From Podarcis liolepis (lineage: Eukaryota): DNA of 64,000 bases. Under the pieces are notes generated by a model that saw only the letters and a program-made list of their open reading frames with translations, had not been told where the DNA came from and did not search any database. The position numbers and the translations under genes were made by a program. Position 1 is the first letter of the stretch. Each line of letters starts with the position of its first letter. Below are positions 1-64,000 of this stretch, in pieces. The stretch lies in NCBI GenBank assembly GCA_965112155.1, contig OZ218100.1; one strand, 5' to 3'.

Positions 1-288
1 CCCTCCCTCCTCCTCAGCTCCACCCCCTCCTCCTGGCTGTAAAGCAAGCATGAGTGCATTCGCTCTGTAACACGCACAGGCATTTTCCCTTCCTTTCTAG
101 GAGCAAAAAACCTCCTCCTCCTCCCGGCTTTGCTGCTGCTGCTGCTGCGCGGCTCTTTTCCTCCACCGACGGCGCGCTGCGCCTTGGAGAGGTTCCCGCT
201 TCCTCGAGGGGGGCTGGCCAAACGCGCTCCCCAAAATGTTGCGCCCGGTGCCGCCGGCACCCCTGGCACCCCCCACGCTACGCCACTG
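1..288. mobile_element. End of a GC-rich non-autonomous DNA transposon (hAT-like)
   Basis: Ends in ...cgctacgccactg, the reverse complement of a CAGTGGCGTAGCG terminus; truncated by the window edge. Confidence 0.45.
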
Positions 289-1042
289 GGTAGCCTGTAA
301 AGCCTGCCCTGCTCTGATCCTGTGAACCTTTTGCATGGGTCACCCTGGAGATCACAACCCCTAATATTCAAAGAACTACTCCAGGATCTTTTGTTTCACT
401 TATTCATTTTATTTAATTAAAAATATTTATATACTGTTTTAGATTTAAAAAAAATCAAAAGCAGTACACAACAGAACATTGCAAAAGAATGGCAAAAGAC
501 AGTAGATCTATCTGAAAACAGTAAAACATTACTGCATATGCAAGCCAATCCATTAGTTCTGTGTGCAGGCAACATTACTGATCAGGGAATGCCTTTTTTT
601 TTATTCTAAGCCTACAGTGCCTCTTAAACAATCACATTGTGCTTTTCAGATCATAGTCAATGGATTGCTCTGCTCTGAGACAGTCCCATAATGACCACAG
701 GAGGCTTTGAACTTCTGAGGTGACCCCGAGTCAGTCTTAGCACAGTCTTGGGTTCTTCCAACACGGCACCAGAGACTGCCTCCATCAGGGAGCTCACTGG
801 GCAGGAGGGTGGGTGATATACCAAAAGCATCTTCAGCCTGTCTCCACGGCACCATGCCAAATGCAAGTCCTTTAGCGTGGCTCCTAGTGTGAGAACCAGT
901 TCTATGAACTATGACAATGCCTTCTCCTGACCCTCTGGCCTGGATTGGTGTTGCCGAGAGCATCCAGGCAGGCAGAGCTGAATCAGGTTAGTCCCATCCA
1001 GCTCCCACCTCTTTACATTGGACATTGTCCAACTATGAAATG

Positions 1043-1132
1043 CATAGCTGTCAACGTTTCCCTTTTTTAAAGGGAAATTCCCTTATTCCGAATAGGATTC
1101 CTCGCAAGAAAAGGGACAAGTTGACAGCTATG
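1043..1132. mobile_element. ~90-bp hAT-type MITE
   Basis: TIR CATAGCTGTCAAC/GTTGACAGCTATG; 8-bp TSD atgaaatg/atggaatg; further copies at 44025 and 53637. Confidence 0.75.
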
Positions 1133-1380
1133 ATGGAATGTGCTACCACAAGATGTGGTGATGGCAAGAATTCAGTTGGCTTTAAAAGGACATCAGACAA
1201 GTTCATAGAGAACAAGGCTCTTAGTCACAATGGTTATCAGGATCAGGGGCAACAATGGAATCCCATTTGATGGATAACAAGAGCAGAAGAGGGCTGCTGC
1301 TGGACTTCCCATGGGGGCTTCAGAGGCCATTGTGGGAAACCACATGCTGGACTAGAGAGACAAGAACTCTTCTTATGTTT
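1133..1380 (+). mobile_element. Old CR1 LINE 3'-end relic
   Basis: caagatgtggtgatggc...ggctttaaaagg...gacaagttcatagag...tgctggactaga...cttatgtt resembles a squamate CR1 3' end; paralogous copy at 17825-18070. Confidence 0.6.
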
Positions 1381-1440
1381 CATAGGCCCTGGGGCTCCAA
1401 ACGTCAAAGGGTAAGGTTTGAATTCCAGGAACACCAAGTT

Positions 1441-1680
1441 AAAGCATCTAAAGCAAAGCTTTCATGTAAGGGTGTGGTCCCAGAAGTTCATACCCTCCTA
1501 GTGTGTAAAGGTTTAAGCAAACCTAGTCAGACAAATAGATAGTTCTCTGGCCCCACCCTCACTGGGCAGCTTCCAGCATAATTAAAGCATGCTTTTATGT
1601 AAGGGTCTGGTCACAGCTGTTCATATACTCCTAGTATGCCATAGTTTAAGAAAAACTCAGTGAAGGCAATCAGATAGCTC
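1441..1680 (+). promoter_or_regulatory. Tandem pair of candidate composite enhancer modules upstream of gene 1
   Basis: TTCATGTAA/TTATGTAA + TGGTCC-n4-AGTTCA (1475-1490) and TGGTCA-n4-TGTTCA (1608-1623) + TAAGCAAAC; homologs upstream of genes 2 and 3. Confidence 0.45.
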
Positions 1681-1928
1681 TGAAACCAGCTTGCTTATGG
1701 GGTGAAGGTCATCAATTGCCTTATTCCGTGCTACTCTTTGCACTCTCATTGTTTACCCTATTGTAAAATGCTCTCGGGACATATTGTCCCAGTTACCTGT
1801 GCTCACAGCAACACTTTGACCTATGTTTCTACTACCCTCTAAGGGGAGAAAATGGGCAGGTATTACTGTTTCCCAGCAATTGCTATTCTGAGTTACAGTA
1901 TGCTACCTCTCTTACTGGATATAATATA

Positions 1929-2140
1929 CAGTGGTACCTTGGTTCTCAAACTTAAACTGTTCCAGGAGTCCATTTGACTCTCAAAACCATTTGAAAAGAA
2001 GGTGCAGCTTCCATTTGGCTGCAGGTGCTTCCAGAACATCCGAAAAACATTTGCAAACCAAAACACTTACTTCTGGGTTTGTGGCATACGGGAGCCGATT
2101 TGTTCGACAGCTAAGCCGTTTGGGAACTAAGGTACCACTG
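1929..2140. mobile_element. pogo/Tigger-like (Tc1/mariner) MITE
   Basis: TA-flanked TIR CAGTGGTACCT...AGGTACCACTG. Confidence 0.75.
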
Positions 2141-2223
2141 TATAGCCATTCATGACTAGTAGCCATACATGAAAGAAAGTGATCTTTCAAGTAACATGAT
2201 CACAGGCCACAAAGACTTTAAAG

Positions 2224-2524
2224 GAGGGGTCGGCAACCTGCAGCCCATGGGCCACAAGCAGCCCACGGGGGTCGTTTAAATGGCCCACGAGCCACTGCCA
2301 AATCGAGCTGCCTGCTCGGCGAGTCCCCACACGCTGCACTAAACTGGCACAGCGCAGCGCGGGGACTTGCTTCCATGGCACCGGAAATCGTATCTGCACA
2401 TGCATAGATGCCAAAAATCACATCTGCGCATTCGCATTCGCACATGCGCAGACGCGATCCGGCCCACAGAGCAATCTCCGCGGGAGTGAACCAGCCCAGG
2501 CAAGGTAAACTTTGCCAACCCCTG
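2224..2524. mobile_element. hAT-type MITE
   Basis: TIR (C/G)AGGGGTCGGCAA...TTGCCAACCCCTG; 8-bp TSD ctttaaag/ccttaaag. Confidence 0.75.
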
Positions 2525-2673
2525 CCTTAAAGGGTCCTAACCCTTTAACTGGGTCCTTATTTATTTATTAAATTTGTATACCACTCTTCATCCGAAGATC
2601 ACAGGGCAATTCACAACATAAAAATACAAATATATGGTCAAGGAGCCAGTCTACCTGACAAAGGAGTGGTGTA

Positions 2674-2888
2674 CAGTGGTACCTCAGGTTACAGATGCTT
2701 CAAGTTACAGACTCCACTAACCTAGAAATAGTACCTTGGGTTAAGAACTTTGCTTCAGGATGAGAACAGAAATTGCATGGCGGCGGGGGGAGGCCCCATT
2801 AGCTAAAGTGGTGTCTCAGGTTAAGAACAGTTTCAGGTTAAGAACGGACCTCCAGAACAAATTAATTTTTTAACCCGAGGTACCACTG
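2674..2888 (+). mobile_element. pogo/Tigger-like MITE (multicopy family)
   Basis: TA-flanked CAGTGGTACCTC TIRs; internal caggttaagaac repeats; same family at 10691, 19399, 51259 and 59333. Confidence 0.8.
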
Positions 2889-4215
2889 TAATATGATCCA
2901 ACTGCATAGTTGCAGTCAGTTATCTTGTGGCTCCATTTTGGATCAACAGCAAAATCTGGGCTGTTTCTCTTTTTAAAGGCAGAATGACACACAGCAAAAC
3001 ATTGCAATAGTCTGAATGGGAGGTTTCCAGCGCATGGGTGACTATGACCCAACTATCTCCATCCAGGTAAGGTTGCTGAACTTGATAGAAAGAAACTGCA
3101 AAGGCCTCTTGAACCTCCAGTGACGATGCTGGATCAATAACTGACCCCAGACTGTGAACCTGATCCTTTAGAAGGAGCGCAACCTCTACGGAGAACTTGG
3201 GTCTAAGAGTAACCTACTGAAAGCACCTTCGTCTTATCTGGATCAAGTCTATTCACCCTTATCCAGCCCATGCTTCAGTACACCCACAGCCTTCCCTGCA
3301 GCTGATGGAAAACAGAGGGAAAGCCAAGAGTAGACCACATAATGGTGACACCTCCACCCACATCTCCAGATGACCTCTCCTGGGAGTTCCCTGTAGATCA
3401 GTGGTGGGGAACCTCAGGCCCATAGGCCAAATGTGGCCTTCTATGTGGAATTCCTCTGCAACTGGTATTTCTCCCTTCACATCCCAAATAATCAAAATCC
3501 TAGCATTTATTAATTTCTAGGGTTTGGGGGTGTGTGTGTACCCCTAATCTAGAACAGTATAATGGAAGAGGACACTCACTCTCACACACCCCTTAAGTAA
3601 AGTAGGTGCAAACTCTGCTGAAATCTCTTCATCTTCCTGAGAAAGAGGCAGGGGGAGGGGAAACAGCTCCTCTTGCATTATCCAGAAAGCTGAGGGCAGG
3701 ATTCTGCCCAGCATAATGAAAATCAATAGATTGCGTGAGAAGAGTTTCATGAAAGCAGTTTCACTCCCAGTAATGTGCGTGCTTCTGTCCAATTTGGAGT
3801 TCCAGATGTTGAAATCTCAGCTTAGAATTTGACTTCTAACTCCTCCTTGTGGGTGGAAGCAAGGAAAACTGCCTTCTTCTATTCGCATGTTTCCAGGGAA
3901 TACACCCCTCCTCCCTCTCCTTCTGGCCAATTTTCTCTCTCAGAAACAAACATTTCTTAGTGTCCTGGCTCAGCACAAATTGGCCGCACCTTCGCTAAAT
4001 GCTGTGCAGGCTGGAAGAAAAAGGTCAGAGTCCTTTCTTGCACTCCAAACACTAACTCAGAGTTAATCTGTAACCAGTTCTATTCTTCAAGGCAGGCACA
4101 GCAACTTATTCTTTAGCACGTGACTAGACGATGGATCTATAATTATATTTTTTTTATTTCACCATTGGCCAAGATCTCAGTCTGCCTGTGCACTAGTCTC
4201 CTATCCTGCACACTC

Positions 4216-4411
4216 ATGTCTCAGGAAGGATTGAAGGAAATTATGGACAAGAAGTTGGAAGAAGCTGGAAAGGCTGCTCCTGAAGACCAGTTGTTTATGC
4301 ATGATGGGGGTTTATATCCTAGCATAGTCTGTTGTCCAGACACAATGAAAATTCTTGACACGTTTGAAGCTCGGAGTGATGATGTGGTATTAGTGGGATA
4401 CGCCAAAACTG
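4216..4411 (+). CDS. SULT6B1: SULT6B1-like gene 1, coding exon 1
   Basis: ATG at 4216; MSQEGLKEIMDKKL...FEARSDDVVLVGYAKT; donor G|GTGAGT. Confidence 0.9.
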
Positions 4412-5438
4412 GTGAGTATGCTCATCTTGCAAGAAATACTTGGAGTGTGTGTGTGTGAGAGAGAATACTACTACTACTACTACTACTACTAATAATAATA
4501 AGCATTTATATTATAATATTAAGGTTCTCATTATAATTAGCACCACATCCTTTTTTTAATCAGCAGAAACTTAGTTGTGAAACATTTAATGAGCTGTCTT
4601 GGTGAAAGTGCCTCAAAAGAAAAAGAAAAAAACACTTGTATTTAAGACAGGGGTCAGCAAACTTTTTCAGCAGGGGGCTGATCCACTGTCCCTCAGACCT
4701 TGTGGCGGGGGGCTGGACTATATTTTTTTTCAGGGGGGGGGGAGAATGAATTCCTATGCCCCACAAATAACCCTGAGATGCATTTTAAATAAAAGGACAC
4801 ATTCTACTCATGTAAAAACACGCTGATTCATGGACCGCCCACAGGCTGGATTGAGAAGGCGATTGGGCCAGATCTGGCCCCCGGGCCTTAGTTTGCCTAC
4901 CCATGATTTAAGAGAAGGGGTGGGGGGGTGGGGAGAAATACAGGGCCTGCAAAATGAGATTTTGCTATTTATGACTTTAAAAACCTCCTACATGTTAAAT
5001 GATATGAATTAATAAGCATGAAAATAAAAATGCCGAGTTCTATAAGCATTACAATGAGATGCAGCATAGGTGTGTGGGGGGGCATTATCCATCCTGATCA
5101 TGTCCTTGCATGCATACTGTTACACCCCAATCTCTGAGCAGTGTGAGATTCCAGGGGTTCCAGGCGCTTACCCAGGGTTCGTGTTTGTTTTGTTTCAATC
5201 TCAGTCTCAAACCTTTTATTGGCTATAGACAAAATCCCGAAGGGTTCAGTACAATAAAATTATTCTGCCCTGCTCAGCTCCATCACAACTTTACTTCTTG
5301 CAAAGCCCGTGGACCTAGAGAAACAGAGATATACAGGAAAACATAGATCTATAAAGGCAGAATTCAGAGGAACAGAGTGACAGTGGTGAAATAAAAAAAT
5401 TAAGCCCCAAAGGGGGGATTGAAATAAAAAAATTAAGG

Positions 5439-5487
<49 letters not shown>

Positions 5488-8400
5488 ATAAATGTTCATA
5501 AATGTTCATAAATGTACCAACCAAGCACATACATAGATATGTGGACCACATGTCTGGAGCAGCACAGGAAGACCGCCCTGAAACCATTTTGAGTCCCAAA
5601 CTGACCAAATGTTTTCTCTGCAAGGAGAGAGGGGGTGAGGGAACCTTCCCATTGTCTCAGGAAGTGGGTAATCACCATCTCAAAGGAATGGCCAGACTAC
5701 CAGGAAAGGCAATCAGATAAGGCATTATCAGATAACCTGGCAGACAGGGAAAACAACATTCAATTTTTTGTTGTAGACCACCTTTTCTGTGATGTATGTA
5801 TGCTGTATGGTGGGGTGGTCTTGAGCACCAGGGAAGGCAATTTAAAATGTCTATGTAAGGGCAGGCACACCTTGGTTCTGGGTCCTCCTCCTTACCTGCG
5901 TGTGAGGAAGGCACTCTGTTGCAACAGTTCAATAAAGATCAGGCTTACTAGCTGCTTTGCTTCTCAATATTCTCTGGTTGACCTCTGTTATTTTCTCCTA
6001 CTGATGGAGAACCTACAACGGACTCTATAAGGGCTCTTGTGTCCCCCATAAAGGAATAAGGGCAGATTTTGTTTATTACAGAGGGGACCCTGATCTGAAT
6101 TGGGAGAGGTTAATGGACATCATTCTTAAGTTAGGTCTAGGGGAAAGAACCAGTCAGCCTCATTATCACCCCTGCAAAAACACACACACACACAAAAACA
6201 AAACCCAATGCAAACTACTGCACATGTATGGTCTTATCTATGTTGTAAAAGGTAAAGTAAAAGGACCCCTGACAGTTAAGTCAAGTCACATACGACTCTG
6301 GGATTGCGGCGCTCATCTCGCTTTACAGGCTGAGGGAGCCGGCATTTGTCCACAGACAGTTTTTATGGGTCATGTGGCCAGCATAACTAAGCCGCTTCTA
6401 GCGCAATGGAATACCGAAACCAGAGCAGCGCACGGAAACTCCTTTTACCTTCCTGCTGGAGCAGTACCTATTTGTCTACTTGCACTTTTTGGGGTGCTTG
6501 GCAGGAGGTTGGCATGAGCTGGGACTGAGCAACGGGAGCTCATCCCACTGCAGGGATTCGAACAGCCGACCTTCCGATCAGCAAGCCCAAGAGGCTCAGT
6601 GGTTTAGACGACACTGCCACATGCGTCCCCATAGCACCACCTGCTATGCTGTATTCGTCTGCAAAACAAAACAACCTACCCCTTTTGGAGTCTCCCTGAA
6701 CATTCAATTTGATTGTACGCGGGTGGCACTGTGAGTTAAACCACAGAGCCTAGGGCTTGCAGATCAGAAGGTCAGCAGTTAGAATCCCCACGACAGAGTG
6801 AGCTCCCATTGCTCGGTCCCTGCTCCTACCAACCTAGAAGTTTGAAAGCACGTCAAAGTGCAAGTAGATAAATAGGTACCACACCGGCGGGAAGGTAAAC
6901 GGAGTTTCCATGCGCTGCTCTGGTTTGCCAGAAGCGGCTTAGTCATGCTGGCCACATGACGCAGAAGCTGTATGCTGGCTCCCTCGGCCAATAAAGTGAG
7001 ATGAGTGCCGCAACCCCAGAGTCGTCCGGGACTGGACCTAATGGTCAGGGGTCCCTTTACCTTTACTATTCTTTAACCTATATGCACACCACAACTACAT
7101 TCAAATTCCATGGTTATGAATTTCGTTTCTGAAGATCCTTTGGCTGTGCAATAGTGATGCAAGGCCTATGTTACAGCAGGTATGAGGAGTCTCTTTCTGT
7201 GTTTTCTAACAGTTCTTTGGCATTCCTTCAGGTACTCACTGGGTTGGCCAGATTTTAAAAGAGTTGGAAGCTGCATCTGGAAAATACGATGAAGAAGAAA
7301 TGAAGCGGAGGCAGCAAATAGAGAAAGAACTAAAATTAATGCCATACCTTGAATTTGGAGATCCCGGGAAGTTTGAGGTCAGTATTGGCGAGAATAGTGC
7401 ATAGCTTGATGCATTTGAATGACATGAGAGATACCACATGGTCTTCTCCAGCCTCCAGAAATATGCAGTCAGTGTGATGAGTTAGTGCCATTGGGGTGGG
7501 TAGAGAGAACACATTGGTGTGGCTGGCTTCCCAGCTTTGAATTCAGTTTCTCCGTGCCAAAGCTCAACTCAGAACCTCTTCTGGGCATTTGTTTGGATGA
7601 GCTTGTAGAAGCCAGAGACAAAAACAAGTGACTTCAGCTGTGCCTTGTCTGGCTTCCTAATATTTAAGGCTGCAATCCTAACCCGATTTACCAGGGAGTG
7701 AACTCCAATGAATTCAATAAGACTTACTTCTGCATAGAAATGGTTACATTCAGAGTTATGTGAAGCAGCTCTCAATGTGTCAAACCTGCTGTGGATTATT
7801 CCTATAGTACAATCAAACCACCTTGCTATTTTTCACACAAAGGAATGTTAACATTTCACTTTTTTTCTAACATGTTACTAAAGAGGTTGAAGAAGTTACC
7901 TTCCAGAAGAGTGATAAAAACACATCTCATTCCTCAAAAGATTCCCAAATCTATTTTCCAAAAGAAGGCAAAGGTAAGTTCACTGCTTAAAGTTTCCTCC
8001 ATCCATCCATCCATCCATCCATCCAACCATTTAGAATATTTATATACCACTTTTCATGAAAAATTCATCAAATTGGCTTACATACCAAAATATGGCAATG
8101 AACAAACTCTTGTTTCAGATTCTGGTCAGAATAAACTTTAGGTTTGTTTCATTTTTACAATGGAAAACTGTTTTATTCAAAACCAAGGGCAGAAGTTTTC
8201 AGTCTCCTTGTATAAGAGGGAGAAGAGAGCAGAGGTGCAGCCCATGAGTCTAAGGTTTGCTTTTAAAAAATAATGCTAAAGAATACCTTAGCATCATGCC
8301 CAGCCACTGAATGGTTGCATTCTGCATGGCAGAAGTTTTTCAGGGTCTCAAGCAGAGGCTTTTGCCATCTAAGGATGGCTTTCTGCTAAGGAGTCCCATC

Positions 8401-11400
8401 AGCCAAAGGATTTGCACTTGTTCAAAAAGTCTTTGCCTCTCTCTGTACATGCCCCATGTCCTCTCCAAATCTGCTCCAAAGGGTTGGGGGGAAACTCCAG
8501 AGTAGTTTAAGGGGGAGTACAAGGAAAGGAGAAGGTGAGGCCTTCTGTTGCACAAGCAGAAATCCTTGTGCTGATGGAACAGTGGCTTTGGGGCTACATT
8601 GGATTCCACCCTGATGCTGTAATCCTGTACAATTCTTACCTGGGATTCTGAGGAATTGACTTCCATGTTCAGCGAACAATTTCTAACAATGAGCTAGGAG
8701 CTCATCTCATTATTATTATTTTTTAAGGGGTTTGTCCCCTTGTTTTATACTCTTTCTCTAAACTTCGTCATATTAATTCATGGCCAAATACACGAATATT
8801 TTCATACTACGGATTAAAGAAAAAGTTTAGATGATTTATGTTTTTGGTGTTATGGGTATGAACTTTGTCCCTCTAGTTTTGCATATCTGTTCTGCCTCTT
8901 TCTGTTTTGAAGATCCTGGTTTTGTTTCGAAACCCGAAAGACACGGCTGTATCCTACTTCCATTTTTCCAAAGGCATGAGCATCGTCCCTGATCAGAAAC
9001 CCTGGGATGAGTTCTTCTCAGAATTTATGAATGGAATAGGTATGTGCCTCTTCCATTCAGCCTATTAAATTCTAGACTAGGTACAACAGAAATATGAATT
9101 TGTAAGAAGAAGAAGAAAAGGTCATGTTGCTCTAAATCAGGGTTTCCCAACTTTTCCCTGACCGTGGCCCCCTTCCAACCTTGTTTCCTTCCTGTGGAAA
9201 TGTTTTGTTTAAATGTTTTGTTTCTAAATAGAACATGTTTTATTTTAAATTTATACAAAATAAAATTACATAAAATGAAAGGAACTTAATGAAATTTTAC
9301 TGAAGGGGAAAAATCATAGAGCTGGAAGGAACGACAAGGGTCATCTTTCTACTGCAACCCCCTGCAATGTAGGAAACTCAGCTAAAGCATGCATGACAGA
9401 TGGCTATCCAACCTCTGCTTTGAAACCTCCAAGGAAGGAAAGTCCAGATCCTCCCAAGGGAGATCCATCTTCCATGTATTATAAAACGCAAACAACACTT
9501 ATTTGACCCCAGTTATTTGATACAGAGGGGAAAACATCTGTAAGCATATCCTCCAACATTTCTCCAATGAAAATAGGGACGCCCTCTTCCATAATAATAA
9601 TTTTACTATTTATACACCGCCCATCTGACTGGGTTGCCCTAGTCACACTGGGTGGCTTCCAACATATATAAAAACATAATAAAATGTTAAAAATTAAAAA
9701 ACCACCCAACCTTCCCTATACAGGGCTGCCTTCAGATGGCTAGGGGATTGGATAACTCCATACCCTTCAACATTTGGTGAAAATAGGGACGTCCTAAGGA
9801 AAAGCGGGGCATTCCGGCATCAAACCAGAAACTGGGATGACTTCTGTAAATCTGGGGCTGTCCCTGGAAAACAGGGACACTTGGAGGGTCTGCAAAAGGC
9901 TCACAGAGAGTTCTGTATATATGGGAGAATTTTAAAAAGCAGGTGGTCCTTACTGACCTGGTGCAAAAAGATCTTGTCATCCAGAGTAGCCCTGGCTGTC
10001 TAGATGAAACACTATAGCCCCCCACACTTTTACCTGGGAGTAAGGCCCACTGAACTCAGTGCGGCTTTCTTCTGAGAAGACACTTATTTACTAGCAAGTC
10101 AGCAGCACCAGAGGAGGCTAGGCGCTGGGGCTGCAGAGCCAGGCTGATGCTGTCAACGGGCCCTGTGCCCCTTGGCAACATCTGAAGGCCCTGATCTGAT
10201 TGGCGCTGAGGTGGATCGCACCCTGTGCCTTGCAGAATCAGGCCCAGGTTGCCACCTGGCCCAGCACTGGTGGCAGCTACAAGCAGTGGTCAGAACAGGT
10301 GCAATCGCGATCGTCCTCTCCTTCTGTAAGCAAACCAGGACTGCCCCAAGAAAATGCATGGGGCAAAAAGAAGTACTAGGTGGCCCCCTGGTGGGCTGCC
10401 CGCTTACCTGCTTGTGATTGGGCAAGTAGATAGCCAGCCAATCAGGATACACACACACACTTTTCTTTTTCACTTCCCTCTGTGCCCCCCCTTTACGTAA
10501 TTTTCACCTGTGCCCCCCTTGGAATATCCTGGGGGGACGGGACAGGGGGCCATATAGTGCCTGGTTGGGAAACACTGCTGTAAACTGTTTGGAGTTTCAC
10601 AAGTCTTCAGTAGAGCAGTTTTAGATTTGCAATTTTGCAAATACATTTTTTTTAAAGCACCAGAAATCTTGCATGGCATCATGAACAATACAGTGGTACC
10701 TCGGGTTACATACACTTCAGCTTACATACGCTTCAGGTTACAGACTCTGCTAACCCAGAAATAGTGCTTCAGGTTAAGAACTTTGCTTCAGGATGAGAAC
10801 AGAAATCGGGCTCCGGCGGCGTGGCAGCAGCAGGAGGCCCCATTAGCTAAAGTGGTGCTTCAGGTTAAGAACAGTTTCAGGTTAAGAACGGACCTCCGGA
10901 ACGAATTAAGTACTTAACCTGAGGTACAACTGTAAATGAATTTTTATACACCACACCTTTGCTGATTGGCTGACATATAGAATTTCAGTTTTGGAGAACA
11001 AGGCCAGACAATCTGCAATTTGTGTGGAAGCAGTCACCACAGGCAAAGCCAAAGTGGTCTAAGCTATGCATGGTGGTCTATACTTTCCAGAAAAGTGAAT
11101 AAAGTGAAAAGAATTACATTTGAACTAGCGCGTATAATAAATATTGGTGCACACAATGCACAGGCACATAAGTGAAGTGCATTTGAAAACTATTATTAAT
11201 TAATTAACCTCATGAATCATTGTAAAAGACATAACAGAGAGAACAGCTGGCCGTGAATTACAAGAAAACCAAAATAAAAAAAATCCTTCCTGTAGCACCT
11301 TAAAGACCAACTAAGTTAGTTCTTGGTATAAGCTTTCGTGTGCATGCACACTTCTTCAGATACACACTTCTTATCTGAAGAAGTGTGCATGCACACGAAA

Positions 11401-12153
11401 GCTTATACCAAGAACTAACTTAGTTGGTCTTTAAGGTGCTACAGGAAGGATTTTTTTTATTAAGAAAACCAAAGTCATGGTTTTCTCAAGAAACTACATA
11501 AGGCCCATAGATGGCGCATGGACAACCAGCTAATTGAACAGGTCAAAGTCCCTATCTGCCCGCGGACTGCCTTGCCAGAGTGGTGCATGCTCTGGTTGTC
11601 TCCCGCTTGGACTACTGCAATGCGCTCTACGTGGGGCTACCTTTGAAGGTGACCCGGAAACTACAACTAATCCAGAATGCAGCAGCCAGACTGGTGACTG
11701 GGAACGGCCGCCGAGACCATATAACACCGGTCTTGAAAGACCTACATTGGCTCCCAGTACGTTTCCGAGCACAATTCAAAGTGTTGGTGCTGACCTTTAA
11801 AGCCCTAAACGGCCTCGGTCCAGTATACCTGAAGGAGCGTCTCCACCTCCATCGTTCTACCTGGACACTGAGGTCCAGCACCAAGGGCCTTCTGGCGGTT
11901 CCCTCACTACGAGAAGCCAAGTTACAGGGAACCAGGCAGAGGGCCTTCTCGGTAGTGGCGCCCTTCCTGTGGAACACCCTCCCACCAGATGTCAAAGAGA
12001 ACAACAACTACCAGACTTTTAGAAGACATCTGAAGGCAGCCCTGTTTAGGGAAGCTTTTAATGTTTGATGTATCATTGTATTTTAATATTCTTTTGGAAG
12101 CTGCCCAGAGTGGCTGGGGAAACCCAGCCAGATGGGCGGGGTATAAATAATAA

Positions 12154-12197
<44 letters not shown>

Positions 12198-15100
12198 AAT
12201 ATCTTGGCCTTATTTTCCAATTTATGGGGTCATGGGGAGCACACCAGAAATGTGCAAAAGAAAAAGCATCCCAAAGTGCCGAAATTCTGACATGTTTTTT
12301 CTACACAAAAGGTGGTAAACATATACCATCGGTCCTGGAAGTGTTCCAAGCTAAACCCCTCACACAGTTATTATACAGGGCTCAGACTTGGACCTTGGAT
12401 CTACGGAAGCTGTCCAATCAAAGTTTTTAAGGCAATTTTTCTCTGTACCACCCTGTATCCCAAACGCCTAGAGCAGTGGTGGCCAAACTTGGCCCTCCAG
12501 CTGTTTTGGGACTACAATTCCCGACATCCCTGACCACTGGTCCTGTTAGCTAGGGGTGATGGAAGTTATAGCCCCAAAACAGCTGGAGGGCCAAGTTTGG
12601 ATACCACTGGCCTAGAGGCTAGTCTTCCCTCAGTAGAATTACGGATTTGGCGTAAAAGACATAACATAGGACCATCAGCAAACAAGATCCATGGAAGACA
12701 TTTTGAGAAACATTTTCACATGCTACCTTTCCAAACATTAGCTTGCGTAAGCAAATGTTACTTGTGGAAAATGAATTCAGATTTTACATAAAAGCCTTTA
12801 TCATTGTCTTATCAGAGATTTGTTACATGAATAAAATGTTCTGCTTTCTTCTTAATAGTTCCCTACGGCCTTTACTTTAATCATATCATTGAATGGAACA
12901 AGTATCTGGATGACAAAAATATTATGTTTATTACCTATGAGGAACTAAAAGAGGTAAATAACACTTTTTAAATTTTATTTTTAAATTTTTAAAGCATTTC
13001 TAATGGAGAGTGTGTGAAGGAAATTGAAACAGGATTTAAATCATGGTTTCTGCTCATCTCTACCCTCTTTAACTGGTAAACAGCTCATGAATGTTTTCTT
13101 TCAAAATACAACTTTTGGATTTGTTAAATCTTATTTTGACTGGATTTCTGTAAGTCACTGAGGACTATTTCTTCATAGACAGTTCCAAACAATTACAGCT
13201 TGCAAGGAAAGACACATCTGGAAACAATAATAAGGTCACATGTTTTTCTGTTACAAAACATATTGTTTAGTAGTCAAAGAACAACTGAGCAGGATTGAAG
13301 AAAGTTATGTGCTGGTTGCAACTCTTGTGTAGAATGCAGAACAAAAACAGGAACTGGCGATCTGGAAAAGTTTCATGAGGACACAATATTTTTCACTTGT
13401 GACACCTTGTTTTCTTTATCCAGAACACAACTTTGGGAATAAAAAAAATAGCTGAATTCTTTAATTTTTCTGTGACGGAACAAGATATTCAGTCCATTAT
13501 GGAGAAGACCAGTTTCAACAGCATGAAAGAAAAATCCAATGAAACCCATGGAAAAATGGGCAACACTCTTTTCCGTAAAGGTAACATTCTTATACAGGGG
13601 TCAGCAAACTTTTCCACCGGTGGGCCAGATCGCCTGCGCACAGGAAGCTGTGGCTGCATCCCGGACGTCAGTCCCCGTGTGGAGCTAAACAGTGCACTGC
13701 CCCGGTTTAGCTCCATGCAGGGACTGACTGAGTGGGCGGCAAGGGCCAGGGGCCAGTTTAATGACCCCCTTGGGCTGAATCCAACCCGCAGCCCATGGTT
13801 TGCCAATCCCTGTTCTAATATGTTAAATTACTATCATCAACAGTACATACCTTGCTTCTCTAGTACGTTTTCTTCCAGAAACATTGTGCAGAATGAGAAG
13901 TAAGCCTATAAGTGGAATGTTTTAAAGTAAATCTATAACTGTAGCACAGTCTTATGACTGGATTGTACCACTCTAGTATGTAGATCGGGATTGTATGTTT
14001 CAGTGAAGCTCTATTGAGGGAGAGAAACCACACCTCCGTAGTGCTTCAGTTACATCAGGTAGAAAGTAGCCTAGAATCTGTTGTTTTCATGAATATGCCA
14101 CAAACCTACCTTTCCTCTTGGATTTCAGGGCTCTGCTTACAGTTTTTCCACATGAATACATCCACATATTTAGTGAATGTTGGTTGTTCTGTTTTCATCA
14201 TTTACAGTATAAGCTGTTTAGATATTTTTATTACGTTAAGTGCTATAGCATTTTAATGATCATAACCATAATGATAACAATAATTTATTAAATTTGTACA
14301 CTGCCCTTCATCCATAGATTTACAATATAAAAAACACAAAATACATAATGAAAATAGGAATAAAAATAAGAATCCTCCCACCCACAACACATTTAAAAAG
14401 GCATTGGATGTCAATCAGCTCAAGGTCTGGTTTAAGTGGAAAGTTTTTGCCTGGCGCCTAAAGGTATACAATGAAAGTGCCAGCCAAACCTCCCTTTGGA
14501 GAGCCACTGCAGAAAAGGCCTGTTCTCGTGTTGCCACTCCACAGACTTTTCGTGGAGAGGGCACACGAAGATGGGCCTTAGATGATGAGTGCAGGGTCTG
14601 GGTCAGTTCATGTAAGGAGAGGTGGTTCTTGAGGTATTGCGGTCCTGAGCCAAACATATTTATCATAATATATTTTTGCCTCTGAAGGGCACCCTCTCAA
14701 CAAAACATTCATGGTGGATTGCAGTAAAACAACAACAACAACAAACCATCACTACCAACAACGAGGTGTCCATAAAACCATAATCAGTATGAAACAATCC
14801 CAGGCTGCAATTGTATTCATTCTTACCACTCAGTTTCATACCACTCAGTGCAACATTCTTTGGAGCTCTAAAATAAGTAAGCACATATTGCAAGATGGCA
14901 ACCCACAAAAGCTCACTGAAATGAAATATTCTACAGCCCTATACAGGCATTCACCCAAATGTGTGTGGGCTGAAAATCGGCAGGAGACAATGCAGTATCC
15001 CTGCCCAACTTCCTGATCACAGGGGATCCCAGTCCCAAGGAAGATGCTAAGTGTGTTTACCAAAACATATTAACAACCCCCCTTCAAACTTTCCCTGCTA

Positions 15101-15574
15101 CAGGTGGGGACACTAGGGACTTTGTTTTCCTGTGCACCCTTGTCCCCTCCCGACTTTTAGCCCGTGTGTGTGTGTCCCAGACAGCAGAAGAGGGCTTTTG
15201 CTGTAACAAGCAGCAAAGGGGCCAAGTGAACCTGACTTGGGGAGCTGCTTTACATTTTAGGCACCTGAAAAGGTCCAGTTTCGGGGGCCCATCTGGCGGT
15301 AGTTGTGGAGAATTAAAAGCAGGGGCTCATTTAAGATAACACTTCCATGTGTCTGATAAAGTGACTCCAGTTACCTGAAAGCTCATGGCACAATAAATCT
15401 CTCTCTCTTGTACTATAATCTTTATTATGTTTTACATTTGCAGGCATAGTAGGTGACTGGAAGAGTGTCTTCTCTGAGAGCCAGAATGAAGAAATGGATA
15501 GAAAATTTGAGGAGGCTGCAGGAAGAACTAAGCTTGGAAAGATGTTGAAGTACGACCTATATTGCAAGAGCTAA
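4216..15574 (+). CDS. SULT6B1: Cytosolic sulfotransferase, SULT6B1-like paralog 1 (7 coding exons, 313 aa)
   Basis: Exons 4216-4411, 7232-7377, 7884-7973, 8913-9039, 12859-12953, 13424-13580 and 15444-15574 join in frame (942 nt, TAA stop) with GT-AG introns. Motifs: YAKTGTHW (5'-PSB loop), IKTHL (catalytic His), RNPKDTAVSYFHF (3'-PB), YEELK, FRKGIVGDWK and the C-terminal LKYDLYC typical of SULT6B1. The symbol denotes family-level similarity; one-to-one orthology is not established. Confidence 0.93.
4648..4905. mobile_element. hAT-type MITE
   Basis: CAGGGGTCAGCAAAC...TTTGCCTACCCATG with perfect 8-bp TSD ATTTAAGA. Confidence 0.8.
5440..5484. repeat. (TA)n microsatellite
   Basis: Perfect dinucleotide run. 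Confidence 0.95.
5484..6080 (+). mobile_element. Solo LTR
   Basis: TGTAATAAA...TTTATTACA inverted termini (TG...CA); internal AATAAA at 5931. Confidence 0.6.
6248..6629 (-). mobile_element. Sauria SINE
   Basis: AAGGTAAAG tail, conserved core, tRNA-like head ending gcgtccc. Confidence 0.88.
6715..7066 (+). mobile_element. Sauria SINE
   Basis: acgcgggtggcactgtgagttaaaccacagagcc head to ccctttacctttac tail. Confidence 0.9.
7232..7377 (+). CDS. SULT6B1: SULT6B1-like gene 1, coding exon 2
   Basis: ttcag| GTHWVGQILKEL...YLEFGDPGKFE |gtcagt; 146 nt. Confidence 0.9.
7884..7973 (+). CDS. SULT6B1: SULT6B1-like gene 1, coding exon 3
   Basis: RLKKLPSRRVIKTHLIPQKIPKSIFQKKAK |gtaagt; 90 nt. Confidence 0.92.
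8913..9039 (+). CDS. SULT6B1: SULT6B1-like gene 1, coding exon 4
   Basis: ILVLFRNPKDTAVSYFHF...WDEFFSEFMNGI |gtatgt; 127 nt. Confidence 0.92.
9312..9470 (-). mobile_element. CR1 LINE 3' fragment
   Basis: aatcatagagctggaagg...aacctctgctttgaaacctccaaggaagga, similar to the 3' end of the CR1 at 21641. Confidence 0.7.
9590..9892. mobile_element. L2 3' tail nested with a small DNA-transposon MITE
   Basis: L2 tail (cccatctgactggg...gtggcttccaaca) followed by catacccttcaac...ttggagggtctg TIRs. Confidence 0.55.
10691..10932 (+). mobile_element. pogo/Tigger-like MITE
   Basis: TA-flanked CAGTGGTACCTC TIR family. Confidence 0.82.
11273..11461. mobile_element. Penelope-like element remnant forming a perfect 90-bp inverted repeat
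   Basis: Arms 11273-11362 and 11372-11461, 9-nt loop; 12-bp TSD AAGAAAACCAAA; single-arm copy at 48117-48209. Confidence 0.75.
11372..11409 (+). ncRNA. Minimal type I hammerhead ribozyme motif (Penelope-associated); mirror copy on the minus strand at 11325-11363
   Basis: tat-CTGAAGA-a-GTGTGC-at-GCACAC-GAAA-GC-TT-ata. Confidence 0.55.
11548..12195 (+). mobile_element. L2 LINE 3' fragment (ORF2 C-terminus plus tail)
   Basis: VHALVVSRLDYCNALY..LQLIQNAAARLV..HITPVLKDLHWLPV..FK; tail ctgcccagagtggctgggg...(TTA)n. Confidence 0.9.
12474..12609. mobile_element. Palindromic hAT-type MITE
   Basis: Near-perfect hairpin with gggactacaattccc core; perfect 8-bp TSD GCCTAGAG. Confidence 0.82.
12859..12953 (+). 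CDS. SULT6B1: SULT6B1-like gene 1, coding exon 5
   Basis: VPYGLYFNHIIEWNKYLDDKNIMFITYEELKE; 95 nt. Confidence 0.92.
13424..13580 (+). CDS. SULT6B1: SULT6B1-like gene 1, coding exon 6
   Basis: NTTLGIKKIAEFF...THGKMGNTLFRK; 157 nt. Confidence 0.92.
13595..13812. mobile_element. hAT-type MITE just downstream of the gene 1 exon 6 donor
   Basis: CAGGGGTCAGCAAAC...TTTGCCAATCCCTG; TSD ttcttata/ttctaata. Confidence 0.75.
14285..14650 (-). mobile_element. L2 LINE 3' fragment
   Basis: The minus-strand ORF reads GPQYLKNHL...LRVPS...REQAFSAVA...FRRQAKT. Confidence 0.75.
15444..15574 (+). CDS. SULT6B1: SULT6B1-like gene 1, coding exon 7
   Basis: GIVGDWKSVFSESQNEEMDRKF...LKYDLYCKS*; 131 nt. Confidence 0.92.
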
Positions 15575-15692
15575 GGAGGGCAATGGTGCTACAGTTGTCT
15601 CATGCCTTCTGTTTTGTCCATAAAGGAAGACATGTTTGGGTTGGTTTTGTTAAAGGGAAGTCTTTCTGGTATATGCCCCTCTCCATGCCCAT

Positions 15693-15698
15693 AATAAA
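15693..15698 (+). terminator. Candidate polyadenylation signal of gene 1
   Basis: AATAAA ~120 nt after the stop, followed by U-rich sequence. Confidence 0.55.
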
Positions 15699-15799
15699 AT
15701 GGATAAATTTTTCATAGTAAAATTTATTAAAATTTCTTTTTTCAAAGTGTGAACTATTTCCAACAGTTTTTATTATCTCTGAACTGAAACTGTACTTAC

Positions 15800-16800
15800 A
15801 GGACCAGGCATCAGGTTCCCATCCCCCAACTCATGCAAATAAGAGTCCAATGAGGCTGGTTTGGGGGGGGGGGTCAAAACAGGCCGCAACATTATTGAAT
15901 ACAAAGGCTTGGGCATGGGACAATCAAAATACTTCTGGCCCACTGGCCGGAAGTGAGGCGTGGTCAGTCCAGATGGGGGTTCCTAAGACTTACATCAAAT
16001 AGGGTTGTCGGAATTGGGGGTTGAAAAGCCAGCAGGCTCGGCCCCACCCAGAGCGTCTCCCCTCTCAGCCTTGCCGCTGTGGAGATCCATCAGTCATCCT
16101 CCTCTGACATGCGTTTGTGACTCAAGCTGCAGTGCATGCACAACAGATCAGGCTTGAGGCATGGATACAATACTAAGCTATGCATTTATTCTACATAAAT
16201 CAGGACACAGGAAAACATGGCCTCTCTCCTTGCCGTCTTCTCAGAGAGAGAAAAAAACAAAAGCAACGGGATACCCCAGCATTTGGAGGGGCAGGCAGAG
16301 ACTACAACCTCCCCTCCATCCAAAACAAAGGATTGACCCAATGCCCAAACTGGTTGTGACAATTGCTAGGAGGTAAGCAAAACCACCAGGTCGGTGCCAA
16401 TTAGCCCGGTGGGCAGATTCCTACCCGGCCCCATAAAGAACAGCGACCACCATAGCCACAGCAAAGTCATTGACTATCAGCTTAAACTGAGGGTGGGTGG
16501 GCAGGGAAGAAAACCCGGCGAAGGAACAAACAGGTAGTGCCCCAGGTGTGGGCTGCTTAAATGGGCAATGGGTGGATCTGAGGGAAGCCTACCTGCTCTG
16601 TCGGCTCTGCCCCCTGGCTCAGCCCAAGTCCCCAGCCTGCATCCCCATTCACCAAAGCCGGGTGCAGGCTAGGATCCAGTTCCTGATAGGCAGAGGGGGC
16701 TTAAGCCCCCACCGTCTACCAAGTAGGGCACCACTGTTTCAGTTCCCTCGTCGGGGCCCCTGTGAAGCCTCTGCCATCCTGTAACGCTGCCACACAAAGA
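15800..16800 (-). mobile_element. DIRS/Ngaro-like retroelement remnant
   Basis: GC-rich block; the minus strand has caataatgttgcggcc, resembling the aataaagttgtggcc terminus at 40029; no coding domain recognised. Confidence 0.35.
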
Positions 16801-16837
16801 GGGGTGAGCAGACTTGTGTGGTATCATTCACCTAATT

Positions 16838-16976
16838 CAGGCACCCCCAAACTCGACCCTCCAGTTGTTTTGGGACTACAATTCCCATCATCCCTGACCA
16901 TTGGTCCTGTTAGCTAGGGATGATGGGAGTTGTAGTCCCAAAACCTCTGGAGGGCCTCAAACATTTGGGATGCCTG
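16838..16976. mobile_element. Palindromic hAT-type MITE
   Basis: Same hairpin family as 12474; perfect TSD ACCTAATT. Confidence 0.82.
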
Positions 16977-18120
16977 ACCTAATTACTAGAACAGAAAGAA
17001 GAAAGACTTCCTAAGCTGGAAAATGTTTAAGAATTTTAATTTCCATTTTTAAATTTGGTATAATGATTTTGAAGACTACTTTTTTGAGCAGATTATGTTT
17101 TGCATATGACAAATTTAAAAGTTAAAAAATAGAGTGATAGATGTATCTGGACTGGAGACAGATATGAATAACTACTAGATTTCACATATTCAGAAATGGA
17201 GGTTCTATCGCTTTGTCCCAAAAGTCTTGGTGAAAGCAGTTTGCTGGAATCTGCACAGTACCTAACTGTGGGATGTATCATCACTGAAGCAGTCAAATGC
17301 AACATTTTCCTTTTGCCTAGAGTGGACACGCAGGGGAATGTGGCTCCAGTTCCTGTCATAGCTGCTCTGGAGTCTCCTCCCCTTGTGTGTGACAGGTAGA
17401 TGGGCGTTGACCTCCTCTTCTGGCTCTTCCTTACAGAGGACAGAAAGTCTGCAGCCCAGCTCAGACTTCTTTTCTCCACAAATGTAAATGTAAGCACAAG
17501 ATAAAGCCTACCTTTAGATTACTGCTGTGAACTGAATGTAAGTCAACTTTACTCTTACTTTTAAAGAAGACTGTTGTGTTGTTGTTGTTATTATTATTAT
17601 TATTATTATTATTTTAAAAGGGAAATAAAGGGGAAACTTACCAGGAACAAGCCAGACCAGACAAGCCAGACTACATTGCTTAATTTAAAGGATTCTAACA
17701 AATCATCAACTTGCTTCCAGCAATCTGCAATGGAATGTGCTCTGCTGTTTGCTCAAGTAGCGTGAGTGAGGAGGGATAATATTTAATCAATATATCCTCT
17801 CCTACCTTCCTCAACATTCTCACACTAAGATGTGGAGATGGCAAGAATCCAGGCTATTACACAAATTCATAGAGAATAAGGCTACTAGTCAAAATGACTA
17901 CCACTCTACCTCCACGGTCAGGGGCAGCATTTGAATCCCATTTGCAGGCAAACAAGAGCAGAAGAGGGCTGTTGCCTTCCTGTGGTTGCTGGTGGGCTTC
18001 CCATGGGGGCTTCAGAGGCTTCTGTGGGAAACCACACACCAGACTAGAGAGGCAAGAGCTCTTATGTTTCATAGGCCCTGGGGCGCCAAACGTCAAAGGG
18101 TGGGGTTTAAGTTCCGGGAA

Positions 18121-18240
18121 AACCAAGTTACAGCATTTAAAACAAAGTTTTTGTGTAAGGGTGTGGAACCAAAAGTTCATACCTTCCTAGTGTGTAAAAG
18201 TTTAAGCAAACCTCGTCAGATAAATAGATAGCTCTCTTGA
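18121..18240 (+). promoter_or_regulatory. Candidate enhancer module upstream of gene 2
   Basis: TTGTGTAA 18151, TGGAAC-n4-AGTTCA 18164-18179, TAAGCAAAC 18203; homologous to 1441-1545. Confidence 0.42.
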
Positions 18241-19398
18241 GACAGCAGCAGAAGTCACCACCTGATATGGAATAAAAGTCTTCAACTTCATATTACTCTT
18301 TGTGCTGTCTTATGGTTTATCTTCTTGTAAAACACTGCTAGAAAATAACACTCCAGTTGCTTGTACTCACAATACAATTTCACTAGTGTTCCTACTGCCC
18401 TGTAGAGAGAACAACTTGTTAGGTATTTTTGTTTCCCAGCAACTGCTTTTCTGAGGTATGCTGCCTCTCTTACAGGAGATAATGTATAGCCATGCCATGA
18501 CTGGTAGGGGGGGTATATATGGTAGAAGCTGATCTTTCAAGTAAACTGGTCCCAAGTCAGGTTAAAAGGATAATAAACATCCCCTTAAATTGGCCGAACA
18601 AAGCAGTAGTGCAATATGATCCAACTGCCCAGTTCCATTAGTCATTCTGCAGAATCTGGGCTGTCCTTAAAGCAACCTGCCATATACCATGTCACAATAG
18701 TCTGAATAGGAGGTGACAGTGACCAAGCTATCTCAATCCAGGTACGGTTGCTGCTGGCATTTCAGCTGAAGCTGATAGAAAGAAACCAAAGAGGTCCCTT
18801 TAACCACTAATGACAAAGCTGGGTCAGTAACTGACCCCAGGATGTGAACCTGATTCTTTAGATGGAATGCCAACCCTGTTCAGAACAGATTGATCTCCAT
18901 TCAGCTGGGTGTATGAATCACCCACCTACAGCACCGTCATCTTGCCTGGATTGAGTCTATTCACCTTCATTCAGCCCATTGCCACGCCCAAGCATTGATT
19001 CAGGACACCCACAGCCTCCCCTGCATCTGACGGAAAAGAGAGGGAAAGCTGAGTGTCACCCATATACTGGTGATATCTCCACCCACATCTCTAGATGACC
19101 TCTCCTGGGAGTTCCCTGTAGATCAGGGGTGGGGAACCTCAGGTCCACAGGCCAAATATGGCCCCGAAGCCTCTTTATCTGGCCCTTGGGACTCTCTCCA
19201 GGCCATATCCCTCCCCAGCTACATACTCCTCTCCTCAAACCACCCCCCTCACAGGCCTTGTTTCATATCCTTCATGAGGGTTTCTATCTGGCTGGACTCT
19301 GATAATGACTCTGGCTTGCCTGGATAAATGCTAAAGTGGGCTACGTGCAGGTGTATCTACTGTAGAAAGGTAAAAATTTGCATTCATTGCTCTGTCTA

Positions 19399-19623
19399 TA
19401 GTGGTAACTCGGTTAAGTACTTAATTCATTCCGGAGGTCTGTTCTTAACCTGAAACTGTTCTTAACCTGAAGCACCACTTTAGCTAATGGGGCCTCCTGC
19501 TGCTGCCGCACCGCCGGAGCACGATTTCTGTTCTCATCCTGAAGCAAAGTTCTTAACCCGAGGTACTATTTCTGGGTTAGTGGAGTCTGTAACCTGAAGC
19601 ATATGTAACCTGAGGTACCACTG
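19399..19623 (-). mobile_element. pogo/Tigger-like MITE
   Basis: Reverse-orientation copy of the 2674/10691 family. Confidence 0.8.
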
Positions 19624-20449
19624 TACTTTGGCCTCTCACTCTGCCCAGCACTGGCATGTGGCTCCTGTAATGTTGCAGGAACGTCACCCTTGAGCTGCAA
19701 AGGTTTCCCAACAGCAATGTCAACATTATGTAGCTCAAGAGAAAGAACAGAAATCTGTAGGGCCTCAAAGCACAATTGTAAAGGGGGTTGAGCAACAATC
19801 CCATCTTACTCAACTCACCCGCCAAATAGGAGTGGAACGACTGTCAAGTGCTGCCTCTCACAACCAGCTTGGAGAGCCTCTGCAGAGTGGTATAGTCAAT
19901 GGCTTAGAAACCCCTGAGAGGTCCAAAGGAAACAAACAAACAAACAAACAAACAAACAAACACACAAACACCCACCCACACACCTGCTTTGCCAGCAAAG
20001 GTTATCCCATAGGGCAAAAAGGCAGATTCTATCTCAAAACTAGGCTTATTGTCATTACTAAGGAGGCAGATTTGGTCTCTGGCTGATCATGGCTTCTCAA
20101 TGACTAACTGCAACTTTTCATTGTTTACCACACTTATACACAAATCTCTCTCCCCTGCTCACACACATAAGGACTGTTTTCCGAACTCCAAAACTAATTC
20201 TAATTCTGAAATGTGTGTTGGGAATGCAGGCAACATTTCAGTAGCTCCACTGCTGGGCACTATGCCTCTGAATACCAACAGCTGAGAATCGCAAGTGGGG
20301 CAAGTGGACTCATGTTCTGCTTGCAGGCTTCCCTTTGCTATCTGATTAGCCACTGTGAGAACCCGATGCCAGGTAAGATGAAATTTGAACTGATTCAGCA
20401 AAACCCTTCTTAATGCTGATGACTTCTGAAAGAATTGGCAGCCCAGATG

Positions 20450-20802
20450 CAGTGCCGGATTTACATATAAGCTAAACAAGCTATAGCTTAGGACCCCATT
20501 CTCTTGCCCCCCCCAAAAAAAAAATTAAAGGAAAAAAACCTGGATGTACCTTTCCAAAATATAAGATAAGAAACAAATAAAATAAAACCTACATACAGCA
20601 ACAGTGTTTTGTGTTGTGTAGGCTTCTATTTTGTTATGTGCAAATGGCTTTAGATACCAATTAGGTCCATAAATTACCATATAGCATATATTCAACACAA
20701 AAAACAGCAACAATTTGTTGTTGATAAAGGACAGCTGGACATGATAAAGGATCCCATTACCTTCAGTAGCTTAGGGCCTCATCAAACCTAAATCCGGCCC
20801 TG
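20450..20802. mobile_element. hAT-type non-autonomous element
   Basis: TIR CAGTGCCGGATTT/AAATCCGGCCCTG; TSD cccagatg/tccagatg; the paralogous site upstream of gene 3 (~29680) is empty. Confidence 0.75.
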
Positions 20803-21154
20803 TCCAGATGTCAAGTTAACTGGAGTTAACATAAGCTTACTAGATGTTTTTCAATGAATCCGGGGACACTTTTCAACTTCAATGGATTTTATATGGGGAC
20901 TGATTTGTAAATCCAGGGACTATCCCCAGGAAACGGGGACGTCTGCTAACTTTAAGTTAACATGCAATGGGAATGCAAAGGCTAGAGATGTTTTCTAGAC
21001 ATCTTCCAGCAATTTTGGTTAAACAATAACTTTACATTCTGAATGCCTCAGCAGATACAAATTGCAACTGTGGTAATCTATTAACTTTGTTCTGTTTGGG
21101 CAGAATACAGAAAATATTAGTTTTCTTGAAGTGCCCGTCCCATCAGACACAAAG

Positions 21155-21356
21155 ATGGCCATGAGAGGTAAACATGGGATTGAAGTTACAGACAACATGT
21201 TGGCTGATGGTGTCAATCTAGCTCCAGAAGATAAACTGTTAACCTATGATGGGATTTTGTATCCTGCTGTTGTTTGCAAGCTAGAAAATTTCCAAGCCCT
21301 TGAAACCTTTGATGCCAGAATGGATGATGTGATCCTGGTAGGATATCCTAAAACAG
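21155..21356 (+). CDS. SULT6B1: SULT6B1-like gene 2, coding exon 1
   Basis: [11 protein letters not shown]...[16 protein letters not shown]; donor G|GTGAGT. Confidence 0.88.
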
Positions 21357-23747
21357 GTGAGTAGCCGTCTTTTCCACCCTAACAAAAATGTCTTATGAAA
21401 GGTAGTATATGAAGAACATAACCATACATGGAACATATTCAGTATAAAAAACAATTTATAAAGGTGCAGTTACATATAGCAAAGGTTTTATGATGAATCT
21501 ATATAGCCCAACCACAATGAGGAAGGAGTCATGGGAGGAGTACTTATATGACTCTCCCTGTTTATATACTCAAAAAATGGAGAACTGTCTGATTTGACTT
21601 CACCCCCAGACTACACATTCATGTTTGATCACTGATAATTAGAATCATAGAGTTGGAAGAGACCACAAGGGCCATCGAGTCCAACCCCCTGCCAAGCAGG
21701 AAACACCATCAGAGCACTCCTGACATATGGTTGTCAAGCCTCTGCTTAAAGACCTCCAAAGAAGGAGACTCCACTACATTCCCTGGCAGCAATTTCCACT
21801 GTCAAACAGCTCTTACTGTCAGGAAGTTCTTCCTAATGTTTAGGTGGAATCTTCTTTCTTGTAGTTTGGATCCATTGCTCCGTGTCCGCTTCTCTGGAGC
21901 AGCAGAAAACAACCTTTCTCCCTCCTCTATGTGGCATCCTTTTATATATTTGAACATGGCTATCATATCACCCCTTAACCTCCTCTTCTCCAGGCTAAAC
22001 ATGCCCAGCTCCCTTAGCCATTCCTCATAAGGCATCGTTTCCAGGCCTTTGACCATTTTGGTTGCCCTCCTCTGGACACCTTCCAGTTTGTCAGTGTCCT
22101 TCTTAAACTGTGGTGCCCAGAACTGGACACAGTACTCCAGGTGAGGTCTGACCAGAGCAGAATACAGTGGCACTATTACTTCCCTTGATCTAGATGCTAT
22201 ACTCCTATTGATGCAGCCCAGAATTGCATTGGCTTTTTTAGCTGCCGCATCACACTGTTGGCTCATGTCAAGTTTGTGGTCAACCAAGACTCCTAGATCC
22301 TTTTCACATGTACTGCTCTCAAGCCAGGTGTCCCCCATCTTGTATTTGTGCCTCTCATTTTTTTTGCCCAAGTGCAATACTTTACATTTCTCCCTGTTAA
22401 AATTCATCTTGTTTGTTTTGGCCCAGTTTTCTAATCTGTCAAGGTCGTTTTGAAGTGTGATCCTGTCCTCTGGGGTGTTAGCCACCCCTCCCAGTTTGGT
22501 GTCATCTGCAAATTTGATTGGGATGCCCTTGAGTCCATCATCCAAGTCGTTGATAAAGATGTTGAATAAGACCGGGCCCAAGACAGAACCCTGTGGCACC
22601 CCACTAGTCACTCTTCTAATAATTCCATTATTGATCTAGTCAAAATAAAGTCAAGATTAAAGGTTCATTTATAATAGAACGTCCAAAATTCAGAATTGAC
22701 GTATGGGCATCACGACTCTGTTCTCCACATCTTTAGATCATTTGCTTCTCCCCTCTCCCACACCCTGGTGACACCAATGTGCACATGTAGTTTGATAAAA
22801 CACTTCAACAAAAACAAAGTTGTTGTGCTTGTACATGCAACTACAGCACAATTTATTTTCTGTGGGGCTGTTACTGTGCCCACATGTCCATTCAAAAAGA
22901 GTCTTGACAGAATTGTATGTGCAATTACATCAAGTTTGCTTTTTTGAGATGTCCTCAATGTCAATTTATTCATATATCAACTTATCAGTATCAATTATCA
23001 TGTAATGTGAAGGGAGCAGGATGACCAATGAACTGAAGCACATATCTGCAATATTCAGAAAGAAAAAAATGGGAACATTGGTGAATTCCTAATGCATTGG
23101 TTCCTTTAGAAAGTAAACCAATTGCTTCAACATTCTGGCATCTCAACAAGTCCAATTAATCCAGAACTCCAAAAGTTCAGAAAGATCTCAAGCTTTGAGA
23201 GAAAGCAAAGCCGACCAATTCACCCATCCCTAAGTCACAGTGCTGTAGTCCCCATCTGTCAGTCAGTAGGGGTGACACACGGATATTACCTGTATAACCA
23301 CAGGTAATACAGGTTTTCTGAGGTTTTCTGGTCCATAACTGCCCATGCTATCATTGGTGAGAAGTCACCAGTAAAGGATACCAGGGGACATTTGTGGGCA
23401 GTGTCCTTGAGCAGCAGGGATTTTCATGAGCAAAATATTTAAAAGCAGCATGAAGCCAGAGTGGTCATGTGTGCCAGTCTCAAGTACATACATAAGACAT
23501 AAGCCATCTGCTTCAGGTACAAATTGGCTTGAAACCATGCTCAGCGGCTTGGAAATCAGAGCTGGGAAATATACAGAAGAGGAAAAGGAAAGAAGAAAGG
23601 CTATTGAAGAGGAATTATCAGTGCCTTCACGCCTTGAGTTTGGAAATCTAGATGCATTCAAGGTTAGTTCATCAGCAATCAGCACATTACTGACTTTATT
23701 TCATCTCTGAAAAGCATTTTAAGCACAGTTGTTTTTTAAAAAACACC

Positions 23748-23791
<44 letters not shown>

Positions 23792-26700
23792 TGCACCCAT
23801 CATGCTAGGTTTCCTCAGATACTCTGGGCAGCTTACAGGAAATATAAAAACACGTGGGTGACTGTGCACACAATAAAAGAGTTGTATTTATCACATGACG
23901 CATATTCAATTTTCTCCAGAGAAATGGTAGCTATGCCTGAAAGCGATAATTTGTGAAGGGCCCTTTGTATGTTGTCAACACTTAGGAACCGAGCAGGCGA
24001 GGAATTAAATAAATAGAATAAAAATACTTCTAGTGAAAGATCTGGAATGAAATGTTTCTGTTACATGCAATTTACAATGTAGTGAAGAAAGGAATGGATT
24101 GACCACAGTGCTTATTTCCTATCTTATTTAAGAGGATGACGAAATTACCTTCCAGAAGGATCATAGTAACTCATCTCCCTCCTCATTTACTACCCAAATC
24201 TATTTTCAAAAGTAAAGCCAAGGTGAGTACATACATCTTATAGTCTTTCAGCTATAATTCCTTTACAGCAGCATTCACTTAAATGTTATTTCAGAGCATT
24301 ATAAGCACATTCTTAAAGCGTGATTTATATCTTTGTGTTTCAGATACTGGTGCTGATTCGGAATCCAAAGGATACAATGGTGTCTTATTTTCATTTTAAC
24401 AATAACCTTTCTGTCCTTCCTAATTCAACATGGGATGCATATTTCACAGATTTTATGGATGGAAAAGGTATCCTTCTTATTTTGAAAAAAATCATGCAAG
24501 AGTAGTTCACAGGATGGGAAGAGGTCCTGCATCTGTCCCCCCCCCCCCATTCTGATGTCCAGGTGGCAGAAGAAGCTGGGAGTGTTAAGCTTTGGTTAAT
24601 ATGCCCACTGAATCCTTTCCTAGGGACTTAGGACCTAGACACTGTCATGAATGCTATGGCAACCTGTTGACTTGACTACTGTAATGTGCTTTAGCTGGGG
24701 TTGCCTTTGAAAATAGGCCAGCATCTTCCATCTGTCCAGAATCTAGCAGCATGACTCGTGATAGTGGACCTTCATGAGCTGTGCTGTTTCCCAATTTGTA
24801 TCTAGGCTAATTTCAAAGTGCTGGTTTCAACATTTAAAATCCTACACGCAGGCACATGCATTCTTAAACATCAGTGTCCGCATGCATGGGAAAGCAGATC
24901 CAATGAGCGTTCCCACATGTGTGTATGCAGGTGAGTTTATGTGAGTACGCTAGCAGAGAGCCTGCTAAGTGTTAAAATGTTGATATCGTGCAGCTTTCTT
25001 CTCCTTTTTATCCAGTGTGTTGGGGCTCCTACTTTGACCATATCTCAGAATGGGACAAGTACATTGATGATGAAAATGTCATGGGCATATGTTACGAGGA
25101 ACTTAAGGAGGTGAGGTTAACATTAGCCCCAGGGATATCAAAACTAGGTTTCTTTGTGAAATGCTGTCAAAGAGATAAATGCACAAGGACACTTTATACG
25201 TGTCCTGTCCGTGAGGAGTGCGTACGGACTGTTAGGATCGTCCTACTCTCGTGTAGGACCCTGGTAGAGACACATGCCCAACTGGCATGTTCTCTCCCTC
25301 CTGGTCTGTTGTTCGGGAGCTTCCAAAGTTTCTTCAGCCCAAACATCACAGTGACTGATACCAAGAAGCATCAACACACTTAGCGATCCACAGAGTATTC
25401 ACAGTTTGCGTAACAGAACTCAGTAGCACAGCATTTTGGCTAATCTACTTTTATTTACATATAATACACTCAAAGCATTCTGACTTAGCTCCTTCCTCTT
25501 TCTCATCAGATAGCAAAGAGAGAAAGAACAAAGGACAATAGTCCCACTTTCCGGAACACAGTAATACCAAAACATCCTGTCTCCGTCACTTCCCACTCTG
25601 TGGAATGAAAACATACACCGTCATGTGATAGACAACAATCCCATGACTACAAACACAGAGCAGGAATCCGAACACGGACATGCCATTTCATGCCTGACCG
25701 TTTCCTGAAATGCTCATAACACAGTTGTGTAGGCTTGTGGCCTACGCTGGCAGCTAAGCCAAAGAGATGGTTTCTTCTGGCCAGAGTTTTGAGTAATGTT
25801 ATTTAAATAAATATAACAAAAAGAAAGGGAGAAAACATTGCCAGCTGACATACAAAAATAGTAATCCACCAATCCTAATTTAAACATATAGCTTCATATG
25901 TCCATATGCCTAAATAGGTATTTAAATGAGATTGACAAAAGGGTAGTGAAATCTTTGGACTACTGAGTAGTAGATGATGTTGAGACACATTACTTTTGCC
26001 CCACTATAGGTGTAATGTTTTGACATATGCAATATGTTATCTCTTGGGTTTTTTTGGGGGGAAAGATCAACATTCTGAATTGCAAAAAAAAGAAGGGGGA
26101 AAAAAAGCTGAATTCTTTGGGTTGGTCTCCACCTTCAGTGTAGGGTTAGAACTTTTATATTTTTAAATTATTTTATGGGCATATAACAAAAGGAAAGGGG
26201 GGGGGGGGAAAGCCAGCCGACATGTACAATAAAAATTAACCCATCAATCCTAATTCAAGTATATAGCTTTATATGTCCATATGCCTAAATAGGTATTTAA
26301 ATCAGATTAACAAAAGGGTAGTAGTAGTAGTAGTAGTAGTAGTAATAACAGGCCCATCAGACCTGTAGTAGTAGATGGTACTAAGTTAATTTAACAGACA
26401 CATTACTTTTGCCCCACTATAGATGTAATCAGTGCTTTTTTATTGAAAAAGGTGTCAGTACTCACCAGCAAGCAGGGGGAGGAGCCAGTGTGGGGGGCGT
26501 TGCCTGATGCCAAGTCTGGGCGGTGAGGGCGGAGTAGCTGCTTGATGCTCCCTTATCCACCCACCCACCTACCAGGGCGCTGCTGCTTGGGTGAAGAAGC
26601 CTCCCCTGCCTGACTTTGGGAAGGAGACAGCAGGCCTCCAGGATCCTGTCAGAGCATTGTGCCTCTTTGTCCTAAGCTGGAGAAATGCTTCCGAGAGCCC

Positions 26701-28295
26701 TCGTGCCACCTTCCCCCCAAAAGGTGGCAGGACTACATACTGTTGCGTACAGCTAGAATGAAAAGACTGAATATACTGTTTTGACATGTTATCTCTTGTT
26801 TTTTGGGGGAAAGGATCCAAATTTAGGATTGCAAAAAATCGCTAAATTCTTTGGCTTTTCCGTGAATGAAGAAGAAATTAAAAGTGTTGTAGAAAATTGC
26901 AGTTTCAAAGCTATGAAGCAAAAATCTACTGAAACTCATGGAACATTTGGAGATGTTCTTTTCCGCAAAGGTAAATTTCTAGGGTGGGGTGGGGGTTGAT
27001 AAGGTTATTCACCAATAGTTGCCTGCTAAGTGATCACAACTATGTATAGGTACTTATCAATTTATTTTTTGCGTAAGCTTCTTTAAGGTAGGGATGCCAC
27101 AAAGGGTTGCAAAGTTTAGTTTTCAGTCCAGACCTGTGATTTCAAGGCATATAAGTTCTTCTTCTGGTTTTTTATTTATCATTCAAGAACACAGGGTATG
27201 GGATTAGGAATCTGTATTTGATTCTATAAAATCAGCCCAGAAGTTGTTGAGGATTATGATGGAGAAAAAGCTGCCATCATCATGTCTCTGATATCAACAT
27301 GCAGCAACCTTGGGAACTTCCTCATGCCCCATTGGGACCCCTTTCTAATGCCTGCTCTGGACTCTCCTGTCCACATATTTCCCCCCAGTAGTAGACAGCG
27401 CAAAGCAACTGGGAGCCACCACTTAGATTTCCCACAATGATTTGATTCTGCCCTCTGTTTCCAAGAGCTAAGAGGGCATCCATGGTATATGGGGGACTTG
27501 GCATGGGAGGGATCCATCAGAAGGAACTATACCAAGGTCCCCCTCACACCATCAGGCACTCCTGTCTTTTGTGTATTTCTATTTAAATGTATGCAAATCC
27601 ACTTTTTTGACTTTGCATGACTGTCTACCCTATTGTCAAGCGAGAACCAATTCACTGACCTCTTTTCAGGTTAATTTTGACTTAGTTGTAATTAACAGCT
27701 CCTGTGTGAGAGACTTATGCACGGTGAGTGGTTAATAAATAGCATGTTTCATAGTAAATCCTAACAGCAGCTGTGTGATGTGTGGCTGAGGAGCAAACGA
27801 TTATGGTTCCTTTCTGTCAAGGTCAGTTACCTCCTTTAGCCAACAAATTCCAAAGGAGTCAATAGGAGCAGCAGGCTGAGTGGAACAGAGGTGAAGCAAC
27901 AGCCTTCCAACAGTGGAGCCACTGCTGCTTTGGAGGGGAAGGGAAGGCTAAAGCAAGTCACAAGGGTGGGGCTGCACAGGAGCAACAGCAGAACACCTAT
28001 TGCTGCCATCACACAGTATTGACTTCATTGCTGTCTTGGCTTTCCCTTTCCCTTTCCAGCAAGTGGCCGTGACACTGCAACTCACCCCACTGAAGAGACC
28101 CCAGTTTAATAAAATATCTTCTGAATATATGTTAAAACTAGTCATTTATCTTAAATGTTTGCAGGATCTGTTGGTGACTGGAAAAGCCTGTTCTCTGAAT
28201 CTCAGAGCCAAGAAGTGGATAGAAGATTTAAAGACTGTTTAGCCAAAAGCAAACTCGGAGCAAAGATGAAGTATGAGGTTTACTGCAAGATCTGA
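21155..28295 (+). CDS. SULT6B1: Cytosolic sulfotransferase, SULT6B1-like paralog 2 (7 coding exons, 314 aa)
   Basis: Exons 21155-21356, 23517-23662, 24133-24222, 24344-24467, 25016-25110, 26814-26970 and 28165-28295 join in frame (945 nt, TGA stop). Motifs [49 protein letters not shown]. Strong Kozak context aagATGg; an alternative ATG lies at 21161. Confidence 0.93.
21641..22617 (-). mobile_element. Young 5'-truncated CR1 LINE (RT C-terminus, 269-aa open frame)
   Basis: [53 protein letters not shown]; ATGATTCT tail; ATAATT TSD; empty site in gene 3 intron 1 (~30815). Confidence 0.95.
23517..23662 (+). CDS. SULT6B1: SULT6B1-like gene 2, coding exon 2
   Basis: [13 protein letters not shown]...[11 protein letters not shown]; 146 nt. 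Confidence 0.9.
24133..24222 (+). CDS. SULT6B1: SULT6B1-like gene 2, coding exon 3
   Basis: [30 protein letters not shown]; 90 nt. Confidence 0.92.
24344..24467 (+). CDS. SULT6B1: SULT6B1-like gene 2, coding exon 4
   Basis: [18 protein letters not shown]...[12 protein letters not shown]; 124 nt. Confidence 0.92.
25016..25110 (+). CDS. SULT6B1: SULT6B1-like gene 2, coding exon 5
   Basis: [32 protein letters not shown]; 95 nt. Confidence 0.92.
25201..25680 (-). mobile_element. Solo LTR-like insertion shared with gene 3 (35571-35867)
   Basis: TGTCC...GGACA termini; minus-strand AATAAA. Confidence 0.5.
26020..26121 (+). pseudogene. Decayed partial copy of the exon 6 acceptor and 5' end (pseudo-exon) in gene 2 intron 5
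   Basis: ...tctcttgggtttttttggggggaaagatcaacattctgaattgcaaaaaa...gctgaattctttggg mirrors the exon 6 start; part of a ~330-bp tandem duplication. Confidence 0.75.
26814..26970 (+). CDS. SULT6B1: SULT6B1-like gene 2, coding exon 6
   Basis: [14 protein letters not shown]...[12 protein letters not shown]; 157 nt. Confidence 0.9.
28165..28295 (+). CDS. SULT6B1: SULT6B1-like gene 2, coding exon 7
   Basis: [22 protein letters not shown]...MKYEVYCKI*; 131 nt. Confidence 0.92.
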
Positions 28296-29179
28296 GGAGG
28301 CAACCTATATTCAAAGGGCTGGCTGCCTCCTCCATGGTCTCCTGAAATACAATTAGCTTTGTCTCTTTCTGTGTACCTGTACAGAACATTGAGGAAGCCA
28401 TAATGTTTCCTGTGTCTTGCAATTCCAGCAGTTTTGATATTTAAGCAGGTTGACCTGATTAAATAATGGATGCTTGAGGAATTTGTTCTTGGTGGATCTT
28501 AATTCAAACTGACTTGATCTCTGTGCATGGACTATTGTATAAAAATTGGTTATCCTTCAGATTTCGCATTTAACTGAATTTTGCAAAGCAGCTCTCAGTT
28601 GAAACTGTGAGGTGAGCGTGTGGAATCCATTTTGCAGCTCCAGTGACGCAGCATGGCTCCTGACAGCCCTGCTTCTGTGTGTCATGTTCCTCCATGCATG
28701 CAGTGGGCAATCTTCTTCCTCTCTAGGGGCACCCCACCTTTGTTACTAGTCCAGCATGGTCCACTCAACACTATTGAAAAAATTCTTGCTCTGTAGCTCC
28801 AAGTGGGGCTAGGTGGATCTCAAGTTGCTAAACCTTCTCTTCCAGCAAGGCAACGAGTTTGCAGTTGCCACAAGTGTACTTTTGCATGTTCTCTGGGAGG
28901 AAGACAAACATGGCACAGGTGTTGCATGTCTATGCAGCAGCTTCCTCACCTCTCATGTCTCTTGGTTCTATGCATACCGTGAGACAGCACCAAGGGCTTT
29001 CCCTGCTCAACACCCTCACAAATTCCCCTGTTTACGAGTCCTGGTCACAAGCTCTGGTCATAAGCTCTCAGAAGCTGCAGTCAGCTCAGTTTAACTGGTG
29101 CTAACTCCTTCCCCACTCACTTCCTCATTCTCAGAGCCTGAGGTGCTAAACTTTGAAGGGTGGCATTTGGTCGCAGAAC

Positions 29180-29300
29180 GCCAAGATAAGGCATTTAAAG
29201 CAAAGCTTTTACGTAAGGGTGTGGCCACAGTAGTTCATACTACTGTGTGCAATAGTTTAAGCAAACTTAGCCAGAGAAATAAATAGCTCTCTTAAGACAA
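29180..29300 (+). promoter_or_regulatory. Candidate enhancer module upstream of gene 3
   Basis: TTACGTAA 29209-29216, TGGCCA-n4-AGTTCA 29222-29237, TAAGCAAAC 29258. Confidence 0.45.
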
Positions 29301-29910
29301 AAACAGAAGAAACTAGCTGATATGGGATGAAGGTTATCAACTGTGTATGGCTCATTGTTTATCTTCTTGTAAAATGCTGTTGGAAAATAACACTATTTTA
29401 CAAACCATTGGAAGCGGTGGTCTAAAATCATTTATTTGCACTGCTATAATTTCAATCAACGGACATATACATGGTATTATGGCTACTGTACGACTTACCG
29501 ACACTTTTCATTGTTTACCACACTTACTAATGAGTCTCTCTTGCCCGCTTCACACACACAATGCCTGTTTTCTGAACATTCTGAACCAATTTCTGTGAGA
29601 ACCTGATGCTAGGTAAGATGGCTTTTGAACTGATCCAGCAAAACTATTCTTGATGCTGATGACTTCTGAAAGAATCAGAAGCCCAAATGTCAAGGACAGC
29701 TGTGAACATGGAATGGGAAATGTAAGGCTAGAGGTACTTTACAGGCATCTTGGTTAAACAGTAACCTTACACTGTGAACTTCATCACCAGATATGAATCG
29801 TAATCTTGGTAATATATTAACTTTTTCTGATCAACATAAGTATTAATCTGTTCAGGCAGAATAGCTCAAATCTCAGTCTTCATCAAGTGTCCATCCCATC
29901 AGATACAAAG

Positions 29911-30109
29911 ATGACCATGAACAGGAAACGTATTGAAATTCTGGACAAGTTGTTGGCTAATGGTGACAAGCTAGCTCCAGAAGATAAGCTATTTACCTAT
30001 GAAGGGATTTTGTATCCTCTTGCTGTTTGCAAGCTAGAAAATTTCCAAGCTCTTGAAACCTTTGAAGCAAGAACAGATGATGTGATCCTGGTAGGATATC
30101 CTAAAACAG
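29911..30109 (+). CDS. SULT6B1: SULT6B1-like gene 3, coding exon 1
   Basis: MTMNRKRIEILDKLL...[16 protein letters not shown]; donor G|GTGAGT. Confidence 0.88.
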
Positions 30110-33100
30110 GTGAGTAGCCATCTTTTCCACCCTAACTGTAGTGGTTGGGAGTTACTCGTGCGTAATCCTGCCCCGTTTGAGCATTGGATTGCCTGCTTAA
30201 ACCCTCCGGACTGCACAGCCCATCTCAGCGTGGCTGCCCTTAGTCACTCGTAGAATCTGTCTGTGGGCGTTTCTTAAAGCGCTGCCAACATAAGAGCTGT
30301 TTGACGCCCAATTGTCTCCGCCTCTCACTGCGCGGGAGTCTCCTGCGCAGGGTGGGCGTGGGCAGCGGGGTGCCTGGGCTCTCCTCACTAACTTCCAACG
30401 AAGAGTCCTGGAGCCCCTGCACCTCCCTGTCCCGTTGCTCTCCTGGATCCCTGGTGTTACACTCATTCTCTTCCCCTTCTTCCCAGCTGAGTCTTCCCCT
30501 AGCGCTGGGACCTTCTCCTGCAGAATCAGAGACCCTCTCCTTCTCCCGTGCCTCTGATGTCAGTTCCCTGACACTAACCAAAATGTCTTATGAAAGGCAG
30601 TATATGAAGAACATAACCATACATGGAACATAGTCTGTATAAAAAACAAATTACATAGGTGCAGTTACATATAGCCAAGGAATCTAAATAGTCCAACCAT
30701 GATGAGGAAAGAGTCACAGGAGGAGTACTTATATGACTCTCCCTATTTATATACTAAAAAATGGAGAACTGTCTGATTTGGCTTCACCCCCAGACTACAC
30801 ATTCATGTCTGACCATTAATAATTCCATTACTGTCAGGAGGCAGAGGAATCAACCCCCGTGGCAGGTTTCCAGGAATGGATATGACAAGGAAAAGTTCTT
30901 ACCACCTGCCTTTTATTCAACATTTACGGAGAGAGGCTTGGAAACGCAGCCTCTTGGAATGATGGCATTGTCCCGAGTAAATCTCTCCTCCCCTTCTCTC
31001 CCACTTCCTCATTCGTCATCTATTCTACGGGTGGTGCTGAGGGCTCTTTGCTTCTGAGCCCTCCGCTCTCCTACTTTCAAGGCTCACCAGGTTCTGGGAG
31101 GGGGGGTCTGGAATGCTTTCTAAAGTCACATGTGGAATAGATTCCCATCCTTATGGTTACATCCCCAGTACTTACTACTGGTTTTTTTTTTTTTTTTTGT
31201 TCATTTTCTCCAATTTTCGCCAATATACATCATTTTTTTAAAAAGTTTTCTTTATTTAAATAGCAGGCTGAAAATTTGATATCATATTTCCAAAGATTTT
31301 CCCATTTCTCCAATTCTATTGTATATCTGAAGTCTTGGGCCCATTTTGCCATTACATCCTTACATCCTTAACAATTTCGTCTTTTAAATGCCAATTTAAT
31401 CATAACTTATACATTTTGGATAAATTCTTTATTTGTGGTCAGTGTCCTTGAGCAGCAGGGATTTCCATGAGCAAGTTATTAAAAAGAGGCATGAAGCACA
31501 TACCCCAGACATTTTGCATCTCATTCAGGTACAAACTGGCTTGAAACCATGCTACGTGACTTGGAATTCAGGGCTGGGAAATATACAGAAGAGGAATATA
31601 AAAGAAGAATGGCAATTGAAGAGGAGTTGGCAGTGCCTCCACGTCTTGAGTTTGAGGATCCAGACGCCATCAAGGTTAGTTCATCAGCAATCAGACCATC
31701 ACTGACATTAATTAGTCTCTGAAAAGCAGACAGATAGTGTTCATTGTCTAGGAGAACCACTCTTTTAAAAAATGAGTTTAGGAAGCATCAGACCTCCTTG
31801 AATGGCATGCAGATCTTTGTCACCCAAGGAGCAGGCATTTGGATTCCTGTGCTAGAGGGAAATAACACTGGCCTTTCTCCATACATGATGAGCTCATGTC
31901 AACCAACAGCACACACTCTTTCCAATCAATTGGGTGTTCAACTTATCTGTTCAACTTACTGCAGAGCCACACCACACATTTAACTTCCCTCAAAGAATCC
32001 TGAAAACTATAGTTTGTTACAGTTGGGAACTGTTTGTTTGCTGGGAATTGTAGCTCTGTGAGCTCTGTTACAAATGCGCGTTGAACATACTTTAAATGTA
32101 CAGCGGGGGTCTGCCTTAATGCTTTCCCCAGCACATTTTGGTTTTGGGGAAAACCTTTCATGGAGATTTTGCTTATATTTGTGTGTGTGTATGGGGGGGA
32201 TTGCATCACTTTGGGGTGAGGGGAGTAATATTTTGATGAGGTGGCCAGTTTCTGTCTTCTCCCCTTTTTTTAACCAAAGTCATACCTCAGGATAAATACG
32301 CTTCAGGTTGAGCGCTTTCGGGTTGCGCTCCGCGGTGCACCGGAAGTAACGGAGCATGTTACTTCTGGGTTTCGCCACTCGTGGATGTGCAGACGGTCAA
32401 AATTCGCATCCTGAGGTACCACTGTATAAGAAGCTGTGGCTTGGTAGCAGTTGCCAGGTGATTATGTAGCGTCATCCTGAGGGGCACAGATGGCCAAGCC
32501 AAAGTCTTCATGGCCTGATGGACACAGTGTCTCTGAGGCAAGTTTATTTATGTATGAAACGTCAATTCATGGTACAGTCGCATGTATTCCCATCTCTGAC
32601 TGTTATTCTTTTTAGCCTAAAAGTAGATTGAAGACATGGGGCATAATAATAACATGTACCAGGGAGGTACAACCTCACCTGAAGTCATGGAAGAGGGTTT
32701 GCAATTTTTGTTTGGTTTAGACTGGAGATGCACTTCCCCCTGCAGATGTTGATTTCACTGTGTCATTTGTATTAACAGCAGCACGAATAAACTGTTATGT
32801 AAGCTGAGAAATCTGCCAGTTCCAGAAATCTAGCTCATCATCGTCTTTCTTTTTCCTTTTTCCTGGTCAGTTGGCAGTTTATCCATCATTCTTTAAGACC
32901 AGGTTTAAAAAAAATAACTGTAAAATACTGATAACTGTGCACAAAATCAAAGAGTTGTATTTACATGACACGTATTCAAAAAATGTCTCCTAGAACAGTG
33001 GTAGCTGTGCTTGAAAATCAGAATTGGGAAGAGCGCTTTGTGTGTTATGTAGACATATAGGAACCAAGCAGGCTAGGGATTAAATAAATAAAATAAAAAT

Positions 33101-36100
33101 AGATCTAGTGAAAAATCTGGAATGAAATGTTTCCATTGCAATCCATACTACAATGTAATGAAGAAATGAACTGATTAAATTCAAAATTGACCACAGTGTT
33201 TATTTCCTATCTTATTTAAGAGGATGACGAAACTACCTTCCAGAAGGATCATAGTAACTCATCTCCCTCCTCATTTACTACCCAAATCTATTTTCAAAAG
33301 TAAAGCCAAGGTGAGTACATGCATTTTACAGTCTTTCAGCTAAGACTGCATTACTACAGCATTCACTTAAATGTTATTTGAGAGCATTAAGAGCACAATC
33401 TTAAAGCGTGATTTATATCTTTGTGTTTCAGATACTGGTGCTGACTCGGAATCCCAAAGATACAGTGGTGTCTTATTTTCATTTCAACAATAATTTTCCT
33501 GGCTTTCCCAATGCAACATGGGATGCATATTTCACAGATTTTATGAATGGACAAGGTATCCTTTTTATTTTACGGCAAATGTCAAAAATAATATATGCAA
33601 GAGTAGTTCATGGTATGAGAAGAGATTCTGGATCCAGCACCCCATTTTGATATCTAGGTGGAAGCAGAAGCCTAGAGTATGTACTGTCCACTTTGGTTAA
33701 TATGCCAGCTTCATCCTTTCCCAGAGACTTAGGACCTAGACACAGTCAAGAATGCTATGGAAAGAAGGGAGCCAACTTGAATAAAATATCGGGAGGGGCA
33801 GGTAAGCCCTGCCCCGCATAATCAATCTCAGGATGTAGCACACAGACACAATTTGAATGGAAATGTCCATCAACTTTGGGTGGGAACTCAAATATTTTAT
33901 GGGGGGAGGGTGAAGTATATTAAAATACAATAATTCATCAAATACAAAAAGCGTCCCTAAACAGGGCTGCCTTCAGAGGTCTTCTAAAAACCAGATAGTT
34001 GTTTATTTCTTTGACATCTGATGGGAGGGTGTTCCACAGGGTGGGCGCCACTACCAAGAAAGCCCTCTGCCTGGTTCCCTGTAACTTCGCTTCTCGAAGG
34101 GCCTCGGCGCTGGACCTCAGTATCCAGACCTAGACCTACATGAGCTGCGCTGTTTGCCAGTACGTATCTAAGCTAATTTTATTGTGCTGGTTTCAACCTT
34201 TAAAATCCTATATTGTCAGGGCGGGTATCGGGAGCAGGTCAGCAATAACTCACAATGTGTTGGTGAAGTTCACTCTTTATTCAAAGAGACAAAACAGCTC
34301 AGGTCTAGTGAGCACAGCAACTCCTCCCATTAGATCTTGCCCCAATGAGGCAGTTGCAAGGACTAAAGGTCCCCCCGCCTTCCCGCAGCTGCCCAAGACT
34401 ACTCCTTCCCCACTTCCTTTCCGAGCAATCTGAGGCTCCATCACCTTGCCTGCCTCTACTCTGCCCTCTTCATGCCACTGTGGGTTCTGGGAGACCAGGG
34501 GGGGTACCTAGTTGCAGCAGGAGGGGAAGACCCCCTGGATTCTTCAGCAGCCTGCCTGATCTTTGCCTCTTGATGCCTCTCCTCTCCAGTCTCCACTTCT
34601 GCCTCTGATTCTGGACTGCTCTCTGCCCCAGCCTCTTCCTGCTCACTAAACCCTTTCCCCTCTTCAGCTTCTGACACCCCCTCTTCCCAGCCTGCTCCCT
34701 CTTCTCCCTCTGACAACTCATCATTGTCCCACCACCAATCCCCTGGCTCTGAGCTATCATCACTTGGAAACCATCACTCCCTTGGGAACCAGCTGGTGCC
34801 TCCCACCACTCCTGTGCATCCAGCCAGTCCATGACAGCGACACATGTATATGCCTTCTTAAAACATCCATGTCCACATGAATGGGAATGCCAGTCCAATG
34901 AGAGTTCCCACATGTGTGTATGCTGGTGAGTTTATGTGTGTATGCTAACAGTGAGCTTAAAGTTCTCAGATAGTTTTTGCGTTAAGGATCTAAGGTGTAT
35001 GTGTGAATTCTAGGGGGCTCTGGGCATGGAAGAAACCAGGGATGATGCCACAAAAATGGTGAAGATGTTTTGGCGAGCTTACTCTGGTAGGGTACTGGTG
35101 GGTCACACATTCTTTCCATTCAGAATGACATAAAATGCTGTGTCTGGATTTGGGAGAAAAGTTGAAAAATAAAGGAAACCGCTAAGAACCTCTTAAACCC
35201 CCACACAAAAAGGAAAAACTGATGAAATGCTCCTCTAGTTTATATAATTTCTACTTCAATGTGTTTGTTGTGGAAAACAGTGCTGCTTCCCCCAGCAATT
35301 CTAATTTGCATAGCTGAATTTGCTTATAATGATAAGCTCTAAAATGTTGATATCATGCAGCTTTCTTCTCCTTTTTATCCAGTGTGTTGGGGCTCCTACT
35401 TTGACCATGTCTCAGAATGGGACAAGTACGTTGATGATGAAAATGTCATGGGCATATGTTACGAAGAACTTAAGGAGGTGAGGTTAACATTAGCCCCAGG
35501 GATATCAAAATAGGTTTCTTTGTGAACTGCTGTCGAAGAGATAAATGCAAAAGGACACTTTATAGGTGAATGTCCGGTCTGTGATGAGTACATACGGACT
35601 GTAGGACCCTGATAGAGACACATGCCCGACTGGCATGTTCTCTCCATCCTGCTCTGTCGTTTGGGAGCTTCCAAAGCTTTCTTCAGCCCGAACACCACAG
35701 CGACTGATACCAAGAAGCATCAGAACACTTAGGGGTCCACAGAGTATTCACAGCCAAAACATTCTGTCTCCGTCACTTCCCACTCTGTGGAATGAAAACA
35801 TACACCATCATGTGATAGACAACAATCCCATGACTCCAAACATGGATCAGGAATCTGAACACGGACATGTCATTACATGTCTGACTGTTTTCTGAAATGC
35901 TCATAACACAGATGTTGTGTAGGCTTGAGGCTGGCAGCTAAGCCAAAGAGATGGTTTCTTCTGGTCAGAGTTTTGAAAGCAAAAGCATGTATTAGGCTAG
36001 AATACCTCTCAACGGATACCTAGGTCACTCTACACCTATCACTATTACAAGTCCAGGAGGAAGCAGGGCTGATATCACAGCTGAAGAACCCAATTGAGTG

Positions 36101-37937
36101 AGTTTCTTTTTATATGACATTGGTCTCCACCTTCAGTGTAGAGTTAAAACATCATTTTTTAAAATATTTTAAAGTAATGTTATTTAAATATATAACAAAA
36201 AGAAAGGGAAAAAATATTGCCAGCTGACATACAAAAAAATAATAATCCATCAATCCTAATTTAAACATATAGCTTTATATGTCCATATGCCTAAATAGGT
36301 ATTTAAATGAGATTGACAGAAGGGTAGTGAAATCTTTGGACTACTGAGTAGTAGATGATGTTGGGTTAATTTAACAGACACATTACTTTTGCTCCACTAT
36401 AGATGTAATGTTTTTGACATATGCAATATGCTCTCTCTTGTTTATGAAAAAACAAAAGGATCTACATTCAGGATTGCAAAAAATAGCTAAATTCTTTGGG
36501 TTTTCCCTGACTGAAGAAGAAATTAAAAGTGTTGCCGAAAAAGGCAGCTTCAAAGCTATGAAGCAGAAATCTGCTGAAACTCATGGAGCATTTGGAGATG
36601 TTCTTTTCCGCAAAGGTAAATTTCTAGGGTATGGTGGGCGTTGATAAGATTGTTCACCAATAGTTGCCTGCTAAGTGATCACAACTATCTACAGTTACTT
36701 ATCAAGTTATATTTTGTGTATGCTTTTGTAAAGTAGGGATGCCACAAAGGGTTGCAAGGTTTAATTTTCAGTCCAGACCTGTGATTTCAAGGCAAGTTAT
36801 CATTCGGTGTTATCATTCAAGAACGCAGTGTAAAGGAATAGGAATCAATGTTTGACTGAATAAAATCAGCTCAGAAGTTGTTGAGGTTTGTGATGGAGAA
36901 AAGGCTGCCATCACCATGTCTCTGGTATCAACATGCAGCATCCTGGGGAACTTCCTCATGCCCCATTGGGACCCCTTTCTAATGCCTGCTCTGGACTCTC
37001 CTGTCCACATATTTCCCCCCAGTAGTAGACAGCGCAAAGCAACTGGGAGTCACCACTTAGATTTCCCACAATGATTTGATTCTGCCCCCTGTTTCCAAGA
37101 GCTAAGAGGGCACCCATGGTATATGGAGGACTTGGCATGGGAGGGATCCATCAGAAGGAACTATACCAAGGTCCCCCTCACACCATCAGGCAGTCATGTC
37201 TTTTGTGTCTCCTACTTTGGTGTCAGAAGTAGTTAAATTGGATAATATATTTAAAAAGAGAAACAGGTGGTGATTTTTCAAATATCACTTGGACATACAT
37301 CCCACAAGAGATGGTTGGAGATTGTGGAATAGGATGCCCATGAGTCCTACCTTACAGAAGACAGTGATCTATTTTTAAGAGCTGTTCCTAGTCGTTCTCT
37401 AGCTAAAGGTGTCCTCTGTTTGAGGGCTGTCCAGTCCAAGGTTGGCAAGTCACTTGGGGTATTCCTCAATCTGGTGAGATGTATTTCTATGCAAATATAT
37501 GCAAATCCACTTTATTTTGACATTGCATAATTGTCTACCCTATTGTGAAGTGAGAACCAATCCACTATCCTCTTTTAAAGTTAAACTTGACTTAGTTGCA
37601 ATGAAAAGTTCCTTTGTAAAAGACTGCCATCACACTGCCATAATTTTGCTGCTGTCTTGGCCGTCTGCTCCCTTTTCAAGCAAGTCGCAGTGACACTGCG
37701 TCTGGGAAGCCATTGCTGCAAATCCACCCCACTGAAGAGACTCCAGCTTAATAAAATACCTTCTGAATATATGTTACAACTATTCATTTATCTTAAACAT
37801 TTGCAGGATCTGTTGGTGACTGGAAAAGCCTGTTCTCAGAATCTCAGAACCAAGAAATGGACAGAAGGTTTGAAGAGTGTTTAGCCAAAAGCAAACTAGG
37901 AGCAAAGATGAAGTATGAGGTTTACTGCAAGATCTGA
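29911..37937 (+). CDS. SULT6B1: Cytosolic sulfotransferase, SULT6B1-like paralog 3 (7 coding exons, 313 aa)
   Basis: Exons 29911-30109, 31529-31674, 33221-33310, 33432-33555, 35383-35477, 36459-36615 and 37807-37937 join in frame (942 nt, TGA stop). Same SULT motifs as gene 2; the introns are partly alignable to gene 2. Confidence 0.93.
30137..30573 (-). mobile_element. Solo LTR
   Basis: TG...CA termini; 5-bp TSD CTAAC; empty site in gene 2 intron 1 (ccctaacaaaaatg). Confidence 0.8.
31210..31425 (-). mobile_element. L1 LINE ORF2 fragment
   Basis: The minus strand reads MAKWAQDFRYTIELEKWENLWKYDIKFSAC..KENFFKKM. Confidence 0.7.
31529..31674 (+). CDS. SULT6B1: SULT6B1-like gene 3, coding exon 2
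   Basis: [19 protein letters not shown]...RLEFEDPDAIK; 146 nt. Confidence 0.9.
32276..32424. mobile_element. pogo/Tigger-like MITE
   Basis: Ends in CTGAGGTACCACTG-TA; degenerate left TIR. Confidence 0.6.
33221..33310 (+). CDS. SULT6B1: SULT6B1-like gene 3, coding exon 3
   Basis: [30 protein letters not shown]; 90 nt. Confidence 0.92.
33432..33555 (+). CDS. SULT6B1: SULT6B1-like gene 3, coding exon 4
   Basis: ILVLTRNPKDTVVSYFHF...[12 protein letters not shown]; 124 nt. Confidence 0.92.
33930..34125 (-). mobile_element. L2 LINE 3' fragment
   Basis: Reverse complement of the 11880-12060 L2 segment. Confidence 0.8.
34214..34836 (-). mobile_element. Solo LTR-like element
   Basis: TGTCA...TGACA termini; minus-strand AATAAA; purine-rich body similar in style to 30137 and 38403. 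Confidence 0.6.
35383..35477 (+). CDS. SULT6B1: SULT6B1-like gene 3, coding exon 5
   Basis: [32 protein letters not shown]; 95 nt. Confidence 0.92.
36459..36615 (+). CDS. SULT6B1: SULT6B1-like gene 3, coding exon 6
   Basis: [14 protein letters not shown]...[12 protein letters not shown]; 157 nt; purine-rich acceptor. Confidence 0.88.
37807..37937 (+). CDS. SULT6B1: SULT6B1-like gene 3, coding exon 7
   Basis: [22 protein letters not shown]...MKYEVYCKI*; 131 nt. Confidence 0.92.
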
Positions 37938-37989
37938 GGAGGCAACCTATATTCGAAGGGCTGCCTGCCTCCTGCATTGTCTCTTGGAA

Positions 37990-38156
37990 NNNNNNNNNNN
38001 NNNNNNNNNNNNNNNNNNNNNNNNNNNNNNNNNNNNNNNNNNNNNNNNNNNNNNNNNNNNNNNNNNNNNNNNNNNNNNNNNNNNNNNNNNNNNNNNNNNN
38101 NNNNNNNNNNNNNNNNNNNNNNNNNNNNNNNNNNNNNNNNNNNNNNNNNNNNNNNN
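37990..38156. other. Assembly gap (167 N) in the gene 3 3' UTR
   Basis: Run of N; both flanks align to the gene 2 3' UTR, and the right flank begins with an L2 3'-tail fragment. Confidence 0.99.
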
Positions 38157-38402
38157 TGGCTGGGTTTCCCCAGCCACTCTGCGTATCAATACATTGATGG
38201 AGCCATAATGTTTCCTGTATCTGTATTTAAGTCTGTTTAAATTATGGATGCTTGAGGAATTTTTTCTTTGTGGATCTTAATTCAAACTGACTTGATCTCT
38301 GCTCATGGACTATTATATGAATCAGAACATAGTTATCCTTCAGATCTTGCTTTTCCCTGAACATTGCAAAGCAGCTTCCAGTTGAAACTATGTTTTATAA
38401 TG

Positions 38403-38568
38403 TGTCAGGGACTGGGCAGAGGAGGAATAGTGGACAGAGCGCCTCCCCAGCCTGACCCTTCCACAGAAGAGGAAGACAGTTCAGAATTACAGCAGGGGTT
38501 TGAGGAACGTCACAGCTCAGAGGCAGATGAGGGGAAAAGCTGGGAAATAATGGGAGAGGAGGGGGAGG

Positions 38569-38602
<34 letters not shown>

Positions 38603-38932
38603 GGAGCAACAGCTGACGGACTCAGTTTCTTTAGAAAGCATTCCGGATCCCCCCTCCCAGAATCCGGTGAAACTTGAAAGTAGGAGAGCAAAGAGCTCAA
38701 AGGCAAAGGGCACTTTTCAGCACCTGAAGGAAAGACTATGAGATTGACAAATGAGGAACTGGGAGAGATGGAGGGGGTGGAGATTCACTCGGGACGACGC
38801 CATTATTCCGAAAGGCTACATTCCCAAGCCTCTCTGTGTGAATATTTAATAAAAGCAGATGTAAAGGACTTTTCCTTGTCTTGTCCGTTCCTGGCAACCT
38901 GCTGTGGGGGTTGGTTTCTCTGCTGCCTGACA
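38403..38932 (+). mobile_element. Solo LTR-like element containing (GCA)n
   Basis: TGTCAGG...CCTGACA termini; AATAAA ~38849; flanked by taatg/gaatg. Confidence 0.65.
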
Positions 38933-39334
38933 GAATGCTTATTTTAAGAAGAAATGCACTTAGAATGCACATGTTAAGAAGAAATACAATGTATATTTTA
39001 AGAGGTCTTCCCCTCACACCCTCCCTTTAGGCAAGCTGTTTGGGAAGTTTATTTGGGGCGCAGGCATAAAGCCGCATATTGCTTTTTCTAAATTAAGCTC
39101 ACAGTTGCACAAAGATCTACTCTCCCCAATTTATGTATTACAAAGCATACTTGATTTCCCAGGCTATGTTCTGGAGATCAGAATTAGACTCTAATGCACC
39201 TGAATGGGCCAGGATAGATACTGATGATCTAGTGCCATTTCAATATAGATAATGCTAAATGAGCCTTCTGTATCAGGCCAAGGGCTTCTCTAATCCATCA
39301 TTCTGCTCTCACCTTGGACAACCAGTTGCAGCAG

Positions 39335-40120
39335 TCACTTACTCTGGAATTGCTCGATAGAGACTCTCCTCCCTGAAAGAGAGGGGAGTGGTTGTGGACG
39401 GGAGCCCGAGCGCCGCCCAGCAGGGGGCATTGCCCCCTGCCTCCAGCTCACCTGGCTGGCGCTCACGCCCCCCCCGGTGGCCACCCAACCAGGTGCCTCT
39501 GAGGGGGCGTGTTCAGCAGCCTTTTGCTGCAGCGCCAGCCACTCCCTGGCCTCATTCCTCGTCGTCCCGTTGCGAGTCACCCACCCTCCACTCCCTTTTA
39601 GTTAGGGCTTGGGTCATTGGCCTTGCTATGGACCTTAGGTTGGTCGCCCTGGTTGACCGGGGGGCCTGGTAGGAGTTTATCCATTTGGCATTAGGCTTTT
39701 TGGTTTTTTCGCCTACCTCGTAGCAATCGTCACAACTTTTGTGGTATTGGTGGGTAGGTTAGGCATTGGAATAATGTGTTGTGGTGTGTCGAAGTGCTAG
39801 GTGTGGCCATCGCCTATGCCTTCAATTTTTAGGGGTATTCCGTTAAAGGAATCTGGTGGTCGTGTATTCTGTCCGATGCCTGCTTGGCGGGAGGCCATGG
39901 CACGACCCTCGGTGATAGCAGGGGTGAGCCTATAGTTGGATTAGCATCAACAGGCTCCACCTACTGGTGAATAAACCCACTTGTTTCGATCCAATGCCTA
40001 AGCCAATACCTTTTCATTGCTGTAATCAATAAAGTTGTGGCCTTTTCTAGCCCATCAACCTTATATCACGTGTCCTTGTGCCTTCATTTCACTTCGCGGG
40101 GGTCGGGTCCTCGAACCACA
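39335..40120 (+). mobile_element. DIRS/Ngaro-like non-autonomous retroelement
   Basis: CpG-rich block ending in caataaagttgtggcc, a terminus I associate with squamate DIRS-like repeats; no ORF recognised. Confidence 0.4.
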
Positions 40121-40339
40121 ATTGCACCCTTTTGGAAAGAAGTTCTGACAAGGATGAAGATGACTTAAAAAACTTCTGTTACCCTGGGAGACATACAAGC
40201 TTTGTACATTCTAGATCTATCAGGGGCCAGAATTGAAGGTGTAGTTTAAAAAGGCCACATTAGTTGTGAAATAAACCACAACGCAGAACTGGAAAGCAAT
40301 TGGAAGTTCATCCATCTGTCTTGGGAGACAACTGAAGGG

Positions 40340-40455
40340 TGCACTTTCAGGGTTAAAGTCAAACCATTGGAGAGTGACAGCGTTTTCTGTGGCTGTAGAG
40401 ACCGATATGGGGAAGAGATGTTTTGTTGCAGGTTGGGCAGATGAAGGTGTCAAGT
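40340..40455 (-). mobile_element. RTE-clade LINE 3' end
   Basis: DTFICPTCNKTSLPHIGLYSHRKRC, the C-terminal zinc-finger motif of RTE ORF2. Confidence 0.7.
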
Positions 40456-40475
40456 TTTGCTGCTACAGGTGCACC

Positions 40476-40521
<46 letters not shown>
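40476..40521. repeat. (TAA)n microsatellite
   Basis: Trinucleotide run. Confidence 0.95.
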
Positions 40522-40522
<1 letters not shown>

Positions 40523-41179
40523 TCCCTGTAACCTCACTTCTCACAGGGAGGAAACCGCCAGAAGGCCCTCAGAGCTGGATCTCAGTGGGGGGGCAGAATG
40601 GTGGGGGTGGAGATGCTCCTTCAGATATACTGTTTTAAAGTATATAAAGGGTTTTGAAGTATGGTTACCAGATTTTTTTGCAATGAATCCGGGGACACTT
40701 TTTTTTTTTTTAAACTGAGTAGCAACAGGGAGTCAGTAGTGGAGATGGTGAGGCAAAAGACCCTGGGTCCAAGCACACATGCATATTGTATAAAGGTGCA
40801 AAGCCTTTCTTTCACACCCTGTGATACATAAATGTGCAGAGTTCTTTTTTAAAAAACTGGGCAATGGCGCACCGCCCACCTGTGACTCCTGAGCCTTCCC
40901 CAATCTCCTTCCCCCTTGACAGATCAGGGGAGGCTCAGGAGTCATGGGTGGGCGGTTGTTTCCCAGGAGGGGCCAGCCTGGTAGTGCAGTTGGCTCTGGC
41001 TGGCTTCAGGAGCTGCTCACTGCTGTGGCACAGGAAAAATGATGGGCACCACGGCAGCGAGCAGCTCCTGGAGCCAGCTAGAGCCAACTGCGCTAACAGG
41101 CTGGCTCCGGGCTGCTGAGGCTGCCACTGCCACGTTTGCAGGGACATATGTGCAAATCCGGGGATGTCTGGTAACCCTA

Positions 41180-41430
41180 TTTTAAAGGTCATCACTAACA
41201 CTTTGAATTGTGCTCGGAAATGTACTGGGAGCCAACGTAGGTCTTTCAGCACCAGTGTTAGGTGGTCTCGGCAGCCACTTCCAGTCACCAGTCTAGCTGC
41301 CGCATTCTGGATTAGTTGTAGTTTCCGGGTCACCTTCAAAGCCCCACACAGAGCGCATTGCAGTAGTCCAAACGAGAGATAACCAGAGCATGCACCACTC
41401 TGGCGAGGCAGTCCATGTGCAGGTAGGGTC
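41180..41430 (-). mobile_element. L2 LINE fragment
   Basis: KVTRKLQLIQNAAARLVTG..LWLPV.FRAQFKVLV on the minus strand. Confidence 0.85.
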
Positions 41431-44024
41431 TCACCATGGTGTTTCCCCTCTCTGTGCTCCTTCTAATGGTCATTTCACTTCTGGTCAGGTTGTGAAAAAA
41501 AGGACATAAAATTTAAAAAGAAGACACATTCATAGTAATAGGGCCAGAATTCATAGATTCTGCATGTTGGCCTAGTTTGCCTGACATGGTAAGCCAAATT
41601 TACCAGGACAATGCCGACATACAAACTTCCAGGGCGATGCTCACAATGGCTCAGTTCCCTCCTGGTCTTGTCTATTTCCTTAGGAATAAACACATGCAAA
41701 AGTGACAAGAACCATGCTGTTTTATTGCAATCATATTTATGTTATTTAATAGATTGTTTCAATTTGTTTATGATTTAATTCTATTAATGCTTTTTTAAAA
41801 TGATTGCTTTCTGCACTCCCATGTTTTTAGATGTTGCTATTTTATCAGAAAGCCACCCTGAGTTCCTATCAGGGGAAAATGTGGAGTGTAAATAAATAAA
41901 TGAAGAAGACGAAGAAGAAGAAGAAAAAGAGAACCAGAAATAAACTGATTAAAATACTTATCTTTTTAAACCCCCTGGAACCAACAGACTCTTTCCCAGG
42001 CCTTCTGGGAGATGCAAGGGAGTGAAAATGGGACATTCTGAATGCAAATCTGTAGTCCAGCATTAAGTTCTGGTCCCTTAATATAACAGTTGCAAACAAG
42101 AAACAAATTAAAATAACAACAGAAAAAATATTCAAAAAATCAGTATTGACTCTACACTGACTGTCGGTCCACCAGGTGGAATATGGAATACAATAATAAA
42201 CAAATCCACCAGGTGTCGCCTTTTTACACTGTATTTGACTAATGGGTGACCTTTCAAACTTCTTTTTCTGTAAAAGCCAACAAATTAATGATTTGGGTGT
42301 TTCATTTTGTTTTAAAGACGCAACCCCTCCCCAAAACTCCAGGGATATGTCTAGAATCTAAAATTAGTCTACCTTTTCTGTAGACTGCTAATAGGAAGAG
42401 TGAAAACAATTTGAAATAATTTTGACTCCTGTCAAGAATTGCCCAGCATCATACGATGGGCACACAAACTCTCTCTTGCTATTCTGCCAGTGCAGTGGAA
42501 TGCAGCAAAAAGGGAAGAAAACAGAACGGCATTGGTCTTGCTGGAGGAACAGCATTATAGTAATTGGGACAAGGAAGCCCCTTCCACTGCTTTTTGGCAG
42601 TGTGCAAATTCACTAGGAAACCAGGGTCTCTCAAAGCCTCTGCAATAAATGCCTTTAAAATGCCCACAGGAATAAATTTGCTCCTTCTGCAATGCTGATT
42701 GTGTGTGCAAGTAAGTGTGTTAGATATGGCCTAAGCCGTCCCCTTTAAGTTTTTCTCAGTTTCTCATCTCATTTTCCCACTTAAATTTTATTCTTCGTTG
42801 TTTCATGCAATTCTTCTTTTAAGTCCTCAAAAACATTCGCCAGCATTTTAGCACTCATAATCACATTTTGGGTTGGGATTTTGCCTAATATACAGATATT
42901 TCTGCATGCATTTCTCCCTAGTATTGTGCGTTTTTGTATGTAATTTCCACAAATATATGCATTTTAATGCACGCTTCTCCCTACTGTACACTTTTTTTGG
43001 GGGGGGGGTATTTGATTGGAGACCCACATCACAAAATCCTGGGAAGTGTAAATGGGGAAGTATACCATGTGTATTATTTTGGAAAGCATGGGTGAGGTTG
43101 GTTCTAATCAGCATGCAGACCAAACTGAATTTCTTCTGTATCTTGTGTGTGCGTGTAGGTGGATGCCTGTGTTTGTAATCTCAAAATAACTTGGAAAGCT
43201 AAGTTGCTCCTGATTAGTTCTATTGTAGTTTTAAAGCAGAGCTTGCCATGGTTTGGTGGAGAAAAGAGTGTTCCAAGTTGCTTGGAGGACTGAAGCTGGC
43301 AAAAGAGTAATAGACTGATAGGGGGAGGAATGTGGTCTCATGGTAGGAAAAATACCATGTATACATTGGCTGGTACAAATCTGTCATAACTATTTGCATT
43401 CTTTATGGGAGCTGAAGATAGAGGGGGGAGAAAATCCCTGGTCACTAGCAGCTCCCTTTCTACTGTAATCTGATTTTTTTTTTAATGGACCTCCCAAGGA
43501 AGGATTCTTTGTTTTGAAACAAGCCACCCACAATGGGAATTTTTGGCAAATGCTCTGAATACTATGCAGGCAGCTGCTTTGCATTTGGCATTCCCTGCCA
43601 CCAAGGGCTTCAGCATGTAAAGTGGTTGCAGGATGCGGCTCGTGCCATTCCTTCCACTTTTCAGTCCCTCGATCCCATCTCCAGCCCAGGAGCAGACCTT
43701 AGACAAAGGGCACATATAGGACCAGAACCCACACTCCATCACCTAAGCAGATACATGCAGATACAACCTCACAGCTGCGTGAGTGGAGAAGGAGGAGTGG
43801 GGCTTCCTTCAGCTCAGAATAAAGTGAGACCATAGTATCATTCATCTTGCACATGTCAAATATGGTGTCAAGGAACAGCTCCCAGCATCCTGGAAGAAAG
43901 CCCTTGTTGGTTTAGCAGCACCCAAATGACCAAGGTCAAAAATCGACCCTGCAAGGTAGACTACTGCCACCACTCCAATCAGTCTGGGCCAGGAGACTCC
44001 CAGAACCTTAGTGGATGTCATCAG

Positions 44025-44117
44025 CATAGCTGTCAATGTTTCTCTCTTTTTTTCAAGGGAAATTCCCTTATTCCGAATAGGATTCCTCGCAAGAAAAGGG
44101 AAAAGTTGACACCTATG
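44025..44117. mobile_element. ~90-bp hAT-type MITE
   Basis: Same family as 1043; perfect TSD GTCATCAG. Confidence 0.8.
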
Positions 44118-44129
44118 GTCATCAGGCTC

Positions 44130-44179
<50 letters not shown>

Positions 44180-44447
44180 TTATTATTTATACCCCGCCCA
44201 TTTGGCTGGGCCTCCCCAGCCACTCTGGGCGGCTTCCATAAAAACCAAAAATACAATAAAATATCACACGTTAAAAACTTCCCTGAACAGGGCTGCCTTA
44301 AGATGTCTCCTGAATGTCAGGTAGTTGTTTATCGCTTTGACATCTGCTGGAAGGGCATTCCACAGGGCGGGCGCCACTACCGAGAAGGCCCTCTGCCTGG
44401 TTCCCTGTAGCTTTGCTTCTCACAGTGAGGGAACCGCCAGAAGGCCC
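44130..44447 (-). mobile_element. L2 LINE 3' end with (TAA)n tail
   Basis: Reverse complement of the L2 tail seen at 11890-12195. Confidence 0.85.
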
Positions 44448-44668
44448 AGCGTCTTTGTTCTCTGATCCTCAAGGCCATCAAGTTAGTCAGTAGCAGGAAC
44501 CAATAAGTTAGGAACTAAATTCAGCACTCCAGGCTTTAGCCAAAGAAAGACAATAAAAATACATGAGGTGGATTTATTAAAATGGATTTTCAAAAATAGC
44601 AAGATGAAAGAGAACCTCCATACCAGTGAGAGATAGAAGGAAGAAGTAGAGTTAAGAAATAATAAAGA

Positions 44669-44703
<35 letters not shown>

Positions 44704-44892
44704 GGGAATTATCTCACAGAATCAAAACAAGAAAGCAAACTTGCTAGCTTTATTACAAACCAGAAGAGGAACTGAGCTCACAGAAACACCCAGGAGCCCA
44801 GAGGTGTTGTACAGGTGTCAGGAACAAAGGTATGTGGCAAACGACAGATGATGGCTTTACCTGAGCAGCACAAATCCTGCCATACTCCAGAG

Positions 44893-45028
44893 CACGTACA
44901 GGCAAACTTGGCCCTCCATATGTTTTGGGACTACAACTCCCATCATCCCTGACCACTGGTCCTGTTAGCTAGGGGTGATGGGAGTTGTAGTCCCAAAACA
45001 TCTGGAGGGCCAAGTTTGCCTATGCCTG
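44893..45028. mobile_element. Palindromic hAT-type MITE
   Basis: gggactacaactcccatcatccc hairpin; TSD ctccagag/caccagag. Confidence 0.8.
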
Positions 45029-45721
45029 CACCAGAGGAATAGCTGCAGAGGTTTTCGTGCAAGGTTGGCTTCCACAGTTCTGGGGTGGATGAAAACGGAA
45101 TCACTTGCAAATCTCCCCATGTGTTTTCTGGGCAATTACGGTAGTCTGAAAACTGCAGGCATGAGAGTGGTGCCCCAGAGAAGAAACATGCTGTCACAGA
45201 AAATTAGTTTCTGGGAGTTCTGTGCTTAGTTTAAACCCAGTCATGTACATCCAGGTCTTTATTTTAGCCCTTGGCTTCAATAGTTCTTTCCTTGTGTCCC
45301 TGATCATTTTTGCTCTAGACACCCATTTGTGAACACATGTTTACGATGGGTATATATTCATATGAATCTTGAGAATGTATGGGGTATTTGGTGCTTGTCC
45401 GAGGTAAAGCAGGATCTCTACAAGGCAGCACCTTTAAAGTTGATTTTGTGGTGGGAAGCATTAAAAGGGATTCATGACAATCATTCCTTCTGATGACAAG
45501 CTAGACTTGTCAGTTGTGAAGGAGCCCCCACCCGCTGCCAGCAATCCTGGCATCTTCCTTAGACAGAAATGTCACTCTTGCAAAACTGCTCTCTTCCAGA
45601 AAGCATTGGGTTTGGAGTGCCAGTAAAATTGTTTCCACTGACAACAAGCTAGATATGTCAGTGACAACAGAACTCTCTCCCCACCCTGTCATTTATCCTT
45701 CATTTTCCCATCATCCCTAAA

Positions 45722-46084
45722 GGGACGCGGGTGGCGCTGTGGGTTAAACCACAGAGCCTAGGACTTGCCGATCAGAAGGTCGGCGGTTCGAATCCCCGCG
45801 ATGGGGTGAGCTCCTGTTGTTCGGTCCCAGCTTCTGCCAACCTAGCAGTTTGAAAGCACAAAGTGCAAGTAGATAAATAGGTACCGCTCCAGCGGGAAGG
45901 TAAACGGAGTTTCCATGTGCTGCTCTGGTTCACCAGAAGCGGCTTAGTCATGCTGGCCACATGACCTGGAAGCTGTCTGTGGACAAATGCTGGCTCCCTC
46001 GGCCAATAAAGCGAGATGAGCGCCACAACCTCAGAGTCGCTCACGACTGGACCTAATGGTCAGGGGTCCCTTTACCTTTACCTT
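45722..46084 (+). mobile_element. Full-length Sauria SINE
   Basis: GGGACGCGGGTGGCGCTGTGG head with B-box GGTTCGAATCC; ACCTTT-repeat tail; TSD cccatcatccc. Confidence 0.92.
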
Positions 46085-48116
46085 CCCATCATCCCACCTT
46101 GGCATTATGGTGTTATGGTAAGCTTATAGACATTCTTTACAGCTTATGCTGTAAGCCACCCTGTGATATTTGGGCAAAGGGCAGCATATAAAGTAAGTAA
46201 GTAAGTAAACAATTTTTTTTTTTGCTTTAAGCATATACTTGTCTGCAACACTATTTTGATGTCTGGTTCAGCAAGGTGTCACAAAACACTTCAGGAATTG
46301 CTGCTTCAACTTGTAATGATCCCACCTCACCTCTGACAAGCCCAAAGTATCACCCCCCCTTCTCACAGAGCTGACAGCAAATCAAGGGAAGGAATAAGGT
46401 TGTTCTGGGATTTCAACCTGTTGAAAGGCATGGAAGAAGCCTTGAAGCATCACCCAGATATCAGAGAACCATCCCTGAGCCTTAACTGATGGAACAGAGA
46501 GAAGGCTAGACAATATGTTCTGCAGTTACAACTTGGATGTCTTCCAGGGCCATTTCAATGGCGGCCAGCATTTAACTTTCCCCACAATGCCTTTGATGCC
46601 TCAGGGCATTGTGGGAAATGTAAACTGAAATCCTCAATGTGGGGCAACCATTTTATTTTCCCACAATGCCTTGGAATATTGTTTCTGTATATTGAGGGAA
46701 ATTAAAATGGTGCTGGGTGCTGGATTTTTTTTTATTTTTTATTAAAAGGGAGACCCAGGGCAGGCCTTGGCTGGGGACATATATTTGCACTATACCCACT
46801 ATTGGGGCACTGGAGCCCTGGCAACTCCCCAAGGATGCCAATTACTGACACCTGACCTGAGGCAGGACCATGTTTGAGGAACTGATTAAGAAAATATATG
46901 CCTTTTATTCAGAGTGTAAGACTGGAGCCTCATGCATCAAAATTTGGGAAGCCCTCCCTTAGCAATCTAAAGAAAGCTGTGTGGTATGCTGACTGAATCC
47001 ATATGCGTAGGAACTTTTACAGTTGCTGTTGCTTAAGAGTCACCCATAAACGTATATCAGATTTTCCGCAAGATTGTCCTCATCTGTTTGAGTAGAAGTG
47101 ACCTGTTCTCTGGTAGCCCCCTTGCCTCACAGGACAAAGAGACAGTCTTCTGCTAGGATGTAGTGCCACCAAGAGATTCCTTTCCCCCCAAAGGAATGCT
47201 ATTCTTCCCGTATTTCCCTCAAGTAGTGGCAGAATGAAAACAGTAACAGGAGAAAAGTATTAGATTTGAACAGATGGTCCCAGGTGACTGATGGCTACAC
47301 TCCAGACTGAAGAGGGAAATCACATTTTGCTATGTGTGTGGTATTCCCCCCCCCCCCATTTCATAGGTAAACTAAACACACAATTTAGTGCAGAGAAATC
47401 TCACTGTTTGACCAATTCACTGGTATTCATCTGTTACCTACATTTCACACTACTGGACTTAAAAAAAACAACCCCATAGGGCTTTGTATTTGAAAGATCG
47501 TAAAATTTTGCACCATATGCAGGGGAGTGTCTTGTACTGAAATCCAATTCCAAATATTGTAAATTTTAAGAATCTGGAATAATGCGGCTTGGGAAGTTGA
47601 TGTTTAAAATTTCAGTTTTGTGAAGCATGTTTAGACAATGAAATCTTAAGTCTTGTTGATACTTTTAAAGGGAATTGTTTTAAGCAGCAGCTGGCCAAGA
47701 CGCTGCTCTACAAGACTCTGCTTGTAGACACAAATGGCATCTATAATTGAAAATGTTATCAAAAGAACATGCACACATTGCTGGCTTCTCTGTAGCAGAC
47801 CTCGGTGAGACTGGCTTGGATCCATTCAAGCTTAGCAGCACTTAGTTTCCCCTGAAATTAATGTGACTTCAGTCATGGTGAACTTGCTCTTAAGATTTCA
47901 GCAAGATCCACGTTCAATTAAAATAAGCTGCAATTGTATACTTACTGACTTTCCTAGGAGTTAGCCCATTGAGCTCAGTGGAACTTGTTTATAAGCAGAT
48001 GTGTATAGGATTCTGCTGTTATAATATTAAATGTGTAAAGTGGAATTTCATCCTGGCCATTCATTAGTCCTGATTTATATTTAAAGAAAGCATCTCACCA
48101 TATCTCTACTACATCG

Positions 48117-48209
48117 AAACAAAAAAAATTCCTTCCAGTAGCACCTTAAAGACCAACTAAGTTAGTTCTTGGTATGAGCTTTCGTGTGCATGCACACTTC
48201 TTCAGATAC
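48117..48209 (-). mobile_element. Penelope-like element terminal fragment
   Basis: Single arm of the 11273 palindrome; TSD CTACATCG. Confidence 0.7.
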
Positions 48210-48210
48210 C
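48171..48210 (-). ncRNA. Minimal type I hammerhead ribozyme motif
   Basis: Minus strand: GGUAU-CUGAAGA-A-GUGUGC-AU-GCACAC-GAAA-GC-UC-AUACC (5-bp stem I, CUC cleavage triplet). Confidence 0.6.
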
Positions 48211-49772
48211 TACATCGGTATGTTTTCCTTCGCTCAGCAAATCCACAGTGTTTCCTTTTGGCTGCCACCAGAGGGCAAACATTCCATTCCGCAGAGATCT
48301 CAAAAACCGGCAAGACATCAGGAGGTCGAGCCGTTCCAGTGCCCTCTGCCCAGGTGCAAGCCCCGCAGCAGGTGTTTTGGATTAGGCTGAAATAAAATGC
48401 TAGGGCCAGTTTGGGCAAACACACTTTCCACAGCTCTGTTGCTGTGGGCTTCTTTTGTGCTGTCAGTTTGAAAGCTTTTGCCCCCCACTCCTAGCTAAAC
48501 TCAAACCAGATGGTACCTCCCAAAGTGAACAAATGAGTCTTTCTTTAGGAAGAGAAGAATAGCCCACATGGATTTTTTTTTTAGGGGGGGAAAAAATCCT
48601 GAATACAAAAGCAAGAAGATAAACACTGGATTATGGGAAATACTTCTCTCCGAGAGATTGTGCTAAGAAAGGAGGTAGTAGTCCTAGGTATCTCTGCACT
48701 GGAAAAGGAATAAAATAAGTTATGGTAGGTAGGCAGTTTTAACTGTAAAATGCTACACAACCCAGTTTCATTGCATTCATTTCTCTTTCACGTGTCTTTC
48801 TTTTGTACAGCTTTGATAACTGTTTTTACAGGTTTCTCTTGGGACAAAAAGTATATTGTGCCAGAATTTCTCTGGCAATGTGTAACAGAAGAGTAATGGG
48901 GTTCATTCACACAGAATGTCGTATCTTGCAATTGCGCAGCAGAACTTCCCTTCTCCTTCACTCCCCCCCCCCTCCAAATCTGTTCTGGGGTTTTCCCCAA
49001 CTTTCAGAAGAAGATTTGGGGGAAGGCATGGAGGGCAGGAAGAGAAGAGGGAGGGGAACCTCTGCTGCCCAAGTAGAAGTCCTTACCTGAGTGGGACCAC
49101 CTCATTGGATACAACCCATTTAGATGGGAAAACTTACAATGAATTTTGCAGTCAGGGAGTCAGGTTTGGTAAAAAGAATTCTGTGTTAAATGGAGAAAGT
49201 CACGTCGTTTTTTTCATTGTTAGTGTTATGATGTAAATGTAACACTGATTTAAAGAAGGTAAACAAGAGAGTAAGTGAGCAAGCAAGCAAGCAAGACAAG
49301 TACAACACCCAGGAAAGTGCATGGCTTCCTCATCATGGGAGCAATCACTAGATGTCACTGTGAGACAACACAAATATCTCTGTTATATGCATGGCATAGA
49401 ATGGTTTAATTTTGTTGAGATAGATTTAAGGAAACCATCATTCCTACAAGAGGAATGTCGAGCTCAGTCAATTTCTACATTCACCAATGGCAGTTGCTCC
49501 TATGAATATTCTCTCTCTTACCAACTTTGTCTTGCTTAGCTGGAAAAGTAGTTTTGCATTCAAAAATAAACATTGGAGAAGATGGTAGCATATTTGGTCA
49601 TGGTATTGGGAGACGCATAGCATAAACAGTGAACTTTTACATATTTCTACTTAGAAATAGGCTCTACTGAGCTCAGTGGGATTCGCTCCTCTTGGGTAAG
49701 TCTGCACAGGACTGCAACCAAAGCCACTTATCAGAATGAGATTGATCTGTAGACTGATCTGCAATCTTATTG

Positions 49773-50127
49773 CAGTGGTGCCTCACAAGACGAAAAGAAT
49801 CCGTTCTGTGATTCTCTTCGTCTAGCGGTTTTTTTGTCTTGCGAAGCAAGCCCATTGAAGGATTAGCGGATTAGCGCTATTAGCACTATTAGCGGCTTTT
49901 AGCAGCTTTTAGCGGCTTATCTGCTGATTGGATCAGCTGATAAGCGGCTTAGCGGCTTAGAAAAGGGGGGGAGGAGGAAAAAAAACCAGCAGGAACTCGC
50001 AAGACATTGTCGTCTTGCGAAGCAAGCCCATAGGAAATTCATTTTGCGAAGCACCTCCAAAACGGAAAACTCTTTCGTCTAGCGAGTTTTCCGTCTTGCG
50101 AGGCATTCATCTTGTGGGGCACCACTG
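49773..50127. mobile_element. pogo/Tigger-like MITE with internal TTAGCGG repeats
   Basis: CAGTGGTGCC...GGCACCACTG-TA TIRs; repeated cgtcttgcga. Confidence 0.75.
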
Positions 50128-50573
50128 TACTATGGTTGTTTTTTTTACAATTTTCTTTTTTATACCACTGCTGCTGTGAGCCCCTTCCATGAGTCAACAT
50201 GTGACTTCTCCAGCTGTGTAAAGGATGCTTTCACACACAGAGTTTGCACTGCAGTGCAGGTTGAATTTATCAGCGCTTATCATGGTGACATGAATTTATT
50301 GATTCATGTTACCACTACTGGGACACTCCTCATCCACAGCATGCTTTCTGTTTCAGCTAAGATACACCATATCGATGTTGAAATGGTTGTCTTTGAGCTT
50401 CACCTGTTGATCCAGTTTACTGCTTCACTTAGAAAAGACAATCTGAGATCAGAGGCACAGGAATTTAAGAAAACAAGAAGAGTTCTGCTGTATCAGACCA
50501 AAGACCCATATATCCAGGATCATGGTGGCCAGTCAAATGTCTTTGGGAAGCCCATGAGCAGAATAGGAGGGTA

Positions 50574-50803
50574 CAGTGGTGCCCCGCAAGACGAAATTAA
50601 TTCGTTCCGCAATTTTTGCCGTCTAGTGAATTTTTCTTCTTGCGAAGCACGGTTTAAATGGTTTAACAAAGTCGCAAGACGTTTTCGTCTTGCGAAGCAA
50701 GCCCATAGGGGAATTCGTCTTGCGAGGCAAATCGCGAATGAAAAAACCTTTCGTCTAGCGAGTTTTTTGTCTTGCGAGGCGTTCGTCTTGGGGGGCACCA
50801 CTG
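50574..50803. mobile_element. pogo/Tigger-like MITE (shorter relative of 49773)
   Basis: TA-CAGTGGTGCCCC...GGGGCACCACTG-TA. Confidence 0.8.
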
Positions 50804-51258
50804 TAATTGTTTCTCAGCAGCTGGTATTCAGAGGCTTGCCATCTCTGAATCTAGAAAATAGCACATAGCCATGATGATTAGTAGCCATTAGTAGTCTTAG
50901 CCCCACGAAGCAGAGATCTGTGCTGCAGTACTCAGAAGTTCCTGTGAATTGGCCCAAATAATTGCTAGTGAAGGCATTTTGTGTTTAGTTCAGTGGGCAC
51001 TTGATTATATATTGCAACATGAAGGGAGGAAGTCCAACGAACATCTTCCCATTTTCCTCTTTCCAGAAACCTTTTCAGTTTAATCATTCTCCTTAACCTT
51101 TACTTGTCGGGTCACAATAATTATTTTAACCTGCACTGCACATGGTGTGTGAGAAATTATTCTCAGGGCATTATATCCATCTCTGTAGGATTCGGTTCTT
51201 AGCTGCTAAATGACATCGTCTCTAAGAAGTGTCACTATTTTAAATTAAAAAATATGTA

Positions 51259-51500
51259 CAGTGGTACCTTGGGTTAAGTACTTAATTCTTTCCGGAGGTC
51301 CGTTCTTAACCTGAAACTGTTCTTAACCTGAAGCACCACTTTAGCTAATGGGGCCTCCTGCTGCCACCGCGCTGCCGGAGCACGATTTCTGTTCTCATCC
51401 TGAAACAAAGTTCTTAACCCGAGGTACTATTTCTGGGTTAGCGGAGTCTGTAACCTGAAGCATATGTAACCTGAAGTGTATGTAACCCGGGGTACCACTG
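51259..51500 (-). mobile_element. pogo/Tigger-like MITE
   Basis: 2674/10691 family; TA TSD. Confidence 0.82.
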
Positions 51501-53636
51501 TACACATTTTGAAAATATCATTCTCCTTTTTGCTGCTTCATAGCTGTTTTAGATTCCCAATGGACTCCACAGCATGTTTGGTTTTAAAAGGACTCATGTC
51601 TGTGACACAAAGTAAATGAAGATGATGCATAAAATCAATACTTCCAGAATGTCATGGGTAAAATCCTTCCCTGCACAGGTGCAATATCCATGTGCAGAGG
51701 GACCCTCCCTGTTTCTGATTCCTCCTCACTGGTGCACACTAAGGACTGCTGGCACACTGCCCATGCCTGTACTCAAAGGTGAAGAGAGACAGGATCCTGA
51801 TGGCCTCGCAGGGATACCCTTGTGCACAGGTGCTGTGTCACCCGGGGAGGGATCATCCCCTCAGTATATTTGTCTTTGCGAGTTCTTCAGAAAGAAAAAA
51901 GCAACAACTCCTCTGGTATAAAGTAGACATTATCCACGGCCGCCTCCGCAGGCCAAAGCATGAGTAAACAGATGAGCCATTGCTGTGCCCATAAGGTCAA
52001 CAAATGTGGATTTTGTCAGACCATAGAAGGAAGCACATTTCAGACCTGACAGCTGTCTACTGACCATCAGGCTATATATGTGCACAGTCTAGGCCTGTGA
52101 GTCAAAATGCCCTGAACTTACACTGCGGCAAACTGAAAGAGAAGAGTCATTTTGTATGTACAGGGCCCATTTCAAGCATGACCAAACCAAAACAAGCATT
52201 CACTTCAACCAGAACCACATAAATTAGCATGTATGTTGTAAAATAGGAAAGAAAGGGGAGAGGACTACTTCCACAGTAGAATTAATTAGCAGTTAATGTT
52301 GTTGTTGTTTTTTCTAAGCACCTGAGGATGTAGAGTAAGGCCTCTCAGGCAGTGTAATCCTTTGTATTGGCCATGGTCATCAAGCTCTCTATGTGATAGA
52401 TTATGCTGAATATTTGTATTGATTGTAAAATAAATAACTTAATAATGATAATGATGCAATCTTATATTTGGTGGTGGTTTTGTTTTAACTGCTATGCACT
52501 TGATTGTTTTGAATCTTGCGTGAGTCACCCATGGAACATTGTTAATGGACAGGCAATACATGTCAAAAGAATGTGAAAATAAATTGAATAGTGAGGGGGG
52601 ACACCTCAAAAAATGATACCAAGATGCAGCAGAGATGGAGAATTTTCGTCTTTGAGCTACCAGAAACAACATCAAAATAAAAAACATGTGTGGAGAGTGC
52701 CAGACCAATGTACACCCCTCACTTCACCTCAGAAATGATTGCATACAACAGTCCAGCACAGGCCTAAATGGGTGTTCACATACTACATTCAGCAAGTATG
52801 CAGTCTGTGTACCTGCGTAAACAGCTGAGCTATACACTCTTACAGTTATTCATATGTAATGATCAATGAGTTTACAGTTGGTGTCCCTGTGGCTGAGCTA
52901 TGCAAACCAACAAGTGTACACCCTTTCACAAAAACACATGTACATGTGTAATATCAAAATGTGCAATGTCAACAAACACATTGGCTGTGTTCATATCATA
53001 CATTTAAAGCACATGACTTCCCCCAAAGAATCCTGGGAGCTGTAGTTTGTTAAGGGTGTTACACTTCCCAGGAATCTTTGGGAATGCTTTAAATGTTGGG
53101 TGTATTCCTCCAGGTTCCCGAAGGGAAAGGCAGTGACATCATCCCTTCCTTTGAAGATTCCATTACTGGTGCTAGCAAATACTTAATGGGATCTGCATGC
53201 CACAGAATCCAATAGAGCTTGATGCTCTTTAATTAATGGCCTCTTTAATAGCTGGTGACAGTGGGAGAGTGAACTTCCACAGTTCACAGCCTTTTCCAAG
53301 ACCTCTTCTGGAATATTTCTTTCTACTATCATCAGCCAGACTCCCCTTTTGACCCCTTTATCGGTCTGTGAGTGGTACCGGAATCTTAACGGTCTTCTAG
53401 CCACAGCAGTTCACTGTAGCCCCTTCTGACAGCACACCATCGTGGAGTGAAAGAGATGAATTTTGGTGAGTTCGTAACAGATCAGTTCATTCATCTTTCT
53501 GAAAAGACGTCTGGGACTCTTTCACTTACAGAGGTACCAATATTGCTAAGCAGCTTTCTCAAAAGATATAGCACAGTGAAATTGGCTGTGTACATAGTCC
53601 AACACTCCAAGTTTGAGTTGTGTGAGAGATACATAT

Positions 53637-53727
53637 CATAGCTGTCAACGTTTCCCCTTTTTTTAAGGGAAATTCCCTTATTCCGAATAGGATTCCTCAC
53701 AAGAAAAGGGAAAAGTTAACAACTATG
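53637..53727. mobile_element. ~90-bp hAT-type MITE
   Basis: Same family as 1043; TSD atacatat/atacacat. Confidence 0.78.
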
Positions 53728-55243
53728 ATACACATACACACACACGTACAAAGCTGGGATATGAAATTTGCCTCATAACAGAAGCTGGTATGACATTCCG
53801 GGCCAGGGCCAGTTCTACTATTGGACAGTGTGAGAAGGCCATCTCAGGAAGTTGATTTTTGATGCATGTCTTGAAAGGGCAGCAAACTGTCTATTACTGC
53901 TGTATTTTTCCTGCCAGCAAAAGGGGTGGTGCTTAAGGACTTTTCTGCCTCAGAAGCCAAAAATATCTTGGCAGGTCTTCATTTCTGGTGTGGTGCCATT
54001 TGCTGCTCTGCCTCGGGCAGAAAAATGTCTTGGGCTGGCTCTGGGGAACACACAGATTCGATGAGATGCCAGATTGTCTCAGAACTGGATAAGGCATATT
54101 TGCAGCAGCAGCCAGGAACATAATCAGAATATGGGGCTAGTTTCACAAAACATCTTCCTTTCACACATTTTAACTATTCCCTAAGCAGAGAAGAGGAAAT
54201 ATAAATGGCAAGAAGGACCATGCCTCTGTTGGAAGAATGCATGTTTGCGAATAAAATAGTAACAACACTCACCAGTTTCACATTTTCCATCTCTTGATTG
54301 CTAGTGCGCTTTCTTCTGCCTTTATAGCTTGCAATGTATTCCTATGTATGTTGTATTGTCAGGACTGTCATACCCTAACAGCTTGTACACTAAAACATTT
54401 ATTCATTCACTCATTTTGTCCATTCATCAGGGTTCTTTATTAGTACAACCTTACTCAGTGAGACAAACACAGCCAGCCCACCATGTCTTTTAAATATCAG
54501 GGCATCCCATTATTTGATTATTTGAGCAAAGAAACACCTCAGTTTACGCAAAGGTAAACTCTTGACAGTGTTGAAATCAACAGAAATTCTGGATGAAAAC
54601 AAATACAGTCATACAAGTTTTAACTAGATAGGGATAGTGCAATCATTTTTTGTGAAAAACATCTATTTTAACTTACATTTGGTTGGTAATAGAATTGTGG
54701 CTTGTTTGATTTCATCCATAGAAAAACCACGAAAGGTGAGAGATCTCTTGCTGACACTAGCTTCTCACTAATAGATTGGATGCAATGGTGCCTACTTGGC
54801 AACGTTGCTACATAAGCATGACAAGATTATTTACTTGACTATACATCATAATATTGGATTCCGTGAACATGTGTCTGAGCCTTGCAATTTGACTTTGGCA
54901 TGGCGTTTTCTGAATTACATCCTTAGAGGCAGCAAGGGGGAGGAAGGCACTAATTTATTAATTTATTACATTACAACCTGCCTTTCTTCCAAAGACCTTT
55001 TCCCTCACAACAACACTGTGAGGCTGAATGATAGTGACTGGCCCCAAGTTCATCTAGTGAGCTTCATGGCCAAGTGTGGATTTGATCATACACCTTTCCA
55101 TTTCTAATTCAACACTTTAACTACTATATCGTTGCTTCCCAACCCCGATGAAACCTATGTGAATATGACAGCCATGTAGGAAGGGACAATACATGGATTG
55201 TGATGTTCCAATTTACTAGCACAGAACCACATTATGCTACATA

Positions 55244-55503
55244 CCGTATTTTTCCGCTCTATAAGACGCACCAGACCACAAGACGCACCTAGTTTTTGGA
55301 GGAGGAAAACAAGAAAAAAAATATTCTGAACCTCAGAAGCCAGAACAGCAAGAAGGATCGCTGTGCAGTGAAAGTAGCAATCCCTCTTGCTGTTCTGGCT
55401 TCTGGGATAGCTGCGCAGCCTGCATTCACTCCATAAGACGCACACACATTTCCCCTTACTTTTTAGGAGGGAAAAAGTGAGTCTTATAGAGCAAAAAATA
55501 GGG
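55244..55503. mobile_element. Tc1/mariner (pogo/Tc2-like) MITE
   Basis: TA-CCGTATTTTTCCGCTCTATAAGAC...GTCTTATAGAGCAAAAAATAGGG-TA. Confidence 0.75.
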
Positions 55504-56955
55504 TAATATCATCAAATATTAGTCTTATGTGCAAACCAAGCCCATAAGAAATTCTCTTTTCTTTGAAGACTTGCTTCCTATTTTGTTAAAGTACGCATTC
55601 AGAACATTTCACCGATTATTTTTACTCCAGCCCTAGGATGTGAAGTATATTTAACAGCTGAAGCTCATCATGCAGAAAACAGTTGTCCTGTTGCATAAAT
55701 CCATCATATGAATCAGTCCTGAAGCTCTTTTAAAACTCCTGTTACTACAGATTATTAGATCGTAAAAAGCTGGTCAGAATTTTAGCTGAATGAGAACTTT
55801 TCTCAACAGGTGGATAACAGCAGAATCCTATATATGTCTCCTCAGATGTTTAGTGGGGCTTAATCCCAGGTCAGTACATAGAGGCTTGCTGCCCAAGACC
55901 CTCTCTTCAAAGAGCTATTGCTTCCGAAACTATTGGAGGAGGAAAGAGCCAGATTTTCACAAGGACTGAGTTCTTTCCTCAGCATCATGACAGCTGGTAT
56001 TTCCAAGGCACTCAGCACTTACTGACCACTCAACACATTTGCAAGTTCAGCACTTAAGCACATCAGTGCCCAACAAGTGAGGTGCTCCTTGTCTAGGTTG
56101 AGGCTGAAAAGATGGGGAGGCTTCACAGCCCTGAACTGTAAGAATTATGGATTATACTCATTCCAGGCCTTGTTAGAACCCAAGGGTGGGGGACCTCCAT
56201 CACCCCAGCGTGGCAGCAGGGAAGCCTTTTGTGTGCTATCACCTGAAATATGGAGGATAGGAGGGACAAAACTGTATTAAAATGCAGAAAGCTTATACAA
56301 ACTCATTTCTATCATAGGTGTGGTAAGTGATTGCTCAGACTGCTCTGCCCCTTCCCTCTGATTTTCCCCAGTATAGTGCAGCAATGCAAGTAATGGCTAT
56401 CGACAGAAGAGACTCAGCTGGCATCAAATTGCCATTCAGTCTTAAACCTCTGTGGGTGTCCTTGGGAATGTCTATCCCTTGGCTTAAAATGCCTCATGGA
56501 CTCAACATTCCAGCTGAAATGTGCGAATGAGCCCTTCTCCCTCTCCTTGTAACCTACTTCACAGGGTTCTTGGGAGGCTAAATGAGGTAAAAGCTATTCA
56601 TTTATTTTGCCAATTTCTCAACTGTCTTCATCAGCTTAAAAAAACCCCAGGGTGGTTTACCACAATGAAACAAAAACATTCTCATATTAAAAACAATTAT
56701 TTAAACCCCAAACAACAGTAAACACAGCAAGCAGACAACATCCATAATAGCTATATTAGTTTCCTGCAAAGAGGTGCATTTTAAGAAGCACTGAAAGTCA
56801 GAAAACAACAGCACTGTATGAACCTCCAAGGGGAGGGAATTCCACAAATGAGGGGCCACCACAGAGAAGGCCCTCTCTTGAGTCACCACACAGTGGGATA
56901 TACTCCTTGACAAGTTGAGAAGAAGGCACATTTCACAGCTTGGGCAGGCTGATAT

Positions 56956-57310
56956 AAGGTAAGGTAAAGGACCCCTGGACAGTTAAGTTCACTCAAAGGT
57001 GACTATGGGGTAGGGCACTCATATCACTTTTCAGGCCGAGGGAGCCGGTGTTTGCCAACAGACAGCTTTCTGCGTCATGTGGCCAGCATGACTAAACTGC
57101 TACTGGCACAACGGGACACCATGTGCCATGTGCCAGAGCACACAGAAACACTATTTACCTTCCCACTGCAGCAGTACCTATTTATCTACTTGCACTGGTA
57201 TGCTTTTGAATTGGTAGGTTGGCAGAAGCTGAGACAGAGCAATGGGAGCTCACTCTATCACGTGTTTTCAAACTGACGACCGTCTGATCGGCAAGCACAA
57301 GACACTCAGC
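56956..57310 (-). mobile_element. Sauria SINE (diverged)
   Basis: aaggtaaaggacccctggacagttaag tail and conserved core. Confidence 0.8.
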
Positions 57311-59188
57311 TTTCGTACTGTTTCCCCACATAGAGTGCATTGCAATATCCTAATCAAGTGCATGGATTATTGTGGCCAGATTATCCCGACCCAGGACTGG
57401 CCATGGAGGGTGAATCAACCATACCTGAAACTAGGTACATCTCATCATTAATGAGGCCATCACCTGGGCCCAATACCAGTGCTTCAATAAGGTGAAGGTG
57501 GTGAGGGTGTCAGAACTACACCTGAGGCAAACTGCTTCACCTCGCCTCACTGAAAATCTGGGAGAACCTCTTTGTGGAATCCAACCCATTGTGAAGCACG
57601 TGGAAGGGTCACTTTAGATTCCACTAACTGTGCTAAATTATTGCAGTTGGAGCACTACTTTCCTGTCCAAAATTAAGCACACACCTTTTTTGAATTGTGT
57701 TTATCTGTTGTGGTGATAAATGCCCCCTCTGCTGCATCCCCAGAAGAAATGGGTTAGGCAGTGCTCTCATTTCCCCAGGGATGAGAATCGAAGAAGTGAC
57801 TAGATAATGTGACCCAGCATCTGGCCTTTGCCTGAAGTGTTAAGAGGAAGAGCTTTGGAGTAGTTTGTTATGCTCTTCCTTATCGGCATTAGATGTTATC
57901 ACCTTCGATAGGTCAAGCTCTAGGTTGTGACTCAATTGTCTAGAAGAAAGTAATTGAAGAGATACCTAAATGTGAATTGTAGGTGGTAAAAGGGGAATCT
58001 TGCTCTCTGTTAGTCTTCTCATTTACTCTGTAAATACATGAAAATATATATATATATATTCCCTTTAAAAGTTACCCTCTTCATCATCGCATTCCCCCAC
58101 ACTCCAGATTTTGGTCTTTATAAGCTCTGAACCTTTTCATGTTTGTTTTGTCGAATGGATTTCTTTTGGCTAGCAACAAGCTCAGCATTAAACAGATGGC
58201 TGCATCGTGTGCCTGAGGCAAGTAGGGCAGGAAACAAAGAAAACATCTCCAAGGGTGTGTTTTCAGAAATGGAGAGAGCTGCTACTTAGGTCATATTTGG
58301 ATAACCACATCCATCGAACATTCTGTTGCACCTTTTGAGACTTCTGGGCAATTATTTGATATGAAAGAGCAACAAAGAGCTGTATTTATGTAGCATCAGA
58401 CCCTAGCCTTTTTTCATTTTGCCAAATCGCATCTTCCCGGCTTGCTCAACAGGTGCTCAAAAATAAACCCATATTAATGACAAGAAAACAAGACAGGAGC
58501 AAAAGGGAGGGAGGAGAAAAGAAAACAGCCCAAAGACAGGGAAAAGGTGGGTAAAGGAGAATAGGGAGGGTCATGGGATGAGAGTAAACTCATAGTGTGT
58601 TTGCACAGTTCTGTTTGCAGGCAGAAAAAGTGGAGCAGTGCTTTCAGCCAATTCTCTTGGGAGCAGGACAATTTTTTGTAGGCAGCAGCGATGGAGATGC
58701 AATTGGCAGCCCAGTGGGCCACCTTCTTTTCTTATAATGACTGTCTGAATGATGCTGTGTTGTAACATAGCATTTCTTTAGGATGATTGCTGGAACAAAA
58801 GGTAGAGGCATCTGCTGAAGCCCATTGGGCATTGGCTTTGTGTGTACCTCAACTAAGGAGGTAAATTGGGGTGGTTTGAGATAGTCTTTCATGTCACCAA
58901 GTCAGATCTTACCATTATGAAGGCATGCTGAGGCAGATCAGGGAGTGACCAACCTTCTTGGTTCATTTTTGCCCCATAGAATTAAATGCACAGTATTTCC
59001 CCCACCTTTTCTGATAAATGAAACCCAGCTGACTGGGGAAATGCCCAGAGCTTGAGGGGTGGGATCTTCTATTTTGACAGACAGGTCTAACCTTTAATCA
59101 CACTGAGTTATTTCCCAGTGCACTCCAACCATAGTGATTTGGGGAAGGGGTGTGTGTTTGTAAGTGGTAGACTATTGAGGTGGCCTGC

Positions 59189-59189
59189 T

Positions 59190-59264
<75 letters not shown>
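59189..59264. repeat. (CTTT)n microsatellite
   Basis: Tetranucleotide run. Confidence 0.95.
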
Positions 59265-59332
59265 GACTTTTAAGAAATAAAGGAATCAACAGGATTAAAA
59301 CCACAATATAAATAAATAAATTAAAAGTAGTA

Positions 59333-59559
59333 CAGTGGTACCTCGGGTTAAGAACTTAATTCATTCTGGAGGTCTGTTCTTAACCTGAAACTGTTCTTAA
59401 CCTGAAGCACCACTTTAGCTAATGGGGCCTCCTGCTGTTACTGCGCCGCCGGAGCACGATTTCTGTTCTCATCCTGAAGCAAAGTTCTTAACCCAAGGTA
59501 CTATTTTTGGGTTAGTGGGGGTCTGTAACCTGAAGCATATGTAACCCGAGGTACCACTG
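59333..59559 (-). mobile_element. pogo/Tigger-like MITE
   Basis: 2674/10691 family; TA TSD. Confidence 0.82.
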
Positions 59560-61274
59560 TAATAGGGTTGCAATCCCATCCACACTTAACTGGAAATAAA
59601 GGCCAGTGAACACCATTGGACTTGCTTCTCAGGAAATAAGCAAAGGATTATGTTGCACATCAGTAAACAAATCTTCCTGGTGTCTCAGCAAAACCTCTGA
59701 CAAATGAAACTTCCTTAGCAGACTCACTAATAAGCCTTAGGCAAACCACTATAATATTGCTATTTCCACTTTGGGCTATTGTTTGCTTTCTCGTGACTAT
59801 ACATCTATTTTGATGGTTATAAACTTGGTCTAGTCTCTCCTCAGTGCACAAAGTTTGCGAATCTTATTTCCCCCTTGAAAAAATCATGCCAAACCTGCAT
59901 TTAGTTAGTGACACTAGATAGCTTTTATTTAAACAAGCATTCATGATGCCGTCTTCATTTTAATTGGGTAGTTATCTCACTATAATATTGTGGGAAAGGG
60001 ATGAGGATTTACATTCTGGGGGTCACCAAAAATGCCTGGAGAAAGCTGATCTACAAATCAGCAAACCAAGCCAAACATGCGAAGATTTGTTGAGTTGATG
60101 CCCCTCGCCTCCATGAGATGAAATAAGCTTAAATCAACTCACTCTTATCCAGCAAGGGCAATGTGTAGGCATAAAGCAAGCTTCATTGTGTGTGCTCTGC
60201 TTTGCAGAAAAGGGTAGGTGCATGGGAGAAAATATGTGAACCCCCTCCCTTATCCCTGGGTACAACTTCTTTCCATTGTATGCATGCACTGGTAACCTCT
60301 TGACCAGACCACTCTATTGCACTATATATGGGGCTGGCCATGAATACATTGGTGGAAAATTTGGCAACCAGACTGGTGACTGAGTTTAGCTACCAGGAAC
60401 ATTTTACCCCAATACAGCATTGGATACCTATTTGCTTCTCTGCTGAGTTCAAGGTGACGTTTTGATCTTGAAAGCCCTATGTACTCTAAGCCTGGAAGAC
60501 TTGTGAGAGTGGCTACTGCCAAATGTACCTCCCTGATCACAAAGGGATGGTAATAAATCTCTGCTGAGGGTGTCAAGTCTTTGGAGGCTAGCTTGCCTCC
60601 CACCATAAACAGACTTGTCTATTGCTGCCCCACAGTTGGAGAATTCATTACTGCTTGAAATTTGCCAGATTTGAGAGCTTGGCCCACTTAGACAGGCATT
60701 CCCCTCTGTTTTAAAGCAGACTGTTAACCTCTTAGTTTACTTTGGTATATATTATCCACTCACTACTGCTGTTAAGACAACACTGCATTTGGCATTTCTT
60801 CCTTGAATGTTTTTGTATATCTTTTGGTTAAAATATTGTTGCCTGCATCAAGAACTCATTAAGTTGTTAAGTGATTAGTTGATAAATCCTCAAACCAATC
60901 AATAAAAACATGCTTCAAAAAGAAGAAAGGAAAAAAAGCCAAGATTCTAGGATAGCTGATTCAGTGCCACATTGTACACAGTTTTTAGAATGCCACACAT
61001 TGGCCTGATTTGCACTTAACACTAAGTTCATTTAGCTGAAATTTGGTTTGTTGGACTGTCCAGCAAACTAACTATGGTTTATTTCCTGGCAATAAAGCAC
61101 CATGTGAAGTCACATTGTTCTTAGCCTACAAATCTCGGCTTCTTTTAACAATGGTTTGGCATTAGGTCTGGACCTAACAGCCTTGTTTAACCATAGTTTG
61201 GGGGTTTTTTTGGCCATGCAGCCCCAGACACTTGGCAAACTACAGAGGCAAGAACAGCTGGAAAACAAGCCAAG

Positions 61275-61712
61275 CTCCACTGTGGCTGCACGGATGTTAT
61301 TGGCCCAAAGATGGAAAGAAGATATAGTTCCTACCAGAGAAGAATGGCAGGTGAAGTTGATGGATTATGCTGAAATGACCAAAATGACCAGAAAAAATCA
61401 GAAATCAGGAAGACCAAAATTTTAATAAGGAATGGGGAAAATTTATAACTTATCTTAAACAACATTGTCAATAGTTATAATCGTTAGTAGGATTGGAATA
61501 TCGCTTGTAGTTTAAGGGTGAATTCTTTTACATAAGTTTTGGATCATCATAAAAGATGCAGGAGGAAATGATTAATAATAGAACCCATAAGGGGAGGATG
61601 GAAGTCCAGGAGATTCCTTGGAATCTTGTTTTTATGATTTATGTTTGATATATCTCTGTAAAATTTTAATTTGAAAAATCAAATTAATATTTTATTATTT
61701 TTAAAAAAGAAC
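61275..61712 (+). mobile_element. L1 LINE 3' end
   Basis: TVAARMLLAQRWKEDIVPTREEWQVKLMDYAEM (L1 ORF2 C-terminus), followed by a 3' UTR and an A-rich end. Confidence 0.8.
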
Positions 61713-62403
61713 CGTGACTTTCTTGTTCATCTGTGAGATGACTCATGGTTGTGTTGAACAAATCACGTTTACAACAAACCATGGCTTAGATTAATGTGTG
61801 AATGCAGCCATTGGGATGGATGCTAACAGGAATAGTTACTAAAACAGTGATCAGAATATACACAGGTTATGTTTGCCCCTTGTTTGTTTCCACCCTAGAA
61901 TCCTAAGTAAACTTAGATTTGCTTTTCGCTGCAGAAGGAGAATCTCTTGAGTATTAGTGTATCCTTGTTACTGGAATTCATTGAAGACATTGGGCCAGGG
62001 TAGTGGTGAGGAAAAAGCAGCTGAGAGACAGTGGACAGTTCTGTCTCCCAAACAATGAGAGCTTGAAACTCTGTCAAGAATTCCACAACTCCCAAACATC
62101 ATTTCTTTCCATTGGATCAGCACCTGGTGAAACCATTCTTGGTCCATCTCCAGCTCATGTGTTTTTCAACCACTTGTTGATTTATTATCTTCATTTTGAG
62201 CCTAGGATTTCTTAGCTATTATATAATGACTCCTATTCAGCTCCTTTCCATGATATCATCACTTAATTGAAGCAGAATTTTAAATTCCAGCAAATCCCCT
62301 CATAAGCAGTCAGTGTGGAAAGGTCTTCCTACGATCGAAACCATGTTTTCAACTGGGTAGTCCACAAGGGGCTTTAAAATATACAATTTATTTGGCTTGA
62401 CGG

Positions 62404-62430
62404 TATAAAAGGGCTTGCTTAGACATGCCA
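62404..62430 (+). promoter_or_regulatory. TATA-like box abutting a candidate p53/p63 response element
   Basis: TATAAAAG then GGGCTTGCTT-AGACATGCCA (19/20 match to 2x RRRCWWGYYY). Confidence 0.4.
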
Positions 62431-63834
62431 AGAAATTAATTCGCTCCTCGTTTAATAAAAGCATTTCATATTCCAGTGCCTTCCTACATTAGGAGCCAAC
62501 ATTTCATGTTAGACATTAAACATGCACCAGTTCCTAGAGACATGCCAGGGAGTTCCATAAAAGAGACAGATATATATTTGTACGTAAAGCTAGTTATAAG
62601 CAAGGTTTGTGATTCTTCTCTATACTCAAAGGGCAGATACATGTGTGCAATTTGGATGATCACTTCTCCAACACACCGAACTCCCCCCATTCCAGGTTGT
62701 TGTTGTTGTTGTTTTTAAGTCAGGCTTTTCAAGAGATGTTAGAGTTAGCCAGAGGGTTTTAGAAGTCTCTGGAAGCTTGAATGTGTGTATTTTCTTTGCA
62801 AGGCATTGGGACAGGGTGGGTGGTGGGTGGAGGAAAACACCTGCACTGCCCTAATTAAAGAATCACCTTTGTTGATAGAGAATGAAAGGGGTTGAAGCCA
62901 GACCCAGACTCCTCTCCCTGCTCCAAAATCTGTTTACTCTCTGACCTGCATTGTATGTGGGGCTGTAATGGGGAAACTGCATATACGTTACTAGAAAAGC
63001 AAAAGCATTTTTTGAACCATTTCCCCGCCCCCTCCCTTTTAAAATGTATTTCTTCTTGTTAGGCTGGAAAAATGGGCATTTTTGGTAATGTTTTGGAACA
63101 ATAAGTTTAATTATAGTGTTCAACCATATGCTGCTTTCAGCCTGATTTGACTTTCTGAGTATTTCTTTATGCTCTTTATTTTTGGTTTTCCCCCTGTTTA
63201 TTAATAAATAAATTCTAGGGGGATGGGGATATTTATCTATTTACATACATTAATATGCCCATCATAAAAACTTCAAATGAACAAGGCTTTTCAGTGGAAA
63301 ATTTTACCCCATCTGTATTGTATTTGAGTTTGTTTTGGTATGGAAAATTGTTTTACATATGTTTGTATTGTTGTTGCTTTTATCATTACATTGCCATGAG
63401 ATGCTTCAGAGGGAGCAATTCAAAAATAGAATAGCATAGAATTAATTAATCAATTGGGGGGAAATAGGAAAAATCACTTGCAAAATGCAATGCAGGACCT
63501 ATCATAAGCACCAGCTGGCCACTACCATGTTCCTCTGCAAGACACCATCACCCCTACACCATTGGCAGTAAGTGAATCTAACTCACAGCCAAGCACTTCG
63601 GAGTACTGGTCTACCCCGTTTGTTGTTGTTTGCAAATTGTCCTCCAGCTATGAGGAAGACTGAGAGCCATGGTTGCCACCATTCATGCCTGTCTGGTAAG
63701 GGCTGCTGGTTTTTTATAAAAGGGTTTTTCAAGAGTTTCCAGAGGTTTAGAGGGCGTTTTCAGGCTTTTCCAATGGTGTTCAAGGTGTTCAAAATTTACT
63801 CTATTCTACTGACACATGCAGTGCCTCGGAACAT

Positions 63835-64000
63835 AGGTAAAAGGTAAAGGACCCCTGGACGGTTAAGTCCAGTCAAAGGCGACTATGGGGTTGTGGCACT
63901 CATTTCGCTTTCCAGGCCAAGGGAGTCGGCATTGGGACACTGTGACGGAAGCCAGAGTGCATGGAAACACCGTTTACCTTCCCGCTGCAGTGGTACCTAT
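63835..64000 (-). mobile_element. Sauria SINE (internally deleted, cut by the window end)
   Basis: aggtaaaaggtaaaggacccctggacggttaagtcc tail. Confidence 0.8.

What the first reader, a model, noticed from the sequence alone, without database searches (positions are those of the whole stretch)
11273..11461. Perfect 90-bp palindrome carrying a minimal hammerhead ribozyme motif on each strand, inside gene 1 intron 4
Seen: a perfect inverted repeat (90-bp arms, 9-nt loop) with a 12-bp TSD. Each arm reads (G)UAU-CUGAAGA-A-GUGUGC-AU-GCACAC-GAAA-GC-UU-AUA(C): the hammerhead core CUGANGA...GAAA, a 6-bp stem II, a short stem I, and no room for a monomeric stem III, but a self-complementary AAGCUU in its place. 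Known: Penelope-like retroelements carry minimal type I hammerheads thought to cleave as dimers, and they leave inverted terminal fragments. Inference: a recent PLE-derived insertion. In the pre-mRNA it could fold as a long hairpin (Dicer/ADAR substrate, masking the ribozyme) or self-cleave within the intron.
Basis: partly seen in the sequence, partly recalled or inferred. Interest (0 to 1): 0.7.

Follow-up and report, generated by a model that had tools for sequence, protein, structure and literature searches.

The report
Mirror-image stub of Penelope retroelement
This perfect hairpin is one of more than 1,600 similar mirror-image stubs of a common Penelope-like jumping gene in this genome, likely made when both ends of a DNA cut copied the front of the element's RNA, and its self-cutting RNA motif is predicted to stay trapped in the hairpin, so the locus is mostly ordinary.

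Summary
In detail: 90-nt perfect arms, 9-nt spacer, 12-bp target duplication, one minimal hammerhead per strand, in intron 4 of a sulfotransferase gene. Each arm is the 5'UTR/pseudo-LTR end of a 3,008-bp Penelope-like element with a 910-aa RT + GIY-YIG ORF and a Neptune-type linker. The genome holds 12,405 exact hammerhead copies and 1,666 such head-to-head palindromes.

Arms stop just before the ribozyme (40 of 90 at -11..-1), about 30 nt below a TATA-like box, and not at the cut site. In 9 of 23 asymmetric pairs each arm holds sequence the other lacks. The best model is that both nicked strands primed reverse transcription inside the RNA and ran to its 5' end. The RNA start site and the two-primer model are inferred.

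In pre-mRNA the antisense arm is made first, so the ribozyme is predicted to be trapped; self-cleavage is unlikely. One oddity: neither arm carries the usual ~35-nt tail, whereas 47 of 50 other palindromes have exactly one. Inverted copies, tails and minimal hammerheads are published Penelope features. This scan noted the same stubs earlier in this genome and others. Verdict: real, a new member of a known kind, low interest.

The parts
11262..11273 (+). Left target-site duplication AAGAAAACCAAA; its last 4 nt (CAAA) also match the element's continuation (microhomology)
11273..11365 (-). Left arm: element 5'UTR/pLTR end read on the - strand, from position -6 (GTG, 11365-11363) through the hammerhead to the U-rich tract; no tail
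11326..11363 (-). Minimal type I hammerhead, - strand: 4-bp stem I, C3 at 11359, predicted cut after 11330 (CUU)
11363..11371 (.). 9-nt spacer: 3 native bases plus ACTTCT, which matches element positions +4..+9 (likely re-copied after a slip at the template end)
   Evidence: 17 of 23 longer spacers match the element's -12..+16 region against 1.9 in shuffles
11372..11461 (+). Right arm: the same 5'UTR/pLTR end from position -3 to the U-rich tract; no tail
11372..11407 (+). Minimal type I hammerhead on the pre-mRNA strand: 3-bp stem I, C3 at 11375, predicted cut after 11404 (CUU)
11462..11473 (+). Right target-site duplication AAGAAAACCAAA
11235..11555 (+). Older dispersed repeat that received the insertion; likely a fragment of another retroelement's RT region (open frame in a paralog; family not confirmed by Pfam); right end approximate
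4216..13591 (+). Host sulfotransferase gene, coding exons 1-6 located (4216-4411, 7233-7377, 7884-7973, 8914-9040, ~12860-12955, ~13420-13580); last exon not located; insert lies in intron 4

Best explanation
It is a stub-sized head-to-head insertion of an endonuclease-bearing Penelope-like retroelement, likely formed when both nicked target strands primed reverse transcription inside the element's RNA and copied to its inferred 5' end, and its hammerhead is predicted to be trapped and inactive. Shown: the arm is the element's 5'UTR, from the ribozyme to the U-tract just before the ATG; the 12-bp TSD; 1,666 sister palindromes; 5' ends piling up just before the ribozyme; two preferred 3' ends about 35 nt apart. 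Inferred: the GIY-YIG nuclease makes a ~12-13-nt staggered cut; each 3'-OH primes at an internal RNA site (U-tract or tail end), helped by 1-4 nt of pairing; each cDNA runs about 90-130 nt through the uncleaved ribozyme to the RNA start below a TATA/Inr-like promoter, slips and re-copies a few bases (the spacer), and the two cDNA ends are joined. Here both ends used the U-tract site, which is the rare outcome. In the host pre-mRNA the antisense arm emerges first and zips up the ribozyme arm, so the insert is most likely a neutral dsRNA hairpin in mid-intron.
For: Element anatomy. Copy numbers: 12,405, 16,068, 1,666 palindromes. 5' step: 8,744 copies hold GTGTATCTG.. but only 4,776 hold 5 more upstream bases; 40 of 90 arms end at -11..-1 (3.6 per nt) against 0.5 per nt inside the ribozyme, with none at the cut-product start +30/+31. 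The same loose-end pile-up at 11363-11366 appears in contigs of 4 runs with 4 organism labels. 3' ends are bimodal, which fits the two internal RT start sites and priming on both strands shown in vitro for the anole Poseidon element (PMC11167929). 19 of 38 unpaired arms end at the U-tract, so that site can prime alone. In 9 of 23 asymmetric pairs the tail-less arm reaches at least 10 nt further 5' than the tailed one, so neither arm can be a copy of the other. TSD 12-15 bp in 39 of 51; spacer re-copy in 17 of 23 against 1.9. Junction microhomology 1.54 vs 0.94 and 1.89 vs 0.86 nt (2 and 0 of 3,000 simulations). Trapping: P(long hairpin) 0.9999.
Against: The RNA start site was not shown: three RNA runs from a related organism had no pile-up of molecule starts at -6, though 86-90% of those reads come from stubs inside host RNA. 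D. virilis Penelope has a TATA-less internal promoter (PMC2377424 passages). The near-strict one-tail/one-no-tail rule (47 of 50) is not explained by independent priming, and this locus breaks it. Both arms share the subfamily base in 50 of 51 palindromes, which self-copy models also predict. The in vitro work found priming without homology and concerns a Poseidon element, whereas this one has a Neptune-type linker. The 9 pairs with ends within 10 nt and the 5 with the tailed arm longer do not discriminate between models. This locus itself, with near-equal arms, does not discriminate either.
Confidence: 0.7

Rival explanations
1. Fold-back or self-priming: one cDNA, or an antisense RNA as Arkhipova et al. 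2013 proposed, folds on itself and copies itself into the mirror arm, which is then resolved by the endonuclease at the U-tract. The origin from a Penelope-like element is the same; only the mechanism differs.
For: Arms are nearly always of one subfamily (50 of 51) and one arm is nearly always tail-less. Self-priming on an antisense template is the published explanation of head-to-head palindromes (PMC3846280 passages).
Against: In 9 of 23 asymmetric pairs each arm holds sequence the other lacks, and both directions of 5' asymmetry occur (9 vs 5). Tail-less ends occur in 19 of 38 unpaired arms. The anole protein extends both strands in vitro.
Confidence: 0.17
2. The 5' ends mark a reverse-transcription stall at the ribozyme's stem I, or a template-switch hotspot in a longer RNA, and not the transcription start.
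For: Ends coincide with the 5' strand of stem I. No RNA start was seen there. 4,776 copies read through this point.
Against: Polymerase stalls are expected at the 3' base of a structure (general knowledge), not after it has been unwound, and the hairpin is weak (about -7 to -9 kcal/mol). A TATATA box lies ~30 nt upstream with an Inr-like TCAGT at -9..-5 (motif labels recalled; TATA + Inr also noted in rotifer pLTRs). Read-through copies are expected from the downstream pLTR of tandem transcripts.
Confidence: 0.1
3. The insert acts as a functional element in the host intron: a self-cleaving ribozyme, or a selected Dicer/ADAR substrate that regulates the sulfotransferase gene.
For: A perfect 90-bp duplex in a sense intron; the catalytic core bases are intact.
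Against: Only one hammerhead per strand, and minimal hammerheads show no cleavage as monomers (PMC4209133). The ribozyme is predicted to be trapped. The insert is young, one of 1,666, and lies 2.2 and 1.4 kb from the nearest exons. Rfam miRNA hits are all below their gathering scores.
Confidence: 0.03
4. It is a MITE (a DNA-transposon derivative with terminal inverted repeats) or an assembly fold-back artefact.
For: A perfect inverted repeat with a TSD.
Against: The spacer and both ends differ from copy to copy among 51 palindromes, so each was built anew. The arms are the UTR of an RT element. A 12-bp TSD with matching empty sites in paralogs argues against an artefact.
Confidence: 0.01

Closest known systems
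Insertion units of EN+ Penelope-like elements with inverted 5'-truncated copy and one-sided 30-40 bp tail (Craig et al. 2021, PMC8557442, passages; Arkhipova et al. 2013, PMC3846280, passages)
   Same: Partial tandems, head-to-head inverted copy, TSD, optional tail on one end, hammerhead in the pLTR, TATA/Inr-like motifs in the pLTR.
   Different: Here the whole insertion is only two ~90-nt UTR ends with no ORF sequence, and neither end has the tail. The published explanation is self-priming on an antisense template.
Minimal hammerheads of metazoan PLEs (Cervera and de la Pena 2014, PMC4209133, parts 1-2 of 4 read)
   Same: Type I core, extra base between positions 9 and 10.1, G10.1-C11.1 pair, palindromic 15.2-16.2 with no loop 3, short helix I; opposite-strand pairs 100-700 bp apart were noted in Schistosoma.
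   Different: The pairs here are back to back within 30 nt; this subfamily has CUU rather than CUC at the cut site; stem II is itself a perfect 14-nt palindrome.
Poseidon element of Anolis carolinensis, PAc (Frangieh et al. 2024, PMC11167929, parts 1-2 of 4 read)
   Same: Two internal RT start sites bounding the tail, AT-rich targets, both strands extended, uncleaved ribozyme RNA used as template.
   Different: PAc is Poseidon clade with its ATG inside the ribozyme; this element has the CX4CxxC linker (Neptune/Nematis type) and its ATG ~92 nt after C3. The parts read do not describe a 5'-end pile-up or mini-palindromes. Junctions here show a modest microhomology excess.
Non-LTR retrozymes (Li, Clavereau and Pollet 2026, 10.64898/2026.07.22.740005, part 1 of 5 read)
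   Same: Non-coding, hammerhead-bearing, derived from PLE pLTRs.
   Different: Retrozymes are head-to-tail tandem arrays able to dimerize and circularize; this is a head-to-head one-off insertion with one ribozyme per strand.

Membership tests
EN+ Penelope-like element (source family) | Single ORF with RT and C-terminal GIY-YIG endonuclease | tested here: met
   910-aa ORF in L043: RVT_1 at 441-586 and GIY-YIG at 808-860; open frames of 926 aa in several copies
EN+ Penelope-like element (source family) | Partial-tandem organization forming pLTRs with a hammerhead | tested here: met
   3,008-bp tandem units with the hammerhead before each ORF (L043, L044 and others)
EN+ Penelope-like element (source family) | Inverted 5'-truncated copy, TSD and optional 30-40 bp tail | tested here: met
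   26 head-to-head pairs among 90 arms; bimodal 3' ends ~35 nt apart; TSD 12-15 bp in 39 of 51. This locus has the inversion and TSD but no tail.
Neptune clade | CX2-5CxxC linker before the GIY-YIG domain, CCHH motif and DKG motif | tested here: met
   CNKPRCQLC, two cysteines between VYAI and LYIG with downstream histidines, and ADKGG in the translation; motifs as defined in PMC8557442 passages. The linker is shared with Nematis.
Neptune clade | RT phylogeny grouping with named Neptune elements | not tested
   No named reference was at hand; the 120 homologs listed carry no clade names
Penelope/Poseidon clade | Absence of the CX2-5CxxC linker | tested here: not met
   The linker is present
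Minimal type I hammerhead (min-HHR) | Core CUGANGA and GAAA, NUH site, helix II with G10.1-C11.1, short helix I, palindromic 15.2-16.2 | tested here: met
   against the description; CUU fits NUH as defined in PMC3138052 passages
Minimal type I hammerhead (min-HHR) | Covariation in stems I and II across families | tested here: inconclusive
   Copies are nearly identical; a search for other cores gave 16 hits, 3 with a different stem II, too few to test
Minimal type I hammerhead (min-HHR) | Self-cleavage as a dimer or with protein help | not testable with these tools
   No pile-up of read ends at the cut site in 3 RNA runs of a related organism; these libraries are not suited to the test
Non-LTR retrozyme | Head-to-tail tandem units, each with a hammerhead | tested here: not met
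   Head-to-head, one ribozyme per strand
MITE | Homogeneous full-length copies with fixed ends and centre | tested here: not met
   Spacers and ends vary among 51 palindromes

The most novel reading that the evidence does not exclude
The thousands of stubs record the missing steps of the Penelope cycle. Reverse transcription starts at two sites just inside the 5' end of the RNA, makes a retrovirus-like 'strong-stop' cDNA up to the transcription start, and does so from both nicked strands (twin priming, helped by 1-4 nt of pairing). The telomerase-related RT realigns and re-copies bases at the template end, and only uncleaved-ribozyme RNA serves as template. A locus with two tail-less arms shows that the one-tail rule is a strong preference and not a necessity.
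Probability: 0.55. Interest if true: 0.55.

Novelty: new member of a known kind. Interest (0 to 1): 0.25.

Why it matters
The locus itself is likely a neutral by-product. Its value is as one data point in a large natural record of how Penelope-like elements insert; their inverted structures are described in the literature as still mechanistically undefined (PMC8557442 passage). The family also scatters at least 1,666 near-perfect 80-130-bp hairpins through the genome, and in a related organism its stubs are transcribed on both strands inside host RNA. That makes it a plausible, untested source of endogenous double-stranded RNA.

Tried and rejected
Rfam scan: only sub-threshold miRNA-hairpin hits and no hammerhead family at E up to 5; rejected as a generic long-hairpin signal.

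Presence/absence at this exact locus: a joint that skips the insert (11261 to 11462) appears in contigs of 3 of 4 runs, but the target is itself a repeat (23 matches) and the joint's depth exceeds single copy, so it does not show polymorphism here.

RNA evidence: no RNA holder was on record for the locus. Raw reads of a related organism laid on an element junction showed no molecule-start pile-up at -6 and none at the cut site; this is uninformative because stub-containing host RNA dominates.

Copies born from the ribozyme's 3' cleavage product: rejected, 0 of 90 arms start at +30/+31 and 3 at +32/+33, which is background.

RNA dimerization through the palindromic stem II as the source of two templates: cofolding gives about -31 kcal/mol, but the dimer lacks helix III and variant stems are not palindromic; kept only as a weak lead.

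My first microhomology null counted chance in one direction only and overstated the excess; it was replaced.

Four of 50 palindromes scored as tail-less. One has a tail behind an ATTT expansion and three are diverged or interrupted.

Sequence look-up in earlier findings gave nothing.

Literature searches returned no paper that, by listing or in the parts read, describes mini-palindromes ending at the RNA start or twin priming for PLEs. Subscription papers (including Arkhipova 2006, not seen), Repbase entries and supplements (Fig. S2 of PMC11167929 in particular) were not seen and may bear on this.

Full report
Observation. The palindrome is as described: arms 11273-11362 and 11372-11461, 100% complementary, with a 9-nt spacer. 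It folds at -166 kcal/mol, and 0 of 200 shuffles do as well. AAGAAAACCAAA flanks both sides. The target is an older repeat (23 matches), and 9 of 9 paralogs inspected show one copy of that 12-mer with no insert, so it is a true target-site duplication. Each strand has a hammerhead core. The host is a + strand sulfotransferase, and the insert lies in coding intron 4.

Identity. The 84-nt arm query gave 743 candidates in the genome, of which 40 were scored. Long copies continue upstream into an RT + GIY-YIG frame. Twelve fetched stretches show 3,008-bp tandem units, several with 926-aa open frames, and an ATG just after the U-rich tract. The arm is therefore the 5'UTR/pLTR end of a Penelope-like element, from the ribozyme to the U-tract. 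The 910-aa protein has RVT_1 and GIY-YIG domains and a CX4CxxC linker, which marks the Neptune and Nematis clades rather than Poseidon (PMC8557442 passages). The closest named full-region relatives are turtle proteins at about 70% identity, with a lacertid lizard fragment at 81%, so the host is likely a lizard. The arm differs by 1 of 84 bases from a copy with an open 921-aa frame, so the insertion is recent.

Abundance. Whole-genome exact counts: 12,405 for the 35-nt ribozyme, of which 826 have this locus's CUU site; 16,068 for a downstream 28-mer; and 1,666 head-to-head double hammerheads with 30 nt or less between the cores.

Where arms begin. I mapped the first 90 of the 100 listed matches of a motif that lies downstream of the ribozyme. 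Relative to C3, 40 of 90 begin at -11..-1 (3.6 per nt), 15 within 0..28 (0.5 per nt), none at +30/+31 where the cleavage product would start, 5 at +32..+38, and 30 further upstream. Genome-wide, 8,744 copies reach -6 but only 4,776 reach -11. Contigs of four runs show the same loose-end pile-up. A TATATA box lies about 30 nt upstream with TCAGT at -9..-5 (the labels TATA and Inr are recalled). I infer that this is the RNA's 5' end. RNA reads from a related organism did not show it, but 86-90% of them came from stubs inside host transcripts.

Where arms end. 3' ends fall in two groups about 35 nt apart, matching the two internal RT start sites that bound the tail in the anole Poseidon element; that protein nicks and extends both strands and uses uncleaved RNA (PMC11167929, parts 1-2 of 4). 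Among the first 50 palindromes listed, 46 scored one tailed arm and 4 scored none. On inspection one of the four has a tail and three are diverged or interrupted. Genome-wide, 1,606 tail-plus-palindrome matches against 1,666 palindromes fit about one tail each. This locus, intact and with a full TSD, has no tail on either arm, which is its one peculiarity.

Two primers or a fold-back. Of 26 head-to-head pairs in the 90-arm sample, 23 are asymmetric, 2 have two tails and 1 scored none. In 9 of the 23 the tail-less arm reaches at least 10 nt further 5', so each arm holds sequence the other lacks; in 5 the tailed arm reaches further; 9 are level. 19 of 38 unpaired arms end at the U-tract. This favours two independent cDNAs over the self-priming model in PMC3846280 (passages). 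Against it, both arms share the subfamily base in 50 of 51 cases, and the one-tail rule is unexplained. TSDs are 12-15 bp in 39 of 51. Of 23 spacers with 6 or more extra bases, 17 match the element's -12..+16 region, against 1.9 in shuffles (maximum 7 in 1,000); this locus's ACTTCT is one of them. Junction microhomology exceeds a two-sided null: 1.54 vs 0.94 nt at 35 short ends and 1.89 vs 0.86 nt at 38 tail ends (9 of 82 junctions were left out because element letters did not run up to the TSD). This locus has 4 nt on the left and 0 on the right.

The ribozyme. It meets the sequence description of the minimal PLE hammerhead (PMC4209133, parts 1-2 of 4), for which monomers did not cleave and dimers cleaved weakly. 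On the pre-mRNA strand stem I has only 3 bp. In a head-to-head layout the antisense arm is transcribed first on either strand, each strand has one ribozyme, and the predicted probability of stem II is about 1e-19 against 0.9999 for the long hairpin. Intronic self-cleavage is therefore unlikely. Editing or dicing is possible but untested; Rfam gave only sub-threshold hairpin hits.

Comparison and verdict. Inverted 5'-truncated copies, a one-sided tail, TSDs and minimal hammerheads are published features of these elements. My reading was noted before any look-up. The scan's earlier notes describe the same stubs in this genome and others; they are unchecked AI notes and not independent support. 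In six searches I found no paper stating the RNA-start or twin-priming model, but subscription papers and supplements were not seen. The locus is real and ordinary in kind, and the population-level mechanism is the only part of specialist interest. Identity as a Penelope-like stub is about 0.97 likely, the full mechanism about 0.7, and interest is 0.25.

Noticed in passing
window 48116-48209 (- strand): A third, single (non-inverted) stub of the same element with the majority CUC site, starting at about -4 and apparently flanked by a short duplication (CGATGTAG).
   Followed up: partly
L051 (G000:C8:51194000-51203900): A copy with U at the ribozyme cleavage position has an open 921-aa frame, and 826 CUU motifs exist genome-wide, so a subfamily with a changed cut site has transposed.
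   Followed up: partly
L043:4911 back to 4720 in RNA runs X22 and X23: Reads join the early ORF back to position -7 of the ribozyme (7 and 12 reads, two runs of one study); this could be a head-to-tail genomic stub or a circular RNA.
   Followed up: no
window 4216-13591, ~21100-27000, ~29900-36650 (+ strand): At least three tandem sulfotransferase paralogs.
   Followed up: partly
L043:4819-7548: The element's RT-EN region is about 70% identical to turtle proteins and at most 53% over the full region to the other listed relatives; horizontal transfer was not tested.
   Followed up: no
window 11383-11396 and 11338-11351: Stem II is a perfect 14-nt palindrome predicted to let two RNAs dimerize (about -31 kcal/mol); variant stems are not palindromic.
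   Followed up: partly
window 12468-12615 and 9602-9741 / 12024-12154: An 83% inverted repeat of 64 nt, and two oppositely oriented ends of another repeat, lie in the same intron and could add further double-stranded RNA.
   Followed up: no
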